A stretch of DNA of 64,000 nt from Candidatus Latescibacterota bacterium (GCA_965208835.1 OZ242358.1:3520001-3584000), one strand, 5' to 3'; counted from the first letter of the stretch, positions 1-64,000 are shown. Notes: generated by a model from the letters alone, not told the origin. Numbers and translations: made by a program.

Positions 1-444
1 ACACGTACCACAGTTCGGGCTACGGTTCGGCGACGTGTCTTCCGTTTCAATTTCTCGGTATATCAACCTAATCGAGGGAATCTCGGTCCCGGTGCGGTAG
101 TGCAGGTGGGTCAGGTCTGCATCAGTGACTGGAGCCGCTCCCATCGGGCGGATGCGCGGCAGGAACGCGAAAGCATTGACGTCGCGTCATTCTCTCTTTC
201 TTCCCGCGTTCAGAAAGGAGGTGGTATCGGAATCCAAATCGCGAAGCGTCGGACCGCGGTATGTGTACGTGATAAGCTATGGCTCGGGGCAAGTGCTGAG
301 GTGAAACGTCTCTCTGCTTGAACGGACGAGCAGTGTACTCCAGTTCTCTCAGCAACCCCATCACTCGCTCCAGGTCATTGCAAGAGTTACATCAGTTACT
401 GTCTCGTCATGCGTTTTACTAATGCGTTGAGGGAGGGCATTCAG

Positions 445-960
445 ATGAAAAAGCTGACGATTTTGAGTCTAATTGTCGTTTCGACGGCCGCCTTGCTTGT
501 ACAGAACGGCCACGCACAGGACTACAATCGCTGGAGCTTGCCCGAGGGCGCCATTATGCGCCTGGGCAAAGGATACGTGTGGGACGTGGCCTGGTCGCCG
601 GACCGCACGCGCCTGGCCGTCGGGGGTACTGCCGGCATCTGGATCTACGATGCCAGCTCCGGAGAAGAGATTTCCCTGATCACAGGACATTCATTCAGGG
701 CCAATACGGTTGCGTTTTCGCCCGACGGTCTGACGCTGGCAAGTGGCAGCAGGGACGATACGGTGCGGTTGTGGGACGTGTCCACCGGAGAGGAAAAAAG
801 CATCCTCACGGGGCACAGGTACGACGTCGAGGCGGTGGCATTCTCGCACGATGGGGCGACGGTGGCAAGCGGGAGTCGCGACGGCACGGTGCGGCTGTGG
901 GACGTGACCACAGGGCAGGAAAGAGGCACCCTCGTCAATGAAAGTACCGGGGCAAGTTGA
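445..960 (+). CDS. Secreted WD40-repeat protein, N-terminal part (frameshifted)
   Basis: ATG at 445 after GAGGGAGGG; signal peptide MKKLTILSLIVV...GHA/QD; WSLPEGAIMRLGKG motif; WD40 repeats (TGH...VAFSPDG..LASGSRD.TVRLWD); frame ends at TGA 958-960 in mid-propeller. Confidence 0.85.
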   Translation: MKKLTILSLIVVSTAALLVQNGHAQDYNRWSLPEGAIMRLGKGYVWDVAWSPDRTRLAVGGTAGIWIYDASSGEEISLITGHSFRANTVAFSPDGLTLASGSRDDTVRLWDVSTGEEKSILTGHRYDVEAVAFSHDGATVASGSRDGTVRLWDVTTGQERGTLVNESTGAS

Positions 961-1910
961 ATAACCCCTGGGTCGTGTCGGTGGCTTTTTCGCCCGATGG
1001 TGCCACTCTGGCCAGCGCCAGCCGGGACAGTACCGTACGGGTGTGGGACGTGGCCACAGGGCAGGAAGAACACACGCTCACAGCACATACCCATGAGGTC
1101 CGGTCGGTGGCTTTTTCGCCGGACGGAGTGACGCTGGCAAGCGCCAGTTACGACCATACGGTGAGGTTGTGGGACGCGGAAACGGGACAGGAGAAGTTCA
1201 CCCTGGACGGGCATACCCATCGGGTGTATTCGGTGGCTTTTTCGCCCGACGGTCTGACGCTGGCAAGTGCCGGTCGGGACAGTACCGTACGGGTGTGGGA
1301 CGCGGTCACAGGGCAGGAGATGGGTACCATCACAGGACATACTTCCAGCGTCCGATCGGTGGTGTATTCGCAGGATGGGATGACGCTGGCAAGCCGGAGT
1401 TTCGACAGTTCGGTGCGGGCGTGGTTGGTGCGGGTATGGGAACTTGATACGGGGCAGGAGAAAAGCAGCCTCAGCCTCACAGGGCATACGTGGTCTGCCA
1501 ATTCGGTGGTGTACTCGCCGGATGGGACATTGCTGGCAAGCGGCAGTAGCGATCGTACGGTGCGGTTGTGGGACGTGTCCTCAGGGCAGAATATACGCGC
1601 CCTCACAGGACATACCGATCCAATCTTATCCGTAGTGTTCTCGCCGGATGGAAAAACGCTGGCAAGCGCCAGTTACGACTGTACGATTCTGCTGTGGGAT
1701 GTCTCTTCACGTGCCACGCTGCAACCCCTTTCCGCCGATTTCGACGGCGACGGAGCCGTGGGCTTTTCCGACTTTCTGCAATTCGCCGCAAATTACGGGT
1801 TGAGCTGGGGAGACGCGGGATATGACGCGCGATTCGATCTGGACGGCGACGGCGAGGTCGGTTCCGCCGATTTGTGGATCTTCCGGAAAAGCTACGGCCG
1901 GGGTAGCTGA
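957..1910 (+). CDS. WD40-repeat protein, C-terminal part with EF-hand/dockerin-like tail (continues 445-960 in another frame)
   Basis: About six more WD40 repeats, then ADFDGDGAVGFSDFLQFAANYG...DLDGDGEVGSADL. Confidence 0.85.
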   Translation: MNNPWVVSVAFSPDGATLASASRDSTVRVWDVATGQEEHTLTAHTHEVRSVAFSPDGVTLASASYDHTVRLWDAETGQEKFTLDGHTHRVYSVAFSPDGLTLASAGRDSTVRVWDAVTGQEMGTITGHTSSVRSVVYSQDGMTLASRSFDSSVRAWLVRVWELDTGQEKSSLSLTGHTWSANSVVYSPDGTLLASGSSDRTVRLWDVSSGQNIRALTGHTDPILSVVFSPDGKTLASASYDCTILLWDVSSRATLQPLSADFDGDGAVGFSDFLQFAANYGLSWGDAGYDARFDLDGDGEVGSADLWIFRKSYGRGS

Positions 1911-2191
1911 AGCGCCGGGACCGGGTCGGGACGATACCGCTCCAGGTCTGCATGATTGACAGGAACACCATGCCCTCGAGCGGGTTGCCGGCTTGCGAGC
2001 TGAAGTCTGGGTGAACGCTTTTATCGACATCGCATCAATCTCGCGGTTCTTACGCGTTCTGAAGAGACGTGTACGTGGAATCCAAGCCGCCAGATGTTTC
2101 GCCGCTGTACGTTTATTCGCAGACGACGATCGGCTGCAATACCGGTTGTCGCCGATCACCAAATTGATCACGTTCGGAAAGGGGTTAGAAA

Positions 2192-3370
2192 ATGGATCGG
2201 GACGACCTCAAAGGAAGAATGGAAGCACTGGAAGAAAGGCTGCGCTGGCAGAAGCGGGCAATTGCCGGTTTGATCGTTGTATTCCTTTTCAGCGCGTCGC
2301 CCGCGTTGACCCGGGCATCGAAATGGTTCGACCGAATCCTCCCGGCAAAGCTGACCTCGTTAAGCCTTCAACACGTCACGGAACGGGGCGAAGTGCGGTT
2401 TGACGATCTTTCGCCCATCGGGGTGGAACTCCCGTTGCCTGAGACCGGGTATGTTGAACTGAGCAAGATCGCTCCGGAGCAGACCGTCAATGCCGTCGAT
2501 ACGCTGCGAGTGGGTGCGGTTCACATCATAAACGCAAACGGAGCGCTCGTCGCGGCAATCGGGTCGAGTCAGTCCGGAAACGGTGTGCTCGAGGTGAGGA
2601 ACAGCAGCGGTGACGTTGTATCGGTTGTGGGCGTGGATCCAAGAGGACATGGCACCATGGGGGTCCTCAATTCGGCCGGTCGCGTCACCGCCGCCATGGG
2701 CGCCGATCGGTCTGAACAGGCCAACGGAGTTGTCGACGTCAAGAGCGCAAAGGGTTCGGCGGCCGCACTCGCCTTTGATGATGCCGGGGATGGTGCGATC
2801 GGTGTGTTCAACATGGACAAAAGGCTGGTTTCCGGATTCGGCATTGACAACAATGGTCACGGCGCCCTACGCATCGTAAATGCAACGGGCGGAGTCGTTG
2901 CCGCGATAGGTGCGGATAAGTCGGACGCCGCCAATGGATGGATGGATGTCAGAAACAAATCCGGACCGGCGGCGGGATTCTCCGTCGACGCGGACGGAGA
3001 CGGCCTGGTCATCGCGGGCAACCGAAACAACGATGAGGTTTCGATAATGGGCGCGAATGAGAACGGGCATGGTATCGTAGGATTCAAGAATGCGTCCGGG
3101 CGGGTTGTGGTCGGCATAGGTGCCGATTCGACCGGCGCCGGGGTGTTGAATGTCGAAGGCGGACGGTTCCGGGCCTTTCTCGATGCGGACGGCAACGGAG
3201 TCGCGAAAACGCTTGGGCAGCATGGGAATCTTCTCTGGTCTTCTGAAGCGTCTCCCGACGGTGGAGGCGGCACGTCTACCGGTCTGATCGGGGACTTCGA
3301 CGGCAACGGCAAGGTCGATTTCGCGGATTTCTTGACATTCGCGGCGAATTTCGGCAAGACCAGCGGATAA
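2192..3370 (+). CDS. Membrane-anchored Gly/Asn-rich beta-repeat protein with C-terminal EF-hand/dockerin-like motif
   Basis: N-terminal coiled coil (RMEALEERLR), hydrophobic helix, repeated GHG/GDG/ANG-x-hydrophobic-N units, ends DFDGNGKVDFADFLTFAANFG; GGGG RBS upstream. Confidence 0.8.
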   Translation: MDRDDLKGRMEALEERLRWQKRAIAGLIVVFLFSASPALTRASKWFDRILPAKLTSLSLQHVTERGEVRFDDLSPIGVELPLPETGYVELSKIAPEQTVNAVDTLRVGAVHIINANGALVAAIGSSQSGNGVLEVRNSSGDVVSVVGVDPRGHGTMGVLNSAGRVTAAMGADRSEQANGVVDVKSAKGSAAALAFDDAGDGAIGVFNMDKRLVSGFGIDNNGHGALRIVNATGGVVAAIGADKSDAANGWMDVRNKSGPAAGFSVDADGDGLVIAGNRNNDEVSIMGANENGHGIVGFKNASGRVVVGIGADSTGAGVLNVEGGRFRAFLDADGNGVAKTLGQHGNLLWSSEASPDGGGGTSTGLIGDFDGNGKVDFADFLTFAANFGKTSG

Positions 3371-3551
3371 CGTAACGTACGTATCGACCCTTCGAGACGA
3401 GAAATCGGAACGAAAGCGTTTGCAGCCGACTCACGATAAGTGGTTTTACTTCTTGCATTTTACGTGTAGACACAGCGAAATGGGGGTGGAGACGAACTCA
3501 AAGCCGAGCCAGTCGCGCAGCAAACGGGCGGCTGGACCCCGAGTCTGCGCT

Positions 3552-4142
3552 TCAGGAAGGGGCGGTTGGCTGACAGGTGGGGCTGACGGCCTGCCATTGG
3601 CGCAGAACCTCAAAGACGAGGACGGCGCTGGCCGCGGCGACGTTGAGGCTGTTTTTGTAGCCGTACATGGGAATCTCAACCAGCTCGTCGCAGCACTCCA
3701 GTGCGTTGCGACTCACGCCGAGGGCCTCATTACCCACGATGAGGGCCAAGGGGCACGGATAGTTCAGCTCGGTGTAGCAGCGACTTTGCGATGTCGTCTC
3801 CAGCGCCCAAACCTGCACTTGGCGAACGCGCAAGTGCTCAATGGCTTCTAGCGTGGTGGCGAAGTGGCGGGTCTCGATGTACGGGAGGGTACCCAACGCC
3901 GTCTTGTCGAGCTTGGGATGGGGAGGATGAGCCGTGTAGCCACAGGTGTAGATACCCTGCAAGCGACCCGCGTCGGCCGTGCGGAAGATCGCGCCGACGT
4001 TGAAGGCGCTGCGCAAATTGTCGAGTACCAAATAGAGTGGGTGCTTGGGCAGGCGGATGAATTCGTCGACGGGCATCTCCGCGTCGAACGTGCGGACCTC
4101 AAAGCTGGTCTCCTTGCCGTAGTTGCCCGGCCGCAATTTCAC
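3552..4142 (-). CDS. TrmH/SpoU-family RNA methyltransferase
   Basis: LDNLRSAFNVGAIFRT, GNEALGVS and IPMYGYKNSLNV SPOUT motifs. Confidence 0.92.
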   Translation of the reverse strand: MKLRPGNYGKETSFEVRTFDAEMPVDEFIRLPKHPLYLVLDNLRSAFNVGAIFRTADAGRLQGIYTCGYTAHPPHPKLDKTALGTLPYIETRHFATTLEAIEHLRVRQVQVWALETTSQSRCYTELNYPCPLALIVGNEALGVSRNALECCDELVEIPMYGYKNSLNVAAASAVLVFEVLRQWQAVSPTCQPTAPS

Positions 4143-5176
4143 CCGACTTCCTCCGGGGCTACGGGCCGCTGCTCGGCGGCAGAGAGCCGTGCGGCCTCAA
4201 TAGCGACCATGGTCTGCCGCACGCTCTCGGCGGTAACGGCCAGTTCGGCGCGGCCGGCGAGCGCGTCGGCGATGTTTTCGTAGTAGGAGCGCCAGCGACC
4301 GGGTGCCGTCTTAATGATGGTTTCCTCGGCTGACCTATAGAGGCGGGCGTAGTGCTCGGGTGCCTCTTCAGCCGCGTCGATGTCGCCGGCGATCATGGCC
4401 TTTTCCTGCGGGTCAACGCCCTCTTTGACCAGTGCGCCTTCAGTGCCCAGCGCGTACCAGCGCGGCTTGGACTTGCTCGCCAGCGACGAGGTCTCCACGC
4501 GCGCTTCGACGCCGTTGGCAAAGTGGAGCACGGCCAGCGCGTGGGACTCGACGTCAATGTTGAGTGGGTCGCCAGAGTGGAAGGTGGCGTACACCTTTGC
4601 GAGCGGCGCGACGATGAGCTGGAGGGCTTGATCGACCAGGTGTGCGCCTAAATCGAAGAATTTGCCGCCGCCGTGATGTGCGATGCTACGCCAGCCTCGC
4701 GGAGGCCCGTTTTGGCCCCAAAACATCTCCAGCAAAAAGAGATCGCCGAGCAGCCCTTGCCCCAGCGCGTCTTTAACGGCGAGAAAATCGCCGTCCCAGC
4801 GGCGATTCTGAAAGACGCTGAGCAAGCGGCCGTGCGCTTGGCTGGCGGCGATCATCTGGTCGGCCTCAGCCATGCTCAGGCACATGGGCTTGTCGGTGAC
4901 AACGTGTTTGCCCGCTGCCAGCGCTTGGATCGCGTGCGGGGCGTGGAGGTCATTTGGCGTGGCGAGGACGACTAAATCAACGGCTGAATCGGCCAACACC
5001 TCATCGAAGTGGCGGAAGGTCTTTACGCCCAAGTCGCGCTGAATTTCGTCGCGGGCCTCTGGCCGGCTTGTGGCGATGCCGTAGAGGTTCAGGCCGCCGG
5101 CCAGTCCCACTAAATAGGCGTGGAAGCAGCGGCCGGCAAAGCCATAGCCGATGACGACGACATTGGGTTTTTCCAT
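4139..5176 (-). CDS. Gfo/Idh/MocA oxidoreductase (scyllo-inositol dehydrogenase/YhhX-like)
   Basis: GYGFAG Rossmann motif, ATPNDLH, GKHVVTDKPM, FQNRRWDGDF, DLGAHLVDQ; start placed at ATG 5176. Confidence 0.9.
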   Translation of the reverse strand: MEKPNVVVIGYGFAGRCFHAYLVGLAGGLNLYGIATSRPEARDEIQRDLGVKTFRHFDEVLADSAVDLVVLATPNDLHAPHAIQALAAGKHVVTDKPMCLSMAEADQMIAASQAHGRLLSVFQNRRWDGDFLAVKDALGQGLLGDLFLLEMFWGQNGPPRGWRSIAHHGGGKFFDLGAHLVDQALQLIVAPLAKVYATFHSGDPLNIDVESHALAVLHFANGVEARVETSSLASKSKPRWYALGTEGALVKEGVDPQEKAMIAGDIDAAEEAPEHYARLYRSAEETIIKTAPGRWRSYYENIADALAGRAELAVTAESVRQTMVAIEAARLSAAEQRPVAPEEVG

Positions 5177-5280
5177 GACTCTACCTGTGAAACGGGCGTT
5201 TTGCGGCCGACAAATGGGCACTCATATTAAGAGAATTCAATGGTTTGGGCAAGTTTCAGGGGGAGCACAATGTAGCAGAT

Positions 5281-6054
5281 TCAAACCGGATGTTTGCTCC
5301 GATGAAATGCAACGAGGAAGTCGGATACGTCGCTTACGGCTAACTCCAGCATGGCCCGCCCGTCCTCGACGGTGGCATCCGCCGGGTTATCCGTGTAGCC
5401 GACGCCCGCCTGCCACTCGCCGTGGACCTGAACCACCGCGCCCGAAAGGCCCACGTCCAGACCGGCGTCGTCATGGACCTGACCGCTCATCGCGTCCAAT
5501 GCCTCCCCGTTCACCAGGTCCGGCCGTATCGCCATCATCAACGCCGCCTCGAATCGCCCGGCGTGGCCGGGGATGACCGACGACGGCATGACACTGGTGA
5601 GCGCCTCCCGCGCGATCGTCCAGTAATCGCCTGTCGCCACGGCCGCCGGATTGCCCAGCCGGTTCACGAAGTCCTGTCCCACGAGTCCGTTCGGGTTGCA
5701 ATTTCCCCCGTGGCCGTTCAACACCACGAGCCGCCTGAAGCCGCTTCGCGAAAGGCCCTCGAGAACATCCGTCACTGCGCCGACGTACGTGGTGGTCCTG
5801 AATGACAGCACACCCGGAAACGGATAGTGATGATGGGAGTTGCCGAATTGCAGCGTGGGAGCCACCACGATCGGGACCTGCTCATTTGCGCGCGCCGCCG
5901 CCCGGCGCGCGACCGTCCCGCAAAGAACGGCGTCCGTACACACCGGCAGGTGCGGTCCGTGCTGCTCGATAGCCGCCGTGGGCAGGACTGCCGTGGCCGT
6001 GGGCGCGATCGCCCGGATCTCTTCCCGGGTCATCTCTTCGAATAGAATGGACAC
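5281..6054 (-). CDS. Creatininase family amidohydrolase
   Basis: IEQHGPHLPVCTD, NGHGGN and GHAGRFE metal-binding motifs. Confidence 0.93.
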   Translation of the reverse strand: MSILFEEMTREEIRAIAPTATAVLPTAAIEQHGPHLPVCTDAVLCGTVARRAAARANEQVPIVVAPTLQFGNSHHHYPFPGVLSFRTTTYVGAVTDVLEGLSRSGFRRLVVLNGHGGNCNPNGLVGQDFVNRLGNPAAVATGDYWTIAREALTSVMPSSVIPGHAGRFEAALMMAIRPDLVNGEALDAMSGQVHDDAGLDVGLSGAVVQVHGEWQAGVGYTDNPADATVEDGRAMLELAVSDVSDFLVAFHRSKHPV

Positions 6055-6120
6055 GAACTGTCCTCCTGATTTTGCTGTTGCTGTTGTGATTCGGCTGCGA
6101 TACTTCCTCGCGAGCCGATG

Positions 6121-6223
6121 CCCTGAACCCGCTGACCCTGAACCGTTCCCTGAGCTTGTCGAAGGGCCGGTGAAGGGTCGAAACGCGGACGAAGCGCGGG
6201 CATTTCGACAAGCTCAATGAACG
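6121..6223. repeat. REP-like palindromic element (CCCTGAGCTTGTCGAAGGG type) with nested half-sites
   Basis: cgttccctgagcttgtcgaa (6144-6163) is inverted at ttcgacaagctcaatgaacg (6204-6223), 18/20 match; extra ccctgaacc copies at 6121 and 6136. Confidence 0.7.
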
Positions 6224-6317
6224 CGCTTCGTCGAGCTTGGCAAGAGAAATTCGTTTCAGAAACCTATTCGGGCTTCTCTGGTGAGGACCCAATCCACGTG
6301 ACTCCGACGCGTAGCGC

Positions 6318-7790
6318 CTAAATCTCTTCGAACGGATACAACGGCCGCCTTCGATGGTGGAACTCGAATTTGCGCATATCCGCCGCCGTCGCGCCGGGCG
6401 TATCCACGCGTATCAGACGCGTGCACACGGGCGCGTACGCGGCCACGGGCGAGTGTACCCCCTTGGCGACAATAACGTCGAACGTGTCCGGACGCAGGTC
6501 GCAACTGGTCATCACGCCCAGACTCACCGGAACGACCCGCCGCGAGGTCAGGCTGATGGTCAAGCCGTTGTCCGTATCCACCACCGCCGTTTGACCCATG
6601 TCGAACGCCGTCCGGCCGCCGTGGCGAATCTCGGACTCGCGGAACCGGCCGCCGTAAACGCCGCGGACCGTGACGGGTACCTCCAGTGGCGGGCCGTGCA
6701 ATTCGTCAGTCTTACCGCCCACCCGGAGCGTCACCCGGTTGCCCACGCCCGCCCCGGCCGCTTTGGAAACGGCTTCCCTGTCGTACAGGCACACGAATGC
6801 CCTGATATTCCCGCGCCCGTGCAGTTCATGCGCAAGCATCGTCCCGTCGCCCGCGGAACCGCCGCCCACGTTGTCGCCCATATCCAGCAGGCAGACGGGG
6901 CCGCCCGTATCCACCGCCATGTCGACCGCTTCCCGGATGCCGATGAACTCTCCCTTGAAGTCATCGCGAAAAGCGTGGAGATGATCAGCGAGTTCTCCGG
7001 CCACGGACTCCGCGAGGCGTGAATCTCCGTCCGTCACGGCAATCATCGCCGCGCCCATTTCGGGCACGTCGGAGTACGGGAATCCCAACACGATGCTATT
7101 GGACAAGACGTCCGGCCGGTCCAGCAGGCGATCGGCAAGATCGTACATCGGCCGGCACGGAGCGGAGCCCGTCAACTGTCGTTCAATATTGATGGCGATT
7201 GGCGGAAACGCTGCCGCCTGCGTGGGTCTGATCTCGCTCCGAAGGGTCCGCGCCATCAATCGCGCAGCCTGCAGGCCCACCTCTTTCTGGTCCAGATGCG
7301 GGTTGCTGCGATAGGCAATCGTTGCGTCGCAGGCCGCAATCATCCTCTCCGACAGATTCGCGTGAGGATCTATTGTGCAGATGATCGGCGTACCTGTGCC
7401 GACAATGCGGCGGAGCCTGGACAACCAGTAACCGTCGAGGTCCCAGTAGGCCTCCCCCTCACCTACGTTCGCCCCATGGGGCGCTACCAGCCAGCCATCC
7501 AGTTCTCCAGCGCGGTCGACCTGTTCGAACATCATCTGCATCAACGCGTTGCAGGTGTCCTTCGTAATCCGGCCGGAAGGCTCTGTACTCGCATAGAACA
7601 GTGGCACCGCTTCGATGCCCGACTCTGCCAGACCCGCGAAAAAACCGCTCACCTCGTTAAGCCCGTCTTCAAATACGTCCGCCACTTCATTTCCAATGAG
7701 AATCCGGCTCGACCGGAACATCTCCAGTGTGGTGGGCGTACCGATGAACGTATTGGACTCGTGAACCAAAGAGAGTATGCCAACGCGCAT
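6318..7790 (-). CDS. M81-family metallopeptidase (MlrC-like)
   Basis: HESNTF, HGA, DPHANL, YRSNPHLD, GFPYSD, DMGDNVGGG and VAKGVH motifs; start at ATG 7790 (the longer ORF start lies inside a MITE). Confidence 0.92.
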   Translation of the reverse strand: MRVGILSLVHESNTFIGTPTTLEMFRSSRILIGNEVADVFEDGLNEVSGFFAGLAESGIEAVPLFYASTEPSGRITKDTCNALMQMMFEQVDRAGELDGWLVAPHGANVGEGEAYWDLDGYWLSRLRRIVGTGTPIICTIDPHANLSERMIAACDATIAYRSNPHLDQKEVGLQAARLMARTLRSEIRPTQAAAFPPIAINIERQLTGSAPCRPMYDLADRLLDRPDVLSNSIVLGFPYSDVPEMGAAMIAVTDGDSRLAESVAGELADHLHAFRDDFKGEFIGIREAVDMAVDTGGPVCLLDMGDNVGGGSAGDGTMLAHELHGRGNIRAFVCLYDREAVSKAAGAGVGNRVTLRVGGKTDELHGPPLEVPVTVRGVYGGRFRESEIRHGGRTAFDMGQTAVVDTDNGLTISLTSRRVVPVSLGVMTSCDLRPDTFDVIVAKGVHSPVAAYAPVCTRLIRVDTPGATAADMRKFEFHHRRRPLYPFEEI

Positions 7791-7841
7791 ATCAGAATAT
7801 CCAGATCCAGCCAGTTGGATGTGGGCGAAATGGCGCCTTAG

Positions 7842-7987
7842 CAGCCCGTTGAAAAAGCCCATCCGGTCTGCGGCCGCCCCTTGCGGTCGAAATACTGCGT
7901 TGCGCTCCCTCGCCGACTCGCAGGATGGGACTCGGTCGCGCGCCTTGTCTTCGGACTTGCCTGCAGAGCGACTTTATCAACGGACTG
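7842..7987 (+). mobile_element. MITE family A, copy 1 (146 bp; IS5/IS1182-like ends)
   Basis: Terminal inverted repeats cagcccgttgaaaaag / ctttatcaacggactg; TTAG on both flanks (7838-7841, 7988-7991). Confidence 0.85.
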
Positions 7988-8194
7988 TTAGATGAACGCC
8001 GACTTTCAATATAGAATCCGACTTTCCTTAAATCAAATGGTTCTTCGTCCGTTTCCGACACACGAGGGAGTCGTTTATGCAATCTGTGCTAACCCGGTGA
8101 TTCAGGTCCGCTTATGCATCTGACCGCAAGATAACTTTATAAACCAGTTTATAGTATCGAAGGCATTTGAACAAAAATAACTAATGGATTCGTC

Positions 8195-8223
8195 TTGCCA
8201 TTGCAACGTAAATACTTTATATT
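8195..8223 (+). promoter_or_regulatory. Putative sigma70 promoter of the CBS-korA-korB operon
   Basis: TTGCCA (8195-8200), 17-bp spacer, TATATT (8218-8223), in an AT-rich region. Confidence 0.6.
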
Positions 8224-8364
8224 GGAACCAGATACGATAAGTCCGGCTTATTGTTAAGGGTCGGTTTCGGAAACCATAACTGAGCGGACGCGCCGTGTCG
8301 CGCTTACCTTACGCTATCCGCTCAGACACGCGGCTGCCGGAGCGCATCGATTCCGGAGGGGCTG

Positions 8365-8832
8365 ATGGACCTAAAAGAAAGTATTCACACCGCACCGATC
8401 ACCCAGGTCGACCTGTCGTATTACGTCGAGACGGAACACGGCACGCGAGCGGGCGATGTCATCGAGAAGATGAAGGCGAGCCACAGGAAGTGCGCGCTAG
8501 TCATGAGACACGGCCGGCTGATCGGCATCTTCACCGAACGCGATATCATGAAGAAAGTGGCGGGCAATCCGGAAAGCGGCAACGCGCCGATCGACGACCT
8601 GATGACGCCCGGTCCTGAGACAATCGACGCGGACATGAATATCCTGGACGCAACCCGGGTGATCGCCTCGAACCGTTACCGGTACATGCCGGTGACGAAC
8701 AAAGAGGGCAAGGTCCTGGGTACACTGACGTATTATGCCATCATTAAATACATCTGCGACTATTTTCCACAGGAAATCTACAACCAGCCGCCCGTGCCGG
8801 ACGTGTTTGCAAAAGCCCGCGCCGGCGCTTAG
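8365..8832 (+). CDS. Stand-alone CBS-pair (Bateman module) protein
   Basis: LIGIFTERDI, DLMTPGPETI, YRYMPVTN..GKVLG; GGAGG RBS. Confidence 0.92.
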   Translation: MDLKESIHTAPITQVDLSYYVETEHGTRAGDVIEKMKASHRKCALVMRHGRLIGIFTERDIMKKVAGNPESGNAPIDDLMTPGPETIDADMNILDATRVIASNRYRYMPVTNKEGKVLGTLTYYAIIKYICDYFPQEIYNQPPVPDVFAKARAGA

Positions 8833-8889
8833 CGCGGCTGGACTCCGTAATCGGATGTGCAGCCCCAGGAAAACAGGAGGTCGATACAG

Positions 8890-10764
8890 ATGGCCGAAAC
8901 AGTCGTCGAGGAAATTGACGCAAAGGCCGATTTGCTGGACGAATTGATGGAGGTCGAATCCATCGCGGTTCGGTTTGCCGGGGATTCCGGCGACGGCAGC
9001 CAGTTCGTTGGCGGTGAATTCGCCAACACGTCGGCCATTGTGGGCAACGACATCAGTACGATGCCGGACTTCCCGGCCGAAATCCGTGCGCCCGCGGGCA
9101 CATTGCCGGGAATCAGCGGGTTTCAGGTACGCATTTCAAGTGAAGACATCTACACACCCGGAGACGAGCCGCAGGTGCTCGTTGCAATGAATCCGGCCGC
9201 GCTGAAGGCCAATCTCCCGGACCTGCCGCACGGGGGTGTGGTTATCACCAATACGAACAACTTCACCCGAAACAACCTGCGCAAGGCCGGCTACGATTCC
9301 GACCCGCTGGAAGACGGTTCGCTGGAAGGTTTTCGCGTTTGCCAAGTGCCTCTGACAACCCTGCACAAGAAGGCCGTAGCCGACATCGAAGGCCTGTCCA
9401 ACCGGCAGGTCGATATGATGAAGAACTGCTTCGCCCTCGGCCTTGCATACTGGATCTTCGACCGTCCTCTGGAACCGACGATCCGCATGCTGGAAGAGAA
9501 ATTCGCCAGCCGCCCCAACGTCGTTGAAGGAAACGTAACCACCCTGAAGGCCGGATACAATTACGGGGAAACGACCGAGCAGTTTCAGTTCAGGTACAGG
9601 ATACCCAGAGCCGTGGTCGAACCCGGCACCTATCGTGCCGTTACCGGCGCCCAGGCCACCGCGATGGGATTCGTCACCGCAGCTCACAAGGCCGGCAAGA
9701 CCCTCTTCTACGGCAGCTATCCCATCACGCCTGCCAGCGTCCTGCTCGAAGCGCTGGCGGCCCTGAAGAACTTTGACGTGCGCACGTTCCAGGCCGAAGA
9801 CGAAATCGCAGCCATCGGTTCCGCCATCGGCGCCGCATTCGGGGGGGCCTTCGCCGCAACCGGTACGAGCGGGCCCGGCGTCGCGCTCAAGAGCGAGGCG
9901 ATCAACCTCGCCCTGGTTCTCGAATTGCCACTGGTGGTCGCGAACTTTCAGCGGGGCGGACCCAGTACGGGGCTTCCTACGAAAACGGAACAGTCCGACC
10001 TGCTCCAGTGCATGTTCGGCCGCAACGGCGAAAGCCCGATTCCCATTGTCGCCCCGGCCACGGCCTCCGATTGCTTCCATCTGGGTATCGAGGCCTTCCG
10101 AATCGCCGTTGAAAGCATGTCACCGGTCTTCTTCCTTTCCGACGGCTATCTCAACAACAGTTCCGAACCCTGGAAGATTCCCGATCCAAGCGAAATTGAC
10201 GCCATTGTCTTCGAACATCAAACGGATCCTGAAGATTTCCAGCCATATACGCGGAATGCGCAGACCCTTTCCCGTCCGTGGGCGCTTCCTGGAACGCCCG
10301 GTATGGAACACCGCATCGGCGGGCTGGGCAAGCAGGACGGCACCGGAAACGTCTCATACGACCCGAAAGACCACGAACACATGGTCAGGGTCAGGGCGGA
10401 AAAAGTGGCGCGAATCGCCAATCGCATTCCCCGCCAGGATGTGTACGGCCCATCGGCCGGCGATGTGCTTGTCGTCGGTTGGGGCAGCACTTTCGGCGCC
10501 ATCAGATCCGCCGTTCGCAGGGGGGTCTCCAACGGCCAGTCCGTCGCGCACGCCCACATCCGATACCTGAACCCGTTTCCGGCGAACCTCGAGAGCCTGC
10601 TTCTGCGCTACCGAAAGATCCTGGTGCCGGAAATCAACGGCGGGCAGCTTTCGCTGCTTCTGAATGCCAGGTATCCTCTGCGCGTCATCAGCTATCCCAA
10701 AGTTCAGGGGCAGCCATTCAAGATTTCCGAGATCGTGGATAAAATCCACGAATTACTGGACTAG
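8890..10764 (+). CDS. korA: 2-oxoacid:acceptor oxidoreductase alpha subunit (gamma-alpha fusion, KorA-type)
   Basis: RFAGDSGDG, PAEIRAPAGT, YPITPAS, QAEDEIAA, TSGPG, QRGGPSTGLPTKTEQSD; AGGAGG RBS. Confidence 0.95.
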   Translation: MAETVVEEIDAKADLLDELMEVESIAVRFAGDSGDGSQFVGGEFANTSAIVGNDISTMPDFPAEIRAPAGTLPGISGFQVRISSEDIYTPGDEPQVLVAMNPAALKANLPDLPHGGVVITNTNNFTRNNLRKAGYDSDPLEDGSLEGFRVCQVPLTTLHKKAVADIEGLSNRQVDMMKNCFALGLAYWIFDRPLEPTIRMLEEKFASRPNVVEGNVTTLKAGYNYGETTEQFQFRYRIPRAVVEPGTYRAVTGAQATAMGFVTAAHKAGKTLFYGSYPITPASVLLEALAALKNFDVRTFQAEDEIAAIGSAIGAAFGGAFAATGTSGPGVALKSEAINLALVLELPLVVANFQRGGPSTGLPTKTEQSDLLQCMFGRNGESPIPIVAPATASDCFHLGIEAFRIAVESMSPVFFLSDGYLNNSSEPWKIPDPSEIDAIVFEHQTDPEDFQPYTRNAQTLSRPWALPGTPGMEHRIGGLGKQDGTGNVSYDPKDHEHMVRVRAEKVARIANRIPRQDVYGPSAGDVLVVGWGSTFGAIRSAVRRGVSNGQSVAHAHIRYLNPFPANLESLLLRYRKILVPEINGGQLSLLLNARYPLRVISYPKVQGQPFKISEIVDKIHELLD

Positions 10765-10924
10765 CAGCCCGTTGATAAAGCCCATCCGGGCTGCGGCCGG
10801 CTCTTGTGGCCGAATTACTGCGTTGCGCTCCCTTACCGAATCCCCAGAGTCGCTTCGGTCGCGCGCCTTGTCTACGGCCACGATAGCTCGGCCTCGCCTG
10901 CAGAGCGACTCTATCAACGGACTG
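10765..10924 (+). mobile_element. MITE family A, copy 2 (160 bp), at the korA stop codon
   Basis: Same terminal repeats and interior as copy 1; flanks CTAG (contains the korA TAG) and TTAG. Confidence 0.85.
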
Positions 10925-10957
10925 TTAGACCGTATCCTTGAATCTGGAGAACGACCC

Positions 10958-12517
10958 ATGGCCGAAGCCGCATTGGATTCACTACAACTGACGCGTAAAG
11001 ATTTCGTATCGGACCAGGAAGTCCGCTGGTGCCCCGGATGCGGGGACTACGCCATTCTGGCACAAATGCAGAGGGTGTTGCCGGAACTCGGAATACCCCG
11101 GGAACAGATTGTCTTCATCTCCGGAATCGGTTGTTCCAGCCGGTTTCCGTATTATATGAACACGTATGGCGTGCATTCCATACATGGACGCGCGCCAACC
11201 CTCGCCTCGGGCCTGAAGGTGGCCAACCCGGACCTCCACGTGTGGGTCATCACCGGAGACGGCGACGGGCTGTCCATCGGCGGCAACCATCTGCTGCATA
11301 TCCTGCGCAGGAACGTGGACGTGAACATCATTCTCTTCAACAATCGCATCTACGGCCTCACCAAGGGGCAGTACTCGCCCACGTCGCTGCCGGGCCACAA
11401 GACCTATTCGTCACCGATGGGCTCCATAGAGCAGTCCTTCAATCCCATCTCCGTTGCCATTGGCGCCGAGGCCACGTTTGTCGCGCGGTCCGTCGACAGG
11501 AATACCAAGCACCTCGCCGAGATGCTCCGCCGGGCGGCCGCCCACAAGGGCACCTCGTTTGTCGAAGTCTATCAGAACTGCAACATCTACAACGATGGCG
11601 CGTGGTTCCACATTACCGAAGCCGATGTCAAGGACGATAATACGCTAATTCTCGAAAACGGTCAGCCGATGATATTCGGAAAGGAGCATGACAAGGGTAT
11701 CCGGATGAACGACCTGCGTCCGGAAGTCGTGCCACTCGGGAACGGCGCATCCGAAAACGATCTGCTGGTGCACGACGAATCCGCCGACCCGCCCGCGCTG
11801 GCCTACATGCTCAGCCGCATGGAATATCCCGATTTTCCGGTGCCGTTAGGCGTCCTGCGTTGCGTGGACCGGCCGGTCTACGAAGAAGAAATACTCGCAC
11901 AGGGGCGCGCGGCCGTGAATCAGCAGGGGGAAGCCGATCTGTCCGCGCTTTATCATACCGCGGATACCTGGGTCGTTTCGGAAGAGGACAGCATTCCGAC
12001 CGAGCGTGACGTCGTGGAGGAGGAAATCGAGACGGATATCCCGGATATCATACCGGGAATCGGCGGAGAGGATCCAATAGACCCGAAGGGCGAATTCGAG
12101 CGTCTGGTCATCGATCCCATCTCGACGGTAGCGCTCCATCTCCCGGAATTCATCGCGCCCGGCGCCTCGATGCTGGAAGCCATGGCGCTGATGGAGGAAA
12201 AAGAAGCTGGCTGCCTGCTGGTTTCCGAAGACGGCGTGACGCTTCAGGGTATCCTGGCCGAGGGTGACTTCTTCGTCAAAGTTGTCGGTAACGACATGGA
12301 CCTGGCAACGACTTCCGTCGAAGACGTGATGACGCCCAATCCCACGACCATGAGATTGTCTGACCCGATCGGATACGCGCTGCACCTCATGGACCTGCAC
12401 GGGTACCGGCATATACCGGTTGTCGATCACGCCGGAAGGGTCGTCAAGGTGATCTCGTTCAGGGCGGCTCTCGAGTTTTTCGCTCAACTCTATGACAATG
12501 GCGCGAACGGCAGTTGA
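10958..12517 (+). CDS. korB: 2-oxoacid:ferredoxin oxidoreductase beta subunit fused to a C-terminal CBS pair
   Basis: WCPGCGD, SGIGCSSR, HGRA, GDGD...NN TPP motif, YGLTKGQYSPT; acidic linker, then CBS motifs (GILAEGDF, DVMTPNP, GYRHIPVVD). Confidence 0.93.
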   Translation: MAEAALDSLQLTRKDFVSDQEVRWCPGCGDYAILAQMQRVLPELGIPREQIVFISGIGCSSRFPYYMNTYGVHSIHGRAPTLASGLKVANPDLHVWVITGDGDGLSIGGNHLLHILRRNVDVNIILFNNRIYGLTKGQYSPTSLPGHKTYSSPMGSIEQSFNPISVAIGAEATFVARSVDRNTKHLAEMLRRAAAHKGTSFVEVYQNCNIYNDGAWFHITEADVKDDNTLILENGQPMIFGKEHDKGIRMNDLRPEVVPLGNGASENDLLVHDESADPPALAYMLSRMEYPDFPVPLGVLRCVDRPVYEEEILAQGRAAVNQQGEADLSALYHTADTWVVSEEDSIPTERDVVEEEIETDIPDIIPGIGGEDPIDPKGEFERLVIDPISTVALHLPEFIAPGASMLEAMALMEEKEAGCLLVSEDGVTLQGILAEGDFFVKVVGNDMDLATTSVEDVMTPNPTTMRLSDPIGYALHLMDLHGYRHIPVVDHAGRVVKVISFRAALEFFAQLYDNGANGS

Positions 12518-12543
12518 TTCAGGCGCCCCGTCAGATTGGACTG

Positions 12544-12580
12544 AAGGAGCCCCGGACATCGGCGTCCGGGGCTCCTTTTT
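12544..12580 (+). terminator. Intrinsic terminator after korB
   Basis: aaggagccccggac-loop-gtccggggctcctt followed by a T run. Confidence 0.85.
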
Positions 12581-12656
12581 ACGTTGGATTCCAGTTTAAC
12601 GAACGAACCTGGCGACGGGCGGCAAGGAAATCCGCGAATGCCGCTCCTCGGGTCAC

Positions 12657-13121
12657 TCAACCGTCCGGCGGCCGATTGTATACCACCTTCGCCACCAGGT
12701 CCTGGGGAAATTCATCCATTCTTCCCGGTCCCAGACGCTCCACCTCCACCCTCCCGGTTTCTATTTTCCGCCTGAGCGCGCCGACATCCACACCCAGAAA
12801 CAGGACGGGAAACTGCTTCAACTTGAAGTATGCGTTGTTATAGTGCTTCACCGCCCCGTGATAGATCCCGCGTCGAAGCTGATGGTACGCCGCGGCAAGC
12901 TGGATCAGGCCCTGAAAGAAAATCCGGCTCGGTTCGGTATGCCTGCGCCACACCTGCTCCCAGGCCTCGTGGCTCTCCCAGTGCTCGCGGCAGTTGAAGA
13001 GCGCAACGCCTCTTTCGAAGTCCGCCCAGTCCTCAACCGACATCGCGGGTTCAACCACGTCGGCTGAATTGATGAGGTATGCCTGCTTCATCCGCGCCGA
13101 TTTCAGGTCGGAACCTCGCAC
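12657..13121 (-). CDS. DUF309-family protein (start uncertain)
   Basis: GVALFN..EHWESHEAWEQVW and FFQGLIQLAAAYHQ signature. Confidence 0.88.
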   Translation of the reverse strand: MRGSDLKSARMKQAYLINSADVVEPAMSVEDWADFERGVALFNCREHWESHEAWEQVWRRHTEPSRIFFQGLIQLAAAYHQLRRGIYHGAVKHYNNAYFKLKQFPVLFLGVDVGALRRKIETGRVEVERLGPGRMDEFPQDLVAKVVYNRPPDG

Positions 13122-13124
13122 GCG

Positions 13125-13862
13125 CTATCCTCCCGAATGCACTTCGAGCATCGTCTCCAGCGCCGCCAGATGCGCCTGAACCCTTATATCCATCGCCATC
13201 GTCGAAGGCGTCTCCGAGGTAATCAGACGATCGGTATACGACTGTTTGAACAACACGATCGGCACACCGCCGCCAAGACGCCGCTTTTCCACCTCAAGGT
13301 TCGGAAATATCACGCCGTTCAATGCCGTTTCACCTTCGATTTCCGGTTGAGTATTCAGCGGGCAGACCCCTGAAACCTGTTTCGTAATCCGGGGTCCCGC
13401 GGGCGCGAGTCCGCGAACCTGTTCGTAGAGATAGTACCCGGGGCTCTCCCAATCTTCGTGAAGGTCCATTACCGCCGCGAACTTCCTCCCTCGAATGAAT
13501 CGCTTCAAAAGGCCGATTTCCGGTACGTCGTCACGAAGGAATGCCCAGTTGATGTCCACGTTTTGCGCATTCGACCGGGTATTGTGAACATATCCGTAGG
13601 GGTTCAGGCAGGGTATCACGAAAAACCGGAATCGATCCAGCCATTGCGCGCAGCCCGTCTCCAGAAAAGCCAGAGCCCCCTCCGTTCCCGCCGGTTCGTC
13701 GCCGTGGGTCCCGCCGTTGACGTAAATGGCCGGTAGCGCCGGATCTGTGCAAAGCGCCGCCAAAACGACCGGAAAGCCGTTTATACGGTCCAGCACTTCG
13801 ATTCGGACGCCCCACTGTGAAAGCGCCTCGGTACGCCGGACGACGTCGTTGTAGTCACGCAT
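13125..13862 (-). CDS. M14-family zinc carboxypeptidase / succinylglutamate desuccinylase-like
   Basis: GTHGDEPAG, NPYG....RSN...DIN, DLHED, ETP. Confidence 0.88.
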   Translation of the reverse strand: MRDYNDVVRRTEALSQWGVRIEVLDRINGFPVVLAALCTDPALPAIYVNGGTHGDEPAGTEGALAFLETGCAQWLDRFRFFVIPCLNPYGYVHNTRSNAQNVDINWAFLRDDVPEIGLLKRFIRGRKFAAVMDLHEDWESPGYYLYEQVRGLAPAGPRITKQVSGVCPLNTQPEIEGETALNGVIFPNLEVEKRRLGGGVPIVLFKQSYTDRLITSETPSTMAMDIRVQAHLAALETMLEVHSGG

Positions 13863-13907
13863 GAATAGTAACCCTGTGCCCCGTCCGCCAACCCGTGATC
13901 GCGCGAC

Positions 13908-15227
13908 TCAGGCGAACATCTCCCTGCCGAGCGTAATGCCATGCGCTTCGACGGGGTCTACGGTCCTTCCGACCCGAGCCAGCCGCCGGGACAACTCCGA
14001 GGCCAGAACTTCACCCATCTCCCGCGTCTTCTCGGGAAGTTCCAGCGCCAGGTTCCGCTGCTCCGAAGGATCGTTGTTAAGGTCGTACAGCTCCCGCATG
14101 GGATTGCCGTAAAAGTCCGGCTCGAGTGCGGCGATCAGCTTCCACCCGGTCTTGCACACGGCCCATTTGGCCATCCAGGTGCATTCCTGGGAAAGAAGGG
14201 GCTCCCCTTCTTCCCGATCCGATCCGCCGCGTATGAACGGGAGCAGCGAACGCCCGTCCATCCTGCGCGGGGCCGGCAGCCCGGCGCCTTCCAGCACCGT
14301 CGGAGCGATATCCGTGAGTTGAGCCAGGGACCGGATGCGGCTTCCATTGAACCCGGCCGCCGGCCACCGCACAATCAGCGGAACCCGTATATCGCTCTCG
14401 TACAATCCATGGTGATCGAAGTAGATACCGTGCTCACCCAGCTCCTCGCCGTGGTCACTGAATATGAACACCGCCGTTTCCTCCGCGATACCCAGGTCCT
14501 CAAGCGCCCCCAGCAATTCCCGGACTCCGTCGTCCACGCATCTTACCTCTGCGTCGTACTGGCTCCGTACAAATTCGATGTCGGTGATCTGCGCGCCCGC
14601 CGCATCCGGCCACTCGGACGCCATCCGCCCCAGCCAGCCGGACGTCCACCAGCTTCTCAGGGGCCGCCGGTAGAATTCGTCCAGGCTGCCCCTGTTTTCC
14701 ACTGTAGGATCGCTGGAGTAAAAAAGGTCTCTGTACCCCTTGGGAGGCATGTACGGCGTGTGGGGATCCCAATAGTGTACGAAGAGAAAGAACGGCTCGC
14801 GGTCGCGGGCATTCAGCCACTCGAAGGCCAGCTCATTGAACCGAAAGCACTCGGGATAACTTCCCGCTTCCCTCGGATTCAGGCAGACGTCGAACCCCCG
14901 GGAAAACCAGGGCTTGTGATGATCCGCGAGATTGTCCACCGCCGCCGTGGCGTAGCCGGCCCGCTGCAGGAATTCAGGCAGAAAAGGCGCGGTCTCGCCA
15001 AGGGACCAGCGTCCCCGGTGCGCTACGATCCCATGCGTGGTGGGCCACTGTCCGGTGAATATGCAGGTAAACGAGGGTTGCGTGGGTATCGACGGCGCAT
15101 AGCAGTTCTCGAACACCGCCGACCGGCGTGCAACCGCGTCGATGAATGGCGTGGTTGGCCGGTCGTATCCATAGCATCCGAGCCGGTCCGCTCGCAGGCT
15201 GTCGACGGCTATCATCAGGAAATTCAT
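13908..15227 (-). CDS. Sulfatase-like hydrolase (alkaline phosphatase superfamily), Thr at the nucleophile position
   Basis: DSLRAD, PTQPSFTCIFTG, HYWDPH, SDHGE, DHHGLY, ELYDLNNDPSE. Confidence 0.9.
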   Translation of the reverse strand: MNFLMIAVDSLRADRLGCYGYDRPTTPFIDAVARRSAVFENCYAPSIPTQPSFTCIFTGQWPTTHGIVAHRGRWSLGETAPFLPEFLQRAGYATAAVDNLADHHKPWFSRGFDVCLNPREAGSYPECFRFNELAFEWLNARDREPFFLFVHYWDPHTPYMPPKGYRDLFYSSDPTVENRGSLDEFYRRPLRSWWTSGWLGRMASEWPDAAGAQITDIEFVRSQYDAEVRCVDDGVRELLGALEDLGIAEETAVFIFSDHGEELGEHGIYFDHHGLYESDIRVPLIVRWPAAGFNGSRIRSLAQLTDIAPTVLEGAGLPAPRRMDGRSLLPFIRGGSDREEGEPLLSQECTWMAKWAVCKTGWKLIAALEPDFYGNPMRELYDLNNDPSEQRNLALELPEKTREMGEVLASELSRRLARVGRTVDPVEAHGITLGREMFA

Positions 15228-15281
15228 CCGCGCGCCTTCACGGTAGGTCCGGACACTCGAAGTAACCGTTGGACGTTTTTC

Positions 15282-16175
15282 TCACTCTGTATCCCGCGAG
15301 TCCGCCCGAACCACCCAATCCTCGAACTCCAGGCTCTCGGACAGATGCCAGGCCGTCAGGTAGAGCGACGCGGTAAACATCACCGCCTCGCGCGCTCGCT
15401 CCATACCGAATGCCACGACCTCGGGAGCCGGCGTCCACTCGCCCTCACCCGCGGGCGGCAATCGACCCTCCAGGCCATATACGGCGTCCAGGAGCGACCT
15501 GCTGTTTTCAATCTGTGCGGCAATTCCGGACATCAGGCTGTCCAACACGACGGGTTGTTGACCCGAAGCCAAAGCCCCGGGCGCGGGGTCGATCCTGCGT
15601 ATCAGATCGTTCACCTTGTAGTGTATGCCGCTGGGTTGAATGGCGCCGTCCGGACCGGGCCGGCCGTTGAAGTACATTGTCACGTGCAGCGGCTGGCAGA
15701 GGTCCTGGGCGTAATTCGCGACAAAACCGGCGTACATCAGACACTTTTGTCTGATGTGGCGATTGTCTGGCCAGCGCCTGTGCTCTGCAAAAGCCACTGC
15801 CAGCCTCTGCGTCCACTCGGCTACCGAATAGGGCAGAAAACCGACCTTGTCCGGCGCGACGCCCTGCTTTGCGCAAAACTCAAGCAACCCGTTGCGATCA
15901 GCCGGCAGCGAAGCGTCCGTCAGTCGTTCCGGATTGAAATAGTGTTCGGGAACTTCGGCGCGGCGCAAAATCGGCGTTCCACGATTCCTTGCCAGGTCGG
16001 GGTCCCAAACATAGTGTGCGATCGCGTCTCCTCCGGCGCGAAAGAAGCCCGGCATCCGCTCCGGAAGCGAGGCGACCGCAGCTCTGGTGACGATGCCGTG
16101 CCCGCGGACCCACCATCCCTGGGCGGCGTTCGCATTCAGGACGACCAATACCAGTACGACAGCCCATCTCGCCAT
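15282..16175 (-). CDS. Secreted S1/P1 nuclease / phospholipase C-like zinc hydrolase
   Basis: Signal peptide followed by W-x-x-x-G-H (WWVRGH), PD, EHY, DLCQPLH, GIH. Confidence 0.8.
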   Translation of the reverse strand: MARWAVVLVLVVLNANAAQGWWVRGHGIVTRAAVASLPERMPGFFRAGGDAIAHYVWDPDLARNRGTPILRRAEVPEHYFNPERLTDASLPADRNGLLEFCAKQGVAPDKVGFLPYSVAEWTQRLAVAFAEHRRWPDNRHIRQKCLMYAGFVANYAQDLCQPLHVTMYFNGRPGPDGAIQPSGIHYKVNDLIRRIDPAPGALASGQQPVVLDSLMSGIAAQIENSRSLLDAVYGLEGRLPPAGEGEWTPAPEVVAFGMERAREAVMFTASLYLTAWHLSESLEFEDWVVRADSRDTE

Positions 16176-16189
16176 CTGGCACCCCTTAC

Positions 16190-16288
16190 CAGTCCGTTGA
16201 AAAAGCCCATCCGTTCTACGGCCGGCCCTTGCGGTCGAAATACTGCGTTGCGCGGTCTCGCCTGCAGAGCGACTTTATCAACGGACTG
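16190..16288 (+). mobile_element. MITE family A, copy 3 (99 bp, internal deletion)
   Basis: Terminal repeats cagtccgttgaaaaag / ctttatcaacggactg; flanks TTAC and TTAT; central segment absent. Confidence 0.8.
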
Positions 16289-16391
16289 TTATATGCGCGT
16301 CAGCTCCGTTCCGTCTGCGGGAAATCTGCGTTTCTGAATTCTGACTGCGAAGTTACATCGGCGCATCTTCTTTGTCAACGTCTGGTTAACA

Positions 16392-16423
16392 GAAGCGGAG
16401 GCCTCGTGTGAGACCTCCGCTTC
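16392..16423 (-). terminator. Hairpin immediately downstream of tRNA-Sec
   Basis: gaagcggagg...cctccgcttc inverted repeat. Confidence 0.65.
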
Positions 16424-16429
16424 CGATTA

Positions 16430-16527
16430 TGGCGGGAATGTGTGGGAATCGAACCCACCCAGCGTGTGATTAGCACGCCGCAACGGGTTTGAAGCCCGCG
16501 AGGGCCACCAGTGCCCCATCCACTCCC
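16430..16527 (-). tRNA. selC: tRNA-Sec (anticodon UCA)
   Basis: Reverse complement GGGAGTG...GCGGG-CTTCAAA-CCCGT, long variable arm, GTGGG-TTCGATT-CCCAC, ends GCCA; 98 nt; directly downstream of selA-selB. Confidence 0.97.
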
Positions 16528-16650
16528 GCACAAAGAGCGGGCTTTCGGCAATCCCGTTATCCGGTTGCTTCGCAGGATAGGCCGCATCCGGAAGACTGAA
16601 TGCCGTTGAAAGCCGCGCAATGTCGACCGACACGATCCCCTGGCCGGCAC

Positions 16651-18555
16651 CTATATCTGCCCGGCAAGGACCCGGACGTCCCCCTTTCTCACGGTGACGC
16701 CCTTGTTGTCGAAATAGTTCAACAATGGAACGGCGTATTTGCGCGTGGTTCCCACCAGGTCGCGGAAAGCCGAAACACTCATTTCCCGGTTTCGCTGCAA
16801 GTAACCGTCGAGCCCCTGCTCAATCTCCTCGAGCGTGCGCGGCAAAAACACCAGATTCTCGTCGAGCCTTACGATCTCCCCCATCGCCTGCATGGCGGCC
16901 GCGACAGCGTGAACTTCGGCGGCGTCCTGCGCCAGGTGTACGCCAATCTCGTTCAGATCGGGAGGAGCCGCCCGCGCCGCCCTCAGAAGATCCAGAATTT
17001 CCTCTCTGATCCGGCCCTGATCCCCCGAGAACCGGATCCGGTGTTCGGCCAGCCGCAGCAGGGGACCAACGGATGCCAATACCTTCTCCGAGAGCAGATG
17101 GTCGATTGCGTGCTCGAAGAAGCCGGCAGGCGGCTTTCCCTCCACGCGCGGGCGGAGTTCGTTATGTGAAACCCCTGCCCTGAGAGGGTTGGCCTTGTGG
17201 TAGGTCGACAACGCTTCTGTTATCCGTGTGAGCAGGGACTGCCACGAATCCGTATGGACGTAAACGGCCACTCCCGCGCGGCGAAAGCCGAATGCGTCTC
17301 CCTCATCCAGCAAACCCTGCAGCCGGTCGTTGGTCTCGGACAGAGACAGCCCCAGCGCCGCCGCAAGGTCCCGGGCGGAATGCGCCCGGAATCCCGCCGC
17401 CTTCAGGCGAAGGCCCAATACCCGGGTCGGATCCTCAACTTCGGACCCGCGCAGTCGTTCCAGCGTATCCTCCCTGAAGCGGCGATGCTTGACCGGCTGC
17501 GCATCCAGCACCACCCCGCCGCCCAGTGTCTGCACGGGCGAATAACGCCGGATCACGAATCGGTCGCCCCGGGCGGCCACGCCGCGTCCTTCCAGGCGAA
17601 ACTGCACGAGCTGAGACTCACCGGGGTGCAATTCGTCGGCTTCGAGGAGAACCACGCGCGCCAGCACGTCGCGCGGACCGAGGTGCAGATGCACCCGCGT
17701 CCGGTTCTTCACCGAAGCCGGCGCATCCTTCAGCAGCCGCAGCCGCGCGTCGAGCATATAGGTTGAACTGAAATAGCCCTGTTGCGCCAGAAGATCGCCC
17801 CGGGCAACCTGATCTACCTCGACATCGGCCAGATTGATCGCCGCCCGGTGGCCGACAAGGGCGGTTTCCACGCCCCTGCCGTGCACCTGCACGCCGCGCA
17901 CCCGAACAGCCTGGTCTGCCGGCTGCAGCATCACCACGTCCTTCACCCGTACCTTGCCGGACAATACCGTGCCGGTCACGACCGTACCGAATCCCCTGAC
18001 GGAGAACACCCGATCCACCGGCAGACGGAACACACCGCCGTCAGGGCGCGTCTCCACCTTCCCGATTTCTTCCTCCAGCAATGTCCGGAGTGTCTCTATC
18101 CCCTCGCCGGTCGCAGCGGACACGGGCACGATCGGCGCGCCGTCCAGAAACGTGCCGTCGAACAGATCGCGCAGGTCCTCCACCACCAGTTCCGCCCAGT
18201 CCGGCTCCACCAGGTCCACCTTGTTCAGCGCCACAACACCCCGCCGCACGCCCAGAAAATTCAGGATTCCCAGGTGTTCGCGTGTCTGGGGCATGGCCCC
18301 GTCATCGGCCGCGACCACAAACAGTGCGAGATCCACCGAGCAGACACCCGTCACCATATTCTTCACAAACCGTTCGTGACCGGGCACGTCGATGATGGTG
18401 ACCTGGTCCTTCCAGTATGCGAATCCGATATCGATCGTGACCCCCCGATCCTTTTCCTGGGGGAGCGTATCCGTATCGATACCCGTAAGCGCCTTGATCA
18501 GCGCGGTTTTGCCGTGATCGATATGACCTGCCGTACCGATGATAACGTGCGACAT
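16651..18555 (-). CDS. selB: Selenocysteine-specific elongation factor SelB
   Basis: [24 protein letters not shown]-terminal winged-helix [13 protein letters not shown]; ATG overlaps the selA TGA. Confidence 0.97.
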
Positions 18556-19973
18556 CAGGCTGACTCCACACAGATCCCCGCCGCCCCGCACAGCGCGGCC
18601 TCTACGATGCGCAACTCACCGGCCGCCACCGTTCGCAGATCCAGAAACAGTCGATCGTCCCGCACGTATCCGATAACCGGCGGATCGTTCGACCGCAAAC
18701 GGGCCGCCAGTTCGGTTACGGAACCACCGGCGAATGACACACGTAACGCGACGCTGGGGATTTCCTCAAGCGGCATGGCGCCGCTTCCCGTCTGGGCGAC
18801 CGAATCCACCAATTCAACCCGCAACCTGTTGTCGGGCAGTTGACTCAGCCGAGACAGACTCCGCCGACCGCGCCGCTTCAGCGTTTTGACAGGCTCGGTG
18901 AGCATCGCGAGCGTTGGATGCGTCCGCAACAGTTCCTTCCGATTCAGGAAAAGTCTCAACGTTGACGCCAGCGCGGCGTACGTCAGCTTCCCGCACCTCA
19001 GCGCCCGCATGAGCGGGTTCCGACGGATCCTCCGGATGGCGTCTCGCCGCCCAACCAGAATACCCGCCTGGGGGCCGCCCAGCACCTTGTCTGCGCTGAA
19101 CGTAACCACGTCGGCGCCGGCCGCAACGCTGTCCGAAACCAGGGGTTCGTGAGGCAGACCGAATTCGCGCATGTCCACAAGTGCACCGCCGCCCAGGTCG
19201 TGGACCACGGCCACACCGCGCCGATTGCCCAGCGCAACCAGGTCCGCGAGTGAAACCGCGGCCGTAAATCCCATCACCTTGTAATTGCTCGGGTGTACCG
19301 CCAGCATCAGACCGGCGCGGTCGGTCAGCGCCGCCTCGAAGTCTTGCAGGTGGGTCCGGTTGGTCGTACCGACCTCGACCATCACTGCGCCGCTGCGCGC
19401 CATGATTTCCGGGATGCGAAAGGACCCTCCGATTTCGATCAGTTCGCCTCGTGAGACCAGCGCTTCTTTGCCCAGACACAGCGTATTCAGGGACAATAAT
19501 ACGGCCGCCGCGTTGTTATTGACCACGGCCGCCGCTTCCGCGCCCGTCAGCACGCACAGCAATTCTTCGACCAGGGCCGTTCGGGACCCGCGACGGCCCG
19601 TTTCAAGGTCCACTTCCAGATTGCTGTACCCCGCGGCAGCTCCCGCGACGGCCCGGGCGGCCGCATCCGGCAGCGGCGCGCGTCCGAGGTTTGTGTGCAG
19701 CACGATTCCCGTGGCGTTGACGACCCGCTTGAGACCGGAAGCGGCAATGCGCTTGAAACGCCGGCAGACATCGCGAACCACCCATGCCACCAGAAGCTCC
19801 CGGGACTCGCCGATCGCCTCACCTTCAAGCACGGCCTCCCGGGCCGCGTCGATTCCCTCGCGCACGAAACGCACGACCAGCGGCTGATCGCAGCGCTCGC
19901 ACAACGCCCGCACCTCTGGTTCGGCCATGACCGAGTCAACCGAAGGAATTACCGAAAGGTTGGCCTGTGCCAC
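18555..19973 (-). CDS. selA: L-seryl-tRNA(Sec) selenium transferase
   Basis: NATGIVLHTNLGRA, NNNAAAV, SRGELIEIGGSFRIP, EVGTTNRT, FSADKVLGGPQAG; GTG start at 19973 or 19976 after GGGAG. Confidence 0.97.
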   Translation of the reverse strand: MAQANLSVIPSVDSVMAEPEVRALCERCDQPLVVRFVREGIDAAREAVLEGEAIGESRELLVAWVVRDVCRRFKRIAASGLKRVVNATGIVLHTNLGRAPLPDAAARAVAGAAAGYSNLEVDLETGRRGSRTALVEELLCVLTGAEAAAVVNNNAAAVLLSLNTLCLGKEALVSRGELIEIGGSFRIPEIMARSGAVMVEVGTTNRTHLQDFEAALTDRAGLMLAVHPSNYKVMGFTAAVSLADLVALGNRRGVAVVHDLGGGALVDMREFGLPHEPLVSDSVAAGADVVTFSADKVLGGPQAGILVGRRDAIRRIRRNPLMRALRCGKLTYAALASTLRLFLNRKELLRTHPTLAMLTEPVKTLKRRGRRSLSRLSQLPDNRLRVELVDSVAQTGSGAMPLEEIPSVALRVSFAGGSVTELAARLRSNDPPVIGYVRDDRLFLDLRTVAAGELRIVEAALCGAAGICVESA

Positions 19974-19989
19974 CACGTTTCTCCCGATT

Positions 19990-20041
19990 CTAGTGTTCTG
20001 TCCCGGAAATAAGTTACCTAATTTCCGGGACAGAACACTAG
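19990..20041. mobile_element. 52-bp palindrome: collapsed IS630-like terminal repeat pair
   Basis: ctagtgttctgtcccggaaat, 10-nt spacer, atttccgggacagaacactag (perfect 21-bp inverted repeat); right arm reads ISGTEH-stop, resembling IS630 transposase ends. Confidence 0.7.
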
Positions 20042-20113
20042 ACGCCATCAGCGATGCACGGTGCAGGGTATTGTGTACCCCGGAACGGGTTCATACCCGC
20101 AGGGAGGCCTGCC

Positions 20114-22327
20114 TCAGGGTACGATGCTGAACGAAATCTCCTTCGAAGCCTGTTCATCCGCCAGCAGGTCCGTTACGGCCACCCTAACAAGCTGTCCGCC
20201 CTCTCGCGTCCCGGTCAGGTCCAGCTCCACGTACGCCACTTCGTCCGGCCGGTTACCGGCCTGATCGTAGGCGATCACGATCTCCTGGTCCTTTTCTGAC
20301 AGCCGGAATACCCGGCCCAGTCCGTGCAGAATTTTCGCAGGCAACGCCCTGTCCCTCTTTGACCGCAACGTATATTCCACTCGATAGCGCGTCTGTCCGA
20401 AGGCATCCTGCTTCAGATTATATATCTCGAAATAAACGAACGCGTTCTGATGGCTCCGAAACGCAAGCGACGACATCGGGATTACCTTAAGGCCGTTCTT
20501 TATGTACTCACCCTCCGTCTCTTCCGTCGGTTCCGTCGCGAAGGCCAGTTCGATATCGCTGATCAGCAGCCCGGATGTTTTGTGATAGTCCTCCAGGACA
20601 ACCGCCTGCTGATAGACCTGGGACTTGCCGGAAACCACGTCCCTTACCTGCAGGGCCATCTGGTACGTACCCGGCGGCAGGTCCACCGGCATCACGCCGG
20701 GAATGAACGCGCCGTCGGCAACCTGCCGGTCCGAGGGGGCCCTGAAGGCCATCTGATCCACCTCACGATAGACTTCGTTCCACGAGCCGTCGAACAAGGC
20801 TACGCCCCGGTCCAGCAGAATGAGATCCGTCTTCCCATCCACATTCAACCGCACGACCTCGGATGCAGGCAGCCCGTAGTAGACCTCAAGTCGCGTCCTG
20901 GACTCCGGTCCCCTGAAATCCGCAGGATAGTAGTAGAAATCGATGGGCAGATCGGCGAAGTCGGGCGAATAGCGTGACGGCCGCGTGGCCACGACATTCT
21001 GCATGATCACCCCGCCCTGGAATTCGGCCAGATGGACACCGATATGCGGCGCGACGCTCAGCGGAAACGGCGCAAAGTCGTAACGCCTGCCCTTGAAGAC
21101 TTCCGCGAAGGTGATCTCGATTCCGCCGTCAACCTGCGTGTAGATCCAGTATTCCCACTTGGCATTCGCGGCAACCGGAAAGATTGGCAACCCCGGTGAA
21201 ATGGCCAGTGCCATCCGGGAACGATTCACGAAATTCACACGCGTTTCCTGTAATTCCCGATTCCGTTCGGCCTGAACATCGTCCCATCTGCTGATGTGAT
21301 CGGGATTTCCAAGCCGGATGAATACCTCGCCGCGCTTGTCCCATCCGCCATCCGGCCTGGTATAGTGTTCCAGCGCGTACGCGACACGGCGATAGTGCTC
21401 CAGCAGACGTTCGTTTTCAGGTGTGAGAGGAGTTGGGTCGCGTCGGATCCAGTACCGTGCGGCGAGCGCATCTCTCTCCTCGGGAAACGCCGCCTCAAAA
21501 CGCGCAAGGTCCTCGTCGTCCGCCACAAGGGATATGTCCTGATATCTGCGTTGTTCTGCTTCCGGCAGGAAGGAGAAATAGACCTCGAACAGTCGGTTCG
21601 CACGCTCGAAGTCGCGATTCATCAGGGCAATAACGGCGAGATCGCGATTGGCCGGAACACGGGCGTCGCCACCGGCCTTCAGCAGCCCTGAGAGCGTGCT
21701 GACCGCTTCCTCGCTGTTGCCCAGCGAAAGCCACAACCTGGCCAGCCGGATTCCCGCGTCGGGGTGTGCCGGATTCACCGCCATCTCTTGCTGGTAGACG
21801 GAAATCGCCTCGTGGCGCTTGCCGTCGTCCTCCAGAAGCAGTCCAACCTGGTAATGAGCGTCCGGGTAGCCGGCATCCATTTCGATCACTCTCTCAAATG
21901 CCTCCCGCGCCCGACGTTTCCGCGTTTCCAGGTAGACGACCGCGAGGTGGTATTGCGCCTCCGCCATGCCCGGATCGGCCCTCAGGGCACGCTTGAAATA
22001 CGTCTCTGCGCGCCTGAATCCCTGCCTGGATGCCATATAGGCCAGTCCCAACCCGTTGTAACCGGCTGCCCTGGCGCCTTTTTTCACCGCCTTCCTGAAT
22101 GCGTTTTTGGCCTCTTTCTGATTGCCGGCATCCAGGTACGCCTGCCCCATCAGGACGTAATCCCGCGCCGTTTCCTCTCCCGTGCCGATCACCCGCTTCA
22201 GCGCGGCGACGGCACGTTCCGGCCGACCCCCCTCAATGTCCGCTTCCGCCCGGACACGCAGCGAATCAGCCGGCGCCGCCGATACGGATGCAACGATCGT
22301 GAGACTCAGGGAAATTATCCACGTCAT
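20114..22327 (-). CDS. GWxTD-domain protein with N-terminal TPRs and C-terminal Ig-like domains
   Basis: Signal peptide, TPRs, YWIRRDPTPLTPENERLLEHYRRVAYA, GWDKRGEVFIRLGNPD, WEYWIY, VYFEIYNL. Confidence 0.88.
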   Translation of the reverse strand: MTWIISLSLTIVASVSAAPADSLRVRAEADIEGGRPERAVAALKRVIGTGEETARDYVLMGQAYLDAGNQKEAKNAFRKAVKKGARAAGYNGLGLAYMASRQGFRRAETYFKRALRADPGMAEAQYHLAVVYLETRKRRAREAFERVIEMDAGYPDAHYQVGLLLEDDGKRHEAISVYQQEMAVNPAHPDAGIRLARLWLSLGNSEEAVSTLSGLLKAGGDARVPANRDLAVIALMNRDFERANRLFEVYFSFLPEAEQRRYQDISLVADDEDLARFEAAFPEERDALAARYWIRRDPTPLTPENERLLEHYRRVAYALEHYTRPDGGWDKRGEVFIRLGNPDHISRWDDVQAERNRELQETRVNFVNRSRMALAISPGLPIFPVAANAKWEYWIYTQVDGGIEITFAEVFKGRRYDFAPFPLSVAPHIGVHLAEFQGGVIMQNVVATRPSRYSPDFADLPIDFYYYPADFRGPESRTRLEVYYGLPASEVVRLNVDGKTDLILLDRGVALFDGSWNEVYREVDQMAFRAPSDRQVADGAFIPGVMPVDLPPGTYQMALQVRDVVSGKSQVYQQAVVLEDYHKTSGLLISDIELAFATEPTEETEGEYIKNGLKVIPMSSLAFRSHQNAFVYFEIYNLKQDAFGQTRYRVEYTLRSKRDRALPAKILHGLGRVFRLSEKDQEIVIAYDQAGNRPDEVAYVELDLTGTREGGQLVRVAVTDLLADEQASKEISFSIVP

Positions 22328-22468
22328 GGTCAAGCCTTCTTCGTAGAGACGCACGGCAAGTCACTGAGAAAATCTATCGAATATACACTCCGCACGCAAA
22401 GTATTTCTATGCTTGGCACGCGTGCGGGGAGCCGGTCCGCAATCCCGTAAATTCAGCATGCTTCGGCA

Positions 22469-22497
22469 TTGACAAGGCGCCAGTGCAGGTTTATCTT
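22469..22497 (+). promoter_or_regulatory. Putative sigma70 promoter of galU
   Basis: TTGACA (22469-22474), 17-bp spacer, TATCTT (22492-22497). Confidence 0.65.
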
Positions 22498-22529
22498 TCC
22501 GGCCGGTCAATTACTGGGAAGGGTCATTT

Positions 22530-23444
22530 ATGTGCGTCCGTAAAGTCGTCATCCCGGTTGCCGGGCTCGGTACCCGATTGTTGCCCACGACAAGAGCCCT
22601 GCCGAAAGAGATGCTGCCCGTTGGCAAATATCCCGCGATACAGCACGTGGTCGAGGAAATGGCAGCCGCGAATCTGACGAAGTGTCTCTTCATTACCTCT
22701 CACAGCAAAACTATTATCGAAAACCAGTTCGACAACAACGTCGATCTTGCCTCACAGTCTGGCCAGAACCACGGATCCAATGACACGGGTCAACTCGACT
22801 ACAGCCGGCGCGGCATCGAGTTCTTTTATACCCGACAGCAGGCGCTCTCCTCCGCGAAGGGACCCCGGGGCACGGGCGCGGCAATACTCGCTGCCGAGAG
22901 CTTCGTGGACACGGAGCACTTTGCGGTCGCCTACGGCGATACAATTATCAACACCAGGCATACGCCAAACTTTCTTGCTCGAATGATCGAATCTCATCTC
23001 GAATTCGGGTCCGCGTGTACCGTGGGCGTCCGTCGGGTCACGTCCGATATGGTCGGACGGTACGGAATCGTCGAACCGGACCCGGCAGACGATCTGAACG
23101 CAGACAGCTTCGCCATCCACGATCTGGTGGAAAAACCCGGTGCAGACGAGGCGCCAAGCCTGATGGCCGTGAGCGCCCGCTATGTGTTCAGTCCCGATAT
23201 CTTCGATGAAATCCGCGCGCTTACGCAGGCCGCGCGCGAAGAAATCGGCGTCACGGACGCCATTCGAGGCCTGATACGGCGGGGGAAATCGGTCAGATGC
23301 GTGCGTCTGTTACCGGACGAAACAAGATACGACATCGGTAGCCACGCCAGCTACTACAGGGCGTTTATTGACTTTGCCCTTCAGGATCCCGAGTGCGGAG
23401 ACAGAATTCGGGAGTACCTCGAAGCCTGCTTAACAGCCCGTTAA
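22530..23444 (+). CDS. galU: UTP-glucose-1-phosphate uridylyltransferase (stop codon supplied by a MITE)
   Basis: PVAGLGTRLLPTTRALPKEMLP, YGD, YGIV, LVEKP, TDAI, YDIG. Confidence 0.9.
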   Translation: MCVRKVVIPVAGLGTRLLPTTRALPKEMLPVGKYPAIQHVVEEMAAANLTKCLFITSHSKTIIENQFDNNVDLASQSGQNHGSNDTGQLDYSRRGIEFFYTRQQALSSAKGPRGTGAAILAAESFVDTEHFAVAYGDTIINTRHTPNFLARMIESHLEFGSACTVGVRRVTSDMVGRYGIVEPDPADDLNADSFAIHDLVEKPGADEAPSLMAVSARYVFSPDIFDEIRALTQAAREEIGVTDAIRGLIRRGKSVRCVRLLPDETRYDIGSHASYYRAFIDFALQDPECGDRIREYLEACLTAR

Positions 23445-23593
23445 AAAAGCCCATCCGGACTGCGGCCGGCCCTTGCGGTCGAAATACTACGTTGCGCGCC
23501 CTCGCCGAATCGTAGGATGGGACTCGGTTGCGCGCCTTGTCCTCGGCCACAATGGCTCGGCCTCGCCTGCAGAGCGGCTTTTTCAACGGACTG
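23434..23593 (+). mobile_element. MITE family A, copy 4 (160 bp), in the 3' end of galU
   Basis: Terminal repeats cagcccgttaaaaaag / ctttttcaacggactg; flanks TTAA and TTGA. Confidence 0.85.
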
Positions 23594-23654
23594 TTGAAGC
23601 GCGCTGGCAAGACCCCCGATCCGGGTGAGGTTCGCGGACAATAGCACGCCACAG

Positions 23655-23692
23655 AAAAAAGCCCTTCGGAACTCAGAAATCCGAAGGGTTTT
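23655..23692. terminator. Bidirectional intrinsic terminator
   Basis: aaaaaagcccttcgga-loop-tccgaagggtttt between convergent genes. Confidence 0.8.
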
Positions 23693-23834
23693 GCCAAATG
23701 CAGTATTGGTTGGATTCGACGAACGGAAACGGGAGCCTCGCCTGCCGGGTGACTGGCCAATTGACCCAGCATCGACGGCGCCACGGGTTCCGGCTTCTCT
23801 TCCCGAACGCTCCTCTTCTCCCAGGAATGCCCGT

Positions 23835-24290
23835 TCAACGCGTCTGATCATCGTCGGTCACGAGTTTCTCGCCGTCGAAGATCAACTTGCCCTTTTCGTA
23901 GATGCAACCGGTCTCCTCGACCAGTTCGTATTTCATCAACTGACCATGCGACATATGATTGAAGACTTCTTTGGGGTCTTTGTATTTTTCAATCAGTTTT
24001 TCGATTGGACCCTCGAACTGGATGGACCTGCGAACGGGTCGCTCTCTTTCGCGACGTTCCCGCTCCTCCGTGGTTAGGATAGGCAGCCGCTCAGCCGCGG
24101 GTCCGAGCCGGCTGGTATACTCCTGCCGCTGTCGAAACCGGTCGTGGCGCTTCTCGAGTTCCGACTTGTCCCCTACGTTGTCGTAATATTCCGATACCTC
24201 GTCCGCCTTCTGCCTGAATCGCTCCTGTTCCTGGTCCTTCAGTTCATCGTTGCCCATCTTTCGCATAATATCCTTAACCGACTTGCTCAT
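23835..24290 (-). CDS. Hypothetical highly charged protein (151 aa)
   Basis: GGAGG RBS, Lys/Glu/Arg-rich protein-like composition; no family recognised. Confidence 0.75.
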   Translation of the reverse strand: MSKSVKDIMRKMGNDELKDQEQERFRQKADEVSEYYDNVGDKSELEKRHDRFRQRQEYTSRLGPAAERLPILTTEERERRERERPVRRSIQFEGPIEKLIEKYKDPKEVFNHMSHGQLMKYELVEETGCIYEKGKLIFDGEKLVTDDDQTR

Positions 24291-24571
24291 TCATACGCCT
24301 CCAGGTCATTGGGACATCGGGTCACGCAGACGCATTTGTCGCGGTGCGGCGATATTTTTCGGCTCGGCTCCACGACAAAAAACATACATCGCGGCCTCGC
24401 ATTTGTCAACGGCAAATTTCGAGTTTCCGTACCGCCGCGTTCCCGAAATGCTTTGACTCCCGAAAGTCTCCAACGTAGTTTGTCGTCGGTGAAAAAGGGG
24501 CCCGCAAACGCGCCCCGCGACCCTGACCCTGGATCGCCACGATCCGATGCGTGGCATTGCACCGGCCCTGG

Positions 24572-24717
24572 CAGCCCGTTGAAAGGGTCGATCCGGGCTA
24601 CGGCTGGCCCTTGTGGTCGAAATACCGCGTTGCGCGCCCTCGCCGAATCGCCTGATGGGACTCGGTCGCGCGCCTTATCGTCGGCATCGCCTGCAGAGCG
24701 ACCCTATCAACGGACTG
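24572..24717 (+). mobile_element. MITE family A, copy 5 (146 bp), upstream of mazG
   Basis: Terminal repeats cagcccgttgaaagggtcg / cgaccctatcaacggactg; flanks CTGG and TTAA. Confidence 0.85.
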
Positions 24718-24734
24718 TTAACAAGGAACCCTGG

Positions 24735-25541
24735 ATGTCCGAACTCGATCGTCTCGTCAAGCTGATGGCCCGGTTGCGCGGCCCCGACGGATGTCCCTGG
24801 GACCGGGAGCAAACGCACCAGAGCCTCAAACCCTATCTGATTGAAGAAACCTACGAAGCCCTGGACGCCATCGACAGGGAAGACGACGATGGCCTGCGGG
24901 ACGAATTGGGCGATGTACTCCTTCAGATCGTCTTTCACGCGCAGCTTGCCCGGGAGGAATCCCGGTTCACGTTGGAAGACGTGGCTGCGGCCACGTCCGA
25001 AAAACTCATTCGCAGGCATCCGCACGTGTTCGGGAGCGCCACCGCAAATACCCCCGGACAGGTGGTTGAAAACTGGGAAGCCATCAAATTGAACGAAAAG
25101 CGGGAAAGGGGCCTGACCCCATCCATCCTCGACGGCATTCCAGGGCAGCTCCCCTCACTGCTCAAGGCACGACGCGTTCAGGAGCGGGCGGCACGTTCCG
25201 GCTTCGACTGGGAAGATTCGGGCGAGGTTGAAGACAAGGTGCGCGAGGAAGTGGACGAGTTCCTCGAAGCGTGGCGGGACGCGGACAACAGGGGTGTAGA
25301 AGAAGAATTCGGCGACCTCCTGTTCTCTCTGGTCAACCTCGCCAGGTTTCTGAAGGTCTGCCCTGAAGAATCGCTTCGGAAAACCGTCGGGAAATTCGAG
25401 TACCGCTTCCGTTATATCGAGCAGGAGCTTGGAAGGCAGGGCAAGAACCCGCAAAACGCCAGCATGGAAGAAATGGACCGGCTGTGGGAGGCATCCAAGA
25501 AACAGCAGTCGAAAAATGCGTCCGCCGATCGCGATTCATGA
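24735..25541 (+). CDS. mazG: Nucleoside triphosphate pyrophosphohydrolase MazG (tandem domain)
   Basis: LRGPDGCPWDREQT, EETYE, ELGDVLLQIVFH, KLIRRHPHVF, GFDW, EEFGDLLF. Confidence 0.96.
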   Translation: MSELDRLVKLMARLRGPDGCPWDREQTHQSLKPYLIEETYEALDAIDREDDDGLRDELGDVLLQIVFHAQLAREESRFTLEDVAAATSEKLIRRHPHVFGSATANTPGQVVENWEAIKLNEKRERGLTPSILDGIPGQLPSLLKARRVQERAARSGFDWEDSGEVEDKVREEVDEFLEAWRDADNRGVEEEFGDLLFSLVNLARFLKVCPEESLRKTVGKFEYRFRYIEQELGRQGKNPQNASMEEMDRLWEASKKQQSKNASADRDS

Positions 25542-25608
25542 CAGTCCGCTGTTCAAGTCGCGCTGCAGATAAGATGATGGTGTCCGGTCCCCTGAATGAA
25601 CCCCGAAT

Positions 25609-26565
25609 TCAACGCCCTGCCACGCGTTCATACACCTGCACCGCCGCCATCAGATCCTGGATCGCCATTCCCGTAAAATAGGCAATCGCACCCTGGCCGC
25701 GCCGGTCTTCCAGTCGGCCCAGTGCCGCGTCTCCAATGTTCAGTACGCGCCCCTCGCCGTCTGCGGCCAACCGGTCCCCGCCCAGACCGGCCAACAGGAA
25801 ATCTCCCGACTTCAGAACCTGTTCCGGATGGTCTGCAACCACCTCCCGGCTGCTCAAGAGCCCGGGATCGAGTTGCGCCGTCCTCGGGTCGCCCGCGATT
25901 ACGGACAGATGCACCGCATCGCCAACGTCCCGCGGTCCCAGGATCGGTCTGGGCGTGGGAACGGCCGTCATCACGGCATCCGCCCCATCCAGACAGTCGC
26001 CAATCGCGTTCGCACTCCTTATACGGGCGTTCACCTTTGGCTGTACGAACGCGGCGAACGCCTCGACGTTGGCGGCGCTCCGGCTGGTCGCCCTGATCTC
26101 TCGCGGCCCCAGGGCCGCGTCGGCGCACAGCGCAAGCGCGCGTGATATGCGTCCGGTACCCACAATCGCCAGCACCTCCGTACTGGCGGCAAGATAGCGG
26201 ACGCCGAGCACGCCCGCTGCGCCCGTCCGCATATTGGTCAGATATTCCGCATCCAGCTCCGCGCTCCGGCCCGTTGCAACGTCATCCAGTTCGATCACCG
26301 CGGTGCGCCCCGCAAGCCGCCCGGAAGCAACATCCGACCGCTCCACGATCACCTTTCTCGCACGGTAACGCCGGGGCCACTCCGCAGGCATCTCCAGGCG
26401 GAACACATCCGCGCCGTCCGTCCTTCGCACGTCTTCACGGCGCGGCGGATTCAGCACCTCTCCCGATCCATAGAGGCGGAACGCACGGTCACAGCCTTCC
26501 ACAACCTCCCCGGCGCACAGTATTCCCGCTATTTCGGCATCTGAAATCCGTAATTTTCCATCCAA
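25609..26565 (-). CDS. Ornithine cyclodeaminase / mu-crystallin family protein
   Basis: LEMPA, LTNMRTGAAG, IVGTG, FTGMAIQDL; TTG start after GGAGGG. Confidence 0.85.
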   Translation of the reverse strand: MDGKLRISDAEIAGILCAGEVVEGCDRAFRLYGSGEVLNPPRREDVRRTDGADVFRLEMPAEWPRRYRARKVIVERSDVASGRLAGRTAVIELDDVATGRSAELDAEYLTNMRTGAAGVLGVRYLAASTEVLAIVGTGRISRALALCADAALGPREIRATSRSAANVEAFAAFVQPKVNARIRSANAIGDCLDGADAVMTAVPTPRPILGPRDVGDAVHLSVIAGDPRTAQLDPGLLSSREVVADHPEQVLKSGDFLLAGLGGDRLAADGEGRVLNIGDAALGRLEDRRGQGAIAYFTGMAIQDLMAAVQVYERVAGR

Positions 26566-26780
26566 TCGTCCACCCTCCGTTGCATTTACCCGGACTTGGT
26601 AACCGTCCAAACGAACTTACGCGACTGTTGTCGCATTGTGAAGAGAAAAGTGACGGGACGCCACGGGATTCCGATCCGCTTCAGGCACGGAAATTCGACT
26701 TGACGGGCTCCGGCTCCGGAACAATATTGAAAGCCCGTTTCAAGCACTTTCGTCGCCCAATTCCAAAAACGAGGCATCTC

Positions 26781-27947
26781 ATGAAGATTACGGACGTCGA
26801 GACTTTCATCGCTGGCAACCCGTGGAAGAACTGGCTGTTTACACGCGTACATACGGACGAGGGGATATACGGCGTCGGCGAGGGCACGGTCAATTTCATG
26901 GCCAGGACCGTGGAATCGGCTATCCACGAACTCAGGCCGCAGTGGGAAGGCCAGGACCCGTTCCAGCCCGAACGCATCGTCCAGCGGATGTACCGCGACG
27001 TGTACACCGACGGCGGTCAGATTCACAAACACGCGGTGGCCGCCATCGAAGTCGCGTGCTGGGACATCATGGGCAAGTGTCTGAACAAGCCCGTCTACCA
27101 GCTTTTGGGCGGCCAGATGCGCGACAGGATCAGGGCCTATGCGAACGGCTGGTATCGCGGCCCGCGGACGCCGGAGAACTTTCACGAGAAGGCGCTCGAC
27201 GTGGTCCGCCGCGGGTACACGGCCCTTAAATTCGATCCTTTCGGTTCCGCCTACCAGATCACGGACCTGGATGACGAGGCGCTGGCCATCGACATCATCG
27301 CGGCGGTACGCGACGCAGTGGGACCCGGCGTGGACGTTCTCGTGGAGGGCCACTGCCGATTCAGCACATCCACCGCCCTCAAATTCGCCCGGAAGATGGA
27401 ACCTTACAACCCCACCTGGTTTGAGGAGCCGACGCCCCACCACAAAATCGATGCCCTTGCCCAGGTTGCGAGAGAGTCGCCGGTGCCCATCGCCACGGGG
27501 GAAAGCCTCCATACGAAGTACCAATTCGCCGAACTGCTGAAACACGACGTCGTCCACATCCTTCAGCCGGAGCCGCTGGCATGCGGCGGGCTCTGGTCAA
27601 CCCGAATGATCTGCGATATGGTCGACGCGCACTATGGCGTGGTCGCGCCGCACGACGCGCAGGGCCCCGTCTGCACAGCCATATGCCTTCAACTCGCGGC
27701 GTGTACGCCCAACCACTTCATACAGGAGACCTTCGACGAATTCAACGTGGAGTGGGAACGGGACCTGGTTACGGGCGAAGGGTATGATGTCGTCGACGGC
27801 CACTTCGACGTACCCGCCTCGCCCGGCCTGGGCATCGATCTCAACGTGGACGAGATTCGTAAACACCCCTATTCCGTGAACAACCACCTGCCGCTGTTCA
27901 GGGACGGCTGGGAACGCCGCGTTTCCCAGGAGGAGGTGACGTCATGA
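26781..27947 (+). CDS. Mandelate racemase / galactonate dehydratase (DgoD-like) enolase
   Basis: TDEGIYGVGE, WDIMGK..KPVYQLLGG, YANGW, ALKFDPF, EGH, WFEEP, ATGE, APH. Confidence 0.92.
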   Translation: MKITDVETFIAGNPWKNWLFTRVHTDEGIYGVGEGTVNFMARTVESAIHELRPQWEGQDPFQPERIVQRMYRDVYTDGGQIHKHAVAAIEVACWDIMGKCLNKPVYQLLGGQMRDRIRAYANGWYRGPRTPENFHEKALDVVRRGYTALKFDPFGSAYQITDLDDEALAIDIIAAVRDAVGPGVDVLVEGHCRFSTSTALKFARKMEPYNPTWFEEPTPHHKIDALAQVARESPVPIATGESLHTKYQFAELLKHDVVHILQPEPLACGGLWSTRMICDMVDAHYGVVAPHDAQGPVCTAICLQLAACTPNHFIQETFDEFNVEWERDLVTGEGYDVVDGHFDVPASPGLGIDLNVDEIRKHPYSVNNHLPLFRDGWERRVSQEEVTS

Positions 27948-29314
27948 ACGTGGTCTTCATAGTACTCGACAGCTTTCGACAGGATCACGTGAGCCTGTAC
28001 AACGGCGGCGTCGCACCCTTTTCCGGTATCGACCCGTGCAGGACGCCGAATATCGATGCGTTTTCCGAGGAGGCAGTGGTCTTCGACAACGCCTATCCGG
28101 AAGCCCTGCCGACCATTCCCATCCGCTGTCAGCTGATGACCGGCCAGCGCACGCTGCACAGCCGCGGCTGGCAGCCCCTCACCGCGGAAGACGTACACGT
28201 CGCCCAGATCCTCTCTGAAGAGGGATATGTCTGCGGGCTCGTCACGGATACCTACCACTTTCGCGCTCCCGGAATGAACTACCACCGGAACTTCGCCTCG
28301 TACGACTGGATCCGCGGCCAGGAATACGATCCCTGGATCAGTGCGCCAACCCGGCGCAATATCGAAGAATACGTCAACGGCAATTTTCCCGAGACCTGGC
28401 GCAGGCGCATTTCGCAATTCCTGGCCAATACCGACGGCTTCCACTCGAAGGAAGACGAATTTGCGTGGAAGGTGGTCGACAGCGCCATAGACTGGCTGGA
28501 ATCGAACCGGGCGCACGAAAACGTCATGCTCTGGGTGGATTCGTTCGACCCTCACGAACCGTGGAATCCCGTTCCGGAATTCGACAGCTACACCGATCCC
28601 GGGTACCGGGGTCCGCGCCTCATCATGCCGATGGGCGGATTGTCGGAAGACTGGGCTTCATCGGACGAGATCTCCCATGTCCAGGGTCTCTACGCGGGGG
28701 AATGCGCCTTTGTGGACCACTGCCTCGGCCGGTTGTTCGATGCCCTCGGAAACCTGGGATATTACGACGACAGCGTTATCTTTCTGCTGGCCGACCACGG
28801 ACATCCCCTGAATGACCACGGAAAATTCCTGAAGGGCGCGGACCGGATGTACAATGAGCTGCTCAAGGTACCGTTCATGGTCAGACTGCCGGGAGGGAAA
28901 CACGGCGGTCGCCGGACGTCAGCGATCGTCCAGTACCAGGACGTGCTGCCCACCCTCCTCGACGCGCTCGACCTGGAAGGCAACGCCGATGCAATGGCGG
29001 GCCGGAGCTTCATGTCCGTGCTCACCGGAGATTCGGACGAACACCGGCGGACGATGATCACCGGTTACCACGGCGGAATCGACCGATGTACCCGTGACAA
29101 CACCTGGAGTTACATCCAGCGCCCCGAGGGCGAACCCGACGAACTGTACCACCTTACGGACGACCCGAAGGAAAAAAGCAACCTCATCGACGATCACCCC
29201 GACGAGGCGGTGCGCCTGGCCGGCGCGTTCGGCAAAGTGTTCAAGCGCCGGTTTTCGAATACGGTTAAAGGCGTCCAGGGGGAATACGAAATGGCATCGT
29301 CGAGCATCGACTGA
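27944..29314 (+). CDS. Sulfatase-like hydrolase, Thr at the nucleophile position
   Basis: LDSFRQDH, PTIPIRCQLMTG, FDPHEPW, ADHGH, ELYHLTDDPKE. Confidence 0.9.
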   Translation: MNVVFIVLDSFRQDHVSLYNGGVAPFSGIDPCRTPNIDAFSEEAVVFDNAYPEALPTIPIRCQLMTGQRTLHSRGWQPLTAEDVHVAQILSEEGYVCGLVTDTYHFRAPGMNYHRNFASYDWIRGQEYDPWISAPTRRNIEEYVNGNFPETWRRRISQFLANTDGFHSKEDEFAWKVVDSAIDWLESNRAHENVMLWVDSFDPHEPWNPVPEFDSYTDPGYRGPRLIMPMGGLSEDWASSDEISHVQGLYAGECAFVDHCLGRLFDALGNLGYYDDSVIFLLADHGHPLNDHGKFLKGADRMYNELLKVPFMVRLPGGKHGGRRTSAIVQYQDVLPTLLDALDLEGNADAMAGRSFMSVLTGDSDEHRRTMITGYHGGIDRCTRDNTWSYIQRPEGEPDELYHLTDDPKEKSNLIDDHPDEAVRLAGAFGKVFKRRFSNTVKGVQGEYEMASSSID

Positions 29315-29356
29315 ACCGGCACTATACTGAGCACCCCACTCATACGAGGAGACCCC

Positions 29357-30097
29357 GTGGAAAATCCCGTCAAAGCGAAACTCCTCAGGGGCGAACTGTC
29401 CCTGGGAGGCTGGCTGAACCTGGGTTCGCCGCTCGCCGCGGAAGTCATGGCAGCCGCAGGATACGAGTGGCTGGCGATAGACGCCGAACACTCGCCGTTC
29501 GACATCCCGCTCATCGCGGACACGTTCCGCGCAATCGAGGCCCGGGGCGCCGTGCCCTTCGTCCGTGCGTGGGACCACGATCCTGTTTCGCTTGCGCGCA
29601 TCCTGGACGCGGGCGCCTACGGCATCATCGTACCGCACGTGAGTACACCACGGCAGGCAGAAGCCCTTGTGCAGGCCATGCGCTATCCTCCCGAGGGCGC
29701 CCGTTCAGCCGGAACGGGAAGGGTCGCCGTGTACGGCGACGAATATCGCCGGTGCGCCAACGACGCGGTGATGATCGTGCCGCAGATTGAAGATATGGAA
29801 GGGATCAACAACACCGAAGCCATCATGTCGGTCGAGGGAATCGACGTCGGTTTCCTCGGGCCCGGCGACCTGGCCCTTTCAATGGGCGTGAACCGGGGCC
29901 ATCCGGACCACGAGGCCGCCATTCAGACGTTCGTCTCCGGATGCAAAAAAGCCGGCAAGCCCTATGGGATGCCGGAACGCGAGCTGGAGATCGTCCGGAA
30001 ACGCATACGCGAGGGATTTACGTTCATGGACATCGCCAGCGATCTGCGCACCCTCGAAGCAGCCGTACAGGATGCGCTGGCCGAGGCCGGGACCTGA
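29357..30097 (+). CDS. HpcH/HpaI class II pyruvate aldolase
   Basis: IDAEHS, FVR, LDAGAYGIIVP, RYPPEG.R, QIED, GPGDL. Confidence 0.92.
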   Translation: MENPVKAKLLRGELSLGGWLNLGSPLAAEVMAAAGYEWLAIDAEHSPFDIPLIADTFRAIEARGAVPFVRAWDHDPVSLARILDAGAYGIIVPHVSTPRQAEALVQAMRYPPEGARSAGTGRVAVYGDEYRRCANDAVMIVPQIEDMEGINNTEAIMSVEGIDVGFLGPGDLALSMGVNRGHPDHEAAIQTFVSGCKKAGKPYGMPERELEIVRKRIREGFTFMDIASDLRTLEAAVQDALAEAGT

Positions 30098-30188
30098 AAA
30101 ACCAGGCGGTGCAGCCGGCACGCCTGTTTTCGTCGCGTCAAATTGTCACGTACCGGGACGTGGCGCGGTGTCCTTGGTGGGGGTCGCA

Positions 30189-30863
30189 ATGGAATCGCCG
30201 GAAAGTGTACCCTCGAACAAGCTGAAGACCTGGCTCTTCAACCCGTTCTACTACATCGCGGGCGGAGTCGCCCTCGGCGTCGGGCTGGCCGTCATGGTGA
30301 TCGCCAGCCTCGTCGGCGCGGCTACGAATTACCACTTCGACGGTGTCATCGACCTCCATTCGGGTACGCCCGCCCCGGCGTGGGTCTTTGTCGCTGAAAA
30401 CCTGATCAACTGGCTTGTGATGGGCGTTCTGGTCTATCTCGCGGGCCGGCTGATTTCCCGGAGCCGGATCCGCCTGCTGGATGTGTTCGGCACGCAGGCA
30501 CTGGCGCGCGCGCCGATGGCGATCACCCTATTCTGCGTGCTCCTCCCCGGTTTCAGGCGCGTTACAGACCACCTGGCCGGACAGCTGATGCAAGGTTCGA
30601 CCCGGTTCGAGTCCGGCACCTCAGGGCGCGATCTCATCTCCTTCTCACAGGTTGAAGCACTCGACCTGGCCGTTTTCGTCCTGGCGGTCGTTCTGGCGCT
30701 GCTTCTGCTCGTCTGGACGGTGTTGCTGATGTACCGCGCTTTCGCCGTCGCCTGCAACGTGGGCGGGGGCAGAGCCATCGGCGTATTCACGGTCGTCATC
30801 CTGCTTGGCGAGGTCCTTTCCAAAGTGTCTATCGGCGCGCTCCTCGCGGCAATCCAGGTTTAG
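30189..30863 (+). CDS. Multi-pass membrane protein (YIP1-like)
   Basis: About five hydrophobic helices; LFNPFYYIAG, HFDGVIDLH and DVFGTQALAR motifs. Confidence 0.75.
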   Translation: MESPESVPSNKLKTWLFNPFYYIAGGVALGVGLAVMVIASLVGAATNYHFDGVIDLHSGTPAPAWVFVAENLINWLVMGVLVYLAGRLISRSRIRLLDVFGTQALARAPMAITLFCVLLPGFRRVTDHLAGQLMQGSTRFESGTSGRDLISFSQVEALDLAVFVLAVVLALLLLVWTVLLMYRAFAVACNVGGGRAIGVFTVVILLGEVLSKVSIGALLAAIQV

Positions 30864-31002
30864 TCCCGGAATACCAAAACTCGCCGGCCCGAAGTACCGG
30901 ACCGGCGAGCCCAAACCGCCATCAGTCTGTCAGACACGGATGGACCGCGCCCTGCCCGCAGGCCATCGTGAAAAACTGAATTCGGAATCCACGCACGATC
31001 GA

Positions 31003-32211
31003 TCAGGCCAGATTCCCCTCCGCGCGACTCTTCGAGCCTGTCACCACTACCGGCTCCTTCATGCCTACGCACATATTGCCGCCTATCAGATTGAAATCGC
31101 TGGACCCGCTCTCCACGATGCCGCAGGTCTGCGTGGGAGCCGTCTGATCGTCGGCGCAACGGTTGCCCCGGACAATCGTCCGATCAAGGTCGTGCAGCCT
31201 GATCCCGGGCCATCGTCCCGGCGCTTCCTGCGAATTGCTCAACAGCAGGTTGCCGGAAAGCATGTGCTCCTCTCCCCTGCTGGCGTCGATTCCGCAACGT
31301 CCGTTGTACGCGCAGACATTATCGCTGACGATATTGTGGTGATCGCCTCCGTTCGCGACCCCGCCGATTCCGTGCTGACCGTTACGTGAGAACACGCTGT
31401 CGCTGCAAACCGTATGGTGTACCTTGGCGCAGAAGAAAAACCCGTCGCCGCCGTTGCCTTCGGCGATATTGTGGGACCAGATACTTGCGCGCAGGGCCGT
31501 GCCGGGGTGAAATCCGTGACCTCTGCACCCGTGCGCCTGGCATTGCACCACCTGGACGTCGCTGCCTCTTTGAATGCCGATACCGTCGCTTGGCCAGTCC
31601 GACACCGTGCAATTCACCACCCTCACCCGCCGGCATCCGACCAGATGGACCGCCGCGTACGTGAAATCCCACCAGGGTCCCCGGTAGTCTTCCGGACCCC
31701 GTATGGTTAGCCCCTGAATCTCGATATCGACCACATCCCGCGCGTGAATCGCCGGAAAAAGACGCACGGCGCGCGCGTTGTCAGCCACCTTCAAGTCCCG
31801 TTCCATCGGTACGTCGATCCGGACGCGAGTGCCGCTTCGCTCCCGTACGACACCGTGGGTACCGTGCCAACCGGTCTGACGATCGTCGCACAACCCGACC
31901 GCGTCGCCCGCCTGGAACGGCGGACGTGCAAGGCATTCGAACTCGTACTCGCCGTGATGCGCGTCCTTTTCCAGGGCGACCGATTCCGGCGGCCCTATCG
32001 CCAGGACGGTTGCAGGCCCGTCGCCAACCAGACTCACGCATCCGGGAAGACAGACTGGCTGCCGCAACGGGTAGGTTCCGGCCGGCGCGCGGACCCGTCC
32101 TCCGTCCGGAGACAGAGAAGCGATCGCCTCGCCGATCCCGCATGTCGGTGATGACCGGTCGTAGAAGTCAGCGACATTGACTTCGGCCCGTGGTCCCGAT
32201 GACTCCGCCAT
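31003..32211 (-). CDS. Right-handed parallel beta-helix (pectate lyase-like) protein, no obvious signal peptide
   Basis: GIGEAIA...GGRV..PAGTY, LVGDG, repeated N-x-x-x-x-N-G-x-x-G-I rungs. Confidence 0.85.
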   Translation of the reverse strand: MAESSGPRAEVNVADFYDRSSPTCGIGEAIASLSPDGGRVRAPAGTYPLRQPVCLPGCVSLVGDGPATVLAIGPPESVALEKDAHHGEYEFECLARPPFQAGDAVGLCDDRQTGWHGTHGVVRERSGTRVRIDVPMERDLKVADNARAVRLFPAIHARDVVDIEIQGLTIRGPEDYRGPWWDFTYAAVHLVGCRRVRVVNCTVSDWPSDGIGIQRGSDVQVVQCQAHGCRGHGFHPGTALRASIWSHNIAEGNGGDGFFFCAKVHHTVCSDSVFSRNGQHGIGGVANGGDHHNIVSDNVCAYNGRCGIDASRGEEHMLSGNLLLSNSQEAPGRWPGIRLHDLDRTIVRGNRCADDQTAPTQTCGIVESGSSDFNLIGGNMCVGMKEPVVVTGSKSRAEGNLA

Positions 32212-32273
32212 GATCGTGTGCCCTGCGCGAAATACGACACCTGAAACTGATGTCCCGCACCGCGATTCAGCTC

Positions 32274-33002
32274 TCAGACCCCCGGCGGTTCCAGGATGAC
32301 CGTCACGCCCAAATCCAGGTAGATCGACCGTTGCTCGGCCGCGGCGATCCGGTGACACACGGCCACACCGGTACCCTCGAGAGACCTTGCCACGTAGGCC
32401 ACGGCGTCATCGACCGACTTCAGGGCGTGATTGGGATGTGACCTCAGGTTGAACGTGAGGTCGGTGGGGCCGAACGAAAGGCAATCCACCCCGGGCCTGG
32501 CCAGAAAATGCGCCCGGGTCGCGGCCTCTACCGACTCGATCTGCAGCCACAGCACCCCGTATGCGTTCCACCAGTCCGCGTATTCGAAGGGATCGGAGAT
32601 CGTGGACGCCCCGCGCCGCGAACGTCCGCCGATACTCCGGATCCCCGCCTGCGGATAGTAGAATGCGTCCACGGCCTCGATTGCCGTCTCATCCGTCTCC
32701 GTCTGGGGCACCTCGACGCCACACGGCCCAAGGTCCAGGTAATTTCCGATCAGGTACGCGTTCCTCGTGTGTTTGATGCGAAACTGGACAAATACGTCCA
32801 ATTCCTCAGCGATGCCGCAGAATTCCTCCAACCGCTCCTCATTGAACGCGGAGTGCTGGCTGTCGGCAGACACGAAATCGTACGGACCGCTGTCCATCAC
32901 CTGCAGGAAACGCTCCCGCGTCGCATCCAGCGGCAGCGTCGTACCCACAATCTGTTCTCCACTGCGTATCCGTTTCTTCAGACCAATGGCGTTTTCGAAC
33001 AT
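32274..33002 (-). CDS. Divergent HpcH/HpaI aldolase family protein
   Basis: DSQHS, LDLGPCGVEVP, YYPQAGIRS, LQIES, FGPTDL. Confidence 0.85.
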   Translation of the reverse strand: MFENAIGLKKRIRSGEQIVGTTLPLDATRERFLQVMDSGPYDFVSADSQHSAFNEERLEEFCGIAEELDVFVQFRIKHTRNAYLIGNYLDLGPCGVEVPQTETDETAIEAVDAFYYPQAGIRSIGGRSRRGASTISDPFEYADWWNAYGVLWLQIESVEAATRAHFLARPGVDCLSFGPTDLTFNLRSHPNHALKSVDDAVAYVARSLEGTGVAVCHRIAAAEQRSIYLDLGVTVILEPPGV

Positions 33003-33068
33003 GAAGCCCTCCATGTGCGCCGGGAATCGCGCGTCATGTTTCGGAATCGGGAATCCGTGTATCGAATC

Positions 33069-34322
33069 TCACACCGCATTTCCGGTATTCAGCTCATCGG
33101 CGTGCGCTCTTACCTTCTCAAATGCCAGGCACACCTCCTTCATCCTCTCCTCGGTCGCCAGCAATGCCCGCTGCGACAGCCAGATCCGATCTGCACTCGC
33201 CGTTTCCACGTTGGGCAGATGAAGATTTCGATAGTCGGGCGCTTCATCCATCGTCGTCCATGCGTAGGGCCTGTACGCGCCGGCCTTCCAGTCGTTCTGA
33301 AACAGGGGATTCCGATAGACCGGCTCGGCGTAGCCTGGACTCGCCGGCACGCCTTCGGCTCTCAGCGCTCGCAGAAACCGGTCCCTCGACACCCCTTCGA
33401 ATGTTTCCGGCCGATATCTTGCGCTGTAGATGTGCCAGCTCGCACGAGTCGCTTCCGCCAACCGCCTCACCGGTTCAATTCCGTCGACCCGGGACAGCGT
33501 CCGACTCAGCATGGCCGCGTTCTGTTCGCGAATGTCCGTCTGTTGGCGGACCCTCTTCAGCTGGCACAGCAGAATCGCAGCCGTGAAGTCGGTCATGCGA
33601 TGGTTGCCTCCCCAGCGCATCTCCTCCGGCGCCCGATCGAAACGGGAACGGCCCGAGTTGATCACGCACCCCATCCGGTCGGCGACCTCTTCGTCGTTGG
33701 TCAACGCGATGCCACCCTCTCCGGAAGTGATATTCTTGCTCTGCTGAAAACTGAAGCCCGATGCCAGGCCCCAACTGCCCAGACCCTTTTCCATATACGC
33801 CGCCCCCCAGCCGTGACAGGCGTCTTCCAGCACGACCAGATCGTGTCGGTCCGCAATGGTCTGAATCCGCCTCATGTCGCATGCCAACCCGCCGAAATGC
33901 ACGACCATGATCGCCTTCGTTCGGGGGGTAATCGCGGCCTCGATCGCGTCCGGGTCGATATTGTCGGTATCCGGCGCGATGTCTGCGAACGTTACCGTCG
34001 CGCCCGCCGCCAGAATACCCATACACGTGCCGTGAAAGGTGAACGGACTGGTGATGACCTCGTCGCCGACGCCGATCTCAGCACCCCGGCAGGCAGCCTC
34101 GAGCGCATTGGTGCCCCCGCTGCATACCAGGCCGAACCCGGCATCCTGAAAGCGGGCGAACGTCTCCTCCAGTTCGCAGCACTTTGGACCGTAGTTCCAG
34201 TTCCTGCTGTGCAACACGTCCATCAGCAGAGACGCTTCGGCCCGGTCAAACCGCGGCCATGGATCCGCATCGTCCCGGGTGACCGCGGGCTCTCCACCAA
34301 ACAGTGCGAGTCGGCTGGACAT
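33069..34322 (-). CDS. DegT/DnrJ/EryC1/StrS PLP aminotransferase (AHBA synthase / aminocyclitol type)
   Basis: LALFGG, GVGDEVI, AIMVVHFGG, EDACH, SFQQSKNITSGEGG, NHRM. Confidence 0.93.
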   Translation of the reverse strand: MSSRLALFGGEPAVTRDDADPWPRFDRAEASLLMDVLHSRNWNYGPKCCELEETFARFQDAGFGLVCSGGTNALEAACRGAEIGVGDEVITSPFTFHGTCMGILAAGATVTFADIAPDTDNIDPDAIEAAITPRTKAIMVVHFGGLACDMRRIQTIADRHDLVVLEDACHGWGAAYMEKGLGSWGLASGFSFQQSKNITSGEGGIALTNDEEVADRMGCVINSGRSRFDRAPEEMRWGGNHRMTDFTAAILLCQLKRVRQQTDIREQNAAMLSRTLSRVDGIEPVRRLAEATRASWHIYSARYRPETFEGVSRDRFLRALRAEGVPASPGYAEPVYRNPLFQNDWKAGAYRPYAWTTMDEAPDYRNLHLPNVETASADRIWLSQRALLATEERMKEVCLAFEKVRAHADELNTGNAV

Positions 34323-34628
34323 CACAGGCCCTCAAAACAGGAAAATTCAGCGTTGCATTACGGGCAGGTCGGACATAATATTCAAGATAACCGAGGCCAT
34401 TTTCAATTCGAAAGAAAATAACCGTTAAATCGGCCTCAAAAGCCTGAATGCGGGTAGACGGTAGAGGTGAGACGGTAGAAGAAATCCTTGCCAGATGGGA
34501 TATTCCTCCTTGCCTTTGGCACGCGAAGAATCGTCGCAGGGCAGGTAATCTCTCCCGTCTCCCGGCTCCCCTCTCACTAGGTGGTGGGCCGGGGTGTGGT
34601 TAAACTTCATTGCAAACGGAGCGAATTC

Positions 34629-35252
34629 ATGAGAGTCAAAGTCAGCAACCGGACCACGCCGTACGTATTTCATTCGCCCCACGGGCAGGTGCTCTTCCGC
34701 ATGGAAGAAGCCGAGGTTTCACACGAGCGTTTTGACGGCCGAATGAGCCCAACGTCCGTACGTGTGAATTTCAGCAGAGGCGACAGCGTTGCGGTACTCC
34801 TGTACGCGGGGGACACCGATGAGATCGTACTGGTCGAACAGTTCCGCTATCCCGTATATGCGAGCCACCCGGAATCGGAGCGGGCGGGTCGCGGCTGGAT
34901 CCTGGAAACAGTCGCCGGCATTAAGGACGCCGGGGGACCCGACGTGGCCAGGCGCGAATTGCTGGAAGAAACGGGATACGCGCTCAGCGGCGCCCTGGAG
35001 CATCTCACTACCGCTTACGTCAGTCCCGGCGGAACGTCGGAACGCGTCGAACTCTATCTGGCCCACGTAAGTAAACTGGAAGGCGTCCGGAAGCACGCGG
35101 GGCTGGAAGCCGAAACGGAAGACATCCGTACGCACACCATCCCGTTTGCGGAGGCCCTTCGCATGGTGGCAGACGGACGGATTGTGGACTCGAAGACGAT
35201 TATCGCGCTCTACATGCTCAAAGAGCGGTTAGAGGGAAGACGGGAAACGTAA
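34629..35252 (+). CDS. NUDIX hydrolase (NudK / ADP-ribose pyrophosphatase-like)
   Basis: VEQFRYP, AG...RELLEETGY, SPGGTSE, EDI, DSKTII. Confidence 0.92.
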   Translation: MRVKVSNRTTPYVFHSPHGQVLFRMEEAEVSHERFDGRMSPTSVRVNFSRGDSVAVLLYAGDTDEIVLVEQFRYPVYASHPESERAGRGWILETVAGIKDAGGPDVARRELLEETGYALSGALEHLTTAYVSPGGTSERVELYLAHVSKLEGVRKHAGLEAETEDIRTHTIPFAEALRMVADGRIVDSKTIIALYMLKERLEGRRET

Positions 35253-35414
35253 GAAGCTGTCTTAAAATTCCCAGCGGTCTTCGCGCGGCTGCAAAAGCGC
35301 CGGGCGGCGTTGGTCAAACCCACCCGTATAGACAAATATGGGCGGGTCTTCCCGCCTTGACCGCCACTTTTTCGCTCACGCTCGGGAACTCACCGGTAAT
35401 TTTAAAACAGCTTC
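35253..35414. mobile_element. MITE family B (162 bp), at the NUDIX stop codon
   Basis: 17-bp terminal repeats gaagctgtcttaaaatt / aattttaaaacagcttc (16/17); TAA duplicated at 35250-35252 and 35415-35417. Confidence 0.85.
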
Positions 35415-35429
35415 TAAGCGGACCACCCA

Positions 35430-36857
35430 TCACAGCAACCGTCCCTTTCGCACCCGGCCGGCTTCGGGGTACCTGGCTGCCAGCCCTTCCACCGCACTAA
35501 CGAATCCCTCCGCCTGCGCCTCAGCCTGCCCCACGAAGCGCTCGCTCTCACCCAGAATCTCCTCGATCTCCTCCGACGAGAGCGGGACCCGGCTGTCATC
35601 TCCGAGCCGTTGTACCAGGTCGTTTTTCTCAAGGCCCTCTTCGCGCATCTCCAGCGCCACGGCCACCGCGTGCTCCTTCAGCGCGTCGTGGACCTGCTCG
35701 CGACCGGCACCGCGCTGTACGGAAGCCATCAACAGCGTGGTTGTGGCCAGGAACGGCATATACCTGGTCAGTTCATTCCGTATGACCGCCTCATAGACGC
35801 CCATTTCATCCAGCACGTGCAGCGCGGTCTCCAGCATACCGTCGAATGCGAATATGGCGTCGGGCAGCGCCACGCGGCGCACGACCGAGCAGGACACGTC
35901 GCCTTCGAACCACTGGTCGCCGACGAGCCCGCCGACCATATGAACGTAACCGCCGAGGAGCACCTGAAAGCCGTTGATCCGCTCGGCGCTTCGCGTATTC
36001 ATCTTGTGGGGCATGGCGGAAGACCCCACCTGGCCCTTCGCGAAGCCCTCCGTTGCGACTTCGGCGCCCGCCATCAATCGCAGCGTGCGCGAGAGATTGG
36101 CGATGCCCCCGCCCATCTGGTACAGACAGCTGATCACTTCGAAATCCAGTCCCCGCGGATAAACCTGCCCCACCGCGTTCAATTCGCGGCCAAACCCCAG
36201 GTACACCCGCACCTCCTCCTGCAAGGCTTCCAGTTTCTGATGATCACCGTGTACAAGTGTCAATTGGTCCAGCGACGTCCCAACCGCGCCTTTCAGCCCC
36301 CGAAGCGGGTAGTTCTCCACGAGATGCTCGAATCGCCTGAACGCGTGCAGCATCTCCTCGCCGAACATGGCAAACCGCTTGCCTACCGTCGTCGGCTGCG
36401 CCGCCGCGTGGTGCGTCCGGCCGACAATGGGCATCGCCTTCCATTCGTCTACCCGCCGGGCCATGCGAGACAGCAACGCCACGTACTTGGGGGCCAGGTA
36501 CCGCAAGGAGCGCAGCACCTGGAACTGTTCCACGTTGTCCGTCAGGTCACGGCTGGTCATGCCCTTGTGTATATGTTCGTACCCGGCCAGCTCGCAGAAC
36601 TCCTCGATGCGCGCCTTGACGTCGTGCCGTGTCTCGGCTTCCCTGCGCTGTATGGAGGACAGGTCCACTCGGTCCACAACGCCCTCATAAGCGCGAATCG
36701 CCTCCTCGGGCACATCCAGCCCCAGTTTACGCTGGGCCCTCATCACCGCGATCCAGAACCGCCTCTCCAGCACGATTCGACCTTCTTCGGACCAGATCGC
36801 CCTTACGTCCGAACCGGCGTACCGACCGGCCAGAACATTCGGTATATTCTCCGACAT
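35430..36857 (-). CDS. purB: Adenylosuccinate lyase
   Basis: RHDVKARIEEF, HKGMTSRD, GRTH, GSSAMPHKMN signature. Confidence 0.96.
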   Translation of the reverse strand: MSENIPNVLAGRYAGSDVRAIWSEEGRIVLERRFWIAVMRAQRKLGLDVPEEAIRAYEGVVDRVDLSSIQRREAETRHDVKARIEEFCELAGYEHIHKGMTSRDLTDNVEQFQVLRSLRYLAPKYVALLSRMARRVDEWKAMPIVGRTHHAAAQPTTVGKRFAMFGEEMLHAFRRFEHLVENYPLRGLKGAVGTSLDQLTLVHGDHQKLEALQEEVRVYLGFGRELNAVGQVYPRGLDFEVISCLYQMGGGIANLSRTLRLMAGAEVATEGFAKGQVGSSAMPHKMNTRSAERINGFQVLLGGYVHMVGGLVGDQWFEGDVSCSVVRRVALPDAIFAFDGMLETALHVLDEMGVYEAVIRNELTRYMPFLATTTLLMASVQRGAGREQVHDALKEHAVAVALEMREEGLEKNDLVQRLGDDSRVPLSSEEIEEILGESERFVGQAEAQAEGFVSAVEGLAARYPEAGRVRKGRLL

Positions 36858-36860
36858 CGA

Positions 36861-37928
36861 TTAACCTGCTTTCGGTTCCCGGTAAGTTTCGGCGTGAACC
36901 GGATGCGACGGCCCCGGATCCAGCAACTCATCGGCGTATGCGAACAGCGCCGGCGTTCCGCCGGTATGCACAAACACCACCGTCTGTCCGGGTTTCCACT
37001 GACCTTCCCGTATATGCTGCAACATCGCCCCGAAGGCCTTTCCGGTGTATACAGGATCCAGAATCAGCGCTTCCGTGCGCGCGGCCAGCACAACCGCTTC
37101 CCGGCTTGCGTCCGTCAATGTTCCGTATGCATCCCCCGCGTAGGCGCCGTAGCTCTCGAAGTCTTCTCCAATGAACGACAGGTCCAGCTGCAGCATCTCC
37201 GCCACCTTGTTCGCCACCCGGGCCAGATTCGCGGCATCCTCCTGGTCATCCTGGGGACTGGGACTGATCCCGACGACGCGCAGCGGAAGCCCCAGCGCGC
37301 GGGCGCCTACGACCAGCCCCACGTGCGTATGCACCCCCGAGCAGACGTAAAGCCCATCGGGGCGTATGCCTCGGTCCTGCAGCTGTTCCCCCAATTCCAG
37401 AAACCCGTCGACGTACGAGACGCTTCGCAGATAGTATCCGTCCGTGCTCGTATTGTAGACCCGCTGACCCTCCGCCTTCAGGCGCTCGATGACCTGCGTT
37501 TTCTCTTCCGGACGGTCTACGAGGTGGACCTCGGCGCCAAAGAGGTGATCCAGCAGCAGGTTTCCGTTCACCGGATGGGAATGCGCGTCCTTCCGTCCAA
37601 CCATGACGGCCTTCAGCCCGAACCGGGCCGCCATCGCCGCTGTGAGTCGGGACTGGTTGGACTGGGACGCGGCCCCGTGCAACAGAACGTCATAGCCCTC
37701 CCGGATCGCCGGCGCTACAGAATACTCGAACTCGCGGACCTTGTTGCCGCCGAAGGCCATGCCGGTCAGGTCCTCCCGTTTGACCAGGATGCGGGGTCCT
37801 CCCAGCTTTTTCGAGAGCCGGGGACAATCCAGGAGCGGTGTGGGCAGGTCTGCCAGCGAAAGACGCGAAAAACGCTCCAGGCGCTTCTTGAGCGCTTCGG
37901 CTGAAATGACCGGCTTCTCGGCCGCCAT
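36861..37928 (-). CDS. D-cysteine desulfhydrase / ACC deaminase family PLP enzyme
   Basis: PTPL, KREDLTG..FGGNKVR, QSNQ, LDPVYTGKA, FVHTGG. Confidence 0.92.
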   Translation of the reverse strand: MAAEKPVISAEALKKRLERFSRLSLADLPTPLLDCPRLSKKLGGPRILVKREDLTGMAFGGNKVREFEYSVAPAIREGYDVLLHGAASQSNQSRLTAAMAARFGLKAVMVGRKDAHSHPVNGNLLLDHLFGAEVHLVDRPEEKTQVIERLKAEGQRVYNTSTDGYYLRSVSYVDGFLELGEQLQDRGIRPDGLYVCSGVHTHVGLVVGARALGLPLRVVGISPSPQDDQEDAANLARVANKVAEMLQLDLSFIGEDFESYGAYAGDAYGTLTDASREAVVLAARTEALILDPVYTGKAFGAMLQHIREGQWKPGQTVVFVHTGGTPALFAYADELLDPGPSHPVHAETYREPKAG

Positions 37929-38114
37929 GCGAGTACCCTTCCTTCACTCGGTTTAACCCATGGATTCACGCGGTGTTGCCGTGCGCGAGGAAATATAGTT
38001 TTCCGGAATATCGGACGCAATGACTATCCCTGCACGGTCATTTAAAACCCCGCCAACGAAGCGTCAGCGGGGCCGAAATCCGTTACCGGGGGCGGCGGAT
38101 TTCATCGGCACACG

Positions 38115-38465
38115 TCAAAGGATTTCCAGCACGCCTTCCGGCGGACGGCCCAGCCTGGCCCGGTCGCCGTTGACGACGATCGGCCGCTCGATCAGGATGG
38201 GATGCTCCGTCATTGCCCGGATCAGCGCCGTCGGATCAGTGAGCTTTTCCTTAAGGCCAAGCTCACTGAATTCATCTTCCTTCGTACGTATCAGGTCCGC
38301 GGGCTGAATACCCAACATCTGCAGAATGTCGTAGAGCGTCTGCTCGTCCGGAGGCGTTTTCAGGTATTCGACGATTCTTGGCTCTATACCGCGATCCTTC
38401 AGGAGATTCAACGTCTGCCTGCTCTTGCTACACCTTGGATTGTGGTAGATCACGACTTCGCTCAC
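38115..38465 (-). CDS. arsC: Arsenate reductase (glutaredoxin-type ArsC family)
   Basis: YHNPRCSKSR, HPILIERPIV, GRPPE. Confidence 0.93.
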   Translation of the reverse strand: MSEVVIYHNPRCSKSRQTLNLLKDRGIEPRIVEYLKTPPDEQTLYDILQMLGIQPADLIRTKEDEFSELGLKEKLTDPTALIRAMTEHPILIERPIVVNGDRARLGRPPEGVLEIL

Positions 38466-38482
38466 GACAGCCTCCTTCGTTT

Positions 38483-40186
38483 TCAGGGAATCACAGGAAG
38501 GATCAAACGGGACGGCCGGTTCGCGTCGTGGAAAATCCGCTGATGCGCCGTTTTCAGGACGGTCTCGCGGTAATCGTCGCCACCGGTATTGTGGTTCCGG
38601 TCGAAATTAGGAAAATCGCTGCTGGAAATATCCAGCCGGATCCGGTGCCCCGCCATGAAGAGATTGCTGGTCGGATTCACCTGGATCACGTATTCGTAGA
38701 CACGCTCCGGCTCAATCAATGACGGGTGATCGAAGGACTCGCGATACCGCGCGCGTACAATGCCGTGACAAAGTTCCTGGACGAATCCGTCCGGCCAGAC
38801 GTCCATCAGCTTGGCGACAAAGTCCGTATCCCTGGCCGAAGACGACGCAAACAGACGCACTTCGACCGGTCCGGTCACCTCCAGGGGGGCGCTCAGCGGC
38901 GGCGTCATATACACCATCACGTCGCGACGTCCGTCCAGAGTCCGCTGGTCCATCGGCGCGTGCTGGCCGCCCGGGGTGTACAGGGTCATTACCGGGTCTC
39001 TCGGATCGTACCCGTATGCGTCCGGCTGCTCGTCCCGGGGCGGCTCCCTGGAAAGCCATCCCGCGCCCGACCGCAGGTCCGCGTGGCCCGAACCATGCAG
39101 ATAGTAAGTCGTATATACCGTTCGTTGCAGCGGCCATTCCCGCTCGCCGCGCCAGGTATTGGCCCCCATCACGAAGAGTTGCAGCGGCGGCCAGTCCTCG
39201 GCCTCGCCCGGCTCCCCTTTCAGCCAGCGGGAGAACCACGCATCCGCGATTTCGTAGAAGTCCCGCACGGCTTCCGGGCCGAAGTCCACTTCACCCACCT
39301 GCCGGTCCAGGTCCAGGAGCGTGTGGGTCCAGGGCCCGACGATCATATACTGATTCTGCCGGGCGCGTTCGCTCCCGCCGTTTTCGCGCATTCCCGTAAA
39401 GTGCTTGAAGATACCGATTTGTTGATCGTACCACCCCGCCGTACCCAGCACGGGGACGTCCACGTTCCGGTGTCTCTTCTGGAATCCGAAATGGTCTGCC
39501 GCATGATCCGCAAGCCAACACCGCCAGTGCCTGCCCATCCCCGGCATGACATCCTCCGGGATGTCCATCAGCGGCAGATACCACAGCCACTTGCTGCGGT
39601 CGCGTTCCTGCCAGAGCCGCGATGCGTCCTCCCTGGTCTTCTCCTTCCACGAATGGCCCGCCCGTCGCGCCGTATCCACGGAGAGGTTGTTGATCGTCCA
39701 ATCCATCACACGGCCGAGGCGAAGCACGCCGCTCAGCTCTCTGTCCAGCAGGCTGGCCGCAATCCCGCCGGCAAGCATCGCCACCAGGTTCGGCGGCCGC
39801 TTGTGCGCGAGTTCCCACTGCGTCCACCCGTCGTACGAATTTCCGAACGTACCCACCCTGCCGTCGGACCATGGCAGCGCAGCCGACCAGGCCACCGTAT
39901 CGTAGCCGTCTTCAGAATCGCGGTGATCAGCGCTGTAGAACCCGGGCTGAAACTCTCCGTCAGAAGCATACCGCCCGCGCACGTCCTGCAAGACCACCAC
40001 GTAACCGCGTTCGGCCATCTCCGGACCGATCTCGAGCTGTTTCTCACCAGCCTTGTCGTAGGGTGTCCGGCAGAGCAATACCGGAAACCGTCCCGGCCCG
40101 TCGGGCCGGTACACGTCCGCGCGCAGCACCGTGCCGTCCCGCATCACGGCCTGCAAATCCCTGTCCTTCACCGTACGGTAAGGCAT
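38483..40186 (-). CDS. CocE/NonD family hydrolase
   Basis: MRDGTVLRADVYRP, RTPY, QDVRGR, GNSYDG, GWYD, GPWTH, SSSDFP. Confidence 0.95.
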   Translation of the reverse strand: MPYRTVKDRDLQAVMRDGTVLRADVYRPDGPGRFPVLLCRTPYDKAGEKQLEIGPEMAERGYVVVLQDVRGRYASDGEFQPGFYSADHRDSEDGYDTVAWSAALPWSDGRVGTFGNSYDGWTQWELAHKRPPNLVAMLAGGIAASLLDRELSGVLRLGRVMDWTINNLSVDTARRAGHSWKEKTREDASRLWQERDRSKWLWYLPLMDIPEDVMPGMGRHWRCWLADHAADHFGFQKRHRNVDVPVLGTAGWYDQQIGIFKHFTGMRENGGSERARQNQYMIVGPWTHTLLDLDRQVGEVDFGPEAVRDFYEIADAWFSRWLKGEPGEAEDWPPLQLFVMGANTWRGEREWPLQRTVYTTYYLHGSGHADLRSGAGWLSREPPRDEQPDAYGYDPRDPVMTLYTPGGQHAPMDQRTLDGRRDVMVYMTPPLSAPLEVTGPVEVRLFASSSARDTDFVAKLMDVWPDGFVQELCHGIVRARYRESFDHPSLIEPERVYEYVIQVNPTSNLFMAGHRIRLDISSSDFPNFDRNHNTGGDDYRETVLKTAHQRIFHDANRPSRLILPVIP

Positions 40187-40257
40187 TCGCGTGTTCCCGT
40201 TCCCCCGGTTCGAATGACTCGACGGTGCACGCCGGAGACCCCCTCGCGGGGCGGCAA

Positions 40258-42060
40258 TCAGTTCAATGACCAGACCAGCACGGTGGTATCCGCGGAACCG
40301 GTCAACAACCGCAGCCCATCCGGACTCGCCGCCAGTGCATGTACAGCCCCTTCATGCCCCGTGAACCCGGCCGGGGGAGCCGTGGATCCCGGATCCCAGA
40401 CAATCACCCTGCCATCCTGCCCCGCCAGACAAATCGACCCAGTATCGGGAAGATAAAGGATATCCTCAACGCCGTCTCCATGCGCGTACGAGCGCACCTC
40501 CCGCCCTTCCTGCAAGTCCCATTCAACCACCCACCCGTCACGACCCGCGGAGATCACATGGCCATCCGGTCCAAATGCCACGGACTGTACCCAGCCACGG
40601 TGGGCGGTCGCCATCGCGTTCAACTCTCCGGTCGCCAGATGCCAGAGCCTCACGGTGCCGTCCCGACCACCGCCCACGAGTTGCCGGGCATCCGCCGAGA
40701 CCGCCAGCGCCAGTACGCCGCCCAGATGCGCTTCCAGCTTGCGTACGGCCCGTCCTGTAACGGCATCCCACACCCGGACCGACCCGTCGTCGGCGGCGCT
40801 TACGATTTCCCCGGCGCTCGCAAAGGCCACCGCCCGTACATATCCGCGGTGCCCTTCCAGCGCGCGCACTTCCTTGCCGCTCGCGCTGTCCAGGACTCGT
40901 ACGCTGCCGTCCTTGCATCCCGCCGCAACCAGCGCGCCGTCGGGAGAAACCGCCAGCGCGTGGACCTCTCCGCCCGGGCACCCCACCGTTTGTGTTGTCG
41001 TCCATCCCCCCGTTTCCCACCACCTGATGGTCTTGTCCGACGATCCTGAAATCGCATGGGATCCATCGGGAGTAACGACGAGTGCCCGAACACCCGACAT
41101 GTGCCTTTCCCACTTCAGACGAGGCAGCCCCGTCTCCGCGCTGGTCTCCGCCAGCAGCCCGTCGCTGCCGTGGGACAGCACCCAGTTTCCATCGGGCGAA
41201 ACCCGGATCCGGTTTACATGGTTCTGGTGCGGGTACCATCGCCTCAGAACCGCGGCCGCATGACGGTCCCACAGCCGGATCGACCCGTCCCTGGATCCTG
41301 TCAGAACCTGCCGGTCGTCCCGGGCGTATGCCACGGACGGCACCGCGTGCCCCAGGTGCCCCGTATAGGTCTCCAGGCGTTCGTAATGGCACAGGCGCCA
41401 CTCGTTCGACATGTGGCGCGTGCCCACCAGAAGCCGCTCTCCGTCCGTGGACAGGCACATATCGTAGCAGACGTAATCCTCGACGAAGACCTTCAGCCGG
41501 GTGCCGGTCGCCAGGTCGAAGTGGTAGACATTATTGCCGGGCTGATGGGCGACCAGCGCCGTCCGGCCATCCGGGCCGTACAGGCAGAGATCGAAGCGCT
41601 CGCCGGCATCTGAAATCGCTATGCGCCGCCGGCCCGTCTTCCGGTCCCACTCCTCCACCGTGCCCGTCTTCTGGTCAAGCGTGAGCACCCGGTCCTCGTC
41701 AGGCGAATAGCGCAGGGAGACGAGCGACGTGCGTCCCGTGTCAAAGCGGACCGATTCCCGTGTTCTTTCGGCCAGGTTCCACTCACTTATCACGCCCGCT
41801 TCGTCGGCGAACAACGCCCTTGACACGTCGCGGTTCCATGCCGCGGCCGTGAGACGATGCTCCGAAACCTGTTGCCGTGCAATGCAGTTGCCCTGTATCA
41901 GATCCCATATGCAAAGGCATGCCCCCGAAAGCACGAACGCGTTCATGCCGTCGGCGGAGTAGAACATATCGGTGACCGACCCGCGCATCCGGCGGGTGCC
42001 GAGGCGCTGAACCGCGCGATCCGGCAGGGGATCGCCGAGATGGTCCTTAAGACCGTTCAT
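40258..42060 (-). CDS. WD40-repeat protein (probably two propellers), no signal peptide
   Basis: GDPLPDRAVQRLG N-terminal motif and many GH...WD repeats; ATG overlaps the upstream TGA. Confidence 0.9.
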   Translation of the reverse strand: MNGLKDHLGDPLPDRAVQRLGTRRMRGSVTDMFYSADGMNAFVLSGACLCIWDLIQGNCIARQQVSEHRLTAAAWNRDVSRALFADEAGVISEWNLAERTRESVRFDTGRTSLVSLRYSPDEDRVLTLDQKTGTVEEWDRKTGRRRIAISDAGERFDLCLYGPDGRTALVAHQPGNNVYHFDLATGTRLKVFVEDYVCYDMCLSTDGERLLVGTRHMSNEWRLCHYERLETYTGHLGHAVPSVAYARDDRQVLTGSRDGSIRLWDRHAAAVLRRWYPHQNHVNRIRVSPDGNWVLSHGSDGLLAETSAETGLPRLKWERHMSGVRALVVTPDGSHAISGSSDKTIRWWETGGWTTTQTVGCPGGEVHALAVSPDGALVAAGCKDGSVRVLDSASGKEVRALEGHRGYVRAVAFASAGEIVSAADDGSVRVWDAVTGRAVRKLEAHLGGVLALAVSADARQLVGGGRDGTVRLWHLATGELNAMATAHRGWVQSVAFGPDGHVISAGRDGWVVEWDLQEGREVRSYAHGDGVEDILYLPDTGSICLAGQDGRVIVWDPGSTAPPAGFTGHEGAVHALAASPDGLRLLTGSADTTVLVWSLN

Positions 42061-43094
42061 GACTCGACCCTCTGATTCTCGACCAGCTGCCCCTCGGGCC
42101 CCAGCAGATTCTGGTACGCCCGCGTATTTCCGCCGGCCCGCACGACGTTTTCGGGCAGGGGGCTGAGGCAACGGTTATGGTGAATGCGGGCATCCTGGCA
42201 CGGCGCACCCCGAATCGCCACGCTGCGTACGTGCTGGGCGATAAACGTGTTGTGATGGATGTCCATCCAGTCTCCTGAGATCTCGGTCGCGTCTCCCCGA
42301 TCCTGCCCGCCGTGCATGTCGAACAGGTGACCGTTGGCATGATCCAGACAGATATTGTAACGGGCCTCGTAGCCGGAACCGGGCGTTCCGCTGGACGCGA
42401 TATGGTGTCTGCACCAGTCAAACAGATTCGCCTCGACCAGGACGGTAGCGCCGTTGATGCTGACGCCGTAGCCCAGGCCGCCTTTCTGATTGTGGTGGAT
42501 GAAGTTGTGGTGCACGTATCCCCTGGTCGCACCGTCGTCGAACCGGGTGGCTGCCACGCTGAAGCCGCGGATCTCGCAATTGTCGATCTCCAGCGCGAAG
42601 TGGGAGGTGAGAATTCCGTTGGATGTATGCGCCGCCCGGTCGCGGTGGGGGTAGGGTCCCCGAAAACGCAGCCCCGTTACACGAATGCAATCCCCTTCCG
42701 TCCGCAAGAGAAAGGGCGTATCCGGCGCGTTTGAATAGACCAGACCTCCCGCCGAGCCGTCCGTGCCGCGGTCACCGGCCAGCGTCACCGCTTCCGGAAT
42801 CCCGAGACCCGGCCGCCCGCTCATGTCGATCCGGACGTCAGCCGGTACGAAGACCACGTCGCCCGCCGCCGCTTCTTTAAGCGCCAGCGCCAGTTCTTCG
42901 TAACTGCGGACGGAACGGTCGCGGGTCTTGACGACGTCCGCGTAGCCATCGCCTCCGCCTATCGGATTCCCCGTGGGGTTGCATTCCGCACCGAATGTCT
43001 CCGCCGCCCGGCCCTCCCGGTCTTCTTCGTCCGCCCAACGCGCCGTACGCGCCGTGAGTATCCCCCCGCCCGACTCTCGTTCGATCAAAACCAC
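42057..43094 (-). CDS. Right-handed beta-helix protein
   Basis: NPIGGGDGY, GDVVFVP, VTLAGDRG, HHNFIHHN..GLGYGV, FDMHG; GTG start after GGGAGG. Confidence 0.82.
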   Translation of the reverse strand: MVLIERESGGGILTARTARWADEEDREGRAAETFGAECNPTGNPIGGGDGYADVVKTRDRSVRSYEELALALKEAAAGDVVFVPADVRIDMSGRPGLGIPEAVTLAGDRGTDGSAGGLVYSNAPDTPFLLRTEGDCIRVTGLRFRGPYPHRDRAAHTSNGILTSHFALEIDNCEIRGFSVAATRFDDGATRGYVHHNFIHHNQKGGLGYGVSINGATVLVEANLFDWCRHHIASSGTPGSGYEARYNICLDHANGHLFDMHGGQDRGDATEISGDWMDIHHNTFIAQHVRSVAIRGAPCQDARIHHNRCLSPLPENVVRAGGNTRAYQNLLGPEGQLVENQRVES

Positions 43095-43145
43095 TGAAAC
43101 ACCTCCCGTCTTCAACGGTACAGGACATTCTTTGGGACAGGACAC

Positions 43146-44327
43146 TTAGTCCAACACCCCGCAAAAATCCATCGCCATCAGCGCATAGACCCTTGCGGCT
43201 GCCTCGATGCGGGCCACCGACACCCACTCGTCGTCGGAATGGGCCGTCTCGTTCGACGGACCGTAGTAAAAAGTGGGCACCCCGGTCTCGTTCATATAGA
43301 TATTGGCATCGCCCACCAGCCGTCTTCCCACGTACCTGACGTCCGCGCCAACCACCTCCCGGTGGGCCGCGGCCGCAGCCTGAACCGCAGGGTCGTCCCG
43401 CGGTGTTTCGAACGGCTCCCGCTGGAGCGCCATGTCGACGGTGAGCTTCATCTCCCCCGCCCTGGCGAACGGCTCGGCCATCGACTCCAGTTCAATCAGT
43501 ATCGAAGACATTGTCTTTCCCGGCAGCCAGCGCCGTGTCCCCGTAAGCACGCACCGGCCAGGCGTCCGGTTGAAATAGTCGCCGGCATGAACGATGCCCA
43601 GATCGATCCGTTCCGGTCCGGCCAGCGGATGGACGTCTCCGGCATCCAGTTCCAGCTGGCGTTCGGTTATTCTCCGGATCAGGTCGCCCACATGGCGAAT
43701 CGGGTTTTCCGGGAACGGCACGTAATTCGTATGGGTGCCGCCGCGTTCGGATGTCAGCGTTATCGTAAACACCATCGATCCCATACTCATCACCCAGAGT
43801 TCGTCTCCGCCCTCCACGATGAGAATACGGTCGCACTTGAGGCGTCCGCTGTTCACGTCCGCCACGAGCGCCAGGGGGCCGTCTTTCTCCGCCTCGGGCT
43901 CCTCGTGGCCGACCACGCCGCTGACCAGCAGATCGCCCCTGAGCCGCACGTCCGCCTCCTGCAACGCCTTTGCCGCACCCAGCATGGCCGCAACGCCACC
44001 CTTCATATCCGTCGAACCACGCCCAAAGATGCGGTCGCCCACCCGCCGCACCGGGGTGCAGTCGCCAACGGGAATCGTATCCAGGTGTCCGTTCAGCAGC
44101 AGCGCCGGACCGTCGTTCGTGCCACGGATCCCCGCGTACAGATTCCGCCGTCCCGGCGTCACTTCGTGCGCGTCCACGTCGAACCCCAGATCGGCCAACT
44201 GCGCCTCAAAGCAGGCACAGACTTCGGCTTCCTCGCACGTGACGCTGGGAATCTCGACCAGCCTGAGCGCCTGCTCGGCCATCCACTCCCCGTCTATGGC
44301 ATTCAGAACCGCCTCTCGCGCGCTCAT
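43146..44327 (-). CDS. M20 metallohydrolase (ArgE/DapE-like)
   Basis: NGHLDTIP, GRGSTDMKGG, HEE, AHSDDE. Confidence 0.92.
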   Translation of the reverse strand: MSAREAVLNAIDGEWMAEQALRLVEIPSVTCEEAEVCACFEAQLADLGFDVDAHEVTPGRRNLYAGIRGTNDGPALLLNGHLDTIPVGDCTPVRRVGDRIFGRGSTDMKGGVAAMLGAAKALQEADVRLRGDLLVSGVVGHEEPEAEKDGPLALVADVNSGRLKCDRILIVEGGDELWVMSMGSMVFTITLTSERGGTHTNYVPFPENPIRHVGDLIRRITERQLELDAGDVHPLAGPERIDLGIVHAGDYFNRTPGRCVLTGTRRWLPGKTMSSILIELESMAEPFARAGEMKLTVDMALQREPFETPRDDPAVQAAAAAHREVVGADVRYVGRRLVGDANIYMNETGVPTFYYGPSNETAHSDDEWVSVARIEAAARVYALMAMDFCGVLD

Positions 44328-44328
44328 T

Positions 44329-45060
44329 TCAGACCTCACCACAGGCATGGACAAATGCGTCCGACGTGGATGTATAGCCGACATTCGCTTCGATGAACCG
44401 GATCCCGAAGAAATCCGCCAACCCTTCTGCCTGGGTTTCCGGATAGTCAACGGTACTGCAACAATCCCGAAGCACGATCACCCGGTAATTCCGGTACATG
44501 GCCTCGGTAACCGTCGTGCCAAGACAGATCCGCGTGTCGAACCCGACCGTCACCAGGTTATAGATGCCCAGACTTCGCAGCAGTGAATCCAGGTGCGTCT
44601 CGAAGAACCCGCTGTACATCTGTTTCTTTACCACGTAATCGCCGGCGTCCGGTGCGATCACATCCGAAAACGCGAGGATGTCATTCGGTTCCGGCCACGC
44701 ATCCAGAACATCCACACCGCAGGTCCGGATGGACATATTGCGCCATTCCGTCTGATCGTTGGTGGAAGGCGCCAGGTAATTCGTCACGTAGACCACCGGG
44801 AGCCCGAGGCGCTTTGCCGCGTCTTTTGCAGGACGGATATGGTCCACCACAATCTCGCGGTTCTTCAACACGGCGGCACGATACAACTCCGGGACGTTCC
44901 CCGGATCGTGGTCGGGGTCATAACCCTTTCCGTAGACATCCACCAGGAAAAACGCCGTATTGTCCAGACCCAGCTCAAGCGCCTCTTCCGCATGGCCGAG
45001 ATGCCGTCCGGGCGGGTGCTGCCGGTAATACCTGCCTTTCAAGCGGATCTTGCTCGACAT
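44329..45060 (-). CDS. Isochorismatase family cysteine hydrolase
   Basis: LVDVY, KKQMYSGF, GFDTRICL (Asp-Lys-Cys triad), RDCC. Confidence 0.9.
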   Translation of the reverse strand: MSSKIRLKGRYYRQHPPGRHLGHAEEALELGLDNTAFFLVDVYGKGYDPDHDPGNVPELYRAAVLKNREIVVDHIRPAKDAAKRLGLPVVYVTNYLAPSTNDQTEWRNMSIRTCGVDVLDAWPEPNDILAFSDVIAPDAGDYVVKKQMYSGFFETHLDSLLRSLGIYNLVTVGFDTRICLGTTVTEAMYRNYRVIVLRDCCSTVDYPETQAEGLADFFGIRFIEANVGYTSTSDAFVHACGEV

Positions 45061-45075
45061 CGACGCCTCCAGCGG

Positions 45076-46059
45076 TCAGTGTGTCTCCACGGTTACCGGG
45101 GTCTTGCTCTCCAGGGACCGGTAGGCGGCCTCGGAGAGCCGGGCGACCTGCAGGGCAAAGTCGGGGGCTTCGTACCCCTTTCCGCCGCTCCTGATCCAAT
45201 CGAAGAACGCCGCGTCGGGCGTGGTCTCGCGTATCCGATCGGGAATCGTCATCGGTTCGTCGTTCACCAGCACCGCCTTCACGTGCCACTTGTAAAGGTG
45301 GAAGACGATGGATCCTTCCGCGCCGTGGATAGCAATGCGCTCGTCGTGCTCGATCGCATTGCCGAACGTGCTGATTGTGCCCAGAGCCCCGCCCTCGAAC
45401 CTTACGTTCAGTACCGCGTTGACATCCACCGCCTTGCCGTCGCAATCCATCAGTGCCGAGACTTCCACCGGCACCAGTCCGGTTATCCAGAGCGTGGACG
45501 CGACCAGGTGGCTGCCAGTATCCATAAACATCCCGCCACCGGAAAGTTCCGGATCCAGGCGCCATCCCTTCACACGTCCCCAATTCTGGGTCACGTAGGA
45601 CACCACCCCGCGCAACTCGCCAATATGCCCTTTCCGAACCAGTTCACGGGCGTACACGTGGGGCGCGAAGTAATTCCGCTGATAGCTCACCTGCAGAAAC
45701 CGTTCTTTCTCCGTCGCCAGGTCGATCAAGGCCCGCGTATGCCTTGAAGAAACCGTCAACGGCTTTTCCACCAGCACGTGCAATCCGGCTTCCAACCCGA
45801 GCCGCGCCTGCTCGAAGTGCATTGAATGCGGTGAACTGATAAAGATCGCGTCGAGCGCCTCCTCCTGAACCATGCGGCGATAGTCCTCGTAATGGGCGAC
45901 TTCTTCGCCGTATCGATCCATCAACAGACGGGCCTGCTCCAATACCGGATCCGCCACGCATACCAGCTTCACGTCCTCCTCTGCCTGAATCCGCGGCACG
46001 TGCGCGCCGCGCATATTGCCGCCGCAACCGATCAGACCCAGACGAATCGCTTCAGCCAT
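45076..46059 (-). CDS. Gfo/Idh/MocA oxidoreductase
   Basis: IGCGG, SPHSMH, HVLVEKP, WRLDPELSGGG..MDTGSH. Confidence 0.92.
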   Translation of the reverse strand: MAEAIRLGLIGCGGNMRGAHVPRIQAEEDVKLVCVADPVLEQARLLMDRYGEEVAHYEDYRRMVQEEALDAIFISSPHSMHFEQARLGLEAGLHVLVEKPLTVSSRHTRALIDLATEKERFLQVSYQRNYFAPHVYARELVRKGHIGELRGVVSYVTQNWGRVKGWRLDPELSGGGMFMDTGSHLVASTLWITGLVPVEVSALMDCDGKAVDVNAVLNVRFEGGALGTISTFGNAIEHDERIAIHGAEGSIVFHLYKWHVKAVLVNDEPMTIPDRIRETTPDAAFFDWIRSGGKGYEAPDFALQVARLSEAAYRSLESKTPVTVETH

Positions 46060-46075
46060 TCCACCCTCCATCGTG

Positions 46076-46921
46076 TCATTTGTTCTCCCCACTCGACACA
46101 CCCAGGCACGACCTCACATACTCCAGATTCCTGAGACTGTTCGCTGCCAGCCCCTCGAACCCAAGGTCGGCCACTTCGAACGCATCCGGGCTGATGTCCA
46201 GATGCGTCTCGACCACGACAAAGCCGCTGTACCCCTCGGCGGAAAGGGCGTGCAGCTGTCCCGGCCAGTCCACGATCCCCTCCTCCGCCAGGGACCAGGC
46301 GCCCGTGCCCGGATCGAAATTCTTCACGTGCACGTGGGATACCAGATCTCTCAGATCCTCGTATTCCTCCGGGTACGGCGATGCCGTACCGGCCCGGGCG
46401 GAATTACCGGGGTCCCAGCAAAGCGAGATTCTTTCTTCGCCCACCTGTCGAATCAACATGGCTGCCTCGGCGCCTGTCGCCCCCCAGCAGACCGCCTCGT
46501 TCTCCAGCGCCAGACGACAACCCTCCCTCGCCGCGATCTCCGCCATCTGTCCCAGCCGGTCCACAACCGCCGAAGGAGGACGCGCCGCCGCCGTTCGCTC
46601 GAATGCAAAACCGGATACCCGATCGGTGCCCAGTCGCAGCGCCCATTCGCACGCCCGGGGAAGCGATTCGCGCAGGTGTCGGTCGAGTCGGGGATCATCA
46701 AGCGGCCCCTTGAAAAAGCCCGGAGAAACCCCCGAAATGCCCAAACCCGCGTCCTGGACGCACGCGTGGAAGGCTGCCAGCTCATTGTCGTCTACGGCCG
46801 GGAACCGGCCACCAGCAAGCTGACGCACCTCCATGTGCGAGACCCCCCACTTTGCCGCAAGGGAAATCGCGCGCGCCGGATCGTACCGATCGATTTCATC
46901 CGCAAAGATCGAAATCTTCAC
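46076..46921 (-). CDS. Sugar phosphate isomerase/epimerase (xylose isomerase-like TIM barrel)
   Basis: FADEI, LALENE, WDPGN, HVHVK, VETH. Confidence 0.9.
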   Translation of the reverse strand: MKISIFADEIDRYDPARAISLAAKWGVSHMEVRQLAGGRFPAVDDNELAAFHACVQDAGLGISGVSPGFFKGPLDDPRLDRHLRESLPRACEWALRLGTDRVSGFAFERTAAARPPSAVVDRLGQMAEIAAREGCRLALENEAVCWGATGAEAAMLIRQVGEERISLCWDPGNSARAGTASPYPEEYEDLRDLVSHVHVKNFDPGTGAWSLAEEGIVDWPGQLHALSAEGYSGFVVVETHLDISPDAFEVADLGFEGLAANSLRNLEYVRSCLGVSSGENK

Positions 46922-47197
46922 TTTCCGCTCCTCGGCGCCACTAACCTTGATTCGTAAGTTTGTGTGGACGTTAATTCGAATAAGTGCCAGTTAATTAAGG
47001 CGATTAGAAGGCGGATTACCCGGATACACCAGGTCACTGGATGCGAACGGAAAAAATGTCCTTCCGGACGACCTCAAAACCCCGATTTACACCGGTACCT
47101 TCTGTGCATTTTGTGCCTTTTGTGGCCAATTTCACTCTTGTGTTTGTAGAGTCGAGGCTAACCATCGCACCGGTTTCGCACATTTCCGATTGTCATT

Positions 47198-47989
47198 TCA
47201 GGAATCCTGCGGCCCCACAGTCTGCAGTGCCTCAATCATCTCTGTCGAAGTGACCGAATATTTCCCGAACATCTCCAGAAACAGAATCGCACCGCGGGTC
47301 TGCCACAACCCGTCCTGTGATTCGAACGACTCCATACCCGTCCCGCAGTCCCGCAGGATGATGACCTCGTAGCCGCGCTTGCTCATTTCAATCGTGCCGT
47401 AATCGCGCAGGAGGATGCACGCGTTGGTATTGAACCCGAGAAAGAACAGGAACAGGATCCCCTCGCGTTCGCAATACCGGTGTAACTCTTCTCCGTTGTA
47501 GATGACAACCTCTCCGTCACCCACATGAACCAGCGGATGCATCCGGCGTCTGGAACGCATTTCGGCAATTTCCGGCTCTCTCGGCTCGTCGGGTCTGGCA
47601 TAGGCTGCATACGCTCCGGACTTGGATTTGAACTCCCGGGGCGGCCACGTTTCCCCCGAACCGGCCGGCTTCGACGGATCGTCGATCAGCCTCACCCAGG
47701 CCGGATGATGTTCGGCCAGACCCGGCGCCGGCGCGTGGATCAGCCGCAGCCCGGCCTCGCGGCAGGCCGCGAGCAACGGCACGATACGCGCCTCCACGAT
47801 CGCGTCCGCACGCTGTGCCGGTTCCTTCAGGTAATGCTCTTCCCACACGTCCACCAGCACGAGTGCGGACTGCGAGAGCGGTACGCGCCAGTCGAGGTAT
47901 GCGTAGTCCGTGTTCTTCTCTTCCCACGGCACGCCAGGGTCCACGTGCCACCGGTAATACCTGGGCCTGATTTTCAGTTCCCTATCCAT
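47198..47989 (-). CDS. Divergent isochorismatase-like cysteine hydrolase (start 47989-48037)
   Basis: LVLVDVW, IHAP, GFNTNACIL, LRDC. Confidence 0.8.
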   Translation of the reverse strand: MDRELKIRPRYYRWHVDPGVPWEEKNTDYAYLDWRVPLSQSALVLVDVWEEHYLKEPAQRADAIVEARIVPLLAACREAGLRLIHAPAPGLAEHHPAWVRLIDDPSKPAGSGETWPPREFKSKSGAYAAYARPDEPREPEIAEMRSRRRMHPLVHVGDGEVVIYNGEELHRYCEREGILFLFFLGFNTNACILLRDYGTIEMSKRGYEVIILRDCGTGMESFESQDGLWQTRGAILFLEMFGKYSVTSTEMIEALQTVGPQDS

Positions 47990-48071
47990 AGTGGCTCCAT
48001 CGTTGAGGGTCATCGTAAAGCGGGACTGCGCCTTCATAGCGTTCCAGGTCCCGCAAGTCCGTCGAATAGTG

Positions 48072-48878
48072 CTACGAGTCCGCCGTCAGCGTCACGGTGT
48101 CTCTCCCTTCCAGACCGGCGACGACGGGAAACGTCTTCCTGCGAGGACCCATTTTTCCCGGCACATACCGCACCGAAGGCGGGAAATAGGCATACAGCGC
48201 GGTGTGACGCGGGCGAGGAGACGTATTTGGACCGGATCCGTGAACTGCCAATGAGTGGAATAACACGGCGTCACCCGCATTCAGGGGTACGTCGGTTTTC
48301 CCGGAAAGATCCACGTCATTCCGATCTGTCAGGGACTCATTCTGACGACGGGCGATGTGACCCCAGGCCTGAAGCCCCCACTTGTGGCTACCGGACAGGA
48401 CCTGGATACACCCGTTTTCCGGACTGGCGTCTGTCAGAGCGATACTCACCGTTACCAACGCCGGGGGCTGCATCGGCCAGTACGCCGAATCCTGATGCAA
48501 CCCGTGCGACGACCCGTGGTAGGCGGGTTTGAGCATCAGCGTACTCCGAAACAGTAGCAGGTCAGGACCGAGAAGCGACCCGACGAGGCGAATAAGCTTC
48601 GGATGCTCAGCCAGATCCCTGAAGACCCCGGATAATTCTCCCGTCTGTTCGATTTTTCGCAATACAGGCAGACCCGCTCGCGTCGCGTTTCCTGCGAATG
48701 GCTCGAGTTGAAAGCGCTCTGCCGCGGGATCGCCGCGCGCATCCAGCTCCACCGCCAGCCGATGCAACCGCTCGATCTCCCGCTCACATACGGCTACCTC
48801 ATCCGCGGAAAGCAGTGCCTTCGCCACGAGATAGCCATCTTCCTCGAATCGGGTTCTCTTAGCGTCCGGTTCCATCAT
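48072..48878 (-). CDS. Phytanoyl-CoA dioxygenase family Fe(II)/2-oxoglutarate dioxygenase
   Basis: FEEDGYL, HQD, ENGCI...GSH, HGSGPN...R. Confidence 0.93.
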   Translation of the reverse strand: MMEPDAKRTRFEEDGYLVAKALLSADEVAVCEREIERLHRLAVELDARGDPAAERFQLEPFAGNATRAGLPVLRKIEQTGELSGVFRDLAEHPKLIRLVGSLLGPDLLLFRSTLMLKPAYHGSSHGLHQDSAYWPMQPPALVTVSIALTDASPENGCIQVLSGSHKWGLQAWGHIARRQNESLTDRNDVDLSGKTDVPLNAGDAVLFHSLAVHGSGPNTSPRPRHTALYAYFPPSVRYVPGKMGPRRKTFPVVAGLEGRDTVTLTADS

Positions 48879-49146
48879 TGCCCTGCTGAAATGGGTATGC
48901 CGCCTGCATCGACAAAACCGTACAAAACGAAACCGGCTCTGTCAAATACAAAACCACAAGGCGGTCAGAGAATCTGAGTTGGAACGACCTTAGTCAGCGC
49001 ACTTCGACCGGCGGGCTGCCAGTCAAGCCGCAGCGTTTCGCATTACCTGTCACGTTTCGAATCTTTCCGCAGCACAACGCCTTTCCCGCAAGCCCATGTG
49101 GGCAGCAAAATCGTCAGCTGTCGTGATTTCAATTCCGTGTATTTCG

Positions 49147-49180
49147 TTGACACACATTGTCTCAGTGTGTATCTTACACA
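49147..49180 (+). promoter_or_regulatory. hicAB promoter with overlapping ACACA/TGTGT inverted repeats (putative HicB operator)
   Basis: TTGACA (49147-49152), 17-bp spacer, TATCTT (49170-49175); ACACA..TGTGT..ACACA boxes. Confidence 0.7.
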
Positions 49181-49182
49181 TT

Positions 49183-49377
49183 ATGACGAGTTCCGAGATC
49201 ATTCGAAAGTTGACGCAAGATGGATGGGTTCTGAAAAACACAAAGGGGAGCCACCATCAGTTCACGCATGCGCGGAAGTCCGGCCGGGTTACCGTCAAAC
49301 ATCCGAGCAAGGACATTCCAATCGGAACACTGCGCAACATCTACAGACAAGCCGAATGGCAATGGGAGGACCGCTGA
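49183..49377 (+). CDS. hicA: HicA mRNA interferase toxin
   Basis: IIRKLTQDGW...KGSHHQFTH...VTVKHP.KDIPIGTLRNI. Confidence 0.95.
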   Translation: MTSSEIIRKLTQDGWVLKNTKGSHHQFTHARKSGRVTVKHPSKDIPIGTLRNIYRQAEWQWEDR

Positions 49378-49799
49378 TGCGATTTCCAGTTGCGATTCAC
49401 AAGGACGCCAGTACCGGATATGGCGTCACCGTGCCGGATCTGCCGGGGTGCTTCTCGGCCGGAGATACGCTGGAAGACGCCATTGTCTCGGCTCACGAGG
49501 CCATCTCCTGCCACATTGAGGGCCTGTTGATGGACGGTGAGCCGATTCCGGAACAGGCGCCCATCGAGACCCACCGGGCTCGCGAAGCCGGAAGCCCCAC
49601 ATGGGCACTCGTATCCGTCGACGTTTCGCGCCTGTCGAGCGCGATCCGGCGGGTTAATATCTCAATGCCGGCGCGTGTGTTGGCCATCGTGGACGAGGCT
49701 GCAGCGCGGGAGGGCGAATCACGTTCGGGTCTGCTAGCGCGCGCGGCCCTCAGCTATATTCATCAAGGTTCCGTTGCGGTTCAACGAGACGAATCTTGA
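49377..49799 (+). CDS. hicB: HicB antitoxin with C-terminal ribbon-helix-helix
   Basis: YGVTVPDLPGCFSAGDTLEDA, RVNISMP, SRSGLLA; TGATG coupling with hicA. Confidence 0.95.
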   Translation: MRFPVAIHKDASTGYGVTVPDLPGCFSAGDTLEDAIVSAHEAISCHIEGLLMDGEPIPEQAPIETHRAREAGSPTWALVSVDVSRLSSAIRRVNISMPARVLAIVDEAAAREGESRSGLLARAALSYIHQGSVAVQRDES

Positions 49800-49841
49800 G
49801 AATCGGATAGGCGCGGGAGTCAACCCCGTCTCAAAGAGACC

Positions 49842-52028
49842 TCACCTCGGATTCAGCGCCAGCCAGGACCTCAGTGCCGGCGCCTGCGGGTGGTCCGGCG
49901 CCAGGTCCAGGACTCTTCTGAAGTTTGCCCGGGTTTTCCGTACGTTTCCCAACGTGTGATAGACAACGCCCAGGTTGTAAAACCCCTCGGCGTATCCGGG
50001 GTCCAGGGCCACGGCCTTCTCATAAGCGGATATGGCCTGTTCATAGTCCCTCAGACTGAGATACGCGTTCCCAAGATTCGAATGCGCCCGGGCATTACCC
50101 GGTTTCAGCGCAATCGCTTTTCGGTAGGCCCCGACCGCCGCGTCGAACTGTCCCGTTCTATAGTACAGATCGCCGACATTGTAATAGGCCGCAACGAACC
50201 GCGGCTTCAATGCGATCGTCTCTTCGAAATATCCCGCCGCCCTGTCATATTTCCTCAGACCGTACAGGGCATTGCCCATCTGGAAGTGCGCTTCCGCGAA
50301 ATCCGGCTTTAGTTCAATCACCTTCTCGAATTTCCCGATTGCCCGTTCGTACTTCCCTGTGTCGTAATACATATTTCCAAAATTGTAATAGGCTTCCGCG
50401 AAATCCGGCTCCAGCGCGATCACCTTCTGAAAGTACACCGACGCTCGATCATACTGTTTCAAGTCGTAATACAGGTTGCCGAGATTGTAAAAACCGCCCG
50501 CAAATCCTGGATCGGCTTCAGTCGCCGCTTCGTACGCCCCGATCGCCTGAACACTCCTTCCGTGATCCCTGTGGTATACCGCAAGCGTCTCCCATCCGTG
50601 CGACCGGGCGTGCGCCGACAGATATCCCCCTTCCATTTTACTGGAAAACCGGGCTTCGGCGGACAAATCGTCCGCGTTAACGCCGATCCAGAACACCGTG
50701 TGCAGGACCGCGGCCGCGCAGATCAATCCGGCGGCATCGACGGAGACGATCCGATCCCGAAACTCGCGGACCACAGTGAGCGCCGCCCACAACGTAATGG
50801 GCAATGCCGCGAAGGCGAAAACGTCCCAATCCCTGAAAGCGCCAAGTTCGGGGTTCGCGACAACCGTAAACAGGATGGGAAACAGCGCGGCAACCAGAAC
50901 AAACTGACGATCTGGCCCCCGCAGCCAGCTCGTCCTTCGGCACAGAAGCAGAGCCATCAGGGCAGACGGCGTAACGAGGAAGTACTGATTCACGAAATCG
51001 ACCCATTTCCCAATTGAAAACAACCTGTAGTGTTGTTTGGGTCCAGGTTCCGAAAACAGGTTCAGGATATAAAACCCCTGTCTCTTTTGAAGATACGCGA
51101 TCAGGTCGAACTGAATCAGCAGGAGCGCGCCGAAACAAACGACGGCGCTAACCAGCAGGGCGAACCCCGCTCTCGCTGCCAACCTCCCGTGACCGGTTGT
51201 ACCTGAGACACCCTCCGCCCGGCCATTGAGTATGGCCAGCGCCAGCAGGGAGGGCGCAAGCGTCATCATCGTTATATGGAGCGCCATCAGGACGCCCAGC
51301 AAGGCCGCGGGCCACCAGACCGTCAACCTGCCATTGAGTACGCGAATGCCCAGGAGCAGATATAGCAGCATAAACGGGAACAGAAACGCGTAATTTTCAA
51401 CATAAGCGAAAAAAAGCTGCATATACCCGGCCCCCAGCAACAGAGCCAGAATCAGGAATCGCTCCAGGGCGCCCTTCCCAAGGAGCCGCGCGGCATATCT
51501 GGCTACAACCAGATAGAGGATTCCGGAAACGCAACTAAAGATACGATACGTGGTCTCGGCGGAATGCCATGCTGACGCACCGGCACGGTGCAGCCCCCTG
51601 ACGATCCAGAACGTCAGCGGCGCGCGGTCCGTCCTCGGGACTTCGGACCAGAAGTCGTCCAGTTCGCGCATCAACATAATCCCGTCGCCGAGCAGATGCA
51701 CGGCGGATCGCATGCTCCAGAAAACCATAAGGCCGCCGAACAGAAGCAGGACCCACGAGAGAACCGATTGCCAGGTGCCGAATCCGCTGTCGAAGAACCT
51801 TGCAATGCCCCGGGTCCACCGCCCAAGGCGCCGCCGGGCAGCCATAAAAAGCAGCGCCGTGCTCAACAGCACGAAAATCGTCCGTGAAATGGCATCGTGG
51901 AACCGCAGGAAATCAACACCCCATACTGACACGGGCTGCCAGTAGGCGAACAGAATATGCAGGCCAAGAAAAAAACCAACCAATATGATCGGCTTACCGG
52001 TATCCGTGTGCTCTTCCTTCCGTTGCAT
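49842..52028 (-). CDS. Multi-pass membrane protein (GT-C-like) with C-terminal TPR array
   Basis: More than ten TM helices, LLGDG first loop, YVENY, RDWD; about seven canonical TPRs (AYYNFGNMY). Confidence 0.8.
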   Translation of the reverse strand: MQRKEEHTDTGKPIILVGFFLGLHILFAYWQPVSVWGVDFLRFHDAISRTIFVLLSTALLFMAARRRLGRWTRGIARFFDSGFGTWQSVLSWVLLLFGGLMVFWSMRSAVHLLGDGIMLMRELDDFWSEVPRTDRAPLTFWIVRGLHRAGASAWHSAETTYRIFSCVSGILYLVVARYAARLLGKGALERFLILALLLGAGYMQLFFAYVENYAFLFPFMLLYLLLGIRVLNGRLTVWWPAALLGVLMALHITMMTLAPSLLALAILNGRAEGVSGTTGHGRLAARAGFALLVSAVVCFGALLLIQFDLIAYLQKRQGFYILNLFSEPGPKQHYRLFSIGKWVDFVNQYFLVTPSALMALLLCRRTSWLRGPDRQFVLVAALFPILFTVVANPELGAFRDWDVFAFAALPITLWAALTVVREFRDRIVSVDAAGLICAAAVLHTVFWIGVNADDLSAEARFSSKMEGGYLSAHARSHGWETLAVYHRDHGRSVQAIGAYEAATEADPGFAGGFYNLGNLYYDLKQYDRASVYFQKVIALEPDFAEAYYNFGNMYYDTGKYERAIGKFEKVIELKPDFAEAHFQMGNALYGLRKYDRAAGYFEETIALKPRFVAAYYNVGDLYYRTGQFDAAVGAYRKAIALKPGNARAHSNLGNAYLSLRDYEQAISAYEKAVALDPGYAEGFYNLGVVYHTLGNVRKTRANFRRVLDLAPDHPQAPALRSWLALNPR

Positions 52029-52060
52029 AATCGCCCGCTCTTTGTGCAGAATACTACGGG

Positions 52061-54607
52061 TCAGCCCGAGGCGTTTCGGGAATTCCGTCGCGCGATGCGT
52101 GGACCGACCAATATTACCGCCGCCGCCAGCAGCAGCACGACGTCGACAATCAGCAGGGTGAAACGCAGCGGCGAAAGCGTGGGTTCAAGTACGATCCGGC
52201 TTTCCCCCGGGCCCAGTTTCAGCGCCACAAATCGCCCTGCCGTCGTGTACGGACGCACCTCGCCGCCATTTACGGTGATCCGCTGATGTGGATAGGCCGT
52301 ATATGCCAGCCGCGCGAAACAGGCCGCGCTGGCACGTACGACCAATTCGACCCGCTGGTTCCACAACCGGTGCGCCAGAACCTCCACCCGCGGCGACGTG
52401 CCCAGGTCTTCCTTCGCGTGTTCGTCCGTCACCAGGATCTGCTCGCAGGCACGGTTTTTTATGTCAACGTCCATAGACTGCAGCAACTTCACAAAGTCGC
52501 TCAATGCGAGGCTCTGGATCCTGCGCGCTTCCCGTTCATCCACACCCGACCCGGACCGGGCGCGCGCCCGGTCCAGTTCAAGGACCGGATAGGGCCATCC
52601 GGAGATTTTCGACGATACGACGACCGGACTGGCTTCAGGAAATTCTCCATGAAAGATCCGGTCCTGTTCTGAATCCGAATACAGCAGATGGCGGGTGTTC
52701 ATCAGAAAGAGCCCCGCCCGGATAACGTCGAATCCCGGCGTCTCCTCCAGGCCGGCCCCGTCGTCAAGGCGCTCCAGCGACAGGTGAAGCAGATCCTGGA
52801 AACGCCGGACAAAGGCCGGAACCGACAGCGGATACTGCGTGAACGTATCCAGAGGTGTCGCCAGGCCCGTCTCGAGGGTCAGCCAGGGGATGACGAAGTG
52901 ATAATAGATCCTGTTGGTCGTATGGAACACCCGATAGCCGGGAAGCTGTCCGTCCATGTGAGCTGCAAGTTCCTCCCGGAACCGTCTGTAAACGGGATGA
53001 TGCTGCAACGGCAGCGGCTTCGCAACAGGCCAGGCGTTCGGGTCACGCCGCAGGTCCTGCAAGGCGCGCGGCCCGATTTTCGACGCCACACCGGGAGAAC
53101 GGTACGGCTGCTGGAAGGTGGTTGGCCCCAAATCCGCCAGGACCACCACGAGAATCGCCACGAAGACCCCGACGGGGCGCTTCCGATCGGCAGCGCGCAC
53201 GGCCGCAAACAAACCCACCAGCACGGCGACAAAGAACACCACAAACAGCAGATAGCGGGAGGCGTTCATCGCCTGCACCACCCCAAGGGACTTCAGGACC
53301 GGCCAACGGTAACCGAATACCAGCAGCAGCGAACCGATCAGGCAGAAGCCGATCGGAAAACCCCAGGCACGCACTTCAGCCCTGCCGCTTCGAACGATCC
53401 GTACCAGTCCCCACAGGGCAATCGCGACCAGACTCACCCCGAGATAGCCGCCGTACCAGTGGTCCTGCGCCTGAAAGAGCCGGAACCGGTAGTTGGACCA
53501 GAGCAGCAGATGCCGCCAGGTGGGCATCGGAAAATCGGACATGTAGAACCCGGCGTGAAGCCCCGTCAGTCCCCGTTCCAGATACATCGGAACGGTCAAA
53601 TAAGCGCCCAGCAGCGCGCCACCGCCGAAAAGCAGCAATCCGTACCGGATTGAAAAAGGCGTGTCTCCGCTTCTGGTCATCCGGCACCTGACTAACGCAT
53701 ATAACAAGAGAAATAACGTTGCCCAAAATCCGTAACCGGGATGCGTAACGTGCAGACAACCCAGCGCGATACCGCCGCCAATCGCCTGGGCCAGCCGATT
53801 CGGATTGTTCCGAAGCCCCTCCCAGTAGTAAAACGGCAACGGAAGCAGGGCGTAGAACAGCGAGAGCGGCAACCTGCCCATAATGAGGACCTGCTGCGTA
53901 TGCCAGAAACTCAATACGTACGCGAGCCCCGCCGCGACCCCGGCCTGTCGCGACCCCGTCAACCGCCGGACGAAAAGATACGCACCCAACCCGGATACCG
54001 CATGGGCGGCGCCCAGCACGAATTTGATTGACGAGAACGGCGCCTGAAGCACCAGATTCACCAGCCCGACCAGGTAGTAGAACAGGAAGCCGTAAAACTG
54101 CAGGTAGGGCGCGCCATTGCAAAAGTAGTGCGTCCAGATCGGGACCTCACCCTGCAGCATTGACGTTGCCGCCAGCCAGGCGTATGTCACGTGCAGGTAC
54201 GTGTCGGCGCCATGCGCGAATTCCCCCTCGGCAAAATAAAAGCGAACCAGAATCAGGCTCCCCGAAACAAGGAACACGACAGTCCGCCTTTCACTCGCGA
54301 AGATGTGCTCGAAAAATACCGAGAGTCGCCGTCCGCGCCACTCCATGCCGATCAGGAGCATTCCAACAAGGAATATAAATATGAGCAGCAGTGCATCGGC
54401 GGTGCTGAAATCCACGAACCGCGATATAACCGATAGAAAGCCCTGAAGACTGTGATACCTCAGGCCCGGTCGAAGAACGCCGAACTTATCCAGCGTCACA
54501 TACTGGAAGAAAATCAGCAGCCCCGCCAGCAACGCCAGCAGGGCCGACACGTCCAGGGGCCATCCGGTTGTTTTACGTCCCTCAGGCCGTTTCAAATCGT
54601 ACTCCAC
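52061..54607 (-). CDS. GT-C-like membrane protein (6-pyruvoyl-tetrahydropterin synthase-related / YfhO-like)
   Basis: GADTYLH, PIWTHYFCNGAPYLQFYG, GAYLFVRRL, YLG, RYL; C-terminal AYP...TVNG Ig-like tail. Confidence 0.75.
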   Translation of the reverse strand: MEYDLKRPEGRKTTGWPLDVSALLALLAGLLIFFQYVTLDKFGVLRPGLRYHSLQGFLSVISRFVDFSTADALLLIFIFLVGMLLIGMEWRGRRLSVFFEHIFASERRTVVFLVSGSLILVRFYFAEGEFAHGADTYLHVTYAWLAATSMLQGEVPIWTHYFCNGAPYLQFYGFLFYYLVGLVNLVLQAPFSSIKFVLGAAHAVSGLGAYLFVRRLTGSRQAGVAAGLAYVLSFWHTQQVLIMGRLPLSLFYALLPLPFYYWEGLRNNPNRLAQAIGGGIALGCLHVTHPGYGFWATLFLLLYALVRCRMTRSGDTPFSIRYGLLLFGGGALLGAYLTVPMYLERGLTGLHAGFYMSDFPMPTWRHLLLWSNYRFRLFQAQDHWYGGYLGVSLVAIALWGLVRIVRSGRAEVRAWGFPIGFCLIGSLLLVFGYRWPVLKSLGVVQAMNASRYLLFVVFFVAVLVGLFAAVRAADRKRPVGVFVAILVVVLADLGPTTFQQPYRSPGVASKIGPRALQDLRRDPNAWPVAKPLPLQHHPVYRRFREELAAHMDGQLPGYRVFHTTNRIYYHFVIPWLTLETGLATPLDTFTQYPLSVPAFVRRFQDLLHLSLERLDDGAGLEETPGFDVIRAGLFLMNTRHLLYSDSEQDRIFHGEFPEASPVVVSSKISGWPYPVLELDRARARSGSGVDEREARRIQSLALSDFVKLLQSMDVDIKNRACEQILVTDEHAKEDLGTSPRVEVLAHRLWNQRVELVVRASAACFARLAYTAYPHQRITVNGGEVRPYTTAGRFVALKLGPGESRIVLEPTLSPLRFTLLIVDVVLLLAAAVILVGPRIARRNSRNASG

Positions 54608-54754
54608 GCCTTTGAAGCTGCTTAGAAAATAACCTGCGAGAATACGAAACTACAAGAATACGAAGAATCCGTGGGTGAGATCAATTGCCACAAGAGGCCC
54701 AAAACCACATTGCGGAGAACGTATTCCAAGCGCGCTGACTCAACGCATCTGGCG

Positions 54755-55393
54755 CTACTCGAAGGACAACCCCACTCGAGCGGGGAAAAGCTGGGTGCTG
54801 CCACGCTCTCCTGACGTAAATCCGGCCTCGAACCGGGCTTCGGCAAAGAGGTGGACCCGGTCCGTCAGCCGGATGTCGATTCCGGCGCCCGCATTCACCG
54901 CGAACCCGGTGCCGGATTGGCCGTCAACGTGAAAGATCTGGTTGCCAATCTCAACCACTTCCGTATCGGTTTCGGAATAAGACAGTATGCCCACGCCGCC
55001 AACCGCATACGGAACCGCCCTTACGTCCAGATCGTCGGAATCGATCGCCTTCGTGTATTTCAGACTGGCATACGCGCTGAACAGATGCTTGTCTCCGCCG
55101 CTGGTGCTCGTCACAACACCGAGCGCGTCGTTTTCCGCCTTGAATTTCCCCTCATCGAATCCGAAACGGACATAATTGATATTCCCCTGAAGCGCTATGC
55201 TGGGGTTGAGGAAATATTCCGCTCCGACTCCCAGGCCGATGCCCGGATACCAGAAGTCCGACAGCGAACTGGATGCAGACGCGGCAAACCCCGCGGTGAC
55301 GAAATAAACCGGCTTCTGCTGCGCTTCGACGTCGCCTGTCCATCCGCCTGCAAGCAAATGTACCCAGATTAAAATCGACAACACTCTCACCAT
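54755..55393 (-). CDS. Outer-membrane beta-barrel protein (OmpA/porin-like)
   Basis: Signal peptide, amphipathic strands, PYAVGGVG, NAGAGIDI, aromatic C-terminus (VGLSFE). Confidence 0.85.
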   Translation of the reverse strand: MVRVLSILIWVHLLAGGWTGDVEAQQKPVYFVTAGFAASASSSLSDFWYPGIGLGVGAEYFLNPSIALQGNINYVRFGFDEGKFKAENDALGVVTSTSGGDKHLFSAYASLKYTKAIDSDDLDVRAVPYAVGGVGILSYSETDTEVVEIGNQIFHVDGQSGTGFAVNAGAGIDIRLTDRVHLFAEARFEAGFTSGERGSTQLFPARVGLSFE

Positions 55394-55444
55394 ATCAGGT
55401 CTCCTTTTTCCGTCAGTCATCCACTCCTACTCCCGTCCAGCGTC

Positions 55445-56797
55445 TTACCTGTCACCGCCTTCCCCCAGCCTCCTCCATCCCTGAAGAATGGACGGGATCA
55501 TCTCTACGGGTTGTCCGGCTTTGCAGAAAACCGCCCACATGACATCCCAGACCCGCGGATTCCACTGGCACAGATCGATCCAGTCCGCACACGGCGTACT
55601 ATCTCCGTCCATACTGTCCACGCGTCCGCCGATCACGGGATCATCCACCGACCCGTTCCACATCTGGTCCAACAGGGTATGCGCGAATCGCTTCATATCG
55701 GCGTTGTTGAATACGACGCCGCGCCGGCAGGCATCGACCGCAAATCCGACATCGATTCGCCCGTGGCTGATATCTTCAATGGCGCTGTGTCCGTGAACGC
55801 CGCCTTCGATCCAGTCCCAATAGTACCAGGTATACGCACGACCTGTTTTCCACAAATGCCGCTTGAAATTCTTCGCCATGCGTTGCGCCCGATCGGCAAA
55901 CAGGCTTTTCCGCGATACGCTCTGCAGCGACAGGTAAGCACGACCCAGCGCGAGATACTGATTGTGCGGCATGATCCGGTTCGGAAACCGTTCCGTCATC
56001 CACGGGGAAAACCGATATCCGCCCGAGGACGGGGATGCATCCACCCAGTCACGCTCGTGCTTTTCGGCGATCTGTCTTCCGATAAGGCGAAGAAACGTCC
56101 GTGCGCTGGTTCCGAAGCCGGCCTTCAGCTGCGCACTTTTCAGGACGTGCTCGACAAAGCGGCTCACGGGATGCAGGAACATTCCCTGGTGAACGATATA
56201 CTCCAGCGGCTCGCCCGCAAATACATGCACCCAGAACCGGTCACCGGCGCGCGCGGTGCCATCGATGGTGATCTTGAACGGCGCAAAACCCTTCAGCGTT
56301 GCGCCGGGCCGAAACCGGCCGTCCGCCAATACCTTCCGTGTCCCATATTCCTGGACGGCGTACCTTCGCCCGGGGAGGACCTCCACGACGCGAATGCAAT
56401 CCTTCGCCATGTCACCCCCGCGGATAACCCACACCCGGTCCTCCTGTGGTGTGATCCGAGCCGTTCCACGGTTGTGCATCGGTCCCGTTCTCACCAGCGC
56501 CACCGAATACGTCGGGGTAACCCAGGTCGCATGCCCGTCGGCAAAGTGGTCCTGCCCTGTGGCGATCATCCGGTCGAAATGGTCTACGACCTTTCCCAGC
56601 CACCTCTCGTCCCCGGTAGATTCATAGATTTTGACGTACGCATCCAGAAACCCGCTCTCTCCCCATCCCAGGCTCCCGGAGTCCGGTTCGTCCGCTTGTC
56701 CTCTGCCACGATTGTGTGACCGGTCATAGCCGGCAAACCTTTCGACCATTTCCTGGAGATCAAAAGGCGCTGTGCGGGTGTTCACGGATGCCTCCAC
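55445..56797 (-). CDS. Hypothetical protein, probable alpha/alpha-toroid carbohydrate-active fold (start uncertain)
   Basis: LGWGES, YESTGDERWL, PHNQYLALG, WYYW and EDISHG segments. Confidence 0.7.
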   Translation of the reverse strand: MEASVNTRTAPFDLQEMVERFAGYDRSHNRGRGQADEPDSGSLGWGESGFLDAYVKIYESTGDERWLGKVVDHFDRMIATGQDHFADGHATWVTPTYSVALVRTGPMHNRGTARITPQEDRVWVIRGGDMAKDCIRVVEVLPGRRYAVQEYGTRKVLADGRFRPGATLKGFAPFKITIDGTARAGDRFWVHVFAGEPLEYIVHQGMFLHPVSRFVEHVLKSAQLKAGFGTSARTFLRLIGRQIAEKHERDWVDASPSSGGYRFSPWMTERFPNRIMPHNQYLALGRAYLSLQSVSRKSLFADRAQRMAKNFKRHLWKTGRAYTWYYWDWIEGGVHGHSAIEDISHGRIDVGFAVDACRRGVVFNNADMKRFAHTLLDQMWNGSVDDPVIGGRVDSMDGDSTPCADWIDLCQWNPRVWDVMWAVFCKAGQPVEMIPSILQGWRRLGEGGDR

Positions 56798-56804
56798 TTT
56801 GGAC

Positions 56805-56904
56805 GGGCGCCCACAAGGGACGCCCCTACAAGGTAAGGGGCGAACAATTCGCTATGTAGCAGGAAGTCTAATTGAAAATGTAGGGGCGTCCCTTGTGGGC
56901 GCCC
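56805..56904. repeat. REP doublet (REPIN-like, GTAG-type)
   Basis: Perfect 26-bp inverted repeat gggcgcccacaagggacgcccctaca / tgtaggggcgtcccttgtgggcgccc with a 48-bp spacer. Confidence 0.88.
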
Positions 56905-56995
56905 CCCTTTTCGTCTTAGACTATTCTGACCACTGCTTTTCGCCTTTGATCTTCTCTCTCCCCTCACTCCTATTCTCTCTCTCCTCGCCTTGCGC

Positions 56996-59900
56996 TCATT
57001 GAACGTAGAACCCGGTCTCTCTGTTCGATGTCAGTCCGCTGTTCAGGTCGATCACGTCGATTTCCAGAATATACTGTCCGGGCTTTGTGGATTTCAGATC
57101 CAGTTCCATGTACACCTCTTCTGACTCCGAGTTTCCAATCTGTTCGTATCCCACTGCGAGTTCCTGTTTTTTGCCGGTCAGCACACGCACCAACTGCGAA
57201 ATGACCCCCCTGGCCTTGCGCCCCTGGACGCCTTTGGGTCGAATTGAATATTCGACCTTGTACCGGCTCTGCCCGAATTCGTCTTTCTTCAGGTGGTAAA
57301 TCTCGTAGTAGACGAATACACCCTGGTCCCTGCCGAATGTACGCGTAGGAATGGGTATGACGCGCAGACCGCCCTTCCTGAACTTCCCCGTTTCATCCGA
57401 CTCGACGACCGAGAATGCCAACTGCAGCTCGCTCAGCTGCAGGAATTCCCGGTCGTAGTTGTCAATCACGACCTCCTGGCGGTACCGTCCCTGCCTACCG
57501 GACAACCTGTCCTTGACCTGCACCTCCATCCTGTATGTGCCGGGGGGAACGTCCAGACCCACCAGATCGGGAACAAAGCCGCCGCGCGTGCCTGTCAGGT
57601 CGCCCCCTCCACGAAATACCAGGTTACCCTGCCTGCGGTACACCGCACCGGTGCGAGGGTTGTTCAATGCCACGGAACGCTCCAGAAACATCTCGGTTTC
57701 GTCGTCGTCCCCCGAATACTTGCCCAGTTTGTACGGCGCTCCGAAATAGACCTCGAGGAAGGATCCGGTACCCCGTTTGTCCTCCCGGAAGTTGGCCAGA
57801 TCGTAATAGAACTCCAGCGGCAGTTTGTTCTCAGGCGGCTTGTAGTAGTCCGGAGTTACCAGCGCCGCCTGTTGGGCTACGGACCGCGGATTGAACTGGT
57901 TAAACCGCGCCAACTGCTGCATCGGTATCCGAACGTCCATCGGCGGGGGCGCATATTCGAACTCGCCGCGCATGTGCTCGTCCGTAAACGTAATCTCGAT
58001 GCCCCCGTTCACATCGGTATAGACCCAGACTTCCCAAGGGACCATCGAGGCGTCGTCCTGAGAGGATACAGCCTTGAATGCGAAATCGTTTGGGGAGTCA
58101 CCGAGCGCCAGAGCACCCTGGTTCATCTGGACATTCTCAAACCGGAGTAACTCCAGGGAGGCATCCGAAACCTCATTGTCCGCCGTAATCCCCGATTCAA
58201 AGGTGATCCCCGTGCGCTGGGCCTGGCTCCCGGCTACGACCCGGGTGGCCTCGGTATTGCGGGAGGTGATGCTGAGATCCACGCCCTGCCGGTCGGCGGC
58301 GAACCCGTCGCCCAGGTTTGCGCCACCGCTGAGATTGGACTTCAGGCTGCGCACGGCGTACACGGGTCCGCCCATGAAAGTCATCTGAAGGGCAGCCTGC
58401 CCGTACATCTGCCGGGCGATGCGTTCCCGGACCCGCTGCACTTTCAGGCTCTGGTTGTAATTCTTCATATCGGAGGTTGACCGGTAGTCGGGTTCCCCGA
58501 ACCGGATATACACCTCGCCCCGGCGGTCCCACGGCTGTTTGCCCGTTGAATATGCGCCGAGCGCGTACCAGACACGCCGGTAATGTTCCAGCAGCCGCTC
58601 GTTGATGGCCGTTGTCAGGTCGGGGTCGTGCGCCGTCCAGAACCGCTTTACCAGGTCGACGCGACCCCGTCCATCGGCCTGCTCGTAGGCCTTGCGTTCC
58701 TCGGGGGACATCAGCAGGATCGGATCGCGATAAAGCGCCTGCTCCTCGTCCGTCGCCGCCTGCAGGAACTCTTTGAAATAACGATCCGCCCACTCCAACC
58801 GTCCCAACTGCACGCACGCCTGAGCCAACACGGCGAGAACGCCCGTTTCATCCGGATGTTCGAGGACGTAATCCGTAAGGAGCTCCACGATACGCTCGTA
58901 ATTCCGGGACCGCAAATAGACCGCGGCAAGGCGCTTTCGCCCTTCGGGGTCTTCAGGCTTCAGCGTCATGTATCGGGCGTAGAGGAGCGCCGCCCGTTCG
59001 AAATCCTCCTCGTGGACCTCGTACCATTCACCCAGCAGCAGATAGGCGGGCGCAAACGTTGGATCGATGTCGATCACTTTCTCAATGTCATATCTCGCGT
59101 CATGCTCCCGCAGGCTGCGCCGAAGCCTGGCCATGTTGAAACGCGCTTCCAGATAGTCACGGTCGTACTGCAGCGCCTTCGTATAGTAGCGGATCGCGTC
59201 GTATCGGGCCTTGGGCCGTGTTTCAAACACCTGCCCCAGCCCGTTATACGCCTCGGCCAACCTGTGGTCGAACCGTACGGCGCGTTCGAACGAACGCAAC
59301 GCGGCATCCGGATTCCTGGACTTCAGATAGGCGTAACCCAACTGAGAATGCCCGCGCGCGGATTTCGGCGCCATCAGCGTGACCACCTGCAGCACCGGCA
59401 CAGACGCCTTCGGATCCGATTCCAGCGCCCGTCTGCCGACGTCCAGCAGCGAATCGACCTGTGCCGTTCCCGCCGTCCTGTCCACCACCTCGAATCGGTC
59501 CCCGCGACGGACCAGTTCCAACAGCCGACCGCGGTGATACGGACTGATCACCATTGCTTCGCCGTCGACGGCGCCGGATCGATAGAAATAGCTGATTGTG
59601 CGTTTCCTCCGATCCATTGGTGACCTGAACACTTGTACAAGGATCCGCTCTTCCGAGTCGTCCAGCCCGCCGGCTCGCGCCGAAGCCTTTAAAACCTCCA
59701 GGTTGGCAGGCGGGCTGCCGTTGTGCAGTTGCCGGTACTCACGAATCATCTCACCGATCGCGGACAGGTTCTCCCTGCCGACCCATCGTGCGCCCTGGGA
59801 CGCCGCCATGCGCGACCTTCCGGCCAGTATTTTCGCGTAAGCCATTGCCGGCTTCGAATAGAGGAGGTGGTCCCGTGCAAGCGATTCGAATTGCTGGGCC

Positions 59901-60523
59901 GCATTACGATATAGACGCCGCGCCTGGCGAAACTCCCACTGATGCAGGGCCGCGTAGGCCATTTTCACGGTCATCATCGCCTTCTCAACGCCCGAGAGCG
60001 AGCGGCTGGGGCCGTTTCCCGGCCCCCCGTTCTGTGCGGAAACCCACGCCACATCGAGGTGTCTGAGTTCGACGACTCCCGGACGGCGGACGACCGTGCC
60101 GTTAATCATCACCTCCCACACCTGGCTCTCCACCATCGGCACTGCCGCCTGCCCCACCCCTGCGAGACGATAATCTCGCAACGGGCGGTCCTTGTAGAAC
60201 AGACGCCGCCCGTCCGCGGACCATCCCAATTGTCCCGGCGGCCCCGGGAAGGCGCCCAGTTTGCGTTCGGTTCCCGCTGCATCCGCGGTCCAGACTTCGG
60301 TCAGTGCCGCCTGTCCGTTTTCATAAGAAGCCGTCCAGATCCGCTGGTTGGCCGCCTGAGCCGGGACCGAATGCCCGAAAATGGCGAACAGACAGCAGGT
60401 GGCGAACAAGCGAAGAGAGCGTGAACTGAATGGGATGTTTTCCCGACTTGGCACCCAATTCTCCTCCCCGAAGACTCGGGGCAAGGTGTGAAACGAGAAC
60501 AAACTCGTCCTATTTGTCATCAT
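56996..60523 (-). CDS. Large GWxTD-domain TPR protein with extra N-terminal modules (start uncertain)
   Basis: TPR array, FWTAHDPDLTTAINERLLEHYRRVWYA, PWDRRGEVYIRFGEPD, WEVWVY, VYYEIYHL; paralogous to 20114-22327. Confidence 0.88.
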   Translation of the reverse strand: MMTNRTSLFSFHTLPRVFGEENWVPSRENIPFSSRSLRLFATCCLFAIFGHSVPAQAANQRIWTASYENGQAALTEVWTADAAGTERKLGAFPGPPGQLGWSADGRRLFYKDRPLRDYRLAGVGQAAVPMVESQVWEVMINGTVVRRPGVVELRHLDVAWVSAQNGGPGNGPSRSLSGVEKAMMTVKMAYAALHQWEFRQARRLYRNAAQQFESLARDHLLYSKPAMAYAKILAGRSRMAASQGARWVGRENLSAIGEMIREYRQLHNGSPPANLEVLKASARAGGLDDSEERILVQVFRSPMDRRKRTISYFYRSGAVDGEAMVISPYHRGRLLELVRRGDRFEVVDRTAGTAQVDSLLDVGRRALESDPKASVPVLQVVTLMAPKSARGHSQLGYAYLKSRNPDAALRSFERAVRFDHRLAEAYNGLGQVFETRPKARYDAIRYYTKALQYDRDYLEARFNMARLRRSLREHDARYDIEKVIDIDPTFAPAYLLLGEWYEVHEEDFERAALLYARYMTLKPEDPEGRKRLAAVYLRSRNYERIVELLTDYVLEHPDETGVLAVLAQACVQLGRLEWADRYFKEFLQAATDEEQALYRDPILLMSPEERKAYEQADGRGRVDLVKRFWTAHDPDLTTAINERLLEHYRRVWYALGAYSTGKQPWDRRGEVYIRFGEPDYRSTSDMKNYNQSLKVQRVRERIARQMYGQAALQMTFMGGPVYAVRSLKSNLSGGANLGDGFAADRQGVDLSITSRNTEATRVVAGSQAQRTGITFESGITADNEVSDASLELLRFENVQMNQGALALGDSPNDFAFKAVSSQDDASMVPWEVWVYTDVNGGIEITFTDEHMRGEFEYAPPPMDVRIPMQQLARFNQFNPRSVAQQAALVTPDYYKPPENKLPLEFYYDLANFREDKRGTGSFLEVYFGAPYKLGKYSGDDDETEMFLERSVALNNPRTGAVYRRQGNLVFRGGGDLTGTRGGFVPDLVGLDVPPGTYRMEVQVKDRLSGRQGRYRQEVVIDNYDREFLQLSELQLAFSVVESDETGKFRKGGLRVIPIPTRTFGRDQGVFVYYEIYHLKKDEFGQSRYKVEYSIRPKGVQGRKARGVISQLVRVLTGKKQELAVGYEQIGNSESEEVYMELDLKSTKPGQYILEIDVIDLNSGLTSNRETGFYVQ

Positions 60524-60586
60524 TATACAATAAGGAATATGGAAGAAAAATCAAAGCTGAATCTGGCCATGAAATAAAATCCACCA

Positions 60587-62560
60587 TCATTCCAACAGCA
60601 TCCGAATCCGGCGCCGGGCCTCGGATGAAACCTGCGGATCGCCGCGCCATTGCTTCAGAAATGCTTCGTAGGCCGTGACCGCATTCCCTGACTTGCCCTG
60701 GGTTTGAAGCACCGTACCCAGGTTAAAAAACGCTTTCGTGTCTCCCAACGCCGCTGACCTTCGATATGCCTGTGCCGCCTCATCCGGCCTGCCCGACTTC
60801 TCCAAAGCAACGCCGAGATTGAAGTGGGCTTCCCTATCCTCCGGCAGCAGAATCGCTGCCTGCCTGAATCCTTCGACCGCTGCCGCCGGTTCGCCGGCCC
60901 GCATGGCAGTCACGGCCAGATTCTTCCACGCTTCCGCATATCGCGGATCCAGGTCTACGGCTTTTCGATACGCCGCGAGCGCCTGTTCAAAAGTCCCCTT
61001 CACGCCGTACGCGTTGCCCATATTGTTATAGGTCATGGCTTCTTCCCGTATGGACAGCGCCCGTTGAAAAGCAAGAATCGCCTGGTCCATCCGTCCCCGC
61101 TCGGCATGCACCTGCCCGACCGCCTGGTGCATCTTCGCACTCTCAGGATATGCGCTGGCAGCACTGGAAAACAGGCTGAGATCATCTCTCCAATCTTTGT
61201 TTCGCACCACCGTGCGCGCGGCGTACCCCAGGCATACAAGGCCCATCGCGACAACCAGGGTGAACCCGAACCTCCTGAACAACCGCTCTGCGCCAATCCC
61301 CGCAAGCGCGAACACGCCGAGCGCAGGAATATACAGAAACCGCTCCTGAACCATTGAGTTCAGCAGTACCACGGTCTGCGACACGCCCATATAGGGCACC
61401 CAAAAAAGCGCTCCACAAAAAAACAGCCGTGGCCATCTGATCAGCGATCGCACCCACAACCCCAGTCCCGCTACCGCCAGTGCCAGGCCCGCGATTACAC
61501 CGGGCTCCAGCAGGGAAGCCGCAACCGGAATCGCATTGTACGAGTAATCCACGGAAAGCCGCCACGGTAAGACCAGGAGCGAAAAGTAGTGCCAGAAGAT
61601 TCTCCCGGCTGTGAGGATACGCGTCTCAAGCGAAGTGCCATAGAGTGGATTCACCAGCTCCGTCATCCCACCGGGTGCGAAGCCCAGTCCTGCTGCGGCG
61701 TCTCGCACGAACAGACAGATCCCGAATACGCCAGCAAAGCCCAGCCACCACGGCCATCTTGCCCGGCAGACATCCAGAATGCATCGGAGAAAATCCCTCC
61801 CCTCAAGTTCGCCCGCCGACCAGGCCAGACGCACTGTCGACGGTCCTCGCCGCCCTTTCCGTCCATCACCCTTGACGGATAAAATCCGGTTTCCTGGATC
61901 CGTCATCCCCGCCGCGAGGTCATATACGACGACCAGGCCCACCAATGCAAGCGCGCTCTCCTTGCTGAGTAATCCACAGAAGAAAGCAATAAGCGCGAGC
62001 ACATAGGCCGCTCGGGGACGCGAACGTTGCGTGTAAAACAGCATTCCAGTCAGCAGAAATGCGCCGGCGAGCAGGTCGGACCGGCCAAAGGTCACACCCG
62101 CCGCCACTTCCGAATGGATCGGATGCACCGCAAACAGCAAGCCCGCAAAAACCGCCGCAAAACGACTCATGCCCGTACGCCTGCACAGCATCCACGCCAG
62201 CAGGCTGCAACACACGTGAAGCAGCACGTTGGTTAGATGAAATCGAAACGGACGAATGCCTCCCAACGCGTCCAGCAGAAACGTAAGCACCGTTAGGGGC
62301 CGGTATTGACCTGTATCGTTTCCAGGATAGCCCGCCCAGTAGTGGGTTGTGAAAACGCTTCGAAAATCCAGCCGCTCCACGATCCAGCTTCGAACGATCA
62401 GAAACTGGTCGTCGTAAACCAACCCGTTTACCAGCGCGTTGGCATAAACCACAAACGCCGTGACGCCCACCAGAACGGGCCAAGCCCACGTGTGCTTTAC
62501 GTCCGCGCCGGAGGCCGTAATCGTGGGCGCCTGACGCTTCCGGGATTTACGTTTCGCCAT
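60587..62560 (-). CDS. TMTC-like protein O-mannosyltransferase homologue (GT-C + DUF1736 + TPR)
   Basis: VYDD, YRPL, FHLTNVLLH, FAVHPIHSE, GRSDLL, LLSKE, PWRLSVDYS, ERFLYIP, RNKDW, TPRs. Confidence 0.9.
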   Translation of the reverse strand: MAKRKSRKRQAPTITASGADVKHTWAWPVLVGVTAFVVYANALVNGLVYDDQFLIVRSWIVERLDFRSVFTTHYWAGYPGNDTGQYRPLTVLTFLLDALGGIRPFRFHLTNVLLHVCCSLLAWMLCRRTGMSRFAAVFAGLLFAVHPIHSEVAAGVTFGRSDLLAGAFLLTGMLFYTQRSRPRAAYVLALIAFFCGLLSKESALALVGLVVVYDLAAGMTDPGNRILSVKGDGRKGRRGPSTVRLAWSAGELEGRDFLRCILDVCRARWPWWLGFAGVFGICLFVRDAAAGLGFAPGGMTELVNPLYGTSLETRILTAGRIFWHYFSLLVLPWRLSVDYSYNAIPVAASLLEPGVIAGLALAVAGLGLWVRSLIRWPRLFFCGALFWVPYMGVSQTVVLLNSMVQERFLYIPALGVFALAGIGAERLFRRFGFTLVVAMGLVCLGYAARTVVRNKDWRDDLSLFSSAASAYPESAKMHQAVGQVHAERGRMDQAILAFQRALSIREEAMTYNNMGNAYGVKGTFEQALAAYRKAVDLDPRYAEAWKNLAVTAMRAGEPAAAVEGFRQAAILLPEDREAHFNLGVALEKSGRPDEAAQAYRRSAALGDTKAFFNLGTVLQTQGKSGNAVTAYEAFLKQWRGDPQVSSEARRRIRMLLE

Positions 62561-62589
62561 GTCTGCGTTTTCAAATACCCCCGTGGGCC

Positions 62590-62615
62590 GGGCAACCACA
62601 AGGGGCGCCCCTACA
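62590..62615 (-). repeat. Single GTAG-type REP, same family as 56805-56904
   Basis: gggcaaccacaaggggcgcccctaca, 23/26 identical to the doublet arm. Confidence 0.8.
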
Positions 62616-62727
62616 ACGTCAGGAAGCATTTCCGGGAGTTAACGAGAAGCTATGAGATTGCATAGATGAGGTGTCAGGGTATAGATGGCTGTTGGGTTGG
62701 TTCTCCATAGCATCAAGCAATATCAAT

Positions 62728-62772
62728 AAAGAACGGGCGGCGTCCAGGCTCAGAGTCCCGGTCGCCGCCCGT
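62728..62772 (-). terminator. Hairpin terminator downstream of the porV-like gene
   Basis: acgggcggcg...cgccgcccgt stem with an A-rich flank (U-rich on the minus strand). Confidence 0.6.
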
Positions 62773-62843
62773 CGGTTCATACGCCGACAAAGCGCCGGAC
62801 TATATCAGATTTGATTCGGATCCAACGCTTTGACTGGCCGCCG

Positions 62844-63836
62844 TTAGAACGTGCCGCCGACAGAAACGCGGATCGGCGGATCGAACATAACGACGCCGTC
62901 GTTCTTCTGCAGGAGCGACACCGCCACGTCAGCCGTGATCGTGCGACCCCCGAAGGTCTGCTTCAGCCCTGCGCCGACGGCAATGCTCTCAAGGTCGTAA
63001 TTCCACTTCCAGCCTGCGCGCAATGCCAACGCGTTCTGCAGCCACAACTCGGCGCCGAAGTGCCAGCGTTGCTCGAAGTCTACGAAGAACGCGCTTTCCA
63101 CGGAGGCGGTGAGGTAGGACGGATCGCCCTTTTCACCGTAAACTTCCGCCGCGACGCCGATATTGTAGACGAGCGGCAACAGGTACGCGCGGTCGCCCGA
63201 CTTGCGGTCCGGACCGAAGTTCCTGAACGCCATCGCGATGCGAAGGCTGCGAAAGCCCGTGTAGAAGAAACTGCCCACGTCCACCGTAAAGCCGGTGGTC
63301 TTTACCGTGTAGAGTTTTTCCTGGACGTAGTTCGCCTTGGCGCTGAACGAGAACTTGTCGGTGAACTTGATCGCATACAGCAGACCGACGGAGATATTAT
63401 GTACAACCACGTCCTGCCCGGTTCCGTTGGGCTGATAGATCGTGGTCTCCTTGGAGGGCTTCGGGTTGTGGGACACGACTGAAATGCCCAGCACCTCGCC
63501 CCTGGCCGAACGCGTGTTCCACACGGCTGCAGCCGAGTAAAGCTGCGTGTCGAGAAGGAATCTCGTCCAGTTCAACTGATAGGCCACGCGCTCCACGTGT
63601 ACCAACCCGGAGCCGTTCCAGAAGATCGCGTTGATATCGTCCGCTACCGCGGTAAACGCGTCGCCCATCGCCACGGCGCGGGCGCCCTGGCCGATCTTCA
63701 GGAACTGCATCCCGGAGATATTGACTTTCTTGACACCATACTCACCGGTCACCCCGCCCCACTTCACGGCCAAAGCCGGTGAAGCGGCAAGCAGCAGGGC
63801 CAAGACCGACGCAATGATTAGCATGCTTCTTTTCAC
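62844..63836 (-). CDS. porV: PorV/PorQ-family outer-membrane barrel (T9SS shuttle homologue)
   Basis: QFLKIGQGARAVAMGDAFTAVADDINAIFWN, ETTIYQPNGTG, LALRAG; GTG start after AGGAGG. Confidence 0.85.
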   Translation of the reverse strand: MKRSMLIIASVLALLLAASPALAVKWGGVTGEYGVKKVNISGMQFLKIGQGARAVAMGDAFTAVADDINAIFWNGSGLVHVERVAYQLNWTRFLLDTQLYSAAAVWNTRSARGEVLGISVVSHNPKPSKETTIYQPNGTGQDVVVHNISVGLLYAIKFTDKFSFSAKANYVQEKLYTVKTTGFTVDVGSFFYTGFRSLRIAMAFRNFGPDRKSGDRAYLLPLVYNIGVAAEVYGEKGDPSYLTASVESAFFVDFEQRWHFGAELWLQNALALRAGWKWNYDLESIAVGAGLKQTFGGRTITADVAVSLLQKNDGVVMFDPPIRVSVGGTF

Positions 63837-63861
63837 GTCATTTCCTCCTTGTTTGAGCCCG

Positions 63862-64000
63862 CTACTTGATCAGCACGAAGCTGCCTTTTCGGGTCTCTCC
63901 GCCGGATACGACGACGAAATAGTACAAACCGGTCTGCACCTCGCCGGCGATATTGAACGTGATCTGACGAAACTCGGTCTCACCCTTGGTAAGCGGGGTC
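63862..64000 (-). CDS. 3' end of a protein with a T9SS type A-like C-terminal sorting tail (partial)
   Basis: Manual translation: ...TPLTKGETEFRQITFNIAGEVQTGLYYFVVVSGGETRKGSFVLIK-stop, matching the GxY...K...hydrophobic-K pattern. Confidence 0.75.
   Translation of the reverse strand, partial: TPLTKGETEFRQITFNIAGEVQTGLYYFVVVSGGETRKGSFVLIK

Follow-up and report, generated by a model that had tools for sequence, protein, structure and literature searches.

TMTC enzymes are known from animals, where cadherins are mannosylated, and the cadherin domains that they modify belong to the Ig-like beta-sandwich class. To our knowledge, a TMTC-type glycosyltransferase is not part of the Bacteroidota type IX secretion systems (T9SS) described so far. 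The motif work on these enzymes, in the part of the paper available to us, gives DD, YRP and KE(T/S) as motifs M1, M2 and M4, the first two both in the loop that follows TM1, with a TMTC3 segment LLFAVHPIHT, and merely notes that prokaryotic homologues exist (PMC7801869). In streptococci a YfhO-type GT-C enzyme and GtrB glycosylate extracytoplasmic proteins, and the Pgf cluster of S. mutans encodes its enzymes and adhesin acceptors together (PMC12041528). A connection between T9SS and glycosylation has been discussed for Cytophaga and Prevotella. Among the papers reached by our literature searches, none dealt with a bacterial TMTC acceptor, none named 'GWxTD', none covered the receptor/tail-protein/PorV-like cassette described here and none paired 'Latescibacter' with 'type IX secretion' or 'T9SS'.

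The locus lies in a 64,000-nucleotide stretch of DNA (the window) from a Candidatus Latescibacterota bacterium. ORF calls gave eight genes on the minus strand, as the initial annotation had it, but they make up a locus built in layers rather than a single eight-gene machine. One outer-membrane cassette, which has four paralogs in the genome, forms the first layer, and most of it lies upstream, beyond the window. The second is a TMTC-type GT-C gene with a GWxTD-TPR gene, specific to this copy of the cassette. The third, a 450-aa protein and a small barrel, is a family-level accessory. The fourth pairs a PTPS_related enzyme with a membrane-TPR protein and is a genus-level, dispensable addition. 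The analysis itself shows the gene identities, motifs, paralogy and synteny, and it predicts an interface between barrel and tail.

The reading we favour, at a probability of roughly 0.45, is that the TMTC-type enzyme is dedicated to periplasmic O-glycosylation of a cassette protein; we infer its activity, donor and acceptor. The enzyme would sit in the inner membrane with its TPR domain in the periplasm, a topology based on homology to the TMTCs, and would take a single sugar from a polyprenyl-phosphate donor. A protein of the same cassette would then be O-glycosylated in the periplasm before its assembly or export. The first candidate acceptor would be the GWxTD protein, the constant companion of the enzyme, and the second the tail-bearing protein; Ig-like beta-sandwich domains are present in each of the two.

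The glycosyltransferase gene (60587-62629, minus strand) encodes 680 aa as listed and probably starts at the ATG at 62560. PF08409 (TMTC_DUF1736) matches residues 328-385 with 31.3 bits when the whole protein is searched and 32.1 bits for residues 1-470 (cut-off 27), and TPR_1 (95.4 bits) and TPR_2 (87.3 bits) match residues about 470-680. The protein has the motifs VYDDQ (residues 71-75, after TM1), GQYRPL, FAVHPIHSE and SKES, which agree with M1, M2, M4 and the TMTC3 segment as given in PMC7801869. The DD, YRP, FAVHPIHSE and SKES motifs are conserved across 21 aligned relatives. The family match, the repeats and the motifs together confirm the earlier label of a TMTC-like GT-C-TPR protein. 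Judged by its sequence, the window enzyme is a true TMTC-type GT-C in identity, with a putative glycosyltransferase activity. The window locus has no donor-synthase gene, a point against the dedicated reading. Sequence searches of the PDB with the three membrane proteins of the span, taken singly, returned 0, 0 and 6 rows, the last at chance level (E>=0.057).

The next gene (56996-60523, minus strand) encodes an exported GWxTD-TPR protein of 1175 aa, whose earlier naming is confirmed by TIGR04514 (50.1 bits, cut-off 28, residues 602-689); PF20094 scores 19.1 bits, under its cut-off of 26.9. The protein runs from an N-terminal region through TPRs to a GWxTD core with a disordered insert, and ends in two beta-sandwiches. 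In the predicted structure (pLDDT 72.9) these beta-sandwiches match a GH2 Ig-like domain (Z 10.3) and the Wzt carbohydrate-binding domain (Z 9.2), and comparison of the core fold detected no solved relative. Profile searches of the PDB with the 450-aa family and with the C-terminal part of the GWxTD protein gave E>=0.17 and no match. The disordered insert is about 19% serine plus threonine, and a poly-Ser/Thr track of the streptococcal type was not seen in it, which again counts against the dedicated reading. The core was also considered as a transglutaminase-like enzyme; this was rejected, as the transglutaminase rows came from the C-terminal beta-sandwiches and there is no invariant cysteine.

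The genome has 32 GWxTD genes, and in a profile search with the GWxTD alignment the best 80 contig matches were all to Latescibacterota-type MAGs. GT-C neighbours occur at 19 of 78 GWxTD loci, all 19 of them orthologous to the window locus. GWxTD proteins accompany receptor cassettes in general, not glycosylation. No GT-C gene adjoins the four remaining cassettes or about 30 further GWxTD genes in the genome, so this type of cassette does not require glycosylation. What is new here is the presence of a TMTC-type enzyme and a GWxTD gene behind this particular cassette.

The receptor cassette, found in five paralogous copies in the genome, contains a small barrel, a TonB-dependent receptor with a CarboxypepD_reg N-domain and Plug, a tail-bearing protein of about 800-830 aa and a private PorV/PorQ-family barrel. 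SusD models had no match in the receptor/tail-protein region. Only the 3' end of the gene for the tail-bearing exported protein, the last 46 codons, lies within the window (63862-64000, minus strand); the whole gene (L001:862-3351) encodes 829 aa and reaches window coordinate 66351, outside the window. The initial annotation called this a T9SS-tailed protein, and the curated tail models miss the tail: it is absent among the 24 matches of TIGR04183 in the genome, and Pfam and NCBIfam gave it no family at E<=0.001 (FlgD_ig, E 0.011). An HMM built from the genome's own 24 tails recognised one of the five cassette paralog tails, at E 0.0023. Profile-profile comparison with hhalign, in contrast, aligned the tail to the genome's own CTD profile with 96.1% probability (E 3.6e-9, 77 columns), and the motifs PNP, IY..G..V and G.Y lined up between the cassette tail and canonical tails. 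We therefore class the tail as T9SS-type but diverged; the earlier name stands on this profile-profile homology.

The adjoining gene (62844-63836, minus strand) encodes a barrel of 330 aa, annotated initially as PorV. It is a member of the PorV/PorQ family (NF033709, 137.3 bits, cut-off 90), which has 8 genes in the genome, but it scores below both the PorV and the PorQ equivalog cut-offs (47.4 bits against 250 for PorV, NF033710). The genome's best PorV candidate (4051853-4052899) reached 153 bits, likewise under 250. The barrel in the window is a cassette-private paralog, one of five, and not the shuttle PorV. Complex prediction, a check proposed with the initial annotation, produced an interface between this barrel and its neighbour's tail, with a score of 0.90 (median of three runs) against 0.00 for the best control; 116 of 157 solved complexes and 2 of 215 mismatched pairs attained that mark. 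The runs shared at least 90% of contacts, with a partner pLDDT of at least 68. The model's success may reflect likeness to PorV-type complexes, since such complexes may already have been solved. The cassette's private barrel is thus predicted to hold the tail of the neighbouring protein of about 830 aa.

A T9SS-like system in this non-Bacteroidota genome, as the initial annotation supposed, is indicated by SprA, a PorU-like C25 peptidase and 24 canonical T9SS tails (TIGR04183). Within a single 2094-aa frame, the SprA/Sov model TIGR04189 (cut-off 200) scored 485.4 and 140.3 bits. The PorU-like protein, which has a canonical tail of its own, scored 233.6 bits on Peptidase_C25 and 312.6 bits on the PorU equivalog, under the cut-off of 420. 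In the proposed search for SprA, PorK-N and PorU, SprA thus scored above its cut-off and PorU was seen as a PorU-like protein. For GldK there were only partial matches of the FGE-sulfatase type (<=88.8 bits). Models for GldL, GldM, GldN and PorP (TIGR03519) had no match in the genome, and the same models were matchless in all 14 control genomes.

Two kinds of sequence element interrupt the span, as had been anticipated: we found a terminator-like hairpin and three REP-like copies. The gap between the PorV-like and TMTC-type genes is 214-283 nt and holds both kinds. The hairpin (62733-62772, minus strand; inverted repeat I15, 16-nt arms) lies directly past the PorV-like stop codon and coincides with a terminator-like site at 62745-62731 on the minus strand, and a REP-like copy at 62590-62615 matches the 26-nt element at 88%. 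The other two copies (56805-56830 and 56879-56904) form an inverted pair (56805-56904) with 26-nt arms, 100% complementary, between the GWxTD gene and the gene for the 450-aa protein. The element has 81 genomic copies at up to 4 mismatches. The hairpin and REP element between the PorV-like and TMTC-type genes count against the dedicated-cassette reading.

Gene order across genomes bears on the same question. The order receptor, tail protein, PorV-like barrel, TMTC-type enzyme, GWxTD protein was found in 6/6 genomes of the genus and in 7/8 genomes of g4, a genus of another family. It was also found in L116, a relative at 62% identity, in g5 and in family f4 (41-60% identity). The TMTC-type GT-C and GWxTD genes behind this cassette are kept in families f1, f2 and f4 at 41-60% identity, so the linkage of PorV-like, TMTC and GWxTD genes implied by the initial annotation is conserved across these three families. 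In g4 the genes of the locus are 3-130 nt apart or overlap. Part of this conserved order may be inheritance, because the genomes compared are kin.

While the core of the locus is conserved, the sugar genes beside it differ. In g4 a methyltransferase-GT2 fusion (PF00535, E 1.2e-24; labelled in 8 loci) lies between the TMTC-type and GWxTD genes, and the best GT2 relatives of this fusion in the window genome are located elsewhere (<=62 bits). The L116 locus has a UDP-sugar dehydrogenase and an epimerase. The loci of g4, L116 and f4 showed neither the PTPS_related nor the membrane-TPR gene of the window genus. Different lineages have recruited different sugar genes, the methyltransferase-GT2 fusion in g4, UDP-sugar genes in L116, and the PTPS_related and membrane-TPR genes in the window genus, and this speaks for the dedicated reading.

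These comparisons also weigh on a rather unlikely alternative, that the enzyme is a general envelope glycosyltransferase with many periplasmic or exported targets, perhaps an entire class of domains (T9SS tails, say, or GWxTD proteins), and that its gene's location is simply inherited. A single TPR-bearing TMTC-class enzyme faces 32 GWxTD and at least 24 tail-bearing genes, all the genomes compared are kin, and animal TMTCs, according to PMC11292533, target a domain class rather than one protein. Adjacency to the same GWxTD ortholog nevertheless holds at 41-43% identity while the surrounding genes change. Further, the TMTC and cassette orthologs are jointly missing from four g4 genomes, although one would expect an enzyme with a housekeeping role to be retained. 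The matches to the tail protein in these four genomes are at paralog level only (32-35% identity), and the TMTC ortholog and cassette appear to have been gained or lost as a block in g4. Genome G007 has the TMTC-type, methyltransferase-GT2 and GWxTD genes but not the cassette; the TMTC-GWxTD pair can thus exist without it, which supports the pairing of these two genes but counts against dedication to the cassette. For TMTC-like genes of other families in the class, 20 regions were sorted by eye, giving 14 distinct loci. At 6 of the 14 there was a tail-bearing or PorV-like gene within about 10 kb, where the 45-113 tail genes of each genome would lead one to expect about 27%. This is no clear enrichment, and it too counts against the dedicated reading.

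TMTC-class enzymes are tied to T9SS genes a second time in this genome. Of its 4052 called genes, 2 were matched by an HMM built on the membrane domain of the TMTC-type enzyme. The second match is a PMT_2-type GT-C that has the same motifs, lacks TPRs and overlaps the start of the PorU-like gene, leaving the window enzyme as the only TPR-bearing member of the class in the genome. Adjacency of this second enzyme to a PorU-like gene was found at 21 of 23 loci. By post hoc arithmetic, the chance that both TMTC-class enzymes abut one of 9 PorV/PorU-family genes is about 2e-5. On its other side the second enzyme has a Wzx-type glycan cluster with a flippase, a sulfotransferase, two GT4 genes and an epimerase.

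The position of this sister enzyme, between a glycan cluster and a PorU-like sortase gene, would fit a glycolipid or glycan acceptor. The GT-C enzymes would then modify LPS or a surface glycan in the manner of ArnT, and might build the anchor glycolipid of T9SS cargo. On that view the anchor, rather than O-glycosylation of proteins, would connect them with the PorV/PorU-family genes. In Porphyromonas, cargo is joined to anionic LPS by PorU (PMC4804311), and teichoic-acid glycosyltransferases are counted with the PTPS_related enzyme and the YfhO family (PMC12041528). We consider this unlikely for the window enzyme, which has TPRs and all of the TMTC motifs, given that TMTCs act on proteins (PMC7801869). 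The window locus also lacks glycan-assembly genes, and by the complex prediction the tail is held directly by the cassette barrel, which would need no glycolipid anchor.

The remaining four genes follow the GWxTD gene. The 450-aa protein (55445-56797, minus strand), termed 'toroid-like' initially, belongs to an unnamed family: Pfam and NCBIfam gave no match, and its relatives gave only weak matches to GH88 (best E 0.029, 2/19) and GH127 (E 0.097, 1/19). The family has three members in the genome, each behind a GWxTD gene, and is present at 19 of 78 GWxTD loci. The ortholog group of the window protein lacks a signal peptide, whereas the paralogs have signal peptides and dockerins. The barrel of 221 aa that follows (54755-55420, minus strand) is confirmed as a small outer-membrane beta-barrel by PF13505 (OMP_b-brl, 38.5 bits), with a weak PorG-type likeness (24.4 bits, cut-off 130).

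The last two genes had been counted, with the TMTC-type enzyme, as a set of three GT-C enzymes. The first encodes a polytopic membrane protein of 848 aa (52061-54607, minus strand), described initially as a YfhO-like GT-C. It is a PTPS_related protein (PF10131, 39.6 bits, cut-off 26.4), a family which we take to belong to the GT-C clan, but YfhO models gave no match at E up to 1 and PF10131 was its sole family. Its gene is full length in 4/6 genus genomes, a 112-aa remnant in one and missing in one. The second (49842-52028, minus strand) encodes a membrane protein of 728 aa with about 11 hydrophobic spans. The C-terminal TPRs of the proposed GT-C-TPR protein were found, but residues 1-480 had no Pfam match and hhalign gave the membrane domain a 0.6% probability against the TMTC domain. 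A language-model lead placed it nearest to the named Atlas clusters TMEM260-like, PMT_2, PMT and GT87, at 0.94-0.95. The protein has two paralogs elsewhere in the genome, and the gene is present in 5/6 genus genomes.

It is therefore very doubtful that all eight genes, three of them for GT-C enzymes, act as a single periplasmic line that glycosylates and handles T9SS cargo, as first proposed. The genes share one strand, with short intergenic gaps inside four sub-blocks, and the whole set is kept in 3/6 genus genomes (L067, L068 and L072). Against this, the PTPS_related gene is missing or a remnant in 2/6 genus genomes and the membrane-TPR gene is missing in 1/6, neither was seen at the locus beyond the genus in g4, L116 or f4, the REP elements and hairpin split the span, and the GT-C status of the last gene (49842-52028) is unproven. 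The eight genes are not one conserved line, and two of the three supposed GT-C genes are confined to the genus and lost in some of its genomes. The wider idea of a periplasmic glycosylation line retains the conserved PorV-like/TMTC/GWxTD linkage and the adjacency of TMTC-class and PorU-like genes, and loses the claim of eight genes in one conserved line.

Dedicated periplasmic O-glycosylation of a cassette protein remains the reading we prefer. The locus offers a first testable clue to what bacterial relatives of the TMTCs glycosylate, as it places a motif-complete TMTC-type enzyme beside two concrete candidate acceptors and a PorV-like barrel and turns the acceptor question into an experiment with four or five proteins. 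The analysis also separates the widespread features of GWxTD/receptor cassettes from those special to this copy. With uncultured organisms, and with every functional step something that we infer, its value has limits. More speculatively, and with low confidence, we suggest that bacterial TMTC homologues could be domain-specific O-glycosyltransferases of T9SS-type outer-membrane machinery, with the TPR-bearing enzyme marking a beta-sandwich protein of the cassette and its TPR-less sister working with the PorU-like sortase. This would be a counterpart, perhaps a forerunner, of cadherin O-mannosylation, and the GWxTD core would be a periplasmic partner of the cassette with a fold that has no solved relative.

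The closest comparison is with animal TMTC1-4. Like them, the window enzyme is a polytopic GT-C with DD in the first outer loop, YRP, KE and a DUF1736 loop. It shares their C-terminal TPRs, which lie on the non-cytoplasmic side in the TMTCs (PMC7801869) and would do so here by homology, and its proposed acceptors, like theirs, have beta-sandwich domains. Unlike them, the enzyme is bacterial, its donor would be a bacterial polyprenyl-phosphate sugar, and its gene is embedded in an outer-membrane receptor/PorV-like locus, with a putative activity and acceptor.

The cassette resembles the PorV-PorU and PorQ-PorZ pairs of the Bacteroidota T9SS in that a FadL-type barrel of the PorV/PorQ family adjoins a protein whose tail is of the T9SS type and is predicted to contact the barrel, and the genome likewise has SprA, a PorU-like C25 peptidase and canonical tails. 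It differs in that the barrel is cassette-private and under the PorV and PorQ equivalog cut-offs, and the tail escapes the standard models. PorL, PorM, PorN, PorP and GldK were not found in the genome by TIGRFAM models, which were silent in the controls too.

In the streptococcal GtrB/PgtC2 and Pgf systems the GT-C enzyme uses an undecaprenyl-phosphate sugar supplied by a GT2 (PMC12041528), and in g4 a GT2 fusion lies beside the TMTC-type gene. Those enzymes are of the YfhO family, in Gram-positive cells, with poly-Ser/Thr disordered targets, whereas the window enzyme is TMTC-type and in a diderm. Finally, as in SusC/SusD (RagA/RagB), a CarboxypepD_reg and Plug receptor gene is followed by the gene for a large exported partner, in a cassette multiplied within the window genome. 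Unlike SusD, that partner has a T9SS-type tail and a barrel of its own and is unmatched by SusD models, and GWxTD proteins stand alongside the cassettes.

The source genome is a single contig of 5.18 Mb (G000:C1), of which the window covers 3520001-3584000. Its nearest relatives in public collections, at 82-92% protein identity, are labelled Candidatus Latescibacterota MAGs, with a few Gemmatimonadota among the matches listed; the FCB group includes Latescibacterota. On the minus strand, positions 49842-64000 of the window are filled by seven whole ORFs and the end of one more. A gene on the plus strand whose product has a HicB-like antitoxin domain (49098-49799, E 1.1e-41) is convergent with the end of this locus, marking its boundary. 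Elsewhere in the window are two sulfatase genes (PF00884; 13908-15227 and 27944-29314) and a beta-helix protein (31003-32358), compatible with a lifestyle using sulfated glycans.

The initial annotation read all eight genes as one periplasmic glycosylation and handling line. The genes and their link are real, but the conserved unit is smaller: a cassette of small barrel, TonB-dependent receptor, tail-bearing protein and PorV/PorQ-family barrel, followed by a TMTC-type glycosyltransferase and a GWxTD protein, these last two being its tightest pair. The reading we favour, at a probability of roughly 0.45, is that the unit is dedicated to O-glycosylating a protein of the cassette in the periplasm.

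The enzyme (60587-62629) is a GT-C protein with TPRs that scores 31.3 bits on PF08409 (cut-off 27). Its assignment to the TMTCs, as first annotated, is solid. The DD, YRP, FAVHPIHSE and SKES motifs are all present: DD (VYDDQ) immediately follows the first membrane span, YRP lies in the same loop, and both are conserved across 21 aligned relatives. For TMTCs, PMC7801869 describes a first luminal loop with a strictly conserved DD motif and an SHKSYRP motif, a KET(Q)xxT motif, and a DUF1736 loop flanked by TM7 and TM8; the TPRs are placed in the lumen, and the segment LLFAVHPIHT is quoted for human TMTC3. By homology, the TPRs of the window's enzyme would face the periplasm.

Using this protein as query against 151 of the phylum's genomes, we retrieved some 20 kb of surrounding sequence for 16 matches. 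All six genomes of the genus keep receptor, tail protein, PorV-like barrel, TMTC, GWxTD and 450-aa protein in this order. The small barrel is labelled in four, and in the other two a crude gene caller placed an opposite-strand ORF there. In a genus of another family (g4) the receptor, tail protein, PorV-like barrel and TMTC are in order in seven of eight genomes and a GWxTD ortholog then follows in all eight, with gaps of 3-130 nt or overlaps. A gene of 472-505 aa sits between TMTC and GWxTD in six of the eight; the one put through a family scan proved to be a fusion of methyltransferase and GT2 (PF00535, E 1.2e-24). Genome G007 lacks the cassette and retains TMTC, the fusion and GWxTD. The order from receptor to GWxTD recurs in L116, a relative with 62% identity, and in genus g5. 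In a further family (f4), at 41-60% identity, barrel, receptor, tail protein, PorV-like barrel, TMTC and GWxTD lie on one strand, and the GWxTD protein aligns across residues 47-1174; in another genome of that family two other genes separate TMTC from GWxTD. Four g4 genomes have no TMTC ortholog and only paralog-level tail-protein matches (32-35% identity); as they may form one subclade, this absence may be a single event. Between the GWxTD genes of g4, downstream of the conserved block, is a 661-aa DUF6785/DUF6784 membrane protein (L118:14217-16202 and the equivalent place in other loci).

Retrieval by GWxTD alignment, taking the best 80 matches, gave 78 loci. A TMTC-type gene was found in 19 of these, all with the cassette-TMTC-GWxTD arrangement among the matches listed, several being genomes already among the 16 fetched. 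The remaining loci carry tandem GWxTD genes, with FGE-sulfatase-type genes beside GWxTD in 14 of the 78; the 450-aa family (19) and PorV-like genes (23) also occur in the set.

Sugar genes vary around the fixed TMTC-GWxTD pair. In g4 the addition is the methyltransferase-GT2 fusion, in the L116 lineage a UDP-sugar dehydrogenase and an epimerase lie downstream, and in this genus there are a PTPS_related gene and a membrane-TPR gene; f4 has none of these. The PTPS_related membrane protein (52061-54607, 39.6 bits) had been called YfhO-like, but no YfhO model matched it in family scans. It is full-length in four of six genomes of the genus, a 112-aa remnant in one and absent from one. The last gene (49842-52028), a membrane protein with strong TPRs, is present in five of six. 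Its membrane domain matched no family; an Atlas search, the only support for its GT-C label, placed TMEM260-like, PMT_2, PMT and GT87 as the nearest named clusters at 0.94-0.95, and when its profile was compared with that of the TMTC domain no resemblance emerged. With these two genes missing from some relatives, linkage is conserved for the smaller unit in the genus, g4, g5, L116 and f4, and an eight-gene line, which draws the system too wide, is very improbable.

The locus need not be a single transcript, as had been noted. Gaps of 24-66 nt link the genes inside four blocks, but a hairpin and a REP-like copy occupy the 214-283 nt from the PorV-like barrel to TMTC, and an inverted REP pair the 198 nt from GWxTD to the 450-aa gene. 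The GC-rich 26-nt REP-like element (56805-56830, 56879-56904 and 62590-62615) has 16 exact copies in the genome and 81 at up to 4 mismatches, often as inverted pairs about 75-80 nt apart.

The 'T9SS tail' and 'PorV' of the initial annotation are parts of a repeated cassette. The tail-bearing gene runs past the window end and encodes 829 aa in full; its upstream neighbours are a TonB-dependent receptor of 1077 aa that carries CarbopepD_reg and Plug domains, a barrel of 239 aa and another GWxTD-TPR gene. When the window proteins were compared by phmmer with every ORF of the genome, four further sets of barrel, receptor, ~800-aa protein and PorV-like barrel emerged, making five cassettes, four with a GWxTD gene 0.1-4.8 kb downstream. 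In total the genome has 32 GWxTD matches and eight PorV/PorQ-family genes above cut-off. Beyond the window end, at L001:16436-19768 (window coordinates 79436-82768), a second receptor of this type lies 12 kb upstream of the cassette and is followed by a DUF4249 protein, a different receptor-partner pairing.

The barrel (62844-63836) belongs to the PorV/PorQ family (NF033709, 137.3 bits, cut-off 90) but is not PorV in the strict sense, scoring 47.4 bits against the equivalog's cut-off of 250. The tail is likewise partly borne out: TIGR04183, which has 24 other matches in the genome, misses it, and an HMM from those 24 recovers one of five cassette tail paralogs, whereas profile-profile comparison with the genome's own tails gave 96.1% probability (E 3.6e-9, 77 columns). 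Complex prediction for the barrel and its neighbour's last 100 residues scored 0.90 (median of three runs; best control 0.00). Of 157 solved complexes 116 attain this level, as do 2 of 215 mismatched pairs; PorV-type complexes may have been solved, so the score may reflect likeness and is not proof that this copy binds. At least 90% of contacts were common to the runs, with partner pLDDT of at least 68.

Searching for SprA and PorU, as first proposed, found SprA (485 + 140 bits) and a Peptidase_C25 protein of 1926 aa that itself bears a canonical tail and that, with 312.6 bits, falls short of the PorU model's cut-off (420). The GldK model gave solely partial FGE-sulfatase-type matches in the genome, and GldL, GldM, GldN and PorP models gave none, being silent in all control genomes too. 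Our literature search found no paper linking Latescibacterota with T9SS.

A TMTC membrane-domain HMM matched two of 4052 called genes, the window's enzyme and a 621-aa PMT_2-type protein without TPRs but with the same motifs (LLDDDW, YYRPV, SKEM). At its start, the PorU-like gene is overlapped by the gene for this second protein, upstream of which are an epimerase, two GT4 genes, a sulfotransferase and a Wzx-type flippase (G000:C1:4109253-4123470, minus strand, outside the window; L252, L186, L193). By tblastn, the PorU-like gene starts beside this GT-C in 21 of 23 loci of g1, g4 and g5, which ties the TMTC class to T9SS genes a second time. The glycan anchor chemistry of the genome's T9SS may be encoded there.

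Several points count against O-glycosylation of a cassette protein. A GT-C adjoins none of the other four cassettes or of the roughly 30 other GWxTD genes; elsewhere in the class, 6 of 14 distinct loci with TMTC-like genes have T9SS-type genes close by, where about 27% would be expected, not clearly an enrichment; and all compared genomes are kin. An enzyme that glycosylates proteins generally is, given its steady place beside one cassette and one GWxTD protein, a doubtful alternative. That the acceptor is instead a glycolipid or glycan also seems unlikely to us.

The GWxTD protein (56996-60523), which also has TPRs, was correctly named (TIGR04514, 50.1 bits, cut-off 28), and our literature search found no paper containing 'GWxTD'. 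Its residues 590-1175 were modelled (pLDDT 72.9) with two C-terminal beta-sandwiches, for which the best matches are a GH2 Ig-like domain at Z 10.3 (rmsd 2.6, 96 aligned) and a Wzt carbohydrate-binding domain at Z 9.2 (rmsd 2.8, 109 aligned), both common folds. The core was modelled on 20948-21568 (207 aa, pLDDT 77.7, pTM 0.79) of a shorter, 746-aa paralog (20114-22354), directly downstream of which, on the same strand, are selB and selA (16651-20048). Against solved structures VIA gave a best Z of 4.6, with none of 48,161 chains at Z of at least 5, and Foldseek a best E of 0.71; neither search gives the modelled core a solved structural relative, which is not proof of a new fold. Conservation among its polar residues falls mostly on Arg, Asp, Glu and His, with no invariant Cys. 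Three tandem arrays of 5-6 GWxTD genes each (G000:C1:222888-244678, 751638-772787 and 5121555-5146827) are interleaved with FGE-sulfatase-type, Kelch and phosphodiesterase-type genes. The 450-aa protein (55445-56797), matched by no family in family scans, belongs to a family located after GWxTD genes whose paralogs have signal peptides, with a dockerin in 5 of 19. The ortholog group at this locus shows no sign of either feature, which may mean a cytoplasmic location or a misplaced start. A small outer-membrane barrel (54755-55420) was identified by family scan.

Among known systems, four come closest. The enzyme is like animal TMTC1-4 in architecture and unlike them in host and proposed acceptor. 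The cassette shares the barrel-plus-tail logic of the PorV/PorU and PorQ/PorZ pairs of Bacteroidota and, as in SusC/SusD loci, joins a receptor to an exported partner. PMC12041528 describes the GtrB/PgtC2 and Pgf systems of streptococci, in which a GT-C works with a GT2 and the acceptors are encoded in the same cluster.
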